Assembly (NCBI GenBank): GCA_964016885.1
Contig: OZ024740.1
Span: 278,132,001 to 278,196,000, forward strand
Direction of reading: 5' to 3'
Source: Eledone cirrhosa
Lineage: Eukaryota
Length of the DNA: 64,000 nt
Notes under the pieces: model-generated
Database searches by the model: none
Told to the model about the DNA's origin: nothing
Seen by the model: the letters and a program-made list of their open reading frames with translations, nothing else
Translations under genes and position numbers: made by a program
In this document: positions 1 through 64,000 of the stretch, piece by piece
Numbering within the stretch: the stretch's first letter is position 1
How the letters are laid out: each line of letters starts with the position of its first letter

Positions 1-263
1 CATTTTACACAACTTATTTCTTCTAAGAAACGACTTGCACCATACATTATAATTTGTATCATTTCGAAACACAGCGTTATATAAATATTCTCTCTTTTTT
101 TTCTTCTCTCTTTCTAATCCAATTCGAATAATTATTTGGCGGTGAATTGATGGTCGGTTTTGTTTTTGTTTCCTTTTATTTTTTCTTTCTCTCGCTCTTC
201 TCGTATATTTTGGTGCGTTACATTTGTGAGATTCCGATCAATAGTTAATTGTATTTATTATTT

Positions 264-450
264 GTGGATTGGCAGTATCGGTAGAGGATCGGACGCCATG
301 CTTTCCAGCATAGTTACGTCCCTTTACGATCTGCGTTCAAATCCCGCCGAGGTTGACTTTGCCTTTCATCCTTACGGGGTCGATAAAATAAAGTAGCAGT
401 AATGCACTGGGTAATTGCTGGCCTTGTGCCTAAAGTAGAAACAATTATTT
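264..450 (+). mobile_element. tRNA-derived SINE (family 1, Meta-domain-like core)
   Basis: A-box TGGCAGTATCGG, B-box-like GTTCAAATCC, core GACTTTGCCTTTCATCCTTACGGGGTCGATAAAATAAAGTA, tail GGCCTTGTGCCTAAAGTAGAAACAATTATT. Near-identical copies occur at 26499, 35799 and 56901. Confidence 0.85.
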
Positions 451-2029
451 GTTGTCATATTTCCATCATAACAACACATTCAGCTTCCCAGCATCTTGTA
501 TTAAACTGCGAATTAATGCCGCGAATATTTGGAACGAAAGAATATTTGACTATTGAGTATTCAGAAAATCCAAGAGTAAAATCACCAATGTAGAGTAGAC
601 AAATCTTAAATAGAGCTTGGAGCAGATGTTACGTTAAGAGAACATTCGGACAGAATAGATTTGGATAGAATCTAGTGGATTTAAGAATATGTTAGAACTG
701 ATGAAGTAACGTGGTAAATGTTTAAGATAAACATCCATTATAGACTAACCTTAATCTTTTTAACTCAAGAGGACTGGGATCTGATGGAAGCAAATTTCCT
801 TCATCGATGTCAAGTTCAACATCTTTTTGGACTTCAATAATTTTTTCTGCTTCATTTCCGTTTTTCTTTCTTTTCTTTAACCTTCATATTAGATTATTAG
901 ATTATATGTTGTCTTTTTTTTTTCACCTGGACTGTATACTTATCTGTGTTATATCTATGTTACCATGTGAATCATCATAACTATAATGTAATTTCCCTCG
1001 TTAGACTCTATTCTTTTTATTCTTGGTGGTAGTAACACGTGGTTGTGTGTGTTGCTGCTGACTCCTGCAGATCCCCAAGGAAACACGTCCACACAGTTCA
1101 GCTGTTCTGGAGAATTGAAATCTATCTATTTATCTATATACTACTAAAACTCTGATCTTGCGTGCTTGCTTGCGTGCTTGCTTGTCTGTTATGTAATAGA
1201 GCCAAAAGGGCGTATAATTGGTAAATACTTTGAAAGCAAGTTGCCTCTGAAATGGGAATACAAATTGAATAAAACAAGTTTCGCGAAAATGTGACCCCGG
1301 GTTCCCGAGATTCGCGGGGTTTGGGGGTAAATCGTAAATAGCCACAACGGTGCATACTGGGAAAATACCTCGAAATTAACATAACCCTGTAAAACTTCGT
1401 AAATAACCAAAACATTGCATAATGAGAAAATACTCTGAATAAAACAAGTTTGGCGTAAATCGCACATGGACAATATTTTCAATTTTCCAAAAATAGCAAG
1501 GAATTCATCTAAATTCAATTTATCTTATTTTATAATGAATATCGAAAGAAATAATCCGTTTGTTTTTTGGTTGTCCATTCTGTAGGTAAGAGAGACAGAG
1601 AGGGGGTGAGAGAGAGAGAAAGAGAGAGTGAGGGTGAGAGAGAGAAAGAGAGAGAGTGAGGGGATGAGAGACAGCGTCCTTAACTTTTATTTATTTTAAC
1701 TCTCTCCCCTATCCATAACGTTATTTCTTTCTCTCTCTTTCACAGTTCTACTGCCACCGTGTGTATCTGTATGTGTATGTGTGCCAGTGCATGTGTTTAC
1801 GTACTTAGAGACATGTTTGTGTAACAGTACTTAAGTTAGAGACATATATATATATATATTTGTGTGTGTGTGTGTGTGTGTGTAGGATAACTTCGTAAAT
1901 AGCCCAAACGGTGCATAATGGAAAAATAGCCCTGTAAGTGATATAACCCTGAAATTGGGATAAAACAAGTTTGACGTAAATCGACATAACCTATTTTCAT
2001 CATTCGAGAAATATTTTTAATAATTATTA

Positions 2030-2610
2030 AAAAAAGATTTTTCAGTGATTTCTCAGTGAATATGATTTCAAAACTACAAGTTGTTTGTACTTCAAGTATC
2101 TATATTTGAGCTTTCTTTAAACAGACGATATTTTATTTATCAGAATAGCATTAAGTGAATATCACTGAAAAATACCAGTTGGTGTTAAACAGTAGGTGTT
2201 TATATTTTTGCTTTTGTTAAAAAAAATATTTCAATTATTTAAAAATATTTAAAAGTGAATTTGATTTCACAAATAGTTTTATTTACATAGACAATATCTT
2301 CATTTTTTTTTTATTATTTTCAAGTGAATACGATGGAAAAAATGTTTCTTGGCATATTTAAAAAATATTCTTAAGTGAAAATGACTTAAAAAATACAAAT
2401 TATTTGTACACCGAGTATATATATTTCAGCTTTCTTTAAACAGAATATTTTAATTATTAATAAGTATTTTTTAAGTGAATATGATTTGAAAATACGAGTT
2501 GTTTAAACAGACAATATTTTCATTATTTACAAATATTTCTAAATGCTGATTTAAAAAAAATATTTGTTGAGGTAATATGAATTTTTTCTAAGGTGAATAC
2601 GATTTTCGAT
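2030..2610. repeat. Degenerate AT-rich tandem repeats in the Helitron 5' non-coding region
   Basis: Recurrent blocks AAGTGAATATGATTT...AAATAC(A/G)AGTTGTTT...AAACAGACAATATTTT. Confidence 0.55.
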
Positions 2611-2618
2611 TCTTAAAT

Positions 2619-5600
2619 AATGCCTCGACGAGGAGGAAAGAAAACATCTGGTTGGTTTATCGATAGTGGAAAGCACGACAACAAGATCGGGACAGGCATG
2701 CGACTAGAAGGATTGATGAGACTGATAAAGCAAGGGCTGCGCGTCTGGTGGAACAGAGGGAAAGAGACAGAAGCAGGAGAGATCATGAATCGGATGGTCG
2801 GAGAGCTGAGCGTCTGACGGAACAGAAGGAAAGATACAGAAGCAGGAGATATCATGAATCGGAAGGTCTGAGAGCTGAGCGTCTGACGGAACAGAAGAAA
2901 AGAGACAGAAGCAGGAGATATCATGAATCGGATGGTCTGAGAGCTGAGCGTCTGGCGGAACAGAAGGAAAGAGACAGAAGCAGGAGATATCATGAATCGG
3001 AAGGTCTGAGAGCTGAGCGTCTGACGGAACAGAAGAAAAGAGACAGAAGCAGGAGATATCATGAATCGGATGGTCTGAGAGCTGAGCGTCTGGCGGAACA
3101 GAAGGAAAGAGACAGAAGCAGGAGTTATCATGAATCGGATGGTCTGAGAGCTGAGCGTCTGGCGGAACAGAAGGAAAGAGACAGAAGCAGGAGATATCAT
3201 GAATCGGAAGGTCTGAGAGCTGAGCGTCTGACGGAACAGAAGAAAAGAGACAGAAGCAGGAGATATCATGAATCGGATGGTCTGAGAGCTGAGCGTCTGG
3301 CGGAACAGAAGGAAAGAGACAGAAGCAGGAGATATCATGAATCGGAAGGTCTGAGAGCTGAGCGTCTGATGGAACAGAAGAAAAGAGACAGAAGCAGGAG
3401 ATATCATGAATCGGATGGTCTGAGAGCTGAGCGTCTGGCGGAACAGAAGGAAAGAGACAGAAGCAGGAGATATCATGAATCGGAAGGTCTGAGAGCTGAG
3501 CGTCTGACGGAACAGAAGAAAAGAGACAGAAGCAGGAGATATCATGAATCGGATGGTCTGAGAGCTGAGCGTCTGGCGGAACAGAAAGAAAGAGACAGAA
3601 GCAGGAGATATCATGAATCGGAAGGTCTGAGAGCTGAGCGTCTGACGGAACAGAAGGAAAGAGACAGAAGCAGGAGATATCATGAATCGGATGGTCTGAG
3701 AGCTGAGCGTCTGGCGGAACAGAGGGAAAGAGACAGAAGCAGGAGATATCATGAATCGGAAGGTCTGAGAGCTGAGCGTCTGGCGGAACAGAAGGAAAGA
3801 GACAGAAGCAGGAGATATCATGAATCGGATGGTCTGAGAGCTGAGCGTCTGACGGAACAGAGGGAAAGAGACAGAAGCAGGAGAGATCATGAATCGGATG
3901 GTCTGAGAGCTGAGCGTCTGGCGGAACAGAGGGAAAGAGACAGAAGCAGGAGAGATCATGAATCGGAAGGTCTGAGAGCTGAGCGTCTGGCGGAACAGAA
4001 GAAAAGAGACAGAAGCAGGAGATATCATGAATCGGATAGTCTGAGAGCTGAGCGTCTGGCGGAACAGAGGGAAAGAGACAGAAGCAGGAGATATTATGAA
4101 TCGGATGGTCTGAGAGCTGAGCGTCTGGCGGAACAGAGGGAAAGAGACAGAAGCAGGAGATATCATGAATCGGATGGTCTGAGAGCTGAGCGTCAGGCGG
4201 AACAGAGGGAAAGAGACAGAAGCAGGAGATATCATGAATCGGATGGTCTGAGAGCTGAGCGTCTGGCGGAACAGAGGGAAAGAGACAGAAGCAGGAGAGA
4301 TCATGAATCGGATGGTCTGAGAGCTGAGCGTCTGGCGGAACAGAGGGAAAGAGACAGAAGCAGGAGAGATCATGAATCGGATGGTCTGAGAGCTGAGCGT
4401 CAGGCGGAACAGAGGGAAAGAGACAGAAGCAGGAGAGATCATGAATCGGATGGTCTGAGAGCTGAGCGTCTGGCGGAACAGAGGGAAAGAGACAGAAGCA
4501 GGAGAGATCATGAATCGGATGGTCTGAGAGCTGAGCGTCTGGCGGAACAGAGGGAAAGAGACAGAAGCAGGAGAGATCATGAATCGGATGGTCGGAGAGC
4601 TGAGCGTCTGGCGGAACAGAGGGAAAGAGACAGAAGCAGGAGAGATCATGAATGGGATGGTCTGAGAGCTGAGAGTCTGGCGGAACAGAGGGAAAGAGAC
4701 AGAAGCAGGAGAGATCATGAATCGGATGGTCTGAGAGCTGAGCGTCTGGCGGAACAGAGGGAAAGAGACAGAAGCAGGAGAGATCATGAATGGGATGGTC
4801 TGAGAGCTGAGCGTCTGGCGGAACAGAGGGAAAGAGACAGAAGCAGGAGAGATCATGAATGGGATGGTCTGAGAGCTGAGCGTCTGGCGGAACAGAGGGA
4901 AAGAGACAGAAGCAGGAGAGATCATGAATGGGATGGTCTGAGAGCTGAGCGTCTGGCGGAACAGAGGGAAAGAGACAGAAGCAGGAGAGATCATGAATGG
5001 GATGGTCTGAGAGCTGAGCGTCTGGCGGAACAGAGGGAAAGAGACAGAAGAAGGAGAGATCATGAATGGGATGGTCTGAGAGCTGAGCGTCTGGCGGAAC
5101 AGAGGGAAAGAGACAGAAGCAGGAGAGATCATGAATGGGATGGTCTGAGAGCTGAGCGTCTGACGGAACAGAAGGAAAGAGACAGAAGCAGGAGATATTA
5201 TGAATCGGATGGTCTGAGAGCTGAGCGTCTGACGGAACAGAGGGAAAGAGACAGAAGAAGGAGATATCATGAATCGGATGGTCTGAGAGCTGAGCGTCAG
5301 GCGGAACAGAGGGAAAGAGACAGAAGAAGGAGATATCATGAATCGGATGGTCGGAGAGCTGAGCGTCTGGCGGAACAGAGGGAAACAGACAGAAGCAGGA
5401 GAGATCATGAATCGGATGGTCGGAGAGCTGAGCGTCTGGGGGAACAGAGGGAAACAGACACAAGAAGGAGAGATCATGAATCGGATGGTCGGAGAGCTGA
5501 GCGTCTGGCGGAACAGAGGGAAAGAGACAGAAGCAGGAGAGATCATGAATGGGATGGTCTGAGAGCTGAGCGTCTGGCGGAACAGAGGGAAAGAGACAGA

Positions 5601-8600
5601 AGCAGGAGATATCATGAATCGGATGGTCTGAGAGCTGAGCGTCTGGCGGAACAGAAGGAAAGAGACAGAAGCAGGAGATATCATGAATCGGATGGTCTGA
5701 GAGCTGAGCGTCTTGCGGAACAGAAGGGAAGAGACAGAAGCAGGAGATATCATGAATCGGAAGGTCTGAGAGCTGAGCGTCTGACGGAACAGAGGGAAAG
5801 AGACAGAAGAAGGAGATATCATGAATCGGATGGTCTGAGAGCTGAGCGTCTGACGGAACAGAAGAAAAGAGACAGAAGCAGGAGATATCATGAATCGGAT
5901 GGTCTGAGAGCTGAGCGTCTGGCGGAACAGAGGGAAAGAGACAGAAACAGGAGATATCATGAATCGGATGGTCTGAGAGCTGAGCGTCTGGCGGAACAGA
6001 GGGAAAGAGACAGAAACAGGAGATATCATGAATCGGATGGTCTGAGAGCTGAGCGTCTGGCGGAACAGAAGAAAAGAGACAGAAGCAGGAGATATCATGA
6101 ATCGGATAGTCTGAGAGCTGAGCGTCTGGCGGAAAGAGTGAAAGAGACAGAAGCAGGAGATATTATGAATCGGATGGTCTGAGAGCTGAGCGTCTGGCGG
6201 AACAGAGGGAAAGAGACAGAAGCAGGATAGATCATGAATCGGATGGTCTGAGAGCTGAGCGTCAGGCGGAACAGAGGGAAAGAGACAGAAGCAGGAGAGA
6301 TCATGAATGGGATGGTCGGAGAGCTGAGCGTCTGGCGGAACAGAGGGAAAGAGACAGAAGCAGGAGAGATCATGAATGGGATGGTCTGAGAGCTGAGCGT
6401 CTGGCGGAACAGAGGGAAAGAGACAGAAACAGGAGATATCATGAATCGGATGGTCTGAGAGCTGAGCGTCAGGCGGAACAGAGGGAAAGAGACAGAAGCA
6501 GGAGATATCATGAATCGGATGGTCGGAGAGCTGAGCGTCTGGCGGAACAGAGGGAAAGAGACAGAAGCAGGAGAGATCATGAATCGGATGGTCTGAGAGC
6601 TGAGCGTCTGGCGGAACAGAGGGAAAGAGACAGAAGCAGGAGAGATCATGAATCGGATGGTCTGAGAGCTGAGCGTCTGGCGGAACAGAGGGAAAGAGAC
6701 AGAAGCAGGATAGATCATGAATCGGATGGTCTGAGAGCTGAGCGTCAGGCGGAACAGAGGGAAAGAGACAGAAGCAGGAGAGATCATGAATGGGATGGTC
6801 TGAGAGCTGAGCGTCTGGCGGAACAGAGGGAAAGAGACAGAAGCAGGAGAGATCATGAATCGGATGGTCTGAGAGCTGAGCGTCTGGCGGAACAGAGGGA
6901 AAGAGACAGAAGCAGGAGAGATCATGAATCGGATGGTCGGAGAGCTGAGCGTCTGGCGGAACAGAGGGAAAGAGACAGAAGCAGGAGAGATCATGAATGG
7001 GATGGTCTGAGAGCTGAGCGTCTGGCGGAACAGAGGGAAAGAGACAGAAGCAGGAGAGATCATGAATGGGATGGTCTGAGAGCTGAGCGTCTGGCGGAAC
7101 AGAGGGAAAGAGACAGAAGCAGGAGAGATCATGAATCGGATGGTCTGAGAGCTGAGCGTCTGGCGGAACAGAGGGAAAGAGACAGAAGCAGGAGAGATCA
7201 TGAATGGGATGGTCTGAGAGCTGAGCGTCTGGCGGAACAGAGGGAAAGAGACAGAAGCAGGAAGATCATGAATGGGATGGTCTGAGAGTTGAGCGTCTGG
7301 CGGAACAGAGGGAAAGAGACAGAAGCAGGAGAGATCATGAATGGGATGGTCTGAGAGCTGAGCGTCTGGCGGAACAGAGGGAAAGAGACAGAAGAAGGAG
7401 AGATCATGAATGGGATGGTCTGAGAGCTGAGCGTCTGGCGGAACAGAGGGAAAGAGACAGAAGCAGGAGAGATCATGAATGGGATGGTCTGAGAGCTGAG
7501 CGTCTGACGGAACAGAAGGAAAGAGACAGAAGCAGGAGATATTATGAATCGGATGGTCTGAGAGCTGAGCGTCTGACGGAACAGAGGGAAAGAGACAGAA
7601 GAAGGAGATATCATGAATCGGATGGTCTGAGAGCTGAGCGTCAGGCGGAACAGAGGGAAAGAGACAGAAGAAGGAGATATCATGAATCGGATGGTCGGAG
7701 AGCTGAGCGTCTGGCGGAACAGAGGGAAACAGACAGAAGCAGGAGAGATCATGAATCGGATGGTCGGAGAGCTGAGCGTCTGGCGGAACAGAGGGAAACA
7801 GACACAAGAAGGAGAGATCATGAATCGGATGGTCGGAGAGCTGAGCGTCTGGCGGAACAGAGGGAAAGAGACAGAAGCAGGAGAGATCATGAATGGGATG
7901 GTCTGAGAGCTGAGCGTCTGGCGGAACAGAAGGAAAGAGACAGAAGCAGGAGATATCATGAATCGGATGGTCTGAGAGCTGAGCGTCTGGCGGAACAGAA
8001 GGAAAGAGACAGAAGCAGGAGATATCATGAATCGGATGGTCTGAGAGCTGAGCGTCTGGCGGAACAGAAGGAAAGAGACAGAAGCAGGAGATATCATGAA
8101 TCGGAAGGTCTGAGAGCTGAGCGTCTGACGGAACAGAGGGAAAGAGACAGAAGAAGGAGATATCATGAATCGGATGGTCTGAGAGCTGAGCGTCTGACGG
8201 AACAGAAGAAAAGAGACAGAAGCAGGAGATATCATGAATCGGATGGTCTGAGAGCTGAGCGTCTGGCGGAACAGAGGGAAAGAGACAGAAACAGGAGATA
8301 TCATGAATCGGATGGTCTGAGAGCTGAGCGTCTGGCGGAACAGAGGGAAAGAGACAGAAACAGGAGATATCATGAATCGGATGGTCTGAGAGCTGAGCGT
8401 CTGGCGGAACAGAGGGAAAGAGACAGAAACAGGAGATATCATGAATCGGAAGGTCTGAGAGCTGAGCGTCTGGCGGAACAGAGGGAAAGAGACAGAAGCA
8501 GGAGATATCATGAATCGGATGGTCTGAGAGCTGAGCGTCTGGCGGAACAGAGGGAAAGAGACAGAAACAGAATATATCATGAATCGGAAGGTCTGAGAGC

Positions 8601-11600
8601 TGAGCGTCTGGCGGAACAGAGGGAAAGAGACAGAAGCAGGAGATATCATGAATCGGATGGTCTGAGAGCTGATCGTCTGACGGAACAGAGGGAAAGAGAC
8701 AGAAGCAGGAGATATCATGAATCGGATGGTCTGAGAGCTGAGCGTCTGACGGAACAGAGGGAAAGAGACAGAAGCAGGAGAGATCATGAATGGGATGGTC
8801 TGAGAGCTGATCGTCTGACGGAACCGAGGGAAAGAGACAGAAGCAGGAGAGATCATGAATCGGATGGTCTGAGAGATGAGCGTCTGACGGAACAGAAGAA
8901 AAGAGACAGAAGCAGGAGATATCATGAATCGGATGGTCTGAGAGCTGAGCGTCTGGCGGAACAGAAGAAAAGAGACAGAAGCAGGAGATATTATGAATCG
9001 GATGGTCTGAGAGCTGAGCGTCTGGCGGAACAGAGGGAAAGTGACAGAAGCAGGAGATATCATGAATCGGATGGTCTGAGAGCTGAGCGTCAGGCGGAAC
9101 AGAAGGAAAGAGACAGAAGCAGGAGATATCATGAATCGGATGGTCTGAGAGCTGAGCGTCTGGCGGAACAGAGGGAAAGAGACAGAAGCAGGAGATATCA
9201 TGAATCGGATGGTCTGAGAGCTGAGCGTCTGGCGGAACAGAGGAAAAGAGACAGAAGCAGGAGAGATCATGAATCGGATGGTCTGAGAGCTGAGCGTCTG
9301 ACGGAACAGAAGAAAAGAGACAGAAGCAGGAGATATCATGAATCGGATGGTCTGAGAGCTGAGCGTCTGACGGAACAGAAGAAAAGAGACAGAAGCAGGA
9401 GATATCATGAATCGGATGGTCTGAGAGCTGAGCGTCTGGCGGAACAGAGGGAAAGAGACAGAAGCAGGAGAGATCATGAATGGGATGGTCTGAGAGCTGA
9501 GCGTCTGGCGGAACAGAGGGAAAGAGACAGAAGAAGGAGAGATCATGAATGGGATGGTCTGAGAGCTGAGCGTCTGGCGGAACAGAGGGAAAGAGACAGA
9601 AGCAGGAGAGATCATGAATGGGATGGTCTGAGAGCTGAGCGTCTGACGGAACAGAAGGAAAGAGACAGAAGCAGGAGATATTATGAATCGGATGGTCTGA
9701 GAGCTGAGCGTCTGACGGAACAGAGGGAAAGAGACAGAAGAAGGAGATATCATGAATCGGATGGTCTGAGAGCTGAGCGTCAGGCGGAACAGAGGGAAAG
9801 AGACAGAAGAAGGAGATATCATGAATCGGATGGTCGGAGAGCTGAGCGTCTGGCGGAACAGAGGGAAACAGACAGAAGCAGGAGAGATCATGAATCGGAT
9901 GGTCGGAGAGCTGAGCGTCTGGCGGAACAGAGGGAAACAGACACAAGAAGGAGAGATCATGAATCGGATGGTCGGAGAGCTGAGCGTCTGGCGGAACAGA
10001 GGGAAAGAGACAGAAGCAGGAGAGATCATGAATGGGATGGTCTGAGAGCTGAGCGTCTGGCGGAACAGAAGGAAAGAGACAGAAGCAGGAGATATCATGA
10101 ATCGGATGGTCTGAGAGCTGAGCGTCTGACGGAACAGAAGAAAAGAGACAGAAGCAGGAGATATCATGAATCGGATGGTCTGAGAGCTGAGCGTCTGGCG
10201 GAACAGAGGGAAAGAGACAGAAACAGGAGATACCATGAATCGGATGGTCTGAGAGCTGAGCGTCTGGCGGAACAGAGGGAAAGAGACAGAAACAGGAGAT
10301 ATCATGAATCGGAAGGTCTGAGAGCTGAGCGTCTGGCGGAACAGAGGGAAAGAGACAGAAACAGGAGATATCATGAATCGGATGGTCTGAGAGCTGAGCG
10401 TCTGGCGGAACAGAGGGAAAGAGACAGAAACAGGAGATATCATGAATCGGAAGGTCTGAGAGCTGAGCGTCTGGCGGAACAGAGGGAAAGAGACAGAAGC
10501 AGGAGATATCATGAATCGGATGGTCTGAGAGCTGAGCGTCTGGCGGAACAGAGGGAAAGAGACAGAAACAGGAGATATCATGAATCGGAAGGTCTGAGAG
10601 CTGAGCGTCTGGCGGAACAGAGGGAAAGAGACAGAAGCAGGAGATATCATGAATCGGATGGTCTGAGAGGTGATCGTCTGACGGAACAGAGGGAAAGAGA
10701 CAGAAGCAGGAGATATCATGAATCGGATGGTCTGAGAGCTGAGCGTCTGGCGGAACAGAGGGAAAGAGACAGAAGCAGGAGATATCATGAATCGGATGGT
10801 CTGAGAGCTGAGCGTCTGACGGAACAGAGGGAAAGAGACAGAAGCAGGAGAGATCATGAATGGGATGGTCTGAGAGCTGATCGTCTGACGGAACAGAGGG
10901 AAAGAGACAGAAGCAGGAGAGATCATGAATCGGATGGTCTGAGAGATGAGCGTCTGACGGAACAGAAGAAAAGAGACAGAAGCAGGAGATATCATGAATC
11001 GGATGGTCTGAGAGCTGAGCGTCTGGCGGAACAGAAGAAAAGAGACAGAAGCAGGAGATATTATGAATCGGATGGTCTGAGAGCTGAGCGTCTGGCGGAA
11101 CAGAGGGAAAGTGACAGAAGCAGGAGATATCATGAATCGGATGGTCTGAGAGCTGAGCGTCAGGCGGAACAGAAGGAAAGAGACAGAAGCAGGAGATATC
11201 ATGAATCGGATGGTCTGAGAGCTGAGCGTCTGGCGGAACAGAGGGAAAGAGACAGAAGCAGGAGATATCATGAATCGGATGGTCTGAGAGCTGAGCGTCT
11301 GGCGGAACAGAGGAAAAGAGACAGAAGCAGGAGAGATCATGAATCGGATGGTCTGAGAGCTGAGCGTCTGACGGAACAGAAGAAAAGAGACAGAAGCAGG
11401 AGATATCATGAATCGGATGGTCTGAGAGCTGAGCGTCTGACGGAACAGAAGAAAAGAGACAGAAGCAGGAGATATCATGAATCGGATGGTCTGAGAGCTG
11501 AGCGTCTGGCGGAACAGAGGGAAAGAGACAGAAGCAGGAGAGATTATGAATGGGATGGTCTGAGAGCTGAGCGTCTGACGGAACAGAGGGAAAGAGACAG

Positions 11601-14600
11601 AAGCAGGAGAGATCATGAATCGGATGGTCTGAGAGCTGAGCATCAGGCGGAACAGAAGGAAAGAGACAGAAGCAGGAGATATCATGAATCGGATGGTCTG
11701 AGAGCTGAGCGTCTGGCGGAACAGAGGGAAAGAGACAGAAGCAGGAGATATCATGAATCGGATGGTCTGAGAGCTGAGCGTCTGGCGGAACAGAGGGAAA
11801 GAGACAGAAGCAGGAGAGATCATGAAGCGGATGGTCTGAGAGCTGAGCGTCTGGTGGAACAGAGGGAAAGAGACAGAAGCAGGAGAGATCATGAAGCGGA
11901 TGGTCTGAGAGCTGAGCGTCTGGCGGAACAGAGGGAAAGAGACAGAAGCAGGAGATATCATGAATCGGAATGTCTGAGAGCTGAGCGTCTGGCGGAACAG
12001 AGGGAAAGAGACAGAAGCAGGAGAGATCATGAAGCGGATGGTCTGAGAGCTGAGCGTCTGGCGGAACAGAGGGAAAGAGACAGAAGCAGGAGATATCATG
12101 AATCGGATGGTCTGAGAGCTGAGCGTCTGGCGGAACAGAGGGAAAGAGACAGAAGCAGGAGAGATCATGAATGGGATGGTCTGAGAGCTGAGCGTCTGGC
12201 GGAACAGAGGGAAAGAGACAGAAGCAGGAGATATCATGAATCGGATGGTCTGAGAGCTGAGCGTCTGGTGGAACAGAGGGAAAGAGACAGAAGCAGGAGA
12301 TATCATGAATCGGATGGTCTGAGAGCTGAGCGTCAGGCGGAACAGAGGGAAAGAGACAGAAGCAGGAGATATCATGAATCGGATGGTCGGAGAGCTGAGC
12401 GTCTGGCGGAACAGAGGGAAAGAGACAGAAGCAGGAGAGATCATGAATCGGATGGTCTGAGAGCTGAGCGTCTGGCGGAACAGAGGGAAAGAGACAGAAG
12501 CAGGAGAGATCATGAATCGGATGGTCTGAGAGCTGAGCGTCTGGCGGAACAGAGGGAAAGAGACAGAACAAGGAGAGATCATGAATCGGATGGTCGGAGA
12601 GCTGAGCGTCTGGCGGAACATAGGGAAAGAGACAGAAGCAGGAGAGATCATGAATCGGATGGTCGGAGAGCTGAGCGTCTCACGGAACAGAAGGAAAGAG
12701 ACAGAAGAAAGGGAGATCATGAATCGGGCGCTCGGTGAACTTTGTCAACAAGCCATTAGGGATAGAGCAAGGACATTTCAACGACGTGACCTCTCTGCTG
12801 ATGTTGGACAGATGAATAAGATTTGTGTCTGTTGTCATGCAATGCTTTTTCATGGTGAAACTGCTAACTTTTGCTGTATGAATGGAAAAGTCAGGTTGGG
12901 GAATCTGCAGCCTTTACCCCAGGAACCTCACAGTTTTGTTAGTACTGATCAACCTAGAAGAACCTCAGACAATACAACTACCTGTTCCAAATGACATATT
13001 TTGGGGCCGAAGAAGGTCGTTCCTCAAGGAGTGGATGGAATCCTTCTATCGTTATGCATGGTCAAATTCTCCATTACATCGGTTCGTTAACCTCTAATCC
13101 AAACTAACAACCCCAATTTCTTCAAATTTACTTCTTGAATCCTCAGGATAGTGTTGATTTGAGGATCAGGATACTCCATAACGATGGCATTCAGCGCGAC
13201 ATAGTTGAATTATTGGAAATAATACTCAGACAATATAACCCTTACGTTGCTTCATTTTGAATGCCAAAAGATCAAATTAAAAATATTCCTGAAGCTTCGA
13301 TTATTATTGATCCTGATAGGAGACCAGCAATGGAACATGAGAGAAGATTCAATGCACAAACTGCAAACGAAGTTGCCGAACTTCAAGCAAAAGCACGGCA
13401 CATTGTGTTGAAAGAAAAAGGCGGACAATTGCAAATAATCTCAGAGTTCCATCGGTCCTATTAAAGTTTGCAGTATGTTCTATTTTTTTTCTTTTGGTGA
13501 TGACGGATGGCATCATGAGCTGTTAATGAGCAACAACAAGAAGTTGACGCTAATGCGCTACTATGCCTATCGAATAATGAACCATGAGATTGAATTCAAC
13601 CAACTTCTCAGAGGCGGTCGTTTATTTCAGCAATATTTGGTTGACATGGCTGCGAAGATTGAAGGAGATAGACTGCAATACATCCGAATGAATCAAACAT
13701 CATTACGATCTACAACATACAAGGGCCTTACTGACGCATTGAATGATGATGACGATTTTCGCATTATTGGCAGGCGAATCATACTCTCTTCCACATTTGT
13801 CGGTGGACCGAGATATATGATGGAGCGATGCCAGGATGCTGTGATGTACATACGGAAGTACGGCAATCCTTCGTTCTTCATCACAATGACATGCAATCCG
13901 AACTGGCCTGAAATCCGGCAAAACCTCTTCTTGAATCAGAAGCCACATGACAGGCCAGATTTAATTGCCAGAGTATTTGACCTGAAGCGAAATTGTTAAG
14001 AAAGTATCTTTCTGGAGTAGATGGCCTATTTGGCAAGTGCATAGCTTACGTGCTGACAGTCGAATATCAAAAGCGAGGTCTTCCTCATGTGCACTGTTTG
14101 CTATGGCTCAATGAAGCCTCCAAGCCCAGATCGCAGGAATATGATAAATTTGTTCAAGCCAAAATACTAGATCCAAACAAAGATCCAGAGGGTCATGAAT
14201 TGGTGCTGAATCTCATGATCCACGGTCCGAATTGCTCTAACAAATCGCCGTGTTGGAAAGATGGAACGTGCAGTAAGAGGTACCCTAAGCCTTTCAATGA
14301 ATATACATTGTGTGGAGAGGGCTCTTATCCTGTGTACAGAAGACCGTCTCCAGGAATGGGAGGATTTGAGGAGCACCAAGAAGGAAGGAGAAGCCGAAAT
14401 ATAACTTCGGAATGGGTGGTTCCCTACAATATGAAACTATTAAAACTGTTCAACTGCCACCTAAACGTATAGATGTGCTCTTCCGAGAAATCGATCAAAT
14501 ACGTTATCAAACATACCATGAAGGGCAGTGATCAGGGAAGATGAGATAATACAGTATTTAACAGGAAGATATATCGGTCATTCAGAAGCTGTTGCCTTGG

Positions 14601-16770
14601 TACTTGGATTTCCAATTCATGAGAGAGAACCGGCCGTTGTTCGCCTTCAAGTTCATCTACCTGAGGAAAATCAAATCTTCTTTCGGGTCAATGCAGCTTT
14701 TAAAGTAAACAATAACATGGCTAAGACGACTCTGACTGAGTTCATGGATCTTTGCGATCGCGATCCGTTTGCAAAAACATTGTATTATGCCGACGTGCCA
14801 AAGTTTTACACTTGGAGTAATAAGAGATGGGAAAGGAGAAAGGTGGGGGAAACAGTTGAGCAGTATCCAGGGATTTTTGAGGCGAACGTTTTTGGACGAG
14901 TATACACTGTTTCTCCACGAAGTGGTAACCTGTATTATTTAAGACTCCTTTTGCATCACGTCAAAGGGCCAGTATCCTTCAACTATTTGAAAATGTATGA
15001 TGGAGAACTCCTGCCATTATTCAAAGACTCTGCAGAGAGAACGGTTTGCTTCAATCGGATGATCATTGGCAGCAGACTCTGGAAGATGCTGAGCGAACAA
15101 GGCTTCCCAAAGCTATGAGAGATCTATTCATCGTGCTCCTCACAAATACGGAAATTGACAATTCCAGTGCTTTATGGGTTCGATTTAAGCATTCGCTGTG
15201 TAAAGATTACCATCAAATAAAAAAAGGGCTACCAGAAACTCTAACCTTTTGATTAGCGAGAGACATTATGATCAATGTCTTCTGTATTTTGAAGACAAAC
15301 TTAAAGACCTGGGCAAAAGTCTTAGCGACTTTAACTTGCCAAGGTCAAATAATATTGTTGCTAATCAGGATATTGGCAATTTGGAGTTATTGCATGAGTT
15401 GCAATACAGCAGAGAAAAGCAGCGACGATTTGTAGAAGAGACGGAGCCTCTATTGAATAGTGAACAAAAACACGTGTACAACTTCGTTTGTAACTGTTTA
15501 GAGACGAACACATCTGCATTGATTTTCATTGACGCTCCGGGTGGAAGAGGAAAGACATTCCTTATTAACTTAATTCTTTCAAAAGTCAGAGGAAACGGTG
15601 ACGTGGCTATTGCTCTTGCGTCATCTGGCATTGCCGCAACACTGATGCCTGGTGGAAGAACAGCGCATTCTAGGTTCAAAATACCGATATTAGTGAAAGA
15701 AAATGGTGTGTGCAACATTGATAAAAACTCAAAGACGGCAAACCTCTTCCAGCATACAAGGCTGATTGTTTGGGTTGAGTGTCCTATGATTCAGAGGGAA
15801 AGCTTCGAAGCTGTTGACCTCACTCTGCGTGACATATACGACAACAATGAGGCATTCGGTGGAATTTTGATAATTTTCTGTGGCGATTTCCGTCAGGTAG
15901 TGAAAAGGGGAAATAAAGCGGACGTGGAAAACGCCTGCATTAAAAAATCCTACTTATGGCGAAGCTTCAAAAGATTTCAGTTGAAGACAAATATGCGATT
16001 GGGTGGGGGAGCAGGAGACTATTCACAGTTCCTATTGGATGTTGGAGAAGATAAGTTAAAAAAAACTGAAAATTAGGAAATTATTTTGCCAGAAGAAATG
16101 GTTCTCCAAGCAACAATTATGGAAGAATGTATTGATTTCATCTACTCCTCATTCGACAATCCAGCTGAAGTGTTTTCGAACAATTGCATCTTAATACCTC
16201 TCATGAAATGATGAGAAGCATCAATTCCACCTGTATCAGACGCTTCCCTGAAACCATAAAAGAGTACCGATCCTATAATTCTGTGAATGATAGTGCCAAT
16301 ACCACTCATTTCGCGACTGAATTCCTTGATTCGGTTGAACTATCAGGACTGCCACCACATAACCTGGAATTGAAAAAAGGATTGCCAATAATTCTTATGA
16401 GAAACTTGAATCCGCCAAGGCTTTGTAAGGAACGCGCATGATCTCATAGTAGCAAGTATCAACACTGCTGCTTTCAGAAATGAGATCGTTATGATACCTA
16501 GAATAAGAATTAATCTATCCGAAGGTGAGGATATCCATTTGCAGCGAAGCCAATTCCCAGGTCAATCGTGCTTCACTATTCATAAAGCACAAGGACAAAC
16601 TATGGAAAACGTCTTGGTTTATCTGGAACGACCTGTATTCCAACACGGTCAACTGTATGTAGCCCTTAGCCCTTAGCCGCGGAAAACGAAAGAAAATGTC
16701 AGAGTGTTTCTGAAGGATACCCAGTCAACTAAGACTGTTGTCATCAAAAGCATTCTTTTGAACAAACTGT
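2619..16770 (+). pseudogene. Helitron Rep/Helicase (RepHel) pseudogene: STPR-like repeat array, Zn finger, HUH Rep, PIF1-type helicase
   Basis: Zn-finger CVCCHAMLFHGETANFCCMNGKV (~12820-12895); GRLFQQYLVD, FVGGPRYM, FFITMTCNPNWPEI, RPDLIARVF (13475-13999); HUH motif VEYQKRGLPHVH (~14060); KYVIKH (~14497); Walker A DAPGGRGKT, GDFRQ, GLPPHNLELKKG, TIHKAQGQT, HGQLYVALS. Split by several stops and frameshifts. Confidence 0.92.
2718..12720 (+). repeat. Coding minisatellite: 145 x 69-bp units encoding 23-aa STPR-like repeats
   Basis: Unit consensus GAATCGGATGGTCTGAGAGCTGAGCGTCTGGCGGAACAGAGGGAAAGAGACAGAAGCAGGAGA(T/G)ATCAT. Span of 10003 bp plus two 1-bp deletions (~6135, ~7263) equals 145 x 69. The peptide E-S-x-x-x-R-A-E-R-L...RR matches the STPR pattern E(T/S)xxxRxxRL. 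Confidence 0.9.
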
Positions 16771-17585
16771 AACAGCGTAAATATGAGAAAATGTTGAGTC
16801 TGACGTCAGAAAATGAAAGGAAAAGGAAAAACTAAGACAAGTAAGAATAATTTCTTTCAAATTTTTGTAAATAAAACCAGCTTTTGATTAACATTGCAAC
16901 TTTTTAAGCAGAAAAATCTTTCAGAAAAAACAGTCAAGCTTCCATAGAGATATAGAAAAAAAGAATTTTAAAGTGAAGTGATTGGATAGCTATTAGTGAA
17001 AAATGATTTGATATTTTCTTTGTGAAAATACTTGTGAATAATACAGTGAAAAGACAAGTTTCACGTAAATCGGACCACGGGTTCCCGAGATACGCGGGCT
17101 TTTTCAGGTACCTTTATAAATAGCCAAATCAGCGCATAATGGGAAAATTCTTTGAAAGTAAGGTACCATTTAAATGTGAATACAAACGCAGATAGTGGTT
17201 GTGAGAGAGAGAGAAGGAGAGAGCTGTGTGGTGTTGTTGAATGAAATTATGACAGGTGACTTCAAAGAATCGAATACAGCATTATCGTATCTAGCTTGAA
17301 TTTGGTGACTGAATTTTAAGTTATATGTATCTTATAACTTGCGTTAGGACAGGATTTATGTGCGTGTGTGTGTCTATAACCAGTGTATATAGGCCACAGA
17401 CACCCTCACACACAAACACACATATATATATACATACATATACACACATACATACACGTATATATATATATATATATATATTGGCTTTCCAATGTCATTT
17501 TACATTATATACATTTTGTGTATATTTTAATTATTTAAAAATTATTTTTAAATGAACATGACCCAACGGGTCACGGGTGGTCTAG

Positions 17586-18242
17586 TAAAATACTAAAAGT
17601 CTGTGATTGCTTGCTTGCTTGCATGGCTGTAATGTAATACAGTGAAAAGGGCGCATAATAGGAAAATACTTTGAAAGGAAGTTGACCCTGAAATGGGAAT
17701 ACAAATGGAATAAAAGTTTCGCGTAAATCGAAGCACAGGTTCACGAGATATGGGGTTTTTCCGGATACCTTCTTAAACAGAGAGAGAGAAAGATAGAGAG
17801 AAAGAGATAGTGGTTGTGAGAGAGTAGATTGAAAAAGTGACATAGAGAGAGGGGGGAGACAGAGAAGGAGAATGCAAGAGGGAAAGAGAGAGAGAGAGAG
17901 AAAGAGATTGTGGTGTTCTTGTGTATATATATATGTGAGTATGTGTGTATATATATATGTGTGTGTGTATGTGTGTGTGTGTGTGTGTGCGTGTGTGTGT
18001 CTATGACCAGTGTATATAGATCACAGACACCCACATATATATATACACAAACACACATTTATATATATATACATACACACACGTATATATATATATATGG
18101 GACTTCCTGTTTCATTTCACATTACATACATGTGTGTGTATATTTTGATTATTTAAAAATTATTTCTAAATGAACATGAGTTTTTAAAAATATTTGTGAA
18201 AAATATAAGTGAACTTGACCCAACAGGTCACGGGTAGCCTAG
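17586..18242 (+). mobile_element. Non-autonomous Helitron copy, head-to-tail with the main element
   Basis: Start TAAAATACTAAAAGTCTGTGATTGCTTGCTTGC... is homologous to the 1133-1320 5' end. It ends TGACCCAACAGGTCACGGGTAGCCTAG|T (CTAG at 18239-18242). Confidence 0.85.
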
Positions 18243-20916
18243 TATTATGCTAAAAATATTTTTATCGATATTTTAATTTCCACCTGTCATTGTTCAGATT
18301 CTCTTGCACCTCTCGATATATTACTATAGTAACAATTTAGGTAAAATACACCTGTTTCTTGGTAACTGAGATTGTGTATCAGTTTCCTTTGACACTAAGA
18401 AATTTTACTTCTAGCATTAAAGTGATTTAGACAGTGATGAATGTCACATAATCTTATAAGCGATTTTAAGTTATAAATCTTTCTAAATTATTTTTACTGA
18501 ACTGATATGGCCCGTTGAACGACGGTAAACTCCGAGAGAACCGAGATCAAGATTCGGTTTCAACTTACTTTTGTAATTGTTTGAAATCATTTATAAGGCT
18601 AAAATGAATCATAAAAACAAACAAAGCATTCAAATGTCTATATCTCTCACGTTTATTTTTCTCTGTCTAAATTTTTACCAGTGATTGATGACATCAACGA
18701 AATATGTTACTAGATAACAGTGAAAGAAATCAAATGCTTACTAAACCAGAATAGAGTTGAAAATCTATTTGTCGTGTCAAAGCGGATATAAATGCCTGAT
18801 ATCTGTGAAGATATGCCTGAATCAAAGAAGCATTAGTTTTGCAATATTTCTTTATCCTTGATATCATGTAAATTATTTTTTAATAACACTCAATGGATAT
18901 TTGAAGAATCTTAGCCTTTATGTACTTATTTTAGAACATTTTACTTTCATTTTGCTAAACAATCACAATATTCAAAATGCATTGTATCAGAAGAAATGAG
19001 GATTTCTCGTAAAAATAGAATAAAGCATTGTATGCAATCGGATTCATTTTTTTAAGAGAGTTATGTGCTAAGGGATTCTCCGGTATTTGGGATGCACCTT
19101 ATCTCATACGCAGCTTGAATAGACACATCATGTCGTTCAAAATATGTTTCAGATTTTGATACTGCTGTATATTGCAAAGAATTTTGATAATGAGTATTTC
19201 GGGAATTATAGTTCACCTCAGTACGCAGTGACAGACTATATTTGGTTTTATGTTTCGCAAGCATGCAATGCTCAATTGAAATGTTCACACTGGTTTATCT
19301 TGGAAATAAATTATTTATATGAGATTGACATTTTCATGGATACACTTCATAAAAACGAAATTGCCTCTAACTTTCGGAATAATTTTAAATTGCAATTTAC
19401 AATGATATTTTTATGTAATTCAGCTTTAGTGCAAGACATTTCTTATCGTCATTATCCATTCAGATACATAAAATAATTTCTTAATAATAATGTTAATATT
19501 GTTTAATTTCAAGAGACTTGTCAAACCGGATAAGCGAAAATTCATTAGAAACGTATAAAGAAAAATTTAACTATTTATTAGAAATTGAAATTGGAACTAA
19601 TGAAATTGGGAAGTAGTATTTAATATTAATAGAAATTTGAAACGGAATGTATTACGTTAAAATTAATAGCTCGAAGTCTCAGTGTCGATACTGATATGTA
19701 GTTAAACTATCATGAAAGATCGTCTCTGGCGTTGACCTTTTCACTGTACGTTTCAGCATCATTGTAGAGCTAGAACGTTTCAATATCACAAAATATCGAC
19801 CAACTCCGTCTGTTATACTATTCTTACAAAGCCCAAATATAATTGCGAGTAAAAGACTAATTAATATATGTGCGGGTGGATGGGAACAGCCGAGTAGATG
19901 CTATGACAGACATCTGAGAGTTGATGATTGTGTATTATATCGCTTGCATAAAACTTCGTTAACCATAATACATAACACCAAAAGGCTTTCCAGCACTAAA
20001 TACTTAATACCAGGTGAAATATATCACATGTGATATGTATATAATATATCTTAGTAATTATGTTTAATATCTCTGAAATAATCTCAGCATTTTCTTAAAT
20101 CAAGAAATTACACGAAATAATTAATTTCCGATTAGTTTGTTAAAGTTCAGAATGCCTCAATACTATTTATAACCACTCTATATTCATTTTTAAACAAAAT
20201 TAATTAAAACATTCCTTTCAGTCAACCTTATTTGGGTTCTTGTGTATTTTCCATCTAGTTTATTTGGTCATCTGTTATGAGGCAAAAGAGCACTAGAGAA
20301 AATATTTATACACTCAGAGCCAGAGTAGCGAGATCATTTAATATATGGCATGATCAAGGACATTTCATTTACCTTCTTTGCACCAGGATAATGATGTATA
20401 CCCACCATATATTACCGGTCTAAACTGTAGCCTGCAAATATCATATTTCTAGATTATTTTTGCTGTCTTCCGTCTTCCGATGATAAAGTAGTGGAATGTA
20501 ACACGAGTTGCGGCCGTTCATATGGTATTTGATTCAAATAACTATCCAGATCCGGAGAAAATATTCACCAAAAATATTGTGTCGTTGCTCTGAAGTTGAG
20601 TACTGAAACTGTATTTATTACATTCTCCAGATCCACTCAAATACCGAAATTCATCACTGAGTTCAATAAACATAGTATGTCAACTATGTATTACAGACTG
20701 AAGTTATACAATGATGGAATTATTAAAACAAAGATAAAAACAAAATAAAGTAATGAAAGAAAGGGGGAAGGGATAAAGAAGGGAAGATCTGGCTGTATAG
20801 GAAAGTAAAGGAAATGATTATAAATGCCATAAGTGAGAAGAAAAGGGGGAAAGAGAAAGGGTTATTAGGCAGCGGAAAAAAGAAAGAGAGAAGGGGTAGA
20901 GTGACAAACTTTACGC

Positions 20917-21900
20917 CTAGGTTGGAGCAGTGTTTCGGCTGCGCTCTGCAAACAAAACTTTAAAGGCATTTCCGCGGACAATCACCAGTAACACCTGCTG
21001 CAAAGACCACTCCATCTCGTGTAGAGTTCCTTCCTCAGACAGGCTGATGACGTTCCAATTTTGCGGAAGACCTCGGCTGTTCGGGGCCCGAAGACACCTG
21101 AGGACTTGACGGTGACCGGTACAAAGAGGAAGCGGTCGGACAACCCCCAAGCTATACGGAATATTGTTGGTGTCGTTTATTGCCCCCCCCCCCCGTGTCA
21201 GATTTGATTAATTGAGAAAATATATTATCAAATGTGATTCAGGCGTGACTATATGCATTTTTATAATTGGGACACACTCCAATTCCAATGTTTCTTTCAT
21301 TTTATAAGACGTTAGTTTGAGGGGGAGGTGTATGTGCCTGTGGGTGTGTTAGTATGTGCATATGCTAGTGTGTGCACTTGTGTGTAAAGAGAGGAAAGAT
21401 AATTATCTGTCGCACCTCCGTCAGGAAGGATCGATTGGTGTCTACGACCGTTAAATCTGAATTTTGCCATAACTAACCTTCACCACCTCTAGCTTGAACA
21501 AGTCAATCACGAGTCCACGAATTGATAGAAATAGAATGTTGTCAAAGTCGTCATTTCCGGACTGGGTCGGGCGATATAGTGTCGCGTCGACCGGGTACTG
21601 GCCGTTGAACGGCGAACAGATTGAGTTGATAATGTAGTCAACGGACATTGCAAAGAGGATAGGATGGAGTATATCGACTTGCTGGATACGGAGGGAAGAA
21701 GTAATAACGGTATCTGAAGCCATGAGCATGCCATGCATCTAGTAGGAAAGTGTGACAGTAGGTGTATCGGCGAGACTCATTTCTGATACATCTCCAAGAT
21801 AACACGATCACGTAAACTTCATAACGTCTATTTGAGACGGTGCCTGTCACAGTAAAGAAGGCTGTTGGAGAGATCAAAGAGGCTTGCTGATAGAGAATAA
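20917..21900 (-). pseudogene. Old CRE-like non-LTR retrotransposon remnant (RT and C-terminal endonuclease fragments)
   Basis: ITSSLRIQQVDILHPILFAMSVDYIINSICSPFNGQYPVDATL resembles the RT motif GxQQGDPLGPxLF...NxWYLDD. LSDRFLFVPVTVKSSGVFGPR and QQVLLVIVRGNA parallel the 23259-23867 peptide. Confidence 0.6.
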
Positions 21901-23258
21901 CAAAAATAGGTGGTGTTACTTCGGAGAGTCTTCCTTACCATCTAGGACCACAAGCATGAGAGTAGAAAAACAAAACAGGTAGTTTCAATATTGCTGACAT
22001 GTAGTGTCACTAGCGAGTCTGTTTGTGGGATTTTAAACACCTTTTGGGATCTTGCTAGATACTATACACAACCGTTTGAAACGAGGCGTTGCTGTCAAAA
22101 TATCATAAGGGCCATGTATGGTTGACTCACTGTTGTTGGACCACTCTGGCATCAAGTAGTGGTGTGCGCTAAATGACATGGGTAATGCCAAAGTTTTAGG
22201 GATTGATGTGTTTCGTAAGCTTGTGACGAGAAAGCGGGAAAAAAACTTACAATTAACAGAGATTCTTCATTTTATCGGCTTCGATATAAGAGTGATAGTG
22301 ATCTCTACTCCGAGGAATAGTAGAGAGTGATAGAACACAGGGGATTGTTAGTCCCATGGCGGGGAGTTAAAACTAGTTAAAAGGTTAAGTGTCTTCCTAA
22401 TGCTGACGAAAGCTAGTGTATTAAAAATTGTTAGCTTCTGTTTACGAAGGTTGACTCACTTCTCATACTAGAATATACAAACTTGAATTGGAAAGAGAAG
22501 ACGTGGAAGTACATACATTTGGTGAAAAGAACGAAAGCGGCTAAGATCACAAACAGAAGAGAAGAAAAACAAACATATGACTGCGTATTAATTATCAAGG
22601 TTTTGAAATACATAGATATCAACTGGCACTTTGTGTTATATGATCTTTTATAGGGTTAGCCTTTACAGGGTTCGTATTTGTTTTGTTTATTTATGGAGGG
22701 AAAGGATATTTCAAGATTCACATTCATATACGGAAGAACATGGAATATACTGAACAGAGTTATACATTCGATTGATGTATTACTAATAAATATATCATGT
22801 CTAAAGGGTAACACAGCTTTATCACAGTTTATACCGTGGTGTTGTTATTTAATTTTCGTTCATATTTACTTACAGCAAATACCTTTATTTCTGTTGACGC
22901 TAGCATTATTATCTAAAATCTATTTACCATATTTCGTTTATTAAATGTTCGAAGATTAATTAGAAAGAAGAATTTATTCACCATTCCTTTTAACATTCGA
23001 CACTTCTTGTAGAACCTCTGTAACTGTGTATACGATGTCCCGCCTAAAATCTCCAGTTATATTTAAACATAAACTGGCAAAATTATCAGACAATGTCAGA
23101 AATAAACAAACAAATGGGTACAAATATCAATTGTATGAAGGAATATATAGTCTCCGACCAAATTTGAAAAGTGCCCACAGCTTCCAAATACACAAAACAC
23201 TTCTTTCTAATTATTGAAATATTTAATATTTATTTTCCTATATGTATATTCTAAAGTT

Positions 23259-23867
23259 ATGCGCATCGGCGTTTCCCTGAGGCTCGGCCTCCGGATCTGC
23301 CAGACACACCAATGTCGCTGCGGTTCCACCGTGGACTCTTTCGGCCTCCACCCGCTTTCCTGCCGCCACTGTGCCGGTCGCATTCCACGCCATGCTGCCC
23401 TCAACGAGGTCATTAAGCATGGCTTGGACGCTGCAGGCTTCCCTTCCCAGCTCGAGCCGGTGGGGCTGGATCGAGGGAACAGCAAAAAGCCAGATGGCAT
23501 GACTATCTTCCCGTTCCACGGTGGCAGACCCCTCGTCTGGGATGCCACTTGCACCGACACTTTCAGCAGCCGCATCCTGGTGCAGTCTGCGACTGACCCA
23601 GGTTCTGCTGCACGTCGGGCTGAGGGGGCCAAACTCCTCAAATACCGGTCGCTCTCCGACAGGTTTGCGGCCGTACCCCTGGCACTGGAAACTTCTGGTG
23701 TCCTCGGCTCCAGGGCTACCTCCTTACTCACCACCATAGGCGCTAAGCTGGCCAGCCGCAGGTGTGATCCCCGCGAGTTGGAGTGGCTCTTCCAGCGCGT
23801 CTCCCTCGCCGTCCTCCGGGAAAACGCCTTCTCCATTCTGTCCGCCGGGACTGCGGATATCGAGTGA
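23259..23867 (+). mobile_element. CRE-clade non-LTR retrotransposon 3' fragment (Zn knuckle plus restriction-like endonuclease)
   Basis: GC-rich open frame: CRCGSTVDSFGLHPLSC, RHAALN, KPDGMTIFPF...WDATC, VPLALETSG, LFQRVSLAVLRENA. Confidence 0.8.
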
Positions 23868-24140
23868 GTTAATCGGCCGATTAACTCACTCGATATGCAA
23901 ATTAGGCTGCTCAACCGTTAATATGCATAAGGAAAGTATATACTTTCAGACGTTCAATCATCTGGCAGGAAGGTATACGTTGCTGACGATAGCTAATAAG
24001 CTTGAAACTAGTACAGCGTACCTTTGTCAGTGTTGAACAAATGAGCACGATGATTTCTAGACACTGTACGGCTTAATTCGGGTTGTTTGTTTACAAACAC
24101 ACCGAGCATTATAATAAATGTTCGGTGAATCCATACGTAG
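23857..24140 (+). mobile_element. Penelope-like terminal repeat (pLTR) fragment with 5' fold-back
   Basis: Perfect 40-bp palindrome at 23857-23896, hammerhead motif, AATAAA, ends in (TA)n. A second copy lies at 48110-48355. Confidence 0.7.
23971..24022 (+). ncRNA. Minimal type I hammerhead ribozyme
   Basis: GGTATACGTTG-CTGACGA-T-AGC-TAATAA-GCT-T-GAAA-CTAG-TA|CAGCGTACC: conserved core, stems I and II, palindromic helix III. Confidence 0.7.
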
Positions 24141-24156
24141 ATATATATATGCGTGC

Positions 24157-24210
<54 letters not shown>

Positions 24211-24961
24211 TATCATACTACCATCAGATATGTTGAAGTGTATAGTAAAAAATATATATTTAATAATTCCTTGATTACAACATTCGATGTGTAGAAGACT
24301 TTATCTGCAAGCTAACGTTGTATATTTGTGCGTATGTATACATGTATTCCTTAATTGCAAAGTAAATTTAAAAACAAAATTAAGGAAAAGGAAAATGCTT
24401 AATGTCCAAAGCGTAAATAAATACATTTCAAATAAACACATTTCGTGAAGTAGCTACACAAGTAAATATTACTCCTTTTACATAAACAAAAATATAAAAT
24501 ATTAATACATGCAATATCTGGCGGAAATTGTTAATCTTATTAATAAATATTCATTACTGAAAATATATATGTAATCTATTCTGCATAATTTTTAGTGTAT
24601 TTATAATTATTCATTTACGAGCATTTAATCAATTATTAATCTATTGCGTTTCGTTAAAACTTTACTGGGGTTTTTTTTGTCTTTTTTGTTGTTGTTTTTT
24701 TTTTTGTTGTTTTTTCCAATCCTGATTGTCGGTACGATCTATGCTTTCCTCACATTTCAGTAGGGAATAATTGACTTAAGCTCTGAAAGTCAACGAATCC
24801 TTCCCAGTCACACGGCAATATCACAGATTTTATTGATGAATTTCACCGTTATACCACCTATGCTACCTAAAATAAATGAACAGTATATGAACTAATGTGT
24901 CTCTTTTGGTTCTACGGCACCATCGCGATTCAACCACCCGTGATCTAGACTTTACATTAAT

Positions 24962-25052
24962 TGTTTCTACTTTAGGCACAAGGCCAGCAAATTACCCAGT
25001 GCATTACTGGTACTTTATTTTATCGACCCCGTAAGGATGAAAGGCAAAGTCA
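24962..25052 (-). mobile_element. 5'-truncated SINE (family 1) with 19-bp TSD
   Basis: Reverse complement of the SINE 3' half, flanked by ATCTAGACTTTACATTAAT at 24943-24961 and 25053-25071. Confidence 0.85.
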
Positions 25053-25120
25053 ATCTAGACTTTACATTAATGCAAACAAAAAGTAAGAGAAGTATTTAAG
25101 TTTTAATTTGTTGCCTACTC

Positions 25121-25166
<46 letters not shown>

Positions 25167-25184
25167 CTTTATTTGTTAATTTTT

Positions 25185-25384
25185 CATTCGCACCGTTTCC
25201 TTTCGCTATATGTCTCTCCACCACTCCCCTACACACCTTTTGAACTCTGTTCCCACACACTTCTCACCTGAAGAAGGGCTTATGCCCGAAACGTCGTCCC
25301 CCCACCTACCCCCCACTCTCCTGAGCGTGAATTTAATAAACATTTATTGTACAGCCTCTCTGTTCTGTCCCTGTTCAATTTTTC

Positions 25385-25390
<6 letters not shown>
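25185..25390 (+). mobile_element. PLE-like terminal fragment with hammerhead core, between (TA)n tracts
   Basis: CTGAAGA-A-GGGC-TTAT-GCCC-GAAA-CGTC (25268-25295) followed by AATAAA. The 3' part recurs inverted at ~46505-46590. Confidence 0.6.
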
Positions 25391-25439
<49 letters not shown>

Positions 25440-25670
25440 ATGTGTGTGTAGAAGTTATATTTAATTTGTTGGAATTCCGACAAACATAAATGTTTATAAC
25501 TGATCCAGCGAATTTCCGACCGTTAAGGTTGATTTCCATGGGTATGTCGTTATTTATTTTTGTATTTTATCTGATAAAAGTGCACCAAGATTGGCTTGGA
25601 CGCCCTTGAAATATATATAATAAAATAAATATAGTTTTATAAATATAGTTTCGATTTATTAATATCTTGG

Positions 25671-25738
<68 letters not shown>

Positions 25739-25842
25739 TGTGTGTGTGTGTGTGTATGTGTGTGTATGTATGTGTGTGTGTGTATGTATATGTATATATA
25801 CGAGTAAGCAATATACCAAAACTTAAATATTTCTCTTATATT

Positions 25843-25889
<47 letters not shown>

Positions 25890-26019
25890 ATATGTAAGAT
25901 ATCTTTATCCCGGGTTCAATCGGGGTAACCACAGTAAGTAAGGTACTCAATACATGGCAGAATATAAATATTTAATATAGAAATGTCTAGCCTTAAATAG
26001 AGAAGGTATTTTCTGGCTG

Positions 26020-27600
26020 ACTCGTTTCTGCCGGGTAGCCTGGCATATTGTGATAATCCCAATTTTCAAAAAGTGATCAAAGAGAGATTGTTCCAATTAC
26101 AGAAGGACCTCCTTGGTAAGCCTCCCAGGTTAAGTCAAAGCTAAGTAACTGGCAAATAGATGCAGGGAGACAGTCTACTCCAAGCTAGCTGATGAACAGT
26201 GTGGTTTTCGCCCCGTACGTAGCACACTATTCATACTGCGGCAGGTCTTCGAGAAATCGTGGGAGTATTGCCAAGAGGTATATTGTTGTTTTGTCGTCCT
26301 TGAAAAGGCATATGACCGCATTCTTCGGGACCTGCTGTGGAACATTGTATGAAATCGATGGTCAGCATTTTGCTGCCCTAATATCTCTATACGAATGTCA
26401 GAGTGTTTGTGTTGGGATAAATGGTGTTAAATCCATTCAATGTGGGAGTCGGACTCCGCCAAGTGTGCATATTGTCACTTCTCTTGTTCATTATTTACGA
26501 ATTGGCAGTATCGGTAGGGGGTTGGACGCCATGCTTTCTAGCATAGTTACGTCCCTTTACAGTCTGGGTTCAAATCCAGCCGAGGTTAACTTTGCCTTTC
26601 ATCCTTACTGGGTCGATAAAATAAAGTACCAGTGATGTACTGGGTAATTGCTGGCCTTGTGCCTAAAGTAGAAACAATTATTTACATGAATAGGATTGAC
26701 ATGCGAGCCAGGTTGGAAGTGGTATCATGATTGCAGGGTATAAATTAAGTTGGCTGGAATTTGCAGACCACATTGTGTTACTTAACTTGACAGAAGGTGA
26801 TCTACGACTAGCACTCGATAGGTTTGATATCGAGTGCTAGTCGTAGATCACCATGTAGCACTCGATAGGTTTGATATCGAGTGCTACATGGCTGGAACAA
26901 AATTCAATGCTGCGAAAACTGAAACACTCGTCCTCTCAAGGAAGCCTGCGCAATTCACTCTAAATCTGAATGGAGTTCCACTGTAGCAGATAGAGAATTC
27001 TGTTCATGAGCGATGGAAGGTAGGAGGCTGAATTAAAAGCATGAATTGCAGGAGTTGCTGCAGCAATAAGCCAGCTTCAGCATTCAGTATCAGAAGAAGA
27101 GAGGTAGACGTAAAAGCCAAACTCGCTATCTTCAATTTGATATTCGTGCCATCCCTTACCTATAGTCATGAATCTTGGGTAATGACCGAAATAATGCGAT
27201 CGTGAATACAAGCGGCCTAAATAGGGTTTCTCTGAAGAGTCTCTGGAGTAACGTTACTCGATAGAGTGCATGGCTCGTAGATCGGTGAGTCACGCCAGAT
27301 AGAGCCTCTACTTTTCTGAATTAAGCGATCACAGCTCCGATACTATATGCATGGGTTAGGATGTCCAAGGAAAGAATCGCTTTACAGATTTTACGGGCAA
27401 AACAAACCGGCTGGAGACCCAGGAGTAGACTCTGAGCAAAATGATTGGACAACATCCATGAGCTTGGTTGGTCTCGCTTGGAGATCCAACCGGATCAGTT
27501 AGATGCGGTTGCCTCTGACAGAACCCACAGGAAGGAGTGTTTGAAGACTCTGTCCCCACCACCCTCTCAGGAATAAGTGGGCAAAAAAGATGAAGACGAA
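26020..27600 (+). pseudogene. RTE-clade (Expander/Rex3-like) LINE, decayed, interrupted by a SINE
   Basis: DCSNYR, DEQCGFRP, VFEKSWEY, LEKAYDRI, LLFIIYMNRID, SHESWVMT...RVSGVTLLDRV...IKRSQLRY. Many stops. Confidence 0.75.
26499..26685 (+). mobile_element. SINE (family 1) inserted into the RTE LINE
   Basis: Full SINE. TSD ATTATTTAC at 26490-26498 and 26677-26685; removing the insertion restores LLFIIYMNRID. Confidence 0.85.
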
Positions 27601-27621
27601 AATATATATAAGTATATATAT

Positions 27622-27750
27622 ATAACAGATTAAAGTTTAAGCAAAGAATCACAGCTTTCACCCTTAACGGGATTTTCTGAAACAGCGATTGTTGCTTAAA
27701 CTTTAATCTGTTATTTTAATAAATATTTGCTCTATGGTTTTATATATTTT
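27622..27750 (+). repeat. PLE-like fragment with inverted repeat
   Basis: ATAACAGATTAAAGTTTAAGCAA...TTGCTTAAACTTTAATCTGTTAT; homologous to 56084-56350. Confidence 0.55.
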
Positions 27751-27760
27751 TATATATATA

Positions 27761-28636
27761 CGAGGTGTGTCAGAAAAGTTTCAGGACTGATGTCACAAAA
27801 TATTTATTTCAAACCAAAACTTCAAACTAAGAGTTTTCTCCTTCAAAGTAATCCCCCTGGGGTATGTAACTGTAATCTTAGCTCTCTGCAGCGATGTAAC
27901 TTTTTTCTTCATAATTTTATATACATGTCCTCTGTTTCAGGTCGTCAAGCAATGAGCACAGAGCAACGAACAAACTTGAAGTTTCTGGTACGATTGGGGA
28001 AAACTCCGTCAGAAGCACTGGGATTGCTGCAGCAAGTGTATGGGGATGAGACGATGTCACGCTCACGTGTTTTTGAGTGGTGCACGAGGTTTAAAGAAGG
28101 ACGCGAGGACGTGAAAAATGACCCCAGGAGCGGAAGGCCCTCAACAGCCAGGTCTGAGGTCAACGTTGAGCACGTCAGGTAGATGGTGCGTAGCGATCGT
28201 CGGCTGACTGTTCGACTGATGGCAAATGAGCTGGGCATGAATCGGGACAGCGTCTGGAAGATTCTCACTGAGGATTTGGACATGCGGAAAGTCTGCGCGA
28301 AGATGGTGGCAAAACTGTTGAACGATGACCAGAAGGGTCGACGCATGCAAGTGTGCCAGGACATCCTCGAGCGTCTTGAAACCGAACCAGACTTGCTAGG
28401 GACAGTCATCACCGGTGATGAGTATGGATCTTCGAGTACGACCCGGAGGGGACCCGTTTTGAAGACGTGGACGACATCAAAAAGTCCGTGACGACGGAAC
28501 TGCGGAGGATCCCGGAAGAATCCTTGCAGGAGTGCATACAAGCGTGGCAGAAAAGGATGGAAAAGTGCATTAGACTCCAGGGGGGGGGGTTACTTTGAAG
28601 GAGAAAACTTTTAGTGTGAATATTTTTTAAAAAATA
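27761..28636 (+). mobile_element. mariner (Tc1/mariner) transposon, internally deleted, right end missing
   Basis: TA|CGAGGTGTGTCAGAAAAGTT start. ATG at 27952: MSTEQRTNLKFLVRLGK...RSGRPST...RKVCAKMV...VITGDE, then a jump to GTRFEDVDDIK...KCIRLQG.YFEG. In-frame stop at 28180-28182. Confidence 0.85.
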
Positions 28637-28683
28637 AGACTCCAGTTGCATTTTCGATTTCATCTTTTTTTTATATATATATA

Positions 28684-28982
28684 TTTGAACTCAGTGCTTA
28701 AAGGGACGTAACTGTGTTGCAAAGCATGGCGTCCGACCCTCTACCGATACTGCCAATCCACCGCCTTATATAACAATAATTGTTTCTACGTTAGGCACAA
28801 GGCCAGCAATTACCCAGTGTATTACTGGTACTTTATTTTATCGACCCCGTAAGGATGAAAGGCAAAGTTAACCTCAGCGGGATTTGAACTCAGAATGGCA
28901 AGGGCCGTAACTCTATGCGTCAAATCATGGCGTCCGACCCTCTACCAATACTGCCAATCCACCACCCTTATATAACAATAAT
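28684..28982 (-). mobile_element. Two tandem SINEs (family 1): one partial, one full
   Basis: Two reverse-complement SINE heads; CCTTATATAACAATAAT is duplicated at ~28763 and ~28966. Confidence 0.8.
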
Positions 28983-31079
28983 GACAGTGAATAACAAATA
29001 TGTGAGAATATTTATACTCGTATCGTTGTGCTATAATGATTCCGGCAAACCAGCTTGTGTAGTACTGCTAATTAATGCTCTTTTTGCAATTTCTAAATTA
29101 TTAATAAGTGCAATCGATCTCTTGCTTAATTTGGAGGATTGGTCAATCAAATGTTTGATCAACGGAACTATCTGCATGTTGTATTACCATTTGGTTTACT
29201 AATCACAGATACTTGCACCCTTAAAGGTATCACATAGCAAATTTAATGTGACAAGGCTGGTCTTTAAAATAGAAATTTAGTCAATGCAACTTCACTTTCA
29301 AATCTATGCTTACCTAAAACGCCACACAATCTATGCTTACCTAAATGCCACACAACGAAGTTAGACCTGAGACGTTGAGATTTTAAAATAAATTCCTTAC
29401 CAATTCGGCCATGCCTGCACTCTTTCTGATGAAATGCAGTAACGACATAATTCCATCAAATTTATTACGTTTTGAAATTGAATTATTTTCTGGCTTACCT
29501 TTTACTATTGGTTGACACCCTGTTAGTTTAATAATAGAATAAAGGCTCGAATAATTTGGATTTCAAATAGAGCTCTGTTAGAATTTTTGATTTAAAGAAA
29601 CACGGAAAATAAATGGGTGCTATAATTTCGCTGTATCATAATAAAAGAAAAGATTTTATATATTAAATATTTATTTATTATTCAATATATAAAATATATG
29701 TAATTCAATTCCCAAAGAAAATGTGAGAGGAATGGAAAATATTAAATATTCATGAGAAATGTATCTGGTTGAATCAAAGTGCCATATTTAATAACCTTGA
29801 AATCAATTTCTCAAATCAATGCCTGCATATGAAATTAATAACTCTGAAATATTTTAAGTAACGATAATAAATCTATCCCCAAAGAATTTATATTGCGTTA
29901 AGTAAATTCTGAAATAGAGCTTTTTTCTTACGACAACTACTTCTTGCCATAATTATTCTGATAAATTAAATACAAATTCAATTTTCTTTGTTTTCTTATT
30001 TATACTTCACAATACACATTTAAGTTAAATAAAATACAGCTGTGTAAATGGACAGTATGCGTAGATTTCTCCTGGAAAATTTAGTTCAAAACATTTTTTC
30101 CGTGACAGATTTTAATAGATTTTAATGCAGACGGTATAGACAAATTTATTGAGCTATCAACAGGATAAATGCATACGTTAAAAGAAACTAGTCATCTTTC
30201 CATTTTGTAGGACCTGCATGTTTTAGAAAGCTTTTATTCATAACGACACATACGACAAGCAATTACTGTTCATTCCAGCCAGACATGTCAGAATATTTTC
30301 TGTTAATCTTCTTACAATATTTCCGAATAGATGTTATTCACGTGGTAACATCATTAGAAAATGATGTCAAACACTGACATCTAGCAAAAGGTCGAGTCAT
30401 ATTTCTATTGGTCTGTTAAAGGAGATCATATATCATGGTGTAAATAAGCAGTGTGCACGTGCGCGAATGTGTTTATGTTTCTACGTATTACACGTAGTGG
30501 CATTTTCGATATTTTTAGAATAACGGGAAGGAATCTATTGCTTTATTTATTTCTGCAGTTATTAATAAGAAGAGTTGAAATTAATGCATACAAGATTTCA
30601 CAGCTCTAGCATCTCTCCCGTATGGTCAGACTGTGAACTTTTCAACCCACCCTCGCATATCCCTATTTAGAATGACTTTTATACTCTAGTACCAAATTTA
30701 TTTTCCGTTCAATGCTAGGTACGGTGTGACCATTCCATTTCTGCATAGAACCACAATCGAAACCAACGGCGCCCTTGGTATCCAGTATGTTGTTTTACTC
30801 CACCAAATCGAAACAAAGGTATTATTTCTGAGGAAGGAGATCCTTGAGATGGAGTTTCTGATGCAATGGGTACTGCTGGCTGCTCCCTGTTGTAACGTTT
30901 CCGCTATCCTGTCTGCGATACAGTTGAGATAGATACACCGCTGAGTCACAAATATAGAGTTTGTCTCCTCCCCCATTTCTTTCCACGTTTTGCTTTCTTT
31001 TTCTATTTTCATTATTTTTGTTTTGTTTGTTTTTCTTTATCTTTTCTATGTTTTATTTTTATTATTACGCTATTATAGG

Positions 31080-31300
31080 TCGGTGGATTAGTAGTATCGG
31101 TAAAGTGTCGGACAACATGCTTTGCCGCATAGAGTTACGGATCTTTTACGATTTGAGTTCAAATCCCTCTGAGGTTAACTTTGCCATTCATCCTTACGGG
31201 GTCGATAAAATAAAGTACCAGTAATGCACTGGGGTCGATTCAATCGACTTCCTCTACCCCAAAAAATGGTTAGCCTTGTGCCTAAATCAAAAACCATTAT
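31080..31300 (+). mobile_element. SINE (family 1 variant)
   Basis: Same head and core, with an extra GGGGTCGATTCAATCGAC segment before the tail. Confidence 0.75.
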
Positions 31301-33024
31301 TACGCTATTATAAATGTATTTTGCAATAAAATAGATTATAAACCATTTTCGCCATTGTAAACACAAACTTGAATGTTACAGAAATTCAAACCAATATTTG
31401 ATACCAGGCCTTATTGTGTTATTGCCTCCCCAAAATTAAAATGATACTTCATCAGTTCATAAACAAAAACATATCAGTAAAATAAGCTGGTTGCGTGAGT
31501 CCACTTTGGTACTTATTGTCTAACTTCATTATGAAAACGAAATTTTGAATGGGTGCTAAATTTTCGACGAATTTAATATCATAGAATTTGTGTCCATAGA
31601 TGTGTATAGAGGTGTGTATAGGTGTATGTGTCTTTCTCTGGCTGTCTGTGTCAGTGATCGGTATGAGGGGTGTATCATTTTTTAACAAGACTGTGATTAG
31701 TCAAAAGAACGAAAATATGTGACTATTTATTTAAAAGCCAATGCATTACGACCGAATACCACACATTACATTAGTTAAATGTGAATATTCTTGAAAAGGT
31801 CTAATGCATAAATGACGTTACGAACAGTATCCTATCTAAATTATATGTTCGTGGTTTGGTATTGTTTCCACACGATAAAATACGTGTTAAATGTATTATT
31901 TAATTGATAGTGTATTTCCATACAACTAAACATGAATGTAAATAACCCATAACTAAGACATACAATGTGTACAAAGAATAGAACATTAATTTCTCAAAAC
32001 GTAACTTTTAAAACATTAAAAATTAAGCTTTCAACATAATAAACTATATTTTTTTATTAAGAGAGAAATGCATTATTAATCATCGTTTACCATGATTTTA
32101 TCAATAACATTTTACTTAATTCATTATTATAATTATGCATGTATATTGTATTCCTTTCTCGGAATATGATATATACTATACATTAACTTATATTATACTC
32201 TACAACCTGCAAACAAACAATTGGGCCCGATGTTTGAAGTTGAGAATTTTCAATAACATCCTCATTCTTATCGTACCTTTATATATATGTGTGAATTTTT
32301 GAAATAGTGTTACAATCTACGTTCGTTCCTGTCCGCCGCTATATATCTCAATACATTAATCAGTCATTGTAGTTGTATCTCTAATATAGTTATTTAATTC
32401 ATTGTGCCTATCTGCCATACAAGGCCAACTTTCTGACCCTTCAATAAGTTTCGATACATACAGTATTATAATGCTCACCCCGCCTACCTATCCCTCACCC
32501 TACTAAAACAACCCTTCAACTTCATTTTACCGCCATTTCCTCACTTACACACGAAAGATAAAAGCAACGTAATTATACTCTATTTACTGCAAAGAAATGT
32601 TCCAGTTCTTCTGAACTTTAAATTAACTTTTACTAACGAAAATTATCACCAGTTTCCAAAAAGAAAAGCCATAAGGGAGTCATTACCCCAAACGAGTGTT
32701 AATATCCATTAGCAAAGAAATCACAGAACAGAAGCGATGGTATGTTTGAAAATAATTGAATATTGATGAAGATAAATTTATTAAGGGCGATATTGGATTT
32801 TAGTATACCAAATGTATTATGATTTCTTTTTAATATCGAATGCTTTCGTACTTTTTTATTATTATCAAAGATTGTCTTTTTTTAAATATTGACAGTCGAT
32901 TGACAACATCCCAGACTTTATTCACTTAATGGGTAGGGTGGAGTTTGTCAAATCGGACCTAGAAAACAATGTTTCCATTGGTCTTTCCAATTGCTAATGC
33001 TATCTGTCGGTCGCAAATCTAGAC

Positions 33025-33150
33025 AGGAGGAGCATCGTGAAATAAAGTGTCCTGCTCAAGAACATAACGCATCACCCGGTCTGGAAATCGAAATTACAAC
33101 CTCGCGATTGCGAATCCAATTCTCTAACCGCTCAACCACATGCCTGCACA
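33025..33150 (-). mobile_element. Old tRNA-derived CORE-like SINE (family 2)
   Basis: Reverse complement: TGGTTGAGCGGTTAG (A box)...TTTCGATTTCC (B box)...TGTTCTTGAGCAGGACACTTTA (CORE-like). Confidence 0.55.
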
Positions 33151-34895
33151 ATATATTTAGTTATGCTCATATACAGAACAAGAAAGCGCTGCCTTAGGTT
33201 TCAGGAACTAATTATGGCCACCTACCCTGATTGTACACGGTGGTGCAGAATGCGTGGACGAGTGATCAAAGCTGTAACCTAACCATAAGGTTCTACGCAT
33301 TTGACCGTTATGTTATGGACTACATTAAAATTACAAGATATTTTGTTTTTGTCGTTTCATACCAATTAAAGATTGAAACGGATGACTGATAAACCTGAAG
33401 ATTTATTTTAGTATGGACATGGACATGAAGGTGGTCGAGTATTTACAAATAATCTTGTTATGCCGAATATATTCTTCTATTGCTTATTTATATCATTGTT
33501 TTGTTGATCGCAATTAAAATATATATTTACATCATTTTTATGATATAAAGTTACTTTCTCTTTAAACTCCATTGGTTTCCTATTCTCCATAAAGATTATT
33601 TTCAATTTCATTTAATTTAATTTCAAATATATTAGTAGTTATTCTGCAAAGAGAAATAATCAATACAGTAGATATGATTATATTTAAAGAAAATAGATCT
33701 ATAAAATAAGAAAATATTAAAAGAATGAAAGTAATAGATAAAATTACTTCGTAATTAATTTAGTAAGCTAATATCCTACATCATAAAGTTATTCTACCAC
33801 CTGTATTTTATTGCTGAATTCGGAATTTTTGTACAAGACCAGTGGTTACAATTTCAGCAACTCAATGACCTGATATTTGTACATCCTTGTGATAATGTGA
33901 ATTCGCATGTATGTCTGCTAACAAATAACGTGGGAAAGCTTCTCGCTTGAATGTTCATCAAAAGTAAGAAATGTGAGACCCTATGGTCCTGCCTATGACG
34001 AAGTATACAATAACATTCTGAGGATAAATGTGTACACTTAAGGTCCTCAGAATGTATCTACACTGGTCTCTGATGGACCTCTCTGTGAAACCCGAGCATA
34101 AATATAAAACAGCCTGATCGATTGCCTAGTATCCGAAACCCACCTCCATCGGTGACTATATGATATATACACTATAGATATTGTAGCCTATAAACACAAT
34201 GGCCTATAAACACTATATAACATTTGAACAGACAGATTTTAATGGAATAAACTCGACAGAAGATATCCTGTAACAATAATAAGCTAAATGATTTAAGCAT
34301 AATAGAAAACCTATTCGACTTGCTGGGAATATCAATTAATTCCTTTCAAATCACACCGTCTTACAAAACTACACTTAAACAAAACCTAAAAGCTGGTAAC
34401 AGCTGGAATGCTTTTCATCATGGCCTTACTGAACCAGGACTGACCCAGTATTAAATAACAGCAACATTTGACCAGGATTTAATGAAACGTATCAAGATCA
34501 AGACAACAAAATATGTAACATATAACAGATTATGATATTGAAACAAGATTTGATATAACATGTAAACACGGCAGTATATATTAGGTATAAACAAAATAGA
34601 GTGAAACATTTATAGATGATAAAATATAACATTGCCATACAATAGGAACATAACACTGAATGTCAAGAGATTTATGGCACTTTTCAACTGGATGTGATTA
34701 CTTCAGCATTCCATCAGAGTAGTCGACTACAGTACACTAATACTGTTTCAATATATTGTGTAATGAAATTTTAAAATAAAATTCTGACATTCTTTACTGA
34801 AATAAATTACTGTATATATCGATTTCTTTCCAAGTGCTAAAAAATATTTATGATACTCCTAAAATAGATTTAATTTCATTTGTTGTTTAAATATA

Positions 34896-34937
34896 ATGAT
34901 GATAATGATGATGATGATGATAATTATGATGATGATG

Positions 34938-34979
<42 letters not shown>

Positions 34980-35018
34980 CGGATGGGGATGATGATGGTG
35001 GTGGTGGTGGTGGTGGTA
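34896..35018. repeat. (GAT)n/(GGT)n microsatellite
   Basis: Read directly from the sequence. Confidence 0.95.
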
Positions 35019-35798
35019 GATACTGGGAATAATTTTGTTGCTGGTTTTAACTATTTTAATGAAATGTATAATTTAATAGGAATAATGATCTATGACAATC
35101 TTGATGAAAACATTAATGGTGATTGGGTGTTGTTGTTGTTGATATTTTTATTATGTATTCCCTCGTCAGAGTTCTAGTAATGGATACGTTATAAGTGAAT
35201 TCATTTTAGATGGCAGAATAATGGCTGATATTATGTTAGTGTTGTTAATATAGTAAAGGTTAGGTTCTCACATGCTAAATTCGTAAAATGGTGCCATGGG
35301 TGTTCATTGCATTATTTTGTCTTTCTAAACAGTAACCTATGTCAGTTTGTGTAAATAGGAAACATTTCGAAAGAAATAATGCATTTAACAATGTTTCAAA
35401 TAATTGTTGTTGAGCAGGAGGGAATATTGAATGAATGAGAAAACTGTAGTAAAACGTACAGATAATTTATTGAAAATTAGACTGCGTACTTTATATAGGA
35501 GTTAGGAAGAAAATAGTTTGTTAAATACAATGTGTCGGAATATAAAATGAAAAGAAAAAGCAGCCGATCGTCAGATCGGATCGAAAAAAACTTTATTTCA
35601 TTGGTCCTCTCATTGTTGATACTCTCTACCAGTCATAACTCCTGAAATATAGAATGTTACTCAATAAAATATTATTGAATATCATCACAACCGAATTCCG
35701 GATTTACCGCCATCATTGAGATAAGAGTCACCCCTCACCGCTTTTCCATTAATTTCGCTAAAATTTCTTTCCTTTCTCTCTTTTTTTGCAAACTTTAT

Positions 35799-36018
35799 GG
35801 TGGATTGGCAGTATCGGAAGAGGGTCGGACGCCATGCTTTCCAGCATAGTTACGTCCCTTTACGATCTGAGTTCAAATCCCGCCGAGGTTGACTTTGCCT
35901 TTCATCCTTACGGGGTCGATAAAATAAAGTACCAGTAATGCACTGGGTAATTGCTGGCCTGGTGCCTAAAGTAGAAACAATTATTGTGGCCTTGTGGCAA
36001 AAAGTAGAAACAATTATT
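35799..36018 (+). mobile_element. SINE (family 1) with duplicated tail
   Basis: Nearly identical to 264-450; the tail GGCCTTGTG...AAAGTAGAAACAATTATT occurs twice. Confidence 0.85.
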
Positions 36019-36149
36019 TACTCAAATGGAAAGTTAATGAATAATTATTTTCGTATTCTAGGTTCTTGACTAACTGTTATAGCCTCACGGCAGAAATAGA
36101 ATATACACCACTCTGCTCGTGTATTGAATTCTGTTCGTCGAGATGCATG

Positions 36150-36158
36150 GATAGATAA

Positions 36159-36232
<74 letters not shown>
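36150..36232. repeat. (GATA)n microsatellite at the LINE 3' end
   Basis: Read directly from the sequence. Confidence 0.95.
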
Positions 36233-36233
<1 letters not shown>

Positions 36234-39200
36234 TGTTTCTTTTATTTGCCACCAGGGCATCAAAAGTGGGACAAGTACAATGGGGGGAGTTTACAAAACA
36301 AGGCGTCCTCAATAAGGAGGAGGCAATAACAAAATATAAAAATAAAATAAAATATAACAGAATAAAATTTATAACAAAATCCTCAATAGAGAGGAGGCAA
36401 TAACAAAATATAAAAATAAAATAAAATATAACAGAATAAAATTTATAACAAAATCCTCAATAGAGAGGAGGCGCCTTGGGTGGGCGCACACACCCCCGAA
36501 AAAAAAGTGTGCAACCCTTTTCCTCAGGATCACAGAGAAGGGGTGCTCCCTTGGTCTTTCATCTTCCTCACCTATAGTCTGATGTAGAGTGAAGGCCCAT
36601 TCACACGGGCCATTCTCGCCACTTTCACCCATCTTTCATAAAAAAGGCTGGGGTGCAGCACCTCTCTCTCCATCCTGATCCTTCTTCCGAAATGATATCG
36701 GAAGAAACGGACCTGTTGTTGGCCAGAGAGAAAGGTGTCTGACCTCAGTCCTTTCAGACGCGTCCACCATACAACCTCTTTCGCCATGGCTATTACGCAC
36801 AGAAACACCGCCTCTCCTTCGTTTTTGAAGAGGGGAGGCGGCTTGGTCGTTACAATAGACTCGGTGGTCAACCGGATCGGTCCCACCCTTGACAGCAGTT
36901 GTTCGACATAGCCTCACAGATCGGCAATGCCCGAGCAGTGTACCAATGCGTGTGCAACGGTTTCCTCGTCGCACACGCATCTGGGACAGATCTTTTTCGA
37001 GGGGTCCCTACCCGGGCGCCCGTGTCTGTAGAGCCTTTCTCGAACGGGCAGAACCCTTCTGTAGCTTTGCCAGGCCAGGGACCTCTGGAAGTTATCCATG
37101 GGTCCCGGGCTGAATGTCCTACCGAACAGGTTTGCCAGTTCGTCTTCCTCCATGCCTAGGGCTTCTCCGAGGGCGTCGTCGCACCTGCTAACCACCAGCC
37201 CTCTATAGAATGACGAAGTGGATTCTCCACTGACAGCCGGGTCCGTCTGCCAGAGAGCCGTGAGCGCCTGGGCACACTCGATGTGCCAGGAGCCCAGTTT
37301 TCTCGGTCTTTGCTTGACCCAGGATTGCAGCTCGGTGAGTGAAACGAGTCTGGGAAAGGCTCGCCTCACAAACGGTGCACACACCGGTTGACCGGAGAGG
37401 AATACCTGAAGGTGCCGTAGCCTTAATGCGTGTTTACGTATCATTAGCCACGGCATTCCCAGCCCTCCTTTCGAAGGGTGTTGACAGCAGATGGATCACC
37501 TCACCGTAGGAGCCCGCTTCTTCCAAAGGAATTGGAAGAGTGCGCGCTCCATTTTGGCGAGCGTTTCCCTTGGGCAAGGCACAACGGTCAGGCGGTAGTA
37601 GATGACGGACGTTATATAAGTGTTCGCCACCTCCGCCCGACTTTTCAGGGACAGTTTGCACTCGGCCCACTTCTGGGTCAGTGCAAACACCCTGTTCGTT
37701 ACCTCACCCCAGTTCTTCTCCACCTGGAGGTCTGGTCCGAACCAGACTCCGAGCAACTTCACCGGGCCCTCCGTCCAGCGCCCGACGACGCCATCGGAGG
37801 ACATCGATCTGCCCCTCCACGTTCCGAGTTGCAGACCGATCGACTTGTCCCGGTTCAGCTTAGCCCCTGTAAACCTTTCGTACTCCTCCAGTAAGGTGCC
37901 GATCGCCCCGATTTCCGAGGCCGTCGACACCATTACTGTTACGTCATCAGCGTAGGCTGACACCGCTTTCCGCAATCCCAGTTCCAACGGTATGCCCTGC
38001 AACAACTCCAACTTCCGCAGCAGTGGCTCTTGAGTCACTACATACAGAAGGGAGGAGAGAGGGCACCACTGTCGGATGGACCGCGCGATTTCGAACGGCT
38101 CCGAGAGGTAGCCGTTCACCTTGACCCTAGAGCAGATGCGGCTGCTGTGCATGGCATTGATCCAGCCCCTGAAAACGGGTCCGAAGCCTGCTGCCGCTAG
38201 CACCGCATCCAGGTAACCATGGTCGACCCTATCGAATGCCTTAGATTGATCCAAGTTGATCCGGGCCCCACCAAAGCCGGGTTCGTTCCCAACCCTCTCT
38301 ATGATCTATCGCATGAGGTGGAGGTTGTGGTGGATGGACCTGGACGGGATAGCACATGTCTGCGCATCTCCCACCAGGTTTCCCACGACAAGCGCCAACC
38401 TCTTTGCTAGCACCTTGGCCAAAATCTGTAACTCTGTATTTAGCAGAGTTATGGGCCTGAAATTATTTATATCGTCCCCCTTGTTCTCGTCCTTCCTCAC
38501 TAGCGTGACTACGCCCTTGGTCACAGCACAGGGAATTCTCCCGTTCTGTTGCCAGTTGCAGTAGACCGCCTCGAGGAGATCGGGGAACAAGTCCGGCATA
38601 GCTAGATATAGTTCGTATGGAAGACAATCGAGACCCGGGGATTTGCGTTTGCCGCATTGGCTCAGCGCGGCCTCTATCTCAGCGGCTGAAATCGGCTCCT
38701 CGCAGGACTTCGCCTCCCTGCCCGAGAGACGCGGCAGGCCGTCGAGGTATGGACCGAAGTCCACATCCCCAACCGGCCCCCCGCCCTTCCTAACAATCCG
38801 GCAACTGCTTTTGAAAAGCCTCGCACATCTGCTTAGGTTCAAGGATCACCCGCCCATACTGGTCTCGCAAAGACCGGATAGTGGATCTGCTCCCTCTTTT
38901 GGCTTCTGTCACGCGGGCCCAGCTAACAGCTTTGGTCCCCTCGTTCCCTAGAGCACGTATTTTACTTCGTACAACGCAGCCTTCGTGCTTCGCGTCGGAA
39001 AACTGGCTCAAAGCCGTTCTCGACGCTAGCACTGTGGCTACGTCGCCGCTTCTAATTGCCTCTTCTACACTATCTACCAACTTATTTTCCTTCCTGTTTC
39101 TATTAGAGGCTAACTCCTTACTAAATTCTATAGAGACTACTCTAATCTCTCTTTTGAGAGATCCCCACCACCTGCTGTTGACGATGGCGCCCGTCAACCG

Positions 39201-39478
39201 CTCCTTAACTAAAGTGCTAATCCGGTTCCTGTAAGCCTTACTTGCCGGTAAGGACAAGTTGAGCTTCCAGTAACCGGGTCCCTGTCTATGAGTTCTGTCA
39301 AGGTTGACCATGCAGGTCACTAACTTGTGGTCTAAATAGCCAACCATGCACATTTTTGGACAACTTGAAAATTCCTTATCCTTAATTCTAACTAAGAACC
39401 TATCTAGGTACGACCTAGATGATCCGCTACTATTTGCCCAAGTCCAGGTTGGCGCAGTCGGAAAATCTAGTCGATATC
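36233..39478 (-). mobile_element. Tx1/L1-group LINE, 5'-truncated ORF2 (APE C-terminus, RT, Zn knuckle) with frameshifts
   Basis: TWTW...SRSYLDR...LDHK...GPGYWKLN; KSPGLD, NFRPITLLN, DQSKAFDRVDH, SIRQWCPLS, AYADDVTV; CPRCVCDEETVAHALVHC. AATAAA at the 3' end and a ~74-bp duplication at 36315-36470. Confidence 0.9.
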
Positions 39479-39547
<69 letters not shown>

Positions 39548-39549
39548 TT

Positions 39550-39928
39550 TGAGTATATGTTGGTTGTTTACCGACACCTCAGTATGCAGATTGGAGTACT
39601 CGACGAATTACGCAGGTTGGTATGTTTACTCCGGAGTAGTGTAAAATAATTAAGTCAAATATGTAAAATTTGGCTTCGTTTAGTATAAATTATAGATATA
39701 CTGCTATATATATTTCGGTGACAGCCATCATTGGCTGTGACATCTTCAGACAGTCCGAATTGGTGTGGGAAAGATAGGAACACATGTTGTTGAAGTGTGT
39801 TTTACTCTGTCAATTCATCGATATGTCCAGCTCCTGGTTGTGTTGTTATTCTTCTGGGGAACTGGAAACATATGTTTCCAATTCCTCAGAAGAATAACAA
39901 CACAACCAGGAGCTGGACATATCGATGA
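39550..39928 (-). mobile_element. PLE pLTR fragment with hammerhead motif and 5' fold-back
   Basis: Homologous to 42700-42910 and 63650-63880. Palindrome at 39815-39928; flanked by (TA)n. Confidence 0.7.
39700..39754 (-). ncRNA. Type I hammerhead ribozyme
   Basis: Reverse complement: ACTGT-CTGAAGA-TGTCACAGCCAATGATGGCTGTCACC-GAAA-TATATA-TA|GCAGT. Confidence 0.65.
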
Positions 39929-39937
39929 TATATAGTT

Positions 39938-39971
<34 letters not shown>

Positions 39972-40105
39972 CTAGAATTAGCCGTCGAAACGGCTTGAGC
40001 TCAGCCGTCGGGGTCCTACTCGTTCCTATTACCCACTCTACTACCCTAAGTATTGAGTACTTTGGTGCGTTATGGTCCACCTGGTTCCTTACCACATTTC
40101 CTCCG

Positions 40106-40153
<48 letters not shown>

Positions 40154-40379
40154 TTAACAAATGGAAACTATATTTATAAAACCATATTTATTTCATTATA
40201 CATATTTCAAGGACACCAAAGCAAATTATGGTGCGCTTTCATCAGATAAAATATAATATAGATCAGTTTTATAAACAAATATTGACATACCCTTAAAAAA
40301 TGCAACCATATATATATGACGGCGATGAATTTGTTTTGCGAGGTTTTTGATATTAAATCGTCTGTCGAAACAAATATTG

Positions 40380-41316
40380 TTATAATTGAGGAGGGTCATA
40401 TTGTTGTAATAATATTGCCAGAAATAATAACAGAACACACTCACTGTTTGGTTGGTTTTCGCTTCTGTATCTTGTATATCTCTACATTAATACATTTGGT
40501 CCTCAATGTTTATCATTGAGTGACCAACGGTCAAAAATACAGATATAAACACATATATAGTCTAACAAAGTTCTTTCGTTGCACATCTGCAACATCATCA
40601 GTGGTACTATTATGTTCCTCCTGTTGTATTGTATGTCTACGCCATTTTTATTTTATCTGTTTATTTATTTATTTATTTTTGTCTTCTCTGCGCATGCGTT
40701 TGCGTGTGTGTATATTATTTGGTGTGTGTGTTCGCGTTTGGGTGACTGTGTTTTGGTTATTGTATTCTATCTTAGCTTACTAGTGTGTGTTTATATGTGT
40801 TTGTTGTTATTGTGCTTGTGTATATATTTATTTATTTATTTATTTATATTTCTCTTAAGTCAGTATTGTTTGTTTGGGTGTTGTTATTCCATTCGTTTTT
40901 TCTGTTTAGCTTTGGCCTTCTAAGCTCTATTTCGCTTGCCTCTCTGATTTGCCTACCTGCTGGGTAATTTCTATGTTTAGATATTATTTAAATTTCTATG
41001 TTGTCTATGTTACCGTCTTGTTGTTGTCTGGCATGTTCGTATAGTTTTGAAACGGTTTTTTCGTCTTTTAATTCCTCCCAGTGTTGGTCTATCCTTTTTC
41101 CTATGTTTCTAGCTGTCTCGCCTATGTATGTTGTCATGTTTCTGCAAGTACCCTCTGTACATTTTATGCTATAGACTACATTTTTAGTTTTACAGTTTAT
41201 CTGGGGATTTACTTTACATATAACAGATTTCGTATAAGTACCGTGGGTTTTCTTAAAAGGGGATGTTTTGCTGATCAGGGATTTTATGGTAGTTTCTGGC
41301 TTTTCTACCACTTTAA

Positions 41317-41320
<4 letters not shown>
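40380..41320 (-). mobile_element. PLE 3' fragment (GIY-YIG endonuclease plus pLTR)
   Basis: CKTKNVVYSIKCTEGTCRNMTTYIGETARNIGKRIDQH. Hammerhead core on the reverse strand: CTGATGA-TGTTGCAGATGTGCAAC-GAAA (40574-40601). Second copy at 54960-56015. Confidence 0.85.
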
Positions 41321-41375
<55 letters not shown>

Positions 41376-41379
<4 letters not shown>

Positions 41380-41821
41380 TAAAAGAGAAAACACAGGTAA
41401 GCATTAAGAGAAGGATTTTATCCAGGTATTTACGACCGTTTCATTGGTAAGTGCAACCTTATATTGCTATACTGCAAATAGCAGCCACTCAATTATAATT
41501 GTTGTTCACAGTCAAAATTTTCAAAATAGTGAGCGACTCACTATTTTGAAAATTTGGACTGTGAACAACAATTATAATTGAGTGGCTGCTATTTGCAGTA
41601 TAGCAATATAAGGTTGCACTTACCAATGAAACGGTCGTAAATACCTGGATAAAATCCTTCTCTTAATGCATACCTGTGTTTTCTCTTTTATACTGTATAC
41701 TCCAAGATTGAACGGAATTCTTACAAACTTGTGGAGTTACCCCTAACCGTACGTTGAAACCATCCATGAAACTGGCTTTCTTAATCAAGAACTGGATCAC
41801 AATAAGCAATTTTCTGCTTGT

Positions 41822-41826
<5 letters not shown>
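41376..41826 (+). repeat. ~160-bp-arm palindrome (centre 41535) with unpaired tail, PLE-like fold-back insertion in (TA)n
   Basis: 41376-41533 is the near-perfect reverse complement of 41537-41694. Confidence 0.85.
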
Positions 41827-41855
<29 letters not shown>

Positions 41856-41857
<2 letters not shown>

Positions 41858-42090
41858 TTCACCGTATTTTTGACTAAAGGAATTTTAGCCTGATAATGGG
41901 GTTTAGAACCCTCAAATAAATGGGAAAAGATGAGTATTGACCTACATGTACGCCAATACTCATCTTTTTCCATTTATCTGAGGGTTCTAAACCCCATTAT
42001 CAGGCTAAAATTCCTTTAGTCTAAAATACGGTGAAAGCTATTCTATTTTCTAATTTCAAACCTGCTCACTGTTTCAAAACATACTTACTT
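41856..42090 (+). repeat. ~90-bp-arm palindrome (centre 41946/41947) with tail, in (TA)n
   Basis: 41856-41946 pairs with 41947-42037. Confidence 0.85.
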
Positions 42091-42117
42091 GATATATATG
42101 TATATATAAATACATAG

Positions 42118-42151
<34 letters not shown>

Positions 42152-42159
42152 ACATACAT

Positions 42160-42193
<34 letters not shown>

Positions 42194-42255
42194 CTATGTA
42201 TTTATATATATTTATATATATAGAGAGAGAGAGATACAGAGAGAGAGAGAGAGAT

Positions 42256-42315
<60 letters not shown>

Positions 42316-42518
42316 TTTTCTTATAATAATCCAATTTAGGTTTTTCCTGCACATCTATTATATACAAATAATTGATAAATTATATTATTTTCACGGTGAA
42401 TCAATACATTTTTGTGTTTATGAAAATTAATTGCAATTACAGGAGTTTATATGAATTTATTAATGCTTGCTTTACTTTTAATTGTTTGTTTTTAACCAAA
42501 TTATACTATATATATATG

Positions 42519-42580
<62 letters not shown>

Positions 42581-42648
42581 ACATATATATACAGTATATA
42601 TATATATGCATGTAGATTATATAAACACACACACACACATATATATAT

Positions 42649-42689
<41 letters not shown>

Positions 42690-42699
42690 AAATAAAATA

Positions 42700-45650
42700 A
42701 ATAAGTCAAATGTTTAAAATTTCGCTTCGTTTATTACTGCTATATATATTTCGGTGACAGCCATCTGTGGCTGTGACCTCTTCAGGCCGTCCGAATTAGT
42801 GTGGTAGATACGAGTACACATGTTGTTGAGGTGTATAACTTTGTCAATACTCTGATATACCCAGTTCCTGGTTGTGTTTTTGGTTCATTGAGGAACTGGA
42901 ATCATATGAATTTAAACAAACGAATTTCAGCGTCAGAAGACATCTTCTCCTCTCATTGGTCAGTTGTGAGAACATTCCTCAGTCAAAAGTCTATAGAAAT
43001 TCATTCTGAGGCAAGGCAATCTGTAGTGGTTTTTTCTTGTTATTGCTAAGTATATCTGCCCTCTACTTGTATATTGGTAGTGGTGTTGATGTTAGAAACA
43101 GCTCAAAAAATGATAAAGTGGTAGAAGGAATAAGGTGGTAGAGGAACCAAATAAATAATCAAATAAAATGTGTGTGTGTTATACCCAATCTCAATGTTAT
43201 ACAAATTTGTAAGTTCACTCCTCCCATTGGTCAGTTTTGAGAGCATTCCTCAGTCAAAAGTCTATATAAATTCTTTCTGAGGTTAGGTTCCCTGTAGTGT
43301 TTGTTTTTGCTATTGTTAGGTACATCTGACCTCTACCCTTAATTTGGTAGTGTTGTTGGTGTTATGGTCAGCCCATGTCTTGCTGCTGCTGACATTTATA
43401 AGTATCTGTGTGTGTTTCTTCATCCATCCTGCCACCATCTCTCGTGGTGGTGGTGTGTGGGGCGGGGGCGCGTAGCTTTGCCATGTTTATGAAGAAATAG
43501 AAGGCAATAAGAGGAAGAAAACAGAAAATAAATAATGAATAGAAAATAAATTAAAAATTAATTAATGAAAAATGACAAATGACAAATGTAAAATGAAATA
43601 GAGATTGAAAAATGTAAAATGAAAAATGAAGATGAAAAGTGGAAAATAGAAGTGAAGATTCAAATAAAATAAAATGTGTGTTCTGTAACCAATCTCAATG
43701 TCAGAAAGATGTTGGATAAAATGGTAGGAGGAACAAGATGGTAAAAGAATAAAACGAAATAAGATAATTAAATAAAAAGTGTGTTTTAACCATTCTCAAC
43801 TTAAATATAAGGCATAAATATAAGGCATAAGGTAAAAAAAAAAAAACAAATGAAAAATCAATGCAAAATCAATGAAAAATCAAGTAAAATAAAATGTGTG
43901 TGTGTTATAAAGATGTTGGCCAAATTAGAAAGGCTGTGTCAGAATCAATCTCTAGGCTATCATGGTGTCAGCTCAGCCGGGGTGGGTCCCTATGGCTTGA
44001 GGGGAGTTCCCAACATATGGTGTTGTTACTGCCCATATAGCTTGAGGGAGGTCTGGCTGAGAGGTGTCTACATGTTCTGGAGAAGTCCCTATAGCCTGAG
44101 GGGGTTCAATTCTCAGTGTGTTGCTACTGTCCATATAGCTCGAGGAAGGTCCCGGCCCTGACGTGTCTGCATGTCCCGAAGAAGTCGGTTCTGAGGTTTA
44201 TCAGGCGGCTTCCACCTCTTAGTATCTCGAGGCTCTCGTTCAGACATAGTTTGCATATGCCACATCCCCCTTTATCGGGTGGTACCTTCCTGGTTATGGA
44301 CCAGGCCAGAGAGTACGGGGCCCTGTCCAGCTTCAGCTTCCAGATCAGGTCGGAGAGAGCCGTACTTTTCCTTTTGGCCTCCTTGTTGAAGGAAATCCGA
44401 TGGTTATACCAGCCGTCTTTAAAGCTCGTTGATGTGGCTCCTATGTAGAGGTGTTCGGAGTTGGGGGTTTTAACCCTACATCCGTATATTATGTTCTTCT
44501 TAAGGCATTCATTGCTAAGGGGGCATGTTTCGGGGTTTCTGCAGTTGCAGAGGGTAGTCGACCTCTCCGTGCCTAGTGTGGGGTTCCCGTTAGGTGTTGC
44601 CTGGTGGTCTTCCCCCGGGCACGGTGGGGGTTTCCGGGTCTGTTTGATTTATTTGGGTGGGAACTGGGTCCCACCCTCCCTCCTTCCACATAGTTCTGCT
44701 GGGTGCTTATATTGCCATCTTCTGGTTGTGTGTGTTTTTTAAGCCTACTCCTGTTGATACTAGCTATGTGTTGGGTCAGATTTCTCGTGGTGGAATACGA
44801 GAGCTTCACAGTGTGTCTGTTGAAGATCTTGTGGTATCTATGGCCCCTCGGGAAGCATTTATCAAGTGCTCCAAAGAATGATCGGGCCAAGCTGTTCTTT
44901 AGGGCCGCTGAGTAGGGTGGGTTGTCCCACGTGATTTTTCTGCGTCTACTCCCATATGGGTGGGTTGGGGGCGTCGTGAGTTGTTGGAGAGATGTTGCGT
45001 TGCTGGTGGTTCCCGTATTGTTGCTTCCTCTTTGGGCGCTATGCGTTTTGCTATCTCCACGGCCCGAATCTGTGGGGTGGTCGTTGCCCGCGCTGGGGGA
45101 TCATGGCGGGGTGGTCCTCCGTTACCCCCCCACCACCACCACCACCACCACGTGTCCTGCGGTTGGGGTCGTCGGGCCCGGGGTGGTTATCATCACCCCT
45201 GAGACTGCTACTCATATTGGGTTTCATCTCATGGTTAAGGGTACACGTCACCATCGCCCGTATGGTGGTGTCGGGCTCATGGTGCTTATTTGTTTCTGTT
45301 CTGCCTGTATTGTTAGGGTTCTCCTCTTCCCGGACAAGGCGGGTGTGGGTGTCCGTTGGGCCGTCCACATCCGGGCGTTTGGGACTATATGTTATATTTG
45401 GGCCATGTGCCGCCTTATTTAGAGCTGCGTTGTAATATTCCGCGTTGTTATCAAATATTTCCTTATTAGTGGACAGGCTGGAGATCCTGTCCGAGACACT
45501 CTTCACCACGGCCTTGGTAATGGATCTAGGGTCGTTTAACTTGGCGTTAACATACACAAGTTTCTCGTTGGGCTTGTGGTAAGGGTAGTATTGCTCGGTG
45601 TTCAGGTTTAGAGTGGTGACTAGGAAGTTAACTACCTTTCTATTCGGGTC
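42700..45650 (-). mobile_element. PLE, 5'-truncated: RT C-terminus/thumb, linker, GIY-YIG, long 3' region with hammerhead
   Basis: NFLVTTLNLNTEQYYPYHKPNEKLVYVN; RKITWDNPPYS...HKIFNRHTVKLSYS; CNCRNPETCPLSNECLKKNIIY...YIGATSTSFK...CKLCLNE...TCRH (ending ~44160). Confidence 0.82.
42736..42790 (-). ncRNA. Type I hammerhead ribozyme
   Basis: Reverse complement: ACGGC-CTGAAGA-GGTCACAGCCACAGATGGCTGTCACC-GAAA-TATATA-TA|GCAGT. Confidence 0.65.
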
Positions 45651-45724
45651 TAGTTTGATACTGAGCTCCTCATTCCCTCCAACCTAGTGGTGCTGTGGTC
45701 ATATACTGTGAAGAGAGCATCTCC

Positions 45725-45780
<56 letters not shown>

Positions 45781-45967
45781 TGAGAGAGAGAGAGAGAGAG
45801 AAAGAAAGAAAGAAAGAGTGAGGGAGAGAGAGAGAGAAAATAGATAGGTAGATAAATTTACAAAGTAACTTTACAGCTAAATTGTAAAGTATCCATTGTA
45901 TACATATGTGTGTGTGTGACAATACGCACTATATGTGGGTGTGCACTGCATGTGTATGAGTACGTAA

Positions 45968-46024
<57 letters not shown>

Positions 46025-46026
46025 GA

Positions 46027-46088
<62 letters not shown>

Positions 46089-46467
46089 TTGGAAAATGTG
46101 TGAGATCCTTGGTACAATTAGGTATATTTGAGAAAAATGAAAAGAATGACATCCCTTGTGGTGTTAAATAATTTGATTTCATTTTATAATATTATAATAT
46201 TATGAGTTGGTAGATCTAGTAAGTTCTTTGTTAACTTCGGTGGGAAGAAGTTTAAAGATTCCTGGTTAACTTTTGTTGGAGAACTTTCTCGCATTCGTCT
46301 GTGGCGATTGTCAAACTGAGATCAGGTTGTGTTGAGGTGTGTGACTATATATATATATAAGAGAGATTTGGATGTGTCTGGGGTGTTGGGTGGGGTGTTA
46401 ATGAGTGTTGATGGAGATTCCGAGGAATTAAAGCATACACACACATACACGCACACACGCACACACG

Positions 46468-46505
<38 letters not shown>

Positions 46506-47318
46506 ATGGAAAAATTTGAACAGGGACAAAACAGAGAGGCAGTACAACGAATGTTTATTAATTTCACGCTCTGGAGAGTGGGGTGTTGGTGATATATATA
46601 TATATATAAATACACTCAGAAAATGGTGAGGTTGCAAGATAAGGGTGTTTGAGAAGGTTGTTGTAAACATTCCCTCCTGCTGGTTTTATTTCATTAGCCG
46701 ACCTTTGATGAGAATATAATGGCATAGCTGAATCAACTCTCTTAAATTTATAAAGAATATCTTCTACAAATTTCTATATCAAAGATGAATTTAGATGCGT
46801 GTCTGGGTTTTAATGAGGTGTAAGATACATGTCTTTTCATAAGAATGGGATGACAGTAAAAAGAGAAAAGAAGGATAGTTTTGGAACATTTGTCAAAAAT
46901 GTGTTGTTGATATAGGTTTGGGAGAGGAAGTGTGGCGGGGACATGCTAGCTCACATATTCACTTCCCTATATATAAATATATTTACAGGCCATATATATT
47001 ACATACATACACACTCACATACACACACATATATATATATATACACACACACATATATATATACACACATATATATATACACACATGTATACACACACAT
47101 ATATACACACATATATACACACATATATACACACAAATATATATATACACACATACACATATATACACACACATGCATACGCATATATATAAACATACAC
47201 ACACACATATATATACACCCATATCTACATATATATATAGATATATACACAGACACACATGCATACATCCACACATACATACATAAACATACGTATACAC
47301 ATAAACATACATACACAC

Positions 47319-47360
<42 letters not shown>

Positions 47361-47901
47361 AAAGTATGTGTTCCTGCATGTAAATAATACACACAGGGAT
47401 ACAAGTATAGTCCGCCCGTATGCCAGTGTAGTTCAATGGCAAGTTAATAAATTAACAAGCCAGAACATATAAAATCAAGGAAAAGCTAATAAAGAAAATA
47501 TTTTAAAATAAATTTCAAAAAATTCACTGTACTTACAATATGTGCCTTTACCGCGGTTTCAGATTCCAAAATAATAGATAATCCAAGCGGAAATCCATTG
47601 AGAAAGAGATCCTCGTCAGAAGGCTTTTCTCTCTCGGAGAATATAAGATTCCCGAGTTCAAAATACAAACTGGCGCCATACAAAACTGCCCCAAGAAATG
47701 AATGATAAAACAATTTTGTCTAGTACGGTGAGCAAAGACTGAAAGCTAGGTGGATAGGTCAATCTCTCGCTACTAAAAATAGCAGCCGTTCAAATGATAT
47801 TGTGCACACACACATACATATACACACACACATATATACACACACACACACACACATATATACACATATATATATACACATACGCATATATATACACATA
47901 C

Positions 47902-48355
<454 letters not shown>

Positions 48356-48446
48356 GTACATATATATATATATATGTGTGCATATATGTATATATATACA
48401 TACTACTGTACGTCTGTATACATCTATGTATGTACGTATATATACT

Positions 48447-48479
<33 letters not shown>

Positions 48480-48689
48480 CACATACGCACGTGCATACAC
48501 ATATATACAGACACACATATGCACACATACATATAAAAATGTACACATATATCTGTATACCTACAGACACATATATAAAAAACACATCTATACATACATA
48601 TATGTACACACATCTACTCGAGTATTTAAGTTCACATATACATTGGTGTGGAGGAGGGGAAATTGTTGAAATGTTACTGTACCTCTGAG

Positions 48690-49530
48690 GGTTTTTCTAC
48701 TCTTCAGCGATCGTATATTTGAAAGTACGGGTGTCATCAACTATTTTTTTCTTTTTCAATGTGAGATTTTATTAAAGAAAATAGAGGGGGAGAATCCCGT
48801 TACTTGAAGATGGATTATCACTTTTTTGTGTTCAGTAGTGGTTTGTATTTTCTAATAAAGAATTGTTCTTTATATTTTCAGTAATGTTCGTTGTCCGACT
48901 ATTTCTTAAAGAAGGAAAAATTTGTGAAATTTCCCTTTCCGCATGGTGCGAAGTGTTCACTGTATGTGGTGTTTCTGACAGAGGGGTCTCTAATTTGTTG
49001 TTTATGTACTCGAACTCTCTCATGTAGACCCGTTCCGGTTTCACCAATGTACTATTCTTTACATTGTAGGCTGGTTGTACAGTAAATCAAGGTTTTTTGT
49101 TTTGCAATTCATATTTGCATTAACTGTGAAAAAATGGTTGTTTTTAAAGGAGATTTGTCCACCCTCTTCAATGTGTTCGCAAATTCCGCATCGAGGGTCC
49201 CCGCATTTCTTAACTTGCATTGCTTCATTATTGGACGTAAATTTTGCCTTGGTAAGCAGTTTCTTACGTTGGGTGCTTGGCGTCTACTATATATAATTTG
49301 TGCGTCTTTTATGAGTGCATTCATTTTAGAGGACGGCTGGAGAATCGGGAGAAATTTTTTGGCGGTTTTCACAATGTTGAAGTTCTTTGGGTTGTGATGA
49401 CAAAAAGGATAACTGTTTTTTCCATTCTATTTTGTTGCTTTGTTTTTCACAGTGTTGTCACTGGGATGTTCTCGGCTTTGGTTGATGAGGTTCACCGGCT
49501 ATTCTTGTCTTTTAAGGAACTCTTTTAATT
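48690..49530 (-). pseudogene. PLE GIY-YIG endonuclease remnant with Cys-rich linker (Neptune-like)
   Basis: IIYSRRQAPNVRN, KCGDPRCGICEHI, NMNCKTKN, YIGETGTGLHERVRVHKQQI, KEQFFIRKYKP. Contains stops and frameshifts. Confidence 0.75.
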
Positions 49531-49657
49531 CATATGTATATATTTATATATATTGGACACACTAGAAGAATAAGACGCAGGACATGGCAGCATTAATGAG
49601 GGACAGAGACCGCTGGAGAGAACTCTTCCATGGATCTCGGGAATTTTACCCGCCCTA

Positions 49658-49689
<32 letters not shown>

Positions 49690-49691
<2 letters not shown>

Positions 49692-50010
49692 CGAAAATTC
49701 AGCATCTGGACTCAGTTTATTGTGTGTTACAATTGTTTCGCCGGCAGATAGCTCGAGGCACGATCATTGTATGGATCTGTCTGATTCTAGATGTGCAGGT
49801 TCTTCGGACATATGCAATACTTTCGGAACAAATTTTCTCACTGGGGTGTTAGCTTCAAAAAACATCTTTCTCTCTTGTCTTGCTATTGGCTGTTGTTTTT
49901 CTACGTTATCATAAATTCTGGTCAATATTTGCTGCCATACTGGACATTAGCTACTCTCCGTCCGACACACTTCAATGGACTCATGCTGGGTTTGGTATTT
50001 CACAAGTTCG
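49690..50010 (-). repeat. Dispersed repeat, probably PLE-derived; inverted copy at 54595-54920
   Basis: Direct reverse-complement homology; the other copy contains GAAA-CAATTG-TA (hammerhead 3' half). Confidence 0.7.
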
Positions 50011-50079
50011 CTCATACACACATATATAAGCGTATGTGTGTATGTATATATACAGATATGTATATCGTAATAAATGGAG

Positions 50080-50822
50080 AAATACTGTATATGAGGGAAA
50101 CGTTGCCTTTGAGGCATCTCGAATCGGATACGAGAAAGTAAAGCGGGATGTGAGGAAGGGCATTGCTGTTGCACTTCCAGACGGCGAGGGTCCTCCTATG
50201 GTGCTGACATGCAGCGTCTGTGCGAGACTCTGCCTAAGCAAAGCTGGACTCGAAAGTCATCTTCGCAGTCATAAAGTAAGACCAGTGGTTGACCACCAGG
50301 CTGCTGTTGGAGATGCTACTCATCATGCTTGCCAAACATGTGGAAGAGAATGTAAATCCACAGGAGGGCTCAAGCGACATGCAAAAGTACATGAACTCCA
50401 ACCACAGCCGGCTATTCCCAGTGAATGTTTTGGTTGCCGACTCTGTGCAAGACATTTTAGATCATTGGCTGGGCTAAAAAGCGACATTCGATCGCAGCGC
50501 TGTTAGTTGCTATCGTGTGTGTGTGTGTATAGATATGTTTATGTGTGTGCGTGTGTGTGTATATATATATGTATATGTATATTATTATTGTTGTTGTTTT
50601 CGTTTATATTATTGTTGTTATTATTATTATTATTGTTATTAATGTATATGTGTGTGTATATATATATGTGTGTATATATGTTTATGCATGTGTGTGTATA
50701 TATATATATATTATTTTTTTTATTTTATTTTTATTTATTTATTAATATTTTTTATTTTTTTATTTATTTTTTTTTTCTCCTCGTGCAATGGCGATACTCG
50801 ATAACGAGGGGGCAGCCATCGT
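50080..50822 (+). mobile_element. RTE-clade LINE 3' end with three C2H2 zinc fingers
   Basis: KWRNTVYEGNVAFE...CSVCARLCLSKAGLESHLRSH, CQTCGRECKSTGGLKRHAKVH, CRLCARHFRSLAGLKSDIRSQ (third finger degenerate). 3' hairpin GGCGATACTCGATAACGAGGGGCAGCC at ~50790. Confidence 0.7.
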
Positions 50823-50850
50823 GTATATATATATATGGGTGTATGTATGC

Positions 50851-50901
<51 letters not shown>

Positions 50902-51117
50902 TAAGTTAAAGTGTACATCTACATATGTATCCGGAAGTATTAGTATGCATATAAATACACACATGTATACATATGCACATGTACTGAGTTTTTCACTGGA
51001 CACTTTACAGTGAGTGTCCAGCTAGTCTGTATGTAACCACACAGACGGACCGGGTTTTAGAGTCATACGAGTTTTCAAGGAAACACATTTCCTCTATTTT
51101 CCAGAGAGCCAGACAGG

Positions 51118-51162
51118 AATATTGGACTAGTTTCGATGTTATTACATCTCATCAGCAATATT
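51118..51162 (-). ncRNA. Type I hammerhead ribozyme (array unit 1)
   Basis: Reverse complement: AATATTG-CTGATGA-GATGT-AATA-ACATC-GAAA-CTAG-TC|CAATATT. Confidence 0.85.
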
Positions 51163-51587
51163 TACCCATCTTCCGGCTTCTCTAGAGAATTGTAAAAGCA
51201 TATATCGTTATATGCTTTTTCTATGAAAATTAGTAGTGGGTAGACTAATTTGCATAGAACGTGAGTCATTGTACGCACCGGTTCAGCGGAAACGATAAAA
51301 ACAAATAACGAAACGAAATTAAATTTCGTTTCGCTTCTAACTCACTTTTGTATGACTGACGCTTAAACAATTAAGTTAAAGTGTACATCTACATATGTAT
51401 CCGGAAGTATTAGTATGCATATAAATACACACATGTATACATATGCACATGTACTGAGTTTTTCACTGGACACTTTACAGTGAGTGTCCAGCTAGTCTGT
51501 ATGTAACCACACAGACGGACCGGGTTTTAGAGTCATACGAGTTTTCAAGGAAACACATTTCCTCTATTCTCCAGAGAGCCAGACAGG

Positions 51588-51632
51588 AATATTGGACTAG
51601 TTTCGATGTTATTACATCTCATCAGCAATATT
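51588..51632 (-). ncRNA. Type I hammerhead ribozyme (array unit 2)
   Basis: Identical to 51118-51162. Confidence 0.85.
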
Positions 51633-52141
51633 TACCCATCTTCCGGCTTCTCTAGAGAATTGTAAAAGCATATATCGTTATATGCTTTTTCTATGAAAAT
51701 TAGTAGTGGGTAGACTAATTTGCATAGAACGTGAGTCATTGTACGCACCGGTTCAGCGGAAACGATAAAAACAAATAACGAAACGAAATTAAATTTCGTT
51801 TCGCTTCTAACTCACTTTTGTATGACTGACGCTTAAACAATTAAGTTAAAGTGTACATCTACATATGTATCCGGAAGTATTAGTATGCATATAAATACAC
51901 ACATGTATACATATGCACATGTACTGAGTTTTTCACTGGACACTTTACAGTGAGTGTCCAGCTAGTCTGTATGTAACCACACAGACGGACCGGGTTTTAG
52001 AGTCATACGAGTTTTCAAGGAAACACATTTCCTCTATTCTCACGTTCTATGCAAATTAGTCTACCCACTACTAATTTTCATAGAAAAAGCATATAACGAT
52101 ATATGCTTTTACAATTCTCTAGAGAAGCCGGAAGATGGGTA

Positions 52142-52186
52142 AATATTGCTGATGAGATGTAATAACATCGAAACTAGTCCAATATT
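52142..52186 (+). ncRNA. Type I hammerhead ribozyme (inverted unit 1)
   Basis: AATATTG-CTGATGA-GATGT-AATA-ACATC-GAAA-CTAG-TC|CAATATT; predicted cleavage after C52179. Confidence 0.85.
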
Positions 52187-52611
52187 CCTGTCTGGCTCTC
52201 TGGAGAATAGAGGAAATGTGTTTCCTTGAAAACTCGTATGACTCTAAAACCCGGTCCGTCTGTGTGGTTACATACAGACTAGCTGGACACTCACAGTAAA
52301 GTGTCCAGTGAAAAACTCAGTACATGTGCATATGTATACATGTGTGTATTTATATGCATACTAATACTTCCGGATACATATGTAGATGTACACTTTAACT
52401 TAATTGTTTAAGCGTCAGTCATACAAAAGTGAGTTAGAAGCGAAACGAAATTTAATTTCGTTTCGTTATTTGTTTTTATCGTTTCCGCTGAACCGGTGCG
52501 TACAATGACTCACGTTCTATGCAAATTAGTCTACCCACTACTAATTTTCATAGAAAAAGCATATAACGATATATGCTTTTACAATTCTCTAGAGAAGCCG
52601 GAAGATGGGTA

Positions 52612-52656
52612 AATATTGCTGATGAGATGTAATAACATCGAAACTAGTCCAATATT
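52612..52656 (+). ncRNA. Type I hammerhead ribozyme (inverted unit 2)
   Basis: Identical motif 470 bp downstream. Confidence 0.85.
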
Positions 52657-52958
52657 CCTGTCTGGCTCTCTGGAGAATAGAGGAAATGTGTTTCCTTGAA
52701 AACTCGTATGACTCTAAAACCCGGTCCGTCTGTGTGGTTACATACAGACTAGCTGGACACTCACTGTAAAGTGTCCAGTGAAAAACTCAGTACATGTGCA
52801 TATGTATACATGTGTGTATTTATATGCATACTAATACTTCCGGATACATATGTAGATGTACACTTTAACTTAATTGTTTAAGCGTCAGTCATACAAAAGT
52901 GAGTTAGAAGCGAAACGAAATTTAATTTCGTTTCGTTATTTGTTTTTATATATATATG

Positions 52959-53041
<83 letters not shown>

Positions 53042-53913
53042 GTGTGTGTGTGTGTGTGTGCGTATGTGTGAGTGTGTGTGTGTATGTGTATATATATGTA
53101 CATATACATATGTCTATGTTACGTGAATGTGTATGGATGTATGTATATGATTATAATGTTTATATCCGTGCGTGTGTAAGACAAGATACATCCTTTAAAG
53201 TACGACGTTAGATACATATTTTAGTATATTGGAGGGTTTTTTTTTATAGATGTGTATGTACGTGTGTGTATGTACGTTTATATGTGGGTGTGTACAGATG
53301 TGTATATATATATGTATATATATATGTGTGTGTGTGTGTGTGTATATATATGTCTGTGTATGTGTGTATGTGTGTGTGTGTGTATATGTGTATATATGTA
53401 TATGTATATGTGTATATATATGTGTGTGTATATATATATATACATTTATTTTTTTTTCTATTTACTTATTTATTTATTTATATGTGTGTATGCATGCATG
53501 CATGCATGTATATGTATGGATGTATGTATATGGTTACATGGTTTATATTTGTGCATGTATAACAGGATTCATCCTTCCATGGATGACCGTGTATGACATT
53601 GTGTGCAGATTTATATGACTGAGTATATCACATTGGGGTACGAACAGAGATATATACATGTGTGCTTGTGTCTATCTTTGTGGGTGTACGTGGACACGGA
53701 GGTAATTGGGTGCGTATTTGTTGGAATGTATATGAGCCAGTGCGTGCGCGCGCGCGCGTGTGTGTGTGTGTGTGTGCGTGTGTGAGCGTGTGTGTGTGTG
53801 CGTGTGTGGGTGCGCGCATGTGTGGGGGTGGGGTGGGGGGTATGTGTATGTGTGTATATGTGCACCTACATAGGATAGGGATTGTTTGTGAGTATGTTTA
53901 TGTACGTTTACAT

Positions 53914-53945
<32 letters not shown>

Positions 53946-53948
53946 AAT

Positions 53949-54130
53949 GTTTTAATATAGATGAGATTCTACAGGACTAGAACTGTTTCATTCTTTAGAA
54001 ATCATGATGATTTCTAAAGAATGAAACAGTTCTAGTCCTGTAGAATCTCATCTATATTAAAACTTTTATACTCTGCTATGTATTGAGTACCTTACTTACT
54101 GTGGCTACCTCCGATTCAACCCGGAATAAC
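53949..54130 (+). repeat. 57-bp-arm palindrome plus PLE-like tail
   Basis: 53949-54005 pairs with 54007-54063. The fold-back point is at a truncated hammerhead core (TGATGA-TTTCTAAAGAAT-GAAA). The tail is homologous to the reverse complement of ~25905-25965. Confidence 0.75.
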
Positions 54131-54594
54131 GTATATATATATAATGTATATCTGTGTATGTGTGTATGTGTCTTAGGGAGCGTGTCTGTCTTTGTGCCTC
54201 TCTATAAGGATAGGCGTGTATATGTGCGTGTGTGTGTCTATGTATATATCTGTACGTGTTTATGTATATGAGCAAATGTACGCGTACGCAGTTATGTGTC
54301 CTTGTATGCGTGTACGTGTGTGTGTGTGTGTGTGTGCGTGTGCGTGCGTGTGAGAGAGGAGGTAAGAGGGCATATAGGCAGGCGCCTGTGGACGTGTATG
54401 TTGGTATGTATATGGTCGTGGGAGTGTGCGGGGGTGGTGAGAGAGAGAGTGTGTGTGTATATGTATATGGTGAGTATATGTGCATATGTGTGTGTACATA
54501 TGTGTATGTGTATATATGTATGTGTGCGCGTGTGTGTGTATGTGTATGTGTATATATGTGTGTGTGTATGTGTGGGTATATATGTGTGTATGAG

Positions 54595-54920
54595 AGGATT
54601 TCTGAAATACCAAACCCAGCATGAGTCCATTGAAGTGTGTCGGATGGAGAGTAGCTGATGGCCAGTATGGCAGCAAATATTGACCAGAATTTATGATGAC
54701 GTAGAAAAACAACAGCCAATAGCAAGACAAGAGAGGAAGATGTTTTTTGAAGCTAAGACCCCAGTAAGAAAATTTGTTCAGAAAGTATTGCATGTGTCCG
54801 AGGAACCTGCAGATCTAGAATCAGACAGATCCATACAATGATCGTGTCTCGAGCTATCTGCCGGCGAAACAATTGTAACACAAGAAACTGAGTCCAGATG
54901 CATCACTGATTTTTCGTTTT
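54595..54920 (+). repeat. Dispersed repeat, inverted copy of 49690-50010
   Basis: Direct homology. Confidence 0.7.
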
Positions 54921-54959
54921 ATATTATATCACACTCTGCTCTGTGGAAGCATTATAGCT

Positions 54960-56015
54960 ACCATTAAACACACACCCCTGGAGGGAAATTAGCTAACCAG
55001 TGTAGAAAGGCCCTGAGAAAGACCCACTTAAAAATAAAGGTGGTAGAAAAGCCAGGAACCACCATAAAATCCCTGATCAGCAAAACCTACCCTTTTAAGA
55101 AAACCCACTGTACCAATAGGAAATGTATCATATGTAAGGTGAACCCCCGGATAAACTGTAAAACTAGAAACGTAGTCTATAGCATAAGATGTACAGAGGG
55201 TACTTGTAGAAACACGACAACAACATACATAGGTGAGACAGCTCGTAGCATAGGTGAAAGGATAGACCAACACTGGGGGGAACTAAAAGGACGAAAAAAC
55301 GGGTCAGTACTATACGAACATGCTAGACAACATCATGACGGTAACATAGACAACATAGAAATTAGAATAATATCTAAACATAGGAATGACCCAGCAGATA
55401 GGCAAATCAGAGAGGCCAGTGAAATAGAAATTAGAAGACCAAAGCTAAACAGAAAGAATGAGTGGAACAACAACAACACCCAAACAAACAACACTGACCT
55501 AAGAGAAGTATAAATAAATAAGTAAATTAAATTAAATAAAATAAGATAAATAAATACATACACAAGCACATAAACACACACTAGTCACCCAGCAGACACA
55601 ACACTATACACACTAGTCACACATCACACACGCAAACGCATGCGCAAAGAAGACAAAATAAAATAAGATAAACAAACAAGCAAACAAATAAATAAATATA
55701 TAGACGGACTGAACAAAAAAAAATGGCGTAGACATACAACACAACAGGAGGGACAATGAATATAACACCACTGACGATGTTGCAGATGTGCAACGAAAGA
55801 TTTATGTAAACTATATATATATGTGTTTGTCTATATTGTATCTGTATTATTTTATTTTTGACCGCCGGTCAGTCAATGGCAACATTGAGGACCGAGTAAG
55901 TTAGATCGCAGATATATATATATAAAAGACAGCGAGAAGCGAAAACCAACCAAACAGTGAGTGTGTTCTGTTATTAATTCTGGCAATATTACGCAAATAT
56001 GACCCTCCCCAAATA
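54960..56015 (+). mobile_element. PLE 3' fragment (GIY-YIG plus pLTR with hammerhead core)
   Basis: HTPGGKLA...KVVEKPG...CKTRNVVYSIRC...YIGETARSIGERIDQH...RQIREASEI...LNRKNEW; CTGACGA-TGTTGCAGATGTGCAAC-GAAA at 55771-55798. Confidence 0.88.
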
Positions 56016-56084
<69 letters not shown>

Positions 56085-56127
56085 CTGCTTTCCCCCTTAA
56101 CTGTTATTTAATATATACATATATATA

Positions 56128-56200
<73 letters not shown>

Positions 56201-56368
56201 TAACAGTTAAGGGTGAAAGCAGCTATTCTTTGCTTAAACTTTAATCTGTTATTTAATAAATATTTGCTCTAGGGTTCTTATATATTTGATATATATTTAT
56301 CCTTATCGAGCCCTCTTTGGATTTTAGTCTTCAAATTTATTATTATTACTATATATATATATATACAT

Positions 56369-56545
<177 letters not shown>

Positions 56546-56900
56546 ACAATAGATTAAAAGTGGAATGACATATATATAACATAAATACATCAAATAATTA
56601 CAGGAGATAATTTGTAAAGAGTGTAAACGCACATAGTTACGCAGGTAACATATTAAAAATTAACAAGAATATTGAATATAGATACCTTGCAATAATGATT
56701 AATCTCCTTTGTATATATATAATCCATTGAAGAAATATATTTCACCATTAATCGGTGAATCATAGTGGTCAAATCTTTGATCATCGGCAAAGAAGAAAAT
56801 TTAACTATCATAACTATAATAAAGAAAGTAATGCGGGACTGCGTTCAGAATATAATTTTTTATCCCATTAGTAAAATAAGTTGGATTACTTTGAATAAAT

Positions 56901-57080
56901 AATTGTTTCTACTTTTGGCACAAGGCCAGCAATTAACCAGTACATTACTGGTACTTTATTTTATCGACCCCCGTATGGATGAAAGGCAAAGTTAACCTCG
57001 GCGGGATTTGAACTCAGATCATAAAGGAACGTAACTATGCTGGAAAGCATGTCCGACCCTCTACCGATACTGCCAATTCA
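56901..57080 (-). mobile_element. SINE (family 1) with TSD
   Basis: Full reverse-complement SINE; TGAATAAATAAT at 56892-56903 and 57081-57092. Confidence 0.85.
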
Positions 57081-57359
57081 TGAATAAATAATGAATGATA
57101 TTACATAATTTATCTACTAAATTTCGAAGCTCTTGATTAAATATATTTTATTGCTTATTTAAAGATTCACTTCTTTAAAATTTTCAAATGTCAACACTTC
57201 CGGTTAGCGATCGTTTAAATAAACATTCATATTCATATTCCGTCACCAATTTTCTCCTAATGCAGTTTATATATAATATCGTATATTTTAATGTACCATG
57301 GATTACTTTACTGATTATATAAAAGTGTGTAACGCAGTCTTCGTTCAATTTCCGTGGAT

Positions 57360-57880
57360 ATTGTCAATTACAATTTTATTTGATTTATCATATCTACATG
57401 CACATATACTTGCGTATAATATCAATATGCACACTACACACGCTAGCAGAAAAACACCCTTGGTTGGTTTTCTGCTAGTCTATGATAAATCAGGGAATAA
57501 CGACGAAAAAACACATGTGATTTAAAAAAACACATCGTCCCGCCGACAAACCAGTTGAATAGGGTTATTACACGCTTTTAGCGTGTAATCACAGATAGTT
57601 AAATCTTCTCCTCTAAAAGCATGTAATAACCCTATTCTTACCACTGGTTTGACGTTTATTATTTCTGCATGAAGCAAACTTTTGTTATCCAATTGTAGAG
57701 ATTGTTGAAAATGTTTGAAATTGAAAGTATCTTAAAAACTAGGGAGTCTGTATTATTGGGACTAGCAGAAAAACCGCACACAGGCGGTTTTCTGCTAGCA
57801 TATGTAGTGTGCATATTGATATTATACGCAAATATATATATGCATATAGATATATGTAAATTAAAAAGTAAATTGACATT
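57360..57880. mobile_element. Fold-back/MITE-like element with nested inverted repeats
   Basis: GCGTATAATATCAATATGCACACTACA..GCTAGCAGAAAA (~57412-57452) pairs with TTTTCTGCTAGC..TGTAGTGTGCATATTGATATTATACGC (~57788-57829). Inner inverted repeat at 57548-57650. Confidence 0.65.
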
Positions 57881-57881
57881 A

Positions 57882-58545
57882 TCTTCTTCTTCGCCCACTT
57901 ATTTCTGAGAGGGTCGTGGGGGCAGAGTCCTTCTCAAACACTCCTTCCAGCGAGTCTGTCAGAAGCAAACATCTCTAACTGATCCAGCTGGATCCCAAGC
58001 TCATGGATGTTATCCACCTATCTTGTTTAGGGCCTACCTCTGGGTCTCTTGCCGGTTGGTTTTGCCTGTAAAATGTGTCCAGCGATTCTTTACTGAGACA
58101 TTCTAGCCACATGCTCATAATATCGGAGTTGTGATCTCTCAATTCGGTGAAGTAGCAGCTCTACCAGGAGTGACTCTCTGGTCTCTAAGTTATGCACTTT
58201 ATCGAGTAACGTTACTCCAAAGACCCTTCGGAGGAATCCCATTTCTGCCACTTTTATTTGCAATTGTATTCTTTTGGTCATTACTCAAGATTCATGATCC
58301 TCGGTAAGAGTTGGCAGGAATACCAGGAAGACAGCGAGTTTGGCTTTTACACCTACCCCCTTCATCTGATTGCTGAGGCTGGCGCATTACTGCATCAGCT
58401 TTTGCAATTCTTGCACTTAATTCAGCCTCCTGCATTCCATCACTCATGAACACGGTCCCAAGATACTTGAACTTCTCTAACTGCTTCAGTAGAACTCCAT
58501 TCACATGTATATAAATTTGAGGGACATCTGTCCACCCGTCCATCA
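57882..58545 (-). pseudogene. RTE (Expander-like) LINE 3' fragment
   Basis: LEKFKYLG; MTKRIQLQIKVAEMGFLRRVFGVTLLDKV...IERSQLRYYEHVARM; same family as 26950-27600; (GAA)n-like tail. Confidence 0.8.
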
Positions 58546-58689
58546 CGCAATGTGTATGCGTGTTTGTGTGAATGTATGTGTGTGTAAAAGGAAGTGACAC
58601 ACACACGTGTCTCTAATTTAAGAACGCCGACAAACTCACGCACGCGCACATACACACACTGTCCTATTACCACGTAAGAGCTTTGGTCC

Positions 58690-59316
58690 GGGCAAACATC
58701 CCCTCAAATTTGGTCCTGAATTGATGAGGAACTTGACGGTCTTACTCTGTGCTCCTGGTCAAGAGACAGGTGCCATACCTGGGTCGTCACAGTTAGTGAC
58801 TCTTTTGCTTTTTCCCACATTCTGGATGCAGAAGTAAGGGCGAGAGCTACAGTATCCGCAGTTGAACGGAACAAAATCCTAAAATAGCGTGTTCCGTCGG
58901 CTAACTACATTATCCAGCCTGTAGCGTTCGAGACGTTTGGGGGAGTCGGGCTACTGACGGCTCGCCAAATAGAGGTAACTGGTGATGCTCGTGAGGGCAC
59001 TTGGTTGTTCCAACACCTCAGCCTCGCCATCACCCCACTGCGAGCGTGTTGGCCTGCCTCAAAAATTATTAGAGAGGTTTCCCAGTGCTCCTCGCTATAT
59101 TGCTGTCTTCTGCTCTGGCAGCGGCTCGTTTTTCCTCCCCTTTCGTCTGCATTTTGTTCTATGGGTCTAAGATGTGTGTATTACCTGCTTGTGTATTTTT
59201 TCTCTTTCTTTTTTTGCTTTTCCTTTCCTTTGTATATATATTATTTTTGTTAGTGTTTTCGTTCTGTAACCATTATATTAAATGAGTTTAAAAAAAAGAG
59301 TTAATAAATAAATAAA
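58690..59316 (+). pseudogene. CRE-like retrotransposon 3' remnant
   Basis: LDGLTLCSWSRDRCHTWVVTVSDSFA...IQPVAFETFGGVG...WLFQHLSLAI; A-rich tail at ~59290-59316. Confidence 0.65.
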
Positions 59317-59438
59317 ACGTTATACTTGTTTTACCCTCCCATCTCCAATTCACCGAACGCTATCATTACTGTATGTGTGTGTTTGTGTAAATGATTATAT
59401 GTGAATGTATGCATGCTTGTGTAAATGTATATGTGTGA

Positions 59439-61781
59439 CAGTGCTGCCGATGACTGTACATTCGTACAAAACTGTACGTTTTGCTCAAAATTTTGCGGGC
59501 GAATTTGCTGTACGTTTTAGAGATCTTGCCATCGGTTTATAAAATTCATGTTTTGACGCATTGATTGAGTGCATTTTCACATACGCGCGTTTCGGAGCTT
59601 CACAAAAATTAAAGCACGTGAGAATGCAGACGAGACTTGTGCATGCAAACGCGCGTTGACTTATGAGGTCAAGGGCGTCTGTAAATTTGGGGGAAGTATA
59701 TGTCCAGTTTACCACGCCATATCTGTCATAACTCAGGAATTTTTTTCACAAACTGGTGTAAAAGGTGTGTGAATTTCTTTTCAAAAGTTTGATAGATTAG
59801 ATTTAATTTTACAGAGCTAATTTAGACAACCACACCGTATCAGTCTGAACACAAAATCAGAATTCTTATAACCTACTGTGTAAACGGTATGTGATGTTTT
59901 TAATAGTTTAATTAATTCAAATAAATCTTATAGAACTAACTTGAACCAGATATGAGTGATAGAACTGTGAAACGAGAACATTCTTCAGATAACGAACGTA
60001 AAGCAGCAGATAAGAAGAAGGCTAGATGGGCATCGTATGAAAGGAAGCTTCCGTCCAAATTGTACGATGAACAATTTTATTCTTAGTTGGAAGTGGGCAA
60101 GAAAGATACAACTAAAAGCAAATGCATATTTTCCAAATGTGAAATTGCCGGCAGTTTGAGTCAAATTTTACGACATGAGCAGACAGAAAAGCACCGCAAG
60201 CATGCAAAAGAAGCGAACAAAGCAACGTAATTGACAAATTTTATCCAAGCCTCTTCGTTTTCTTCACACTCCAGGAAAGTAGTATCTGCTGAATTAAAGT
60301 ACTCTGCATTTGTTGCTGAGCATAATCTACCCATCTCTATTTTGGGCCAATTGCCTGGCCTTGTTGTAAACGCCTGTCCTGATTCTAAAATCTCCCAGGA
60401 TGTGAAGTGTGCCAGAACAAAAGGCACATCCATCTTTTCAAACGTCATCGGCCCCTATTGCTTCAACACTTTATTAAAGAAGCTTTATTCAACAAAATTC
60501 TCCCTCATCATCGATGAAACAACTGATGTTTCAACACTTAAACAACTCGTCCTTGTATCCAGATATTACGACGTTGAAATTCAAAAGACTGTCGACGATT
60601 TTCTAACGCTTATAAAAATAAATGATTGCAGTGCTGTGGGTATTTACAACTGTTTTCTATCGTTTGCCAGGATTGCTGGCATATTTCACCCAAGCAAACA
60701 TTAAAGGATGGGTGTCCGTCTACCGCTCGAAGAATTCTCACTGAAATGAAGAATCCTCTTACAAAGATGTATTTTACATTTCTATCTTTTATTTTAAACG
60801 ACGTCAACAAACTTAATCTGGAATTCCAGGCCGAAAGCTATCGGATGCATAAACTCAAAAGAGCAATCGACGCTGGAATGAAGGGAATTTTGAGCAATTT
60901 CATTAAACCTGATTTACTTCTGTCATCAATGTGTGTGAGATTAATGTCAACGATTCAATGACACACCAACCATTAGATCGTATCTACTTTGGTAGTGTAG
61001 CTGAGAGCATTTTACACGACAATTCTACGACCATTGCCCTTGATGAATTGCTGACCTTCCGACAGAATATACTACGATTCTTTGTTTGTCTTTCAAACCA
61101 AATGCTAATGCGGTTTTTGTCTTGCAATATGCAGAACAATTGGAACTAATTGAGGCGTTAGACCCAACCAATGTGATGGAGGGAAGGCCGAAGTCAATAA
61201 TTCCACTTGTTATGCGATTTCCAAGTCTTTGTGACGAGAAAGATTATGAAGAGATAAATCAGGAATGGCGATTCAAGGTTCTTCCTTCATCCCGCACAAC
61301 GATCCAGAAAAAATGTTGGTTTGCTGTCTCACAAGAGAAGTGTGGCGATGTGAACCGTTACCCTCTGTTGTCATCTATTATGCTTAGTCTTCTTTCTTTA
61401 CCCCACTCCTCCGCAGTGGCGGAAAGAATTTTCTTTGTTCTCCACTCTATTAAAACAAAGAATCGAAATTGTTTGAAAACTTCCACTCTTAACGCTCTTG
61501 TTAGGTCGAAATATTTGTTACGACATGCCGGCTGCATAACGTGGGAGCCCGATGAACATCTTTGCAAAGCATTATTTGAAAAAAAATTGGTACAACAGAG
61601 AGTCTGCTCAAAAAGATGACGTTTCTTTTTGATGCCCTTATGTTTAAATTGTCAATAAATGTTGTTAACTACAAAAATATGTATAAAAAGAGTGCTTTTG
61701 ATTGTAATTGGGGGATTTAGTAAAATTCTGTACGTTTTGGTCAGATTCTGTACGTTTTGAAAAAAACTTTCGACGGCGTTG
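59439..61781 (+). mobile_element. hAT DNA transposon, internally deleted
   Basis: 8-bp TSD ATGTGTGA (59431-59438 and 61782-61789); degenerate TIRs CAGTGCTGCC / reverse complement CAACGCCGTC; subterminal CTGTACGTTTTG repeats. Transposase motifs AEHNLP, CARTK, FSLIIDETTDVS, LSLPHSSAVAERIF...KTKNRN. Confidence 0.88.
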
Positions 61782-62080
61782 ATGTGTGAATGTATGTATA
61801 TTAGTGTGAAAGTATGTGTGAATGTATGTATATTTGTGTGAATGTATGTATGTTTGTGTGAAAGTATGTGTAAATGTATCATACATTCACACATACTTTC
61901 ATTATGTATGAATGTTTGTGTAAATGTATATGTGTGAATGTATGTGTATTTGTGTGAAAGTGTGTGTGAATGTATGTGTATTTGTGTGAAAGTATGTGTG
62001 AATGTATGTATATTTGTGTAAATGTATATGTGAATGTATATGTTTGTGTGAAAGTATGTGTATTTGTGTGAATTATGTCC
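61782..62080. repeat. ~20-bp minisatellite (TGTGTGAATGTATGTATATT-like)
   Basis: Read directly; the same motif lies left of the hAT (59370-59438). Confidence 0.8.
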
Positions 62081-62970
62081 GTGAGAGTGTATTTTTTATA
62101 AGTTTCTGTTTGCGCGATTATAGTTATATACTCATAATAGTTATATACTCATACATATAGATGTATGTATGTGCACAATCATACGCGTCAGCGTGTAGAA
62201 AGTCATAATCTCTCTATCTCTCTCATCACAAACCCTCTTTTTCTGTATATATGGTAGTTGAAGTAGTGGTGGTGGCGACGATGCATTGACCCTGGGCTCG
62301 TTTGTCATTTCTGATAGGATTAACCTTATCTTTCCTTAGATTCAACTCAATTTACATTTATAAAAACAATTCTTCATTTTCTTCTTCCTTTTCAAAGACG
62401 TCTATATTTTCATTTTTTAGATTTATAATCAACATTTTACACTCCAAAATACCAAACAATATTAAATTATAAATTATAGCTAACGATTTTCAATCTCCGA
62501 TTGGTGAGCCTCACTGATTTGCTATTTGTGGATATTTCTCTCAATCGGATGCCACGATACTGAGATTCCATAATCACCATTGTTTGATTTCAGTTTATTT
62601 CAAGTGATCTATAAGCCAGTTTGGTGAAACCAACGAACGTGTTTCTATCTGGCATAAATGAATACATAACGATGGCACTCAGAATTACTCACTCTACCAA
62701 CTAAAACAAAAGTTTAGATGAAGTGCACGATAAGGATGAAAAATATATAATGTTTCTATATACAGCCTCCGGACAACACTATACTTTAAAATCTCAAGCA
62801 CAATTGAATATGCTTTCACCTCTTCCAATTACACAAGCACACACACACTCTCTCTCTCTCTATCTCTCTCACACACACACACACATGCGCATGAAAACAC
62901 ACACACACACACACGCACAGATATACACGCACACCAGTCCATTGAATATTACAACACTACGCGAGCACAG

Positions 62971-63036
<66 letters not shown>

Positions 63037-63089
63037 ATGTATGTATATGTATATATATATATATATATAAACATATATATATATATATA

Positions 63090-63138
<49 letters not shown>

Positions 63139-63494
63139 CTATATGGTAATAAGCAATAGTCTCTGAATAATACACACATTGTTACAACCATATAATCAAT
63201 AGTATTGACAGCATCCCACCCCAACTAAACAACTCAGAATATAAATAGACCAAAGTAAGATTTGAATTCATAGTCGGAAGAATCACCATTGCCGAAGTTG
63301 CTGTCACCATTTTCTTCGGAAAATAAATCTTTATACTCTGATCATATATATTGATTAGCTCATTCAGTTAGTGCCTGGCCGCTCTATGTACGTGTCGACA
63401 TAAACATCGACATTAGTGTGTATGTTTGTATCCATGTATGTGTGTACATATATGAGTATTTATACATGCTTATGCGCGTATACACACACCCGCG

Positions 63495-63528
<34 letters not shown>

Positions 63529-63612
63529 TTTCGATGAAACAATTGTAAGTGAATAAATGCTTTGAACATAGCTTTGACTCTTGTGAATTCTCTTTCTCTC
63601 TCACTCTATATA

Positions 63613-63649
<37 letters not shown>

Positions 63650-63656
<7 letters not shown>

Positions 63657-64000
63657 AAGTTAAATAAGAAGTCAAATGTTTAAAATTTAGCTTCGTTTAT
63701 TACTGCTATATATATTTCAGTGACAGCCATCTTTGGCTGTGACCTCTTCAGGCAGTTTGAATTAGTGTGGTATAGACAAGAACATATGTTGTTGAGTTGT
63801 ATAATTTTGTTAATACTCTGATATGCCCAGTTCCTGGTTGGCTTTTTATTTTACTGAGGAACTGGAATCATATGAATTCAAACAAACGAATTTCAGTGTC
63901 AAAGGGCCTCTTCTCCTCTCATTGGTCAGTTATTAGAACATTCCTCATTCTAAGAGTTGTTATTGTTGGAGTTAGCTTTAAAAATTGATAAAGTGGTAGA
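63650..64000 (-). mobile_element. PLE pLTR (same family as 42700-43130), runs off the window
   Basis: Direct homology. Hammerhead at 63702-63756 on the reverse strand: ACTGC-CTGAAGA-...-GAAA-TATATA-TA|GCAGT, with a perfect stem I. Confidence 0.8.

Follow-up and report, generated by a model that had tools for sequence, protein, structure and literature searches.

The 69-bp repeat array in this window, a stretch of 64,000 nucleotides from Eledone cirrhosa, raises the question of whether a Helitron transposase here carries a giant DNA-binding domain or whether its coding repeats have become satellite DNA. By repeat finding, unit parsing and Pfam, 145 STPR-coding units were located at positions 2718 to 12720 on the plus strand, as are all features given below. 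The array consists of one divergent lead unit and 144 internal units, and repeat detection gave a period of 69, 144.8 copies and 96% matches from 2736 to 12727. In agreement with an earlier sequence-only reading, the units lie on the N-terminal side of the transposase, after the Helitron ATG at 2620 and before the Cys-rich motif of RepHel at 12824-12877. This motif, which we take to be a zinc finger, was read from the translation; it had no Pfam match, and a pattern search for a Cys-rich motif found none.

The identity of the repeats was confirmed with the Pfam profile STPRs (PF21107), which gave 29.6 bits for four units (cut-off 27) and 117 bits for 7546-12735, while a single array unit alone gave no match to it. 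With a period of 23 residues, E1, T/S2, R9 and a profile score above the cut-off, the array belongs to PF21107. The near-invariance of E1, R6 and R9 noted earlier was found in 144, 144 and 142 of the 144 internal units, but it does not single these residues out, as 140 or more units share the residue at 11 of the 23 positions. The published account of the Bombyx FMBP-1 STPR domain (PMC4856987) describes helices that wrap the major groove with 4 bp per repeat, base contacts at positions 13, 14, 17 and 21, and known domains of 3-7 repeats, mostly 4. The array resembles that domain in its 23-residue period, its basic composition and the register of E1, S/T2, R6, R9, L10 and R20. Unlike FMBP-1, it has Q13, R/K14, R16, D17 and R21 in place of the thymine-methyl pocket residues and Tyr16 (M13, S14, Y16, A17, L21; PMC4856987), and the AT-rich preference of FMBP-1 therefore cannot be carried over. 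A PDB sequence search with four array units returned no matches at E up to 10.

The array sits in a copy that spans 16,453 bp (1133 to 17585) and is inserted between an A (1132) and a T (17586). The copy begins with TC and ends with CTAG (A|TC at 1132/1133, CTAG|T at 17585/17586), and the same ends were found in sister copies with differing flanks, in line with the 5' TC, 3' CTRR and A/T insertion of HLE1. A 3' hairpin with the terminal CTAG occupies 17559 to 17585 (6-bp stem, 17559-17573). As a fold it gives weak support (z = -1.92; 10 of 200 shuffles fold equally well), and its identification as the short hairpin of HLE1 is carried by conservation, the hairpin being identical in the seven sister 3' ends inspected. 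The order of Rep (HUH/Y2) and then PIF1 helicase also agrees with HLE1 (PF14214, E 7e-43; PF05970, E 9e-62; PF21530, E 3e-11). Judged by these sequence features, the element is a broken copy of Helitron1 (HLE1).

The RepHel part (12721 to 16772) comprises the Cys-rich motif, Helitron_like_N, HUH, Y2 and the PIF1 helicase, and it is decayed, with 15 indels (12 of them frameshifting) and 6 in-frame stops. The HUH motif at 14062 is intact; the second Tyr of the Y2 motif at 14491 is changed to His, the Thr of PIF1 Walker A at 15540 to Arg, and the Asp of Walker B at 15765 to Val. Apart from the indels, RepHel differs from the family majority by 2.75% (112 substitutions in 4073 sites). Of the single-base codon changes, 75 are non-synonymous, 26 are synonymous and 5 create stops, which shows decay at neutral proportions (neutral expectation 68/26/6%). 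An autonomous, active Helitron was ruled out by the frameshifting indels, the stops and the substitutions in the Y2, Walker A and Walker B motifs.

The continuous frame of about 3,300 aa that had been claimed for the array is broken at 2673, near 6135, near 7263 and at 12736. The frame of the transposase start codon (2620 to 2817) is cut by a 46-bp deletion after 2673, through which it stops at 2815 after 65 aa; the distance from the ATG to the first unit is 98 bp here versus 144 bp in 39 of the 57 sister copies with an ATG. The repeat frame itself falls into three pieces (2667-6182, 6122-7285 and 7225-12738), broken by 1-bp deletions at the two inner points, and contains a single in-frame Met, at 3369. 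It ends at a TGA (12736 to 12738), an Arg codon altered by a point mutation, which together with an 8-bp deletion after 12739 cuts the array off from RepHel. The array is out of frame both with the start codon and with the dead RepHel, and a protein of about 3,300 aa does not exist in this sequence. Two minus-strand frames are also open through the array. The long open frames persist solely because the monomer contains no stop in the repeat frame; the absence of such stops from all 145 units has a chance of 0.19 given 40 distinct array alleles in all.

The length of the array is known from one assembly, and the internal structure of the array bears on whether that length is real. The 145 units comprise 62 distinct sequences, 111 of the 144 internal units have an identical twin, and the mean pairwise difference between units is 5.1%. 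A higher-order duplication covers 4236 to 8373, where the 26 units 23-48 reappear as units 57-82 with 11 differences; units 68-76 recur without differences as 99-107, and units 88-98 recur with two differences as 118-128. Block duplications occur at lags of 30, 31, 34 and 65 units. It is improbable that the assembly has over-expanded the array by repeating blocks and that fewer units exist in the animal. The 26-unit duplication and exact repeats of 700, 649 and 509 bp would fit such an error, and the two 1-bp deletions could be consensus errors. However, the duplicated blocks differ mutually and show nesting at several lags, exact repeats reach no further than 700 bp, the window is free of any N, and both flanks run on normally into one Helitron copy; counted by themselves, the distinct units outnumber those of the largest sister array more than twofold. 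Among contigs from four public runs none bridges the 5' junction, and at 12725-13450 contigs from public runs carry family letters and not the private ones of this copy, one run leaving this stretch uncovered.

Compared with the decay of the Helitron copy, the array is far younger. If 144 units had aged independently at the RepHel rate, about 273 private substitutions and about 11 stops would be expected, versus 20 singletons and no stops seen; about 37 indels are expected at that rate and two were seen. Many units are filled by alleles that few or none of 60 sister copies have: R5L 127 of 144, D22Y 83 and A11T 33. The family state is Arg5 and Asp22, and the Leu5 and Tyr22 of the unit quoted in the earlier reading are mutations of this copy. 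None of the 60 sisters has S2W, present in 27 of the 144 units (114 have S at this position), or D3E, present in 16. Only 5 of the 40 distinct alleles are synonymous versus 9.3 expected under neutrality, and the array shows no purifying selection. In the head-to-tail array, whose monomer derives from part of a transposon, amplification and homogenisation have proceeded independently of coding constraint, as in a minisatellite. This follows from the deficit of singletons and indels, the private alleles at high counts, the block duplications, the lack of a synonymous excess and the amplification of stops in sister copies.

We conclude that the array very probably grew to 145 units by unequal exchange after the death of this Helitron1 copy, from a short STPR-coding repeat, and is a non-coding minisatellite rather than a protein domain. 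The insertion would have arrived with a handful of units, which may have gained mutations at the RepHel rate. Slippage together with unequal crossing-over or sister-chromatid exchange would then have copied stretches of between 1 and about 30 units, presumably for the most part within roughly the final tenth of the copy's life. Against growth after death stand the absence of stops, which is a weak point, and concerted evolution, which in an already long array would also remove singletons. The modular 145-unit binding domain on a transposase that had been put forward is not supported, in view of the loss of frame on both sides, the dead RepHel and the lack of purifying selection. Of the transposon-born coding satellite proposed beside it, the satellite of transposon origin stands, and its coding is by descent only.

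The amplified alleles that were not inherited from the family are all non-synonymous (17 of 17; binomial P 0.011; Fisher P 0.029 versus sister arrays with 13 of 54 synonymous), a result obtained by slicing the data post hoc, with six frames to choose from. In the other five frames, amplified alleles showed no excess of synonymous changes (smallest P 0.42). The result points away from purifying selection, yet is unexplained. It would be the trace of selection if the host had recruited the array as an expressed polymer of STPRs, one that binds DNA with a 4-bp period and diversifies selectively, similar to the PRDM9 zinc-finger array. With the 1-bp deletions taken as consensus errors, such a protein could run for about 3,100 aa from the Met at 3369, or be included as a spliced exon, and coat 4-bp-periodic microsatellite DNA. 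The in-frame Met, the stop-free units and the largely kept backbone-contact residues R6, R9, L10 and R20 are in keeping with this. However, two frameshifts lie inside the array, no other domain is in frame, dead sister arrays expand likewise with their stops, and R21I (three units) is alone among the 17 changes in falling on a Bombyx base-contact position. Co-option is the least probable of the explanations weighed here, and the version with consensus errors is just as hard to credit.

The sister copies served as a comparison for the post-death growth of the array. Units were found in 73 of the 89 loci examined, with a median of 3 and a maximum of 24; the earlier claims of a Helitron context and an unusual size are right. 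The sequence-only reading had named few-unit sisters and an unexpressed locus as evidence against itself, and the first of these is what was found among the 89 loci. These loci were ranked by RepHel likeness and drawn from two first-look candidate sets, of which the best-scored 40 (of 139) and 147 (of 4571) were taken, and represent a census of loci rather than a genome-wide count of long arrays; for the Pfam scan of the genome 150 of 2172 candidates were scored. In 11 of the 16 loci without a unit neither array flank lies inside the fetched stretch, so that a long array could be missed. The longer sister arrays amplified private alleles of their own, and in L034 (5 of 23), L089 (4 of 10) and L077 (7 of 9) units containing stops were multiplied too. 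In this family the transposase opens with a few STPR units that share the RepHel frame. In sister L052 a 552-aa frame starts at the ATG, crosses 17 units and reaches into RepHel, and in a second family (L111-L112) a whole frame of 1718 codons contains about 12 units; arrays of more than 10 units are compatible with an open transposase frame, which also speaks against growth after death.

Such variation in unit number, seen as well in the Physella proteins P0001 (8 units) and P0002 (12 units), would suit an active sub-lineage with a very long in-frame STPR arm, with which this copy was inserted before later turnover homogenised the units. The mean pairwise unit difference, which reaches about the insertion age, would also suit it, but is equally explained by several founding units. 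Derived RepHel changes common to this copy and each of 16 sisters number only 0-6, long-array sisters included (L033 1, L036 0, L037 3), which argues against a long-array sub-lineage; the relation is star-like and no common derived changes set the long-array copies apart. The long sister arrays have private alleles of other kinds, and none of the 73 unit-bearing sisters exceeds 24 units; this history is slightly less probable than an assembly artefact.

In both STPR-bearing families that were examined, a tract with a 4-bp period lies just inside the 5' end. In this copy it spans 1157 to 1188 (8 units of CTTG/CGTG type, 24 bp inside the end), and in the 38 of 41 sister 5' ends that allowed measurement it has 5-11 units. 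Its period matches the footprint of one STPR helix, and the tract is a candidate target of the ancestral STPR arm. In a living transposase a short STPR arm might occupy the major groove, each helix covering 4 bp, and would read this tract or TA/TATC-rich target sites. Tract length and STPR unit number were not correlated among 34 copies (rho 0.21, P 0.24), as would be expected if unit number changed after insertion. Tracts with a 4-bp period are known from insect Helitrons (PMC4344730, PMC4067079), where the passages describing them give no function. If the STPR arm reads the tract, this would explain how such transposases find their own left end, and for specialists the match of footprint and tract is the more useful lead.

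The locus offers a datable birth of a satellite from a protein-coding repeat, for which the dead RepHel serves as an internal clock and the sister copies, dozens of them with 1-24 units, as controls. It also cautions against taking an open frame of several kilobases in such an array as evidence of a gene. Both the occurrence of STPRs on Helitrons and satellites derived from Helitrons have been published before. Within the literature searched, outside subscription journals and Repbase reports, STPR and Helitron occurred together only in the HELIANO paper and preprint, and no paper was found on STPR-derived satellites or on STPRs reading Helitron ends. The HELIANO survey (PMC11417382) reports STPRs upstream of RepHel, nearly confined to HLE1, and our copy agrees with its HLE1 in the TC and hairpin-CTAG ends, A/T insertion, Helitron_like_N with PIF1 and the upstream STPRs. 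In its account of STPRs the survey places them in ORFs separate from RepHel, without unit counts. In contrast, STPRs lie in the RepHel frame in the intact L111-L112, P0001 and P0002, and the present copy has 145 units and is dead; neither a RepHel frame shared with STPRs nor a variable unit number is described in that account (PMC11417382).

Among the 20 protein matches, from 7979 scored candidates of 794-2265 aa, a size range outside which very long arrays fall, the closest listed were Physella acuta P0001 and P0002 and Rhinoraja P0004 (43-49% identity to the sister N-terminus; about 4 units in P0004, all counts by motif). Like the family they have 23-aa units before RepHel; unlike this copy they are annotated continuous proteins. 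Satellites born from Helitrons or Helentrons include oyster Cg_HINE (PMC7492417) and Xenopus Heli2Xen (PMC12001565), and a review (PMC9659126) that treats them also lists satellites from the transposon ORFs LINE ORF2, gag and CACTA Tnp2. The array is similar to Cg_HINE and Heli2Xen in being a tandem array amplified within a rolling-circle element. As described in those reports (PMC7492417, PMC12001565), their arrays consist of non-coding repeats in a central or terminal position that transposition has spread, whereas the array studied here stems from the DNA-binding repeat of the transposase itself and would have grown at one locus after the death of the element.

The element spanning 1133-17585 is a Helitron1, since its 5' end (A|TC at 1133) and its 3' end (a hairpin, then CTAG|T at 17585) are common to the sister copies of the same genome, and matches to the Helitron_like_N and PIF1 profiles were obtained within it. 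Its RepHel part was compared with the majority sequence of 17 aligned copies, the frame of which is open across 1386 codons. Over 4073 sites the window RepHel carried 112 substitutions relative to this majority (2.75%); it also had 15 indels, 12 of them frameshifting, together with 6 in-frame stops and altered Y2, Walker A and Walker B motifs. Single-base changes altered the amino acid in 75 codons, were synonymous in 26 and created a stop in 5, against a no-selection expectation of 68/26/6%. RepHel was likewise broken in 16/16 aligned sisters (3-12 frameshifts each), and the longest open frame among the helicase matches listed at >55% identity was 1127 aa. Head to tail after the 3' CTAG, a short related non-autonomous Helitron-like element with its own terminal hairpin and CTAG occupies 17586-18242, an arrangement repeated at two sister loci (L037 and L041).

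Tandem Repeats Finder reported a period of 69 with 144.8 copies and 96% matches (2736-12727), and a unit-by-unit walk from 2718 to 12720 gave 145 units, 62 of them distinct, in agreement with the count made in the sequence-only reading. Two units are 68 bp long, with deletions near 6135 and 7263. The STPR label also stood: when the unit was checked against Pfam STPRs (cut-off 27 bits), four array units scored 29.6 bits and 7546-12735 scored 117 bits, whereas a lone unit gave no match. The window, which contains 0 N, belongs to a 443-Mb contig; the genome totals 3.0 Gb. Because the longest exact repeat in the array is 700 bp and the duplicated blocks differ from one another, the blocks appear more consistent with genuine duplication than with a segment pasted in during assembly.

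The giant repeat protein of ~3,300 aa that had been proposed did not survive this analysis. The repeat frame lies in three pieces (2667-6182, 6122-7285 and 7225-12738). Alignment with four sisters revealed a 46-bp deletion after 2673, because of which the ATG at 2620 is out of register and meets a stop at 2815 after 65 aa. Past the final unit, at 12736, a TGA stands in place of an Arg codon, and 8 bp were lost. As it stands, the array does not encode the giant protein. The minus strand has two frames open across 1848 and 2194 codons, which shows that a stop-free monomer yields long open frames as a matter of course once it is arrayed.

The age of the array was estimated with a clock that assumes 144 units to age like the adjoining RepHel. 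At the RepHel pace, substitutions private to single units should number ~273, indels ~37 and stops ~11. The array held 40 distinct alleles, 20 of them singletons, with 2 indels and 0 stops; an identical twin exists for 111/144 units. With singletons and indels this far below expectation, the terminal lineages of the array amount to ~7% of the age of the copy. Several alleles that are common in the array but scarce or missing in 60 sisters (R5L in 127 units, D22Y in 83, A11T in 33, S2W in 27 and D3E in 16) likely arose at the window locus and were copied later. Whole blocks are duplicated (units 23-48 reappear at 57-82, 68-76 at 99-107 and 88-98 at 118-128), and neighbouring units differ by 2.66 changes compared with 3.50 for the average pair. 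Blocks and alike neighbours are the expected signature of slippage plus unequal exchange, through which the array would have grown, mutations being copied in blocks. The long sister arrays are likewise amplified, but with other alleles, and in three of them stop-bearing units were amplified (L034, 5/23; L089, 4/10; L077, 7/9). The window and each of 16 sisters have 0-6 derived changes in common, which indicates that the long arrays arose separately. We interpret the array as a minisatellite that expanded from the repeat coding for the DNA-binding arm of a Helitron, itself dead.

The array showed no sign of purifying selection: 5/40 distinct alleles were synonymous against 9.3 expected (P 0.07), and 0 stops would occur by chance with a probability of 0.19. 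The near-invariance of E1, R6 and R9, emphasized earlier, reflects conserved positions, but these are not special, as 11/23 positions are equally conserved. One result speaks against the minisatellite interpretation, or is at least unexplained by it. The amplified, non-inherited alleles were non-synonymous in the STPR frame in 17/17 cases (binomial P 0.011), compared with 13/54 synonymous in 17 sister arrays (Fisher P 0.029), in a slice that omits three inherited alleles and was picked post hoc, after the data had been seen. The amplified changes miss the Bombyx base-contact positions 13, 14, 17 and 21, except for R21I (3 units), which is not as selection for new specificity predicts.

The repeat from which the minisatellite would have grown was followed in other copies. 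Searching the own genome with DNA gave 41 matches, the best 40 of 139 candidates having been scored; the protein search, in which 147 of 4571 candidates were scored, gave 157. The proposed count of units in family copies found them at 73/89 other loci examined, with a median of 3 and largest counts of 11, 16, 17, 19, 23 and 24. An ATG was in frame with the first unit in 48/57 ATG-bearing copies, and ATG-to-RepHel reading passed through 17 units in L052 and 7 in L057. In a second, unrelated STPR-bearing family, which is possibly young or active, four copies had between 3.5 and 21.5 units. One of these (L111:8158 to L112:3311; G000:C2:315526157-315531310), with about 12 units that are 97% alike, retains a whole 1718-codon STPR-Rep-PIF1 frame; its sisters have 21.5 (L113), 5.5 (L114) and 3.5 units (L115). 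The closest database proteins found, Physella acuta P0001 and P0002, have 8 and 12 units. From these counts, the normal state is an STPR arm that is in frame, short and variable in unit number, in line with the few repeats that the sequence-only reading gave for RepHel N-termini, and 145 units, 6x the largest sister seen, are indeed far beyond the usual range. Divergent subfamilies (L070, L072, L076, L096, L110 and L027), with 6-16 units, depart from the window family in the lead region or in the 5' tract. Other 69-bp arrays, unlike the window's unit, occur at L121:6777-7775 (14.5 units), L117:7176-7484 (4.5) and L118:6275-6654 (5.5). The C25 STPR match has three occurrences ~10.4 kb apart, suggestive of a tandem triplication.

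According to PMC4856987, each 23-residue helix of FMBP-1 lies in the major groove, where it spans 4 bp and touches the backbone through R6, R9, L10, Y16 and R20. The window unit keeps R6, R9, L10 and R20 but has lost the hydrophobic pocket, so the FMBP-1 sequence preference is not transferable to it. In both STPR-bearing families a tract of 4-bp period lies ~20 bp inside the 5' TC (1157-1188 in the window copy). It is of the CTTG/CGTG type in the window family (5-11 units in the 38/41 5' ends where it was measurable) and of the GTTT type in the second family (4/4 copies; L111, L113, L114 and L115 5' ends). The period equals the footprint of one FMBP-1 helix, and by this analogy the tract is a possible candidate end-recognition site. 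A TA or TATC microsatellite adjoins 11/41 sister 5' ends, against 2% of background windows; these sites may be preferred targets, or slippage starting at the terminus of the element may have produced the microsatellites. By the same analogy, a short STPR arm might read the 4-bp tract or the TA/TATC tract in end recognition or target choice, which we consider possible but less likely than not.

Elsewhere in the window, open frames at 23200-23900, 27700-28200, 36900-39600, 41000-45700, 54970-55510 and 60200-61620 read like fragments that we take to be LINE reverse transcriptases, mariner, Penelope-like GIY-YIG and hAT transposase; no host exon was recognised. A 470-bp tandem repeat (~4.4 copies in two runs, 99% identity) lies between TA microsatellites at 50900-52949.

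Among the additional domains of HLE1, PMC11417382 counts STPRs as a stable one. Tandem arrays are on record from inside Helitrons, as are satellites that derive from transposon ORFs (PMC7492417, PMC12001565, PMC9659126), and a Paramecium study describes non-coding satellites in Helitrons (PMC13085455). Our literature search found no paper on a satellite built from an STPR-coding unit. The STPR domains known so far have three to seven repeats (PMC4856987), whereas the window array has 145.
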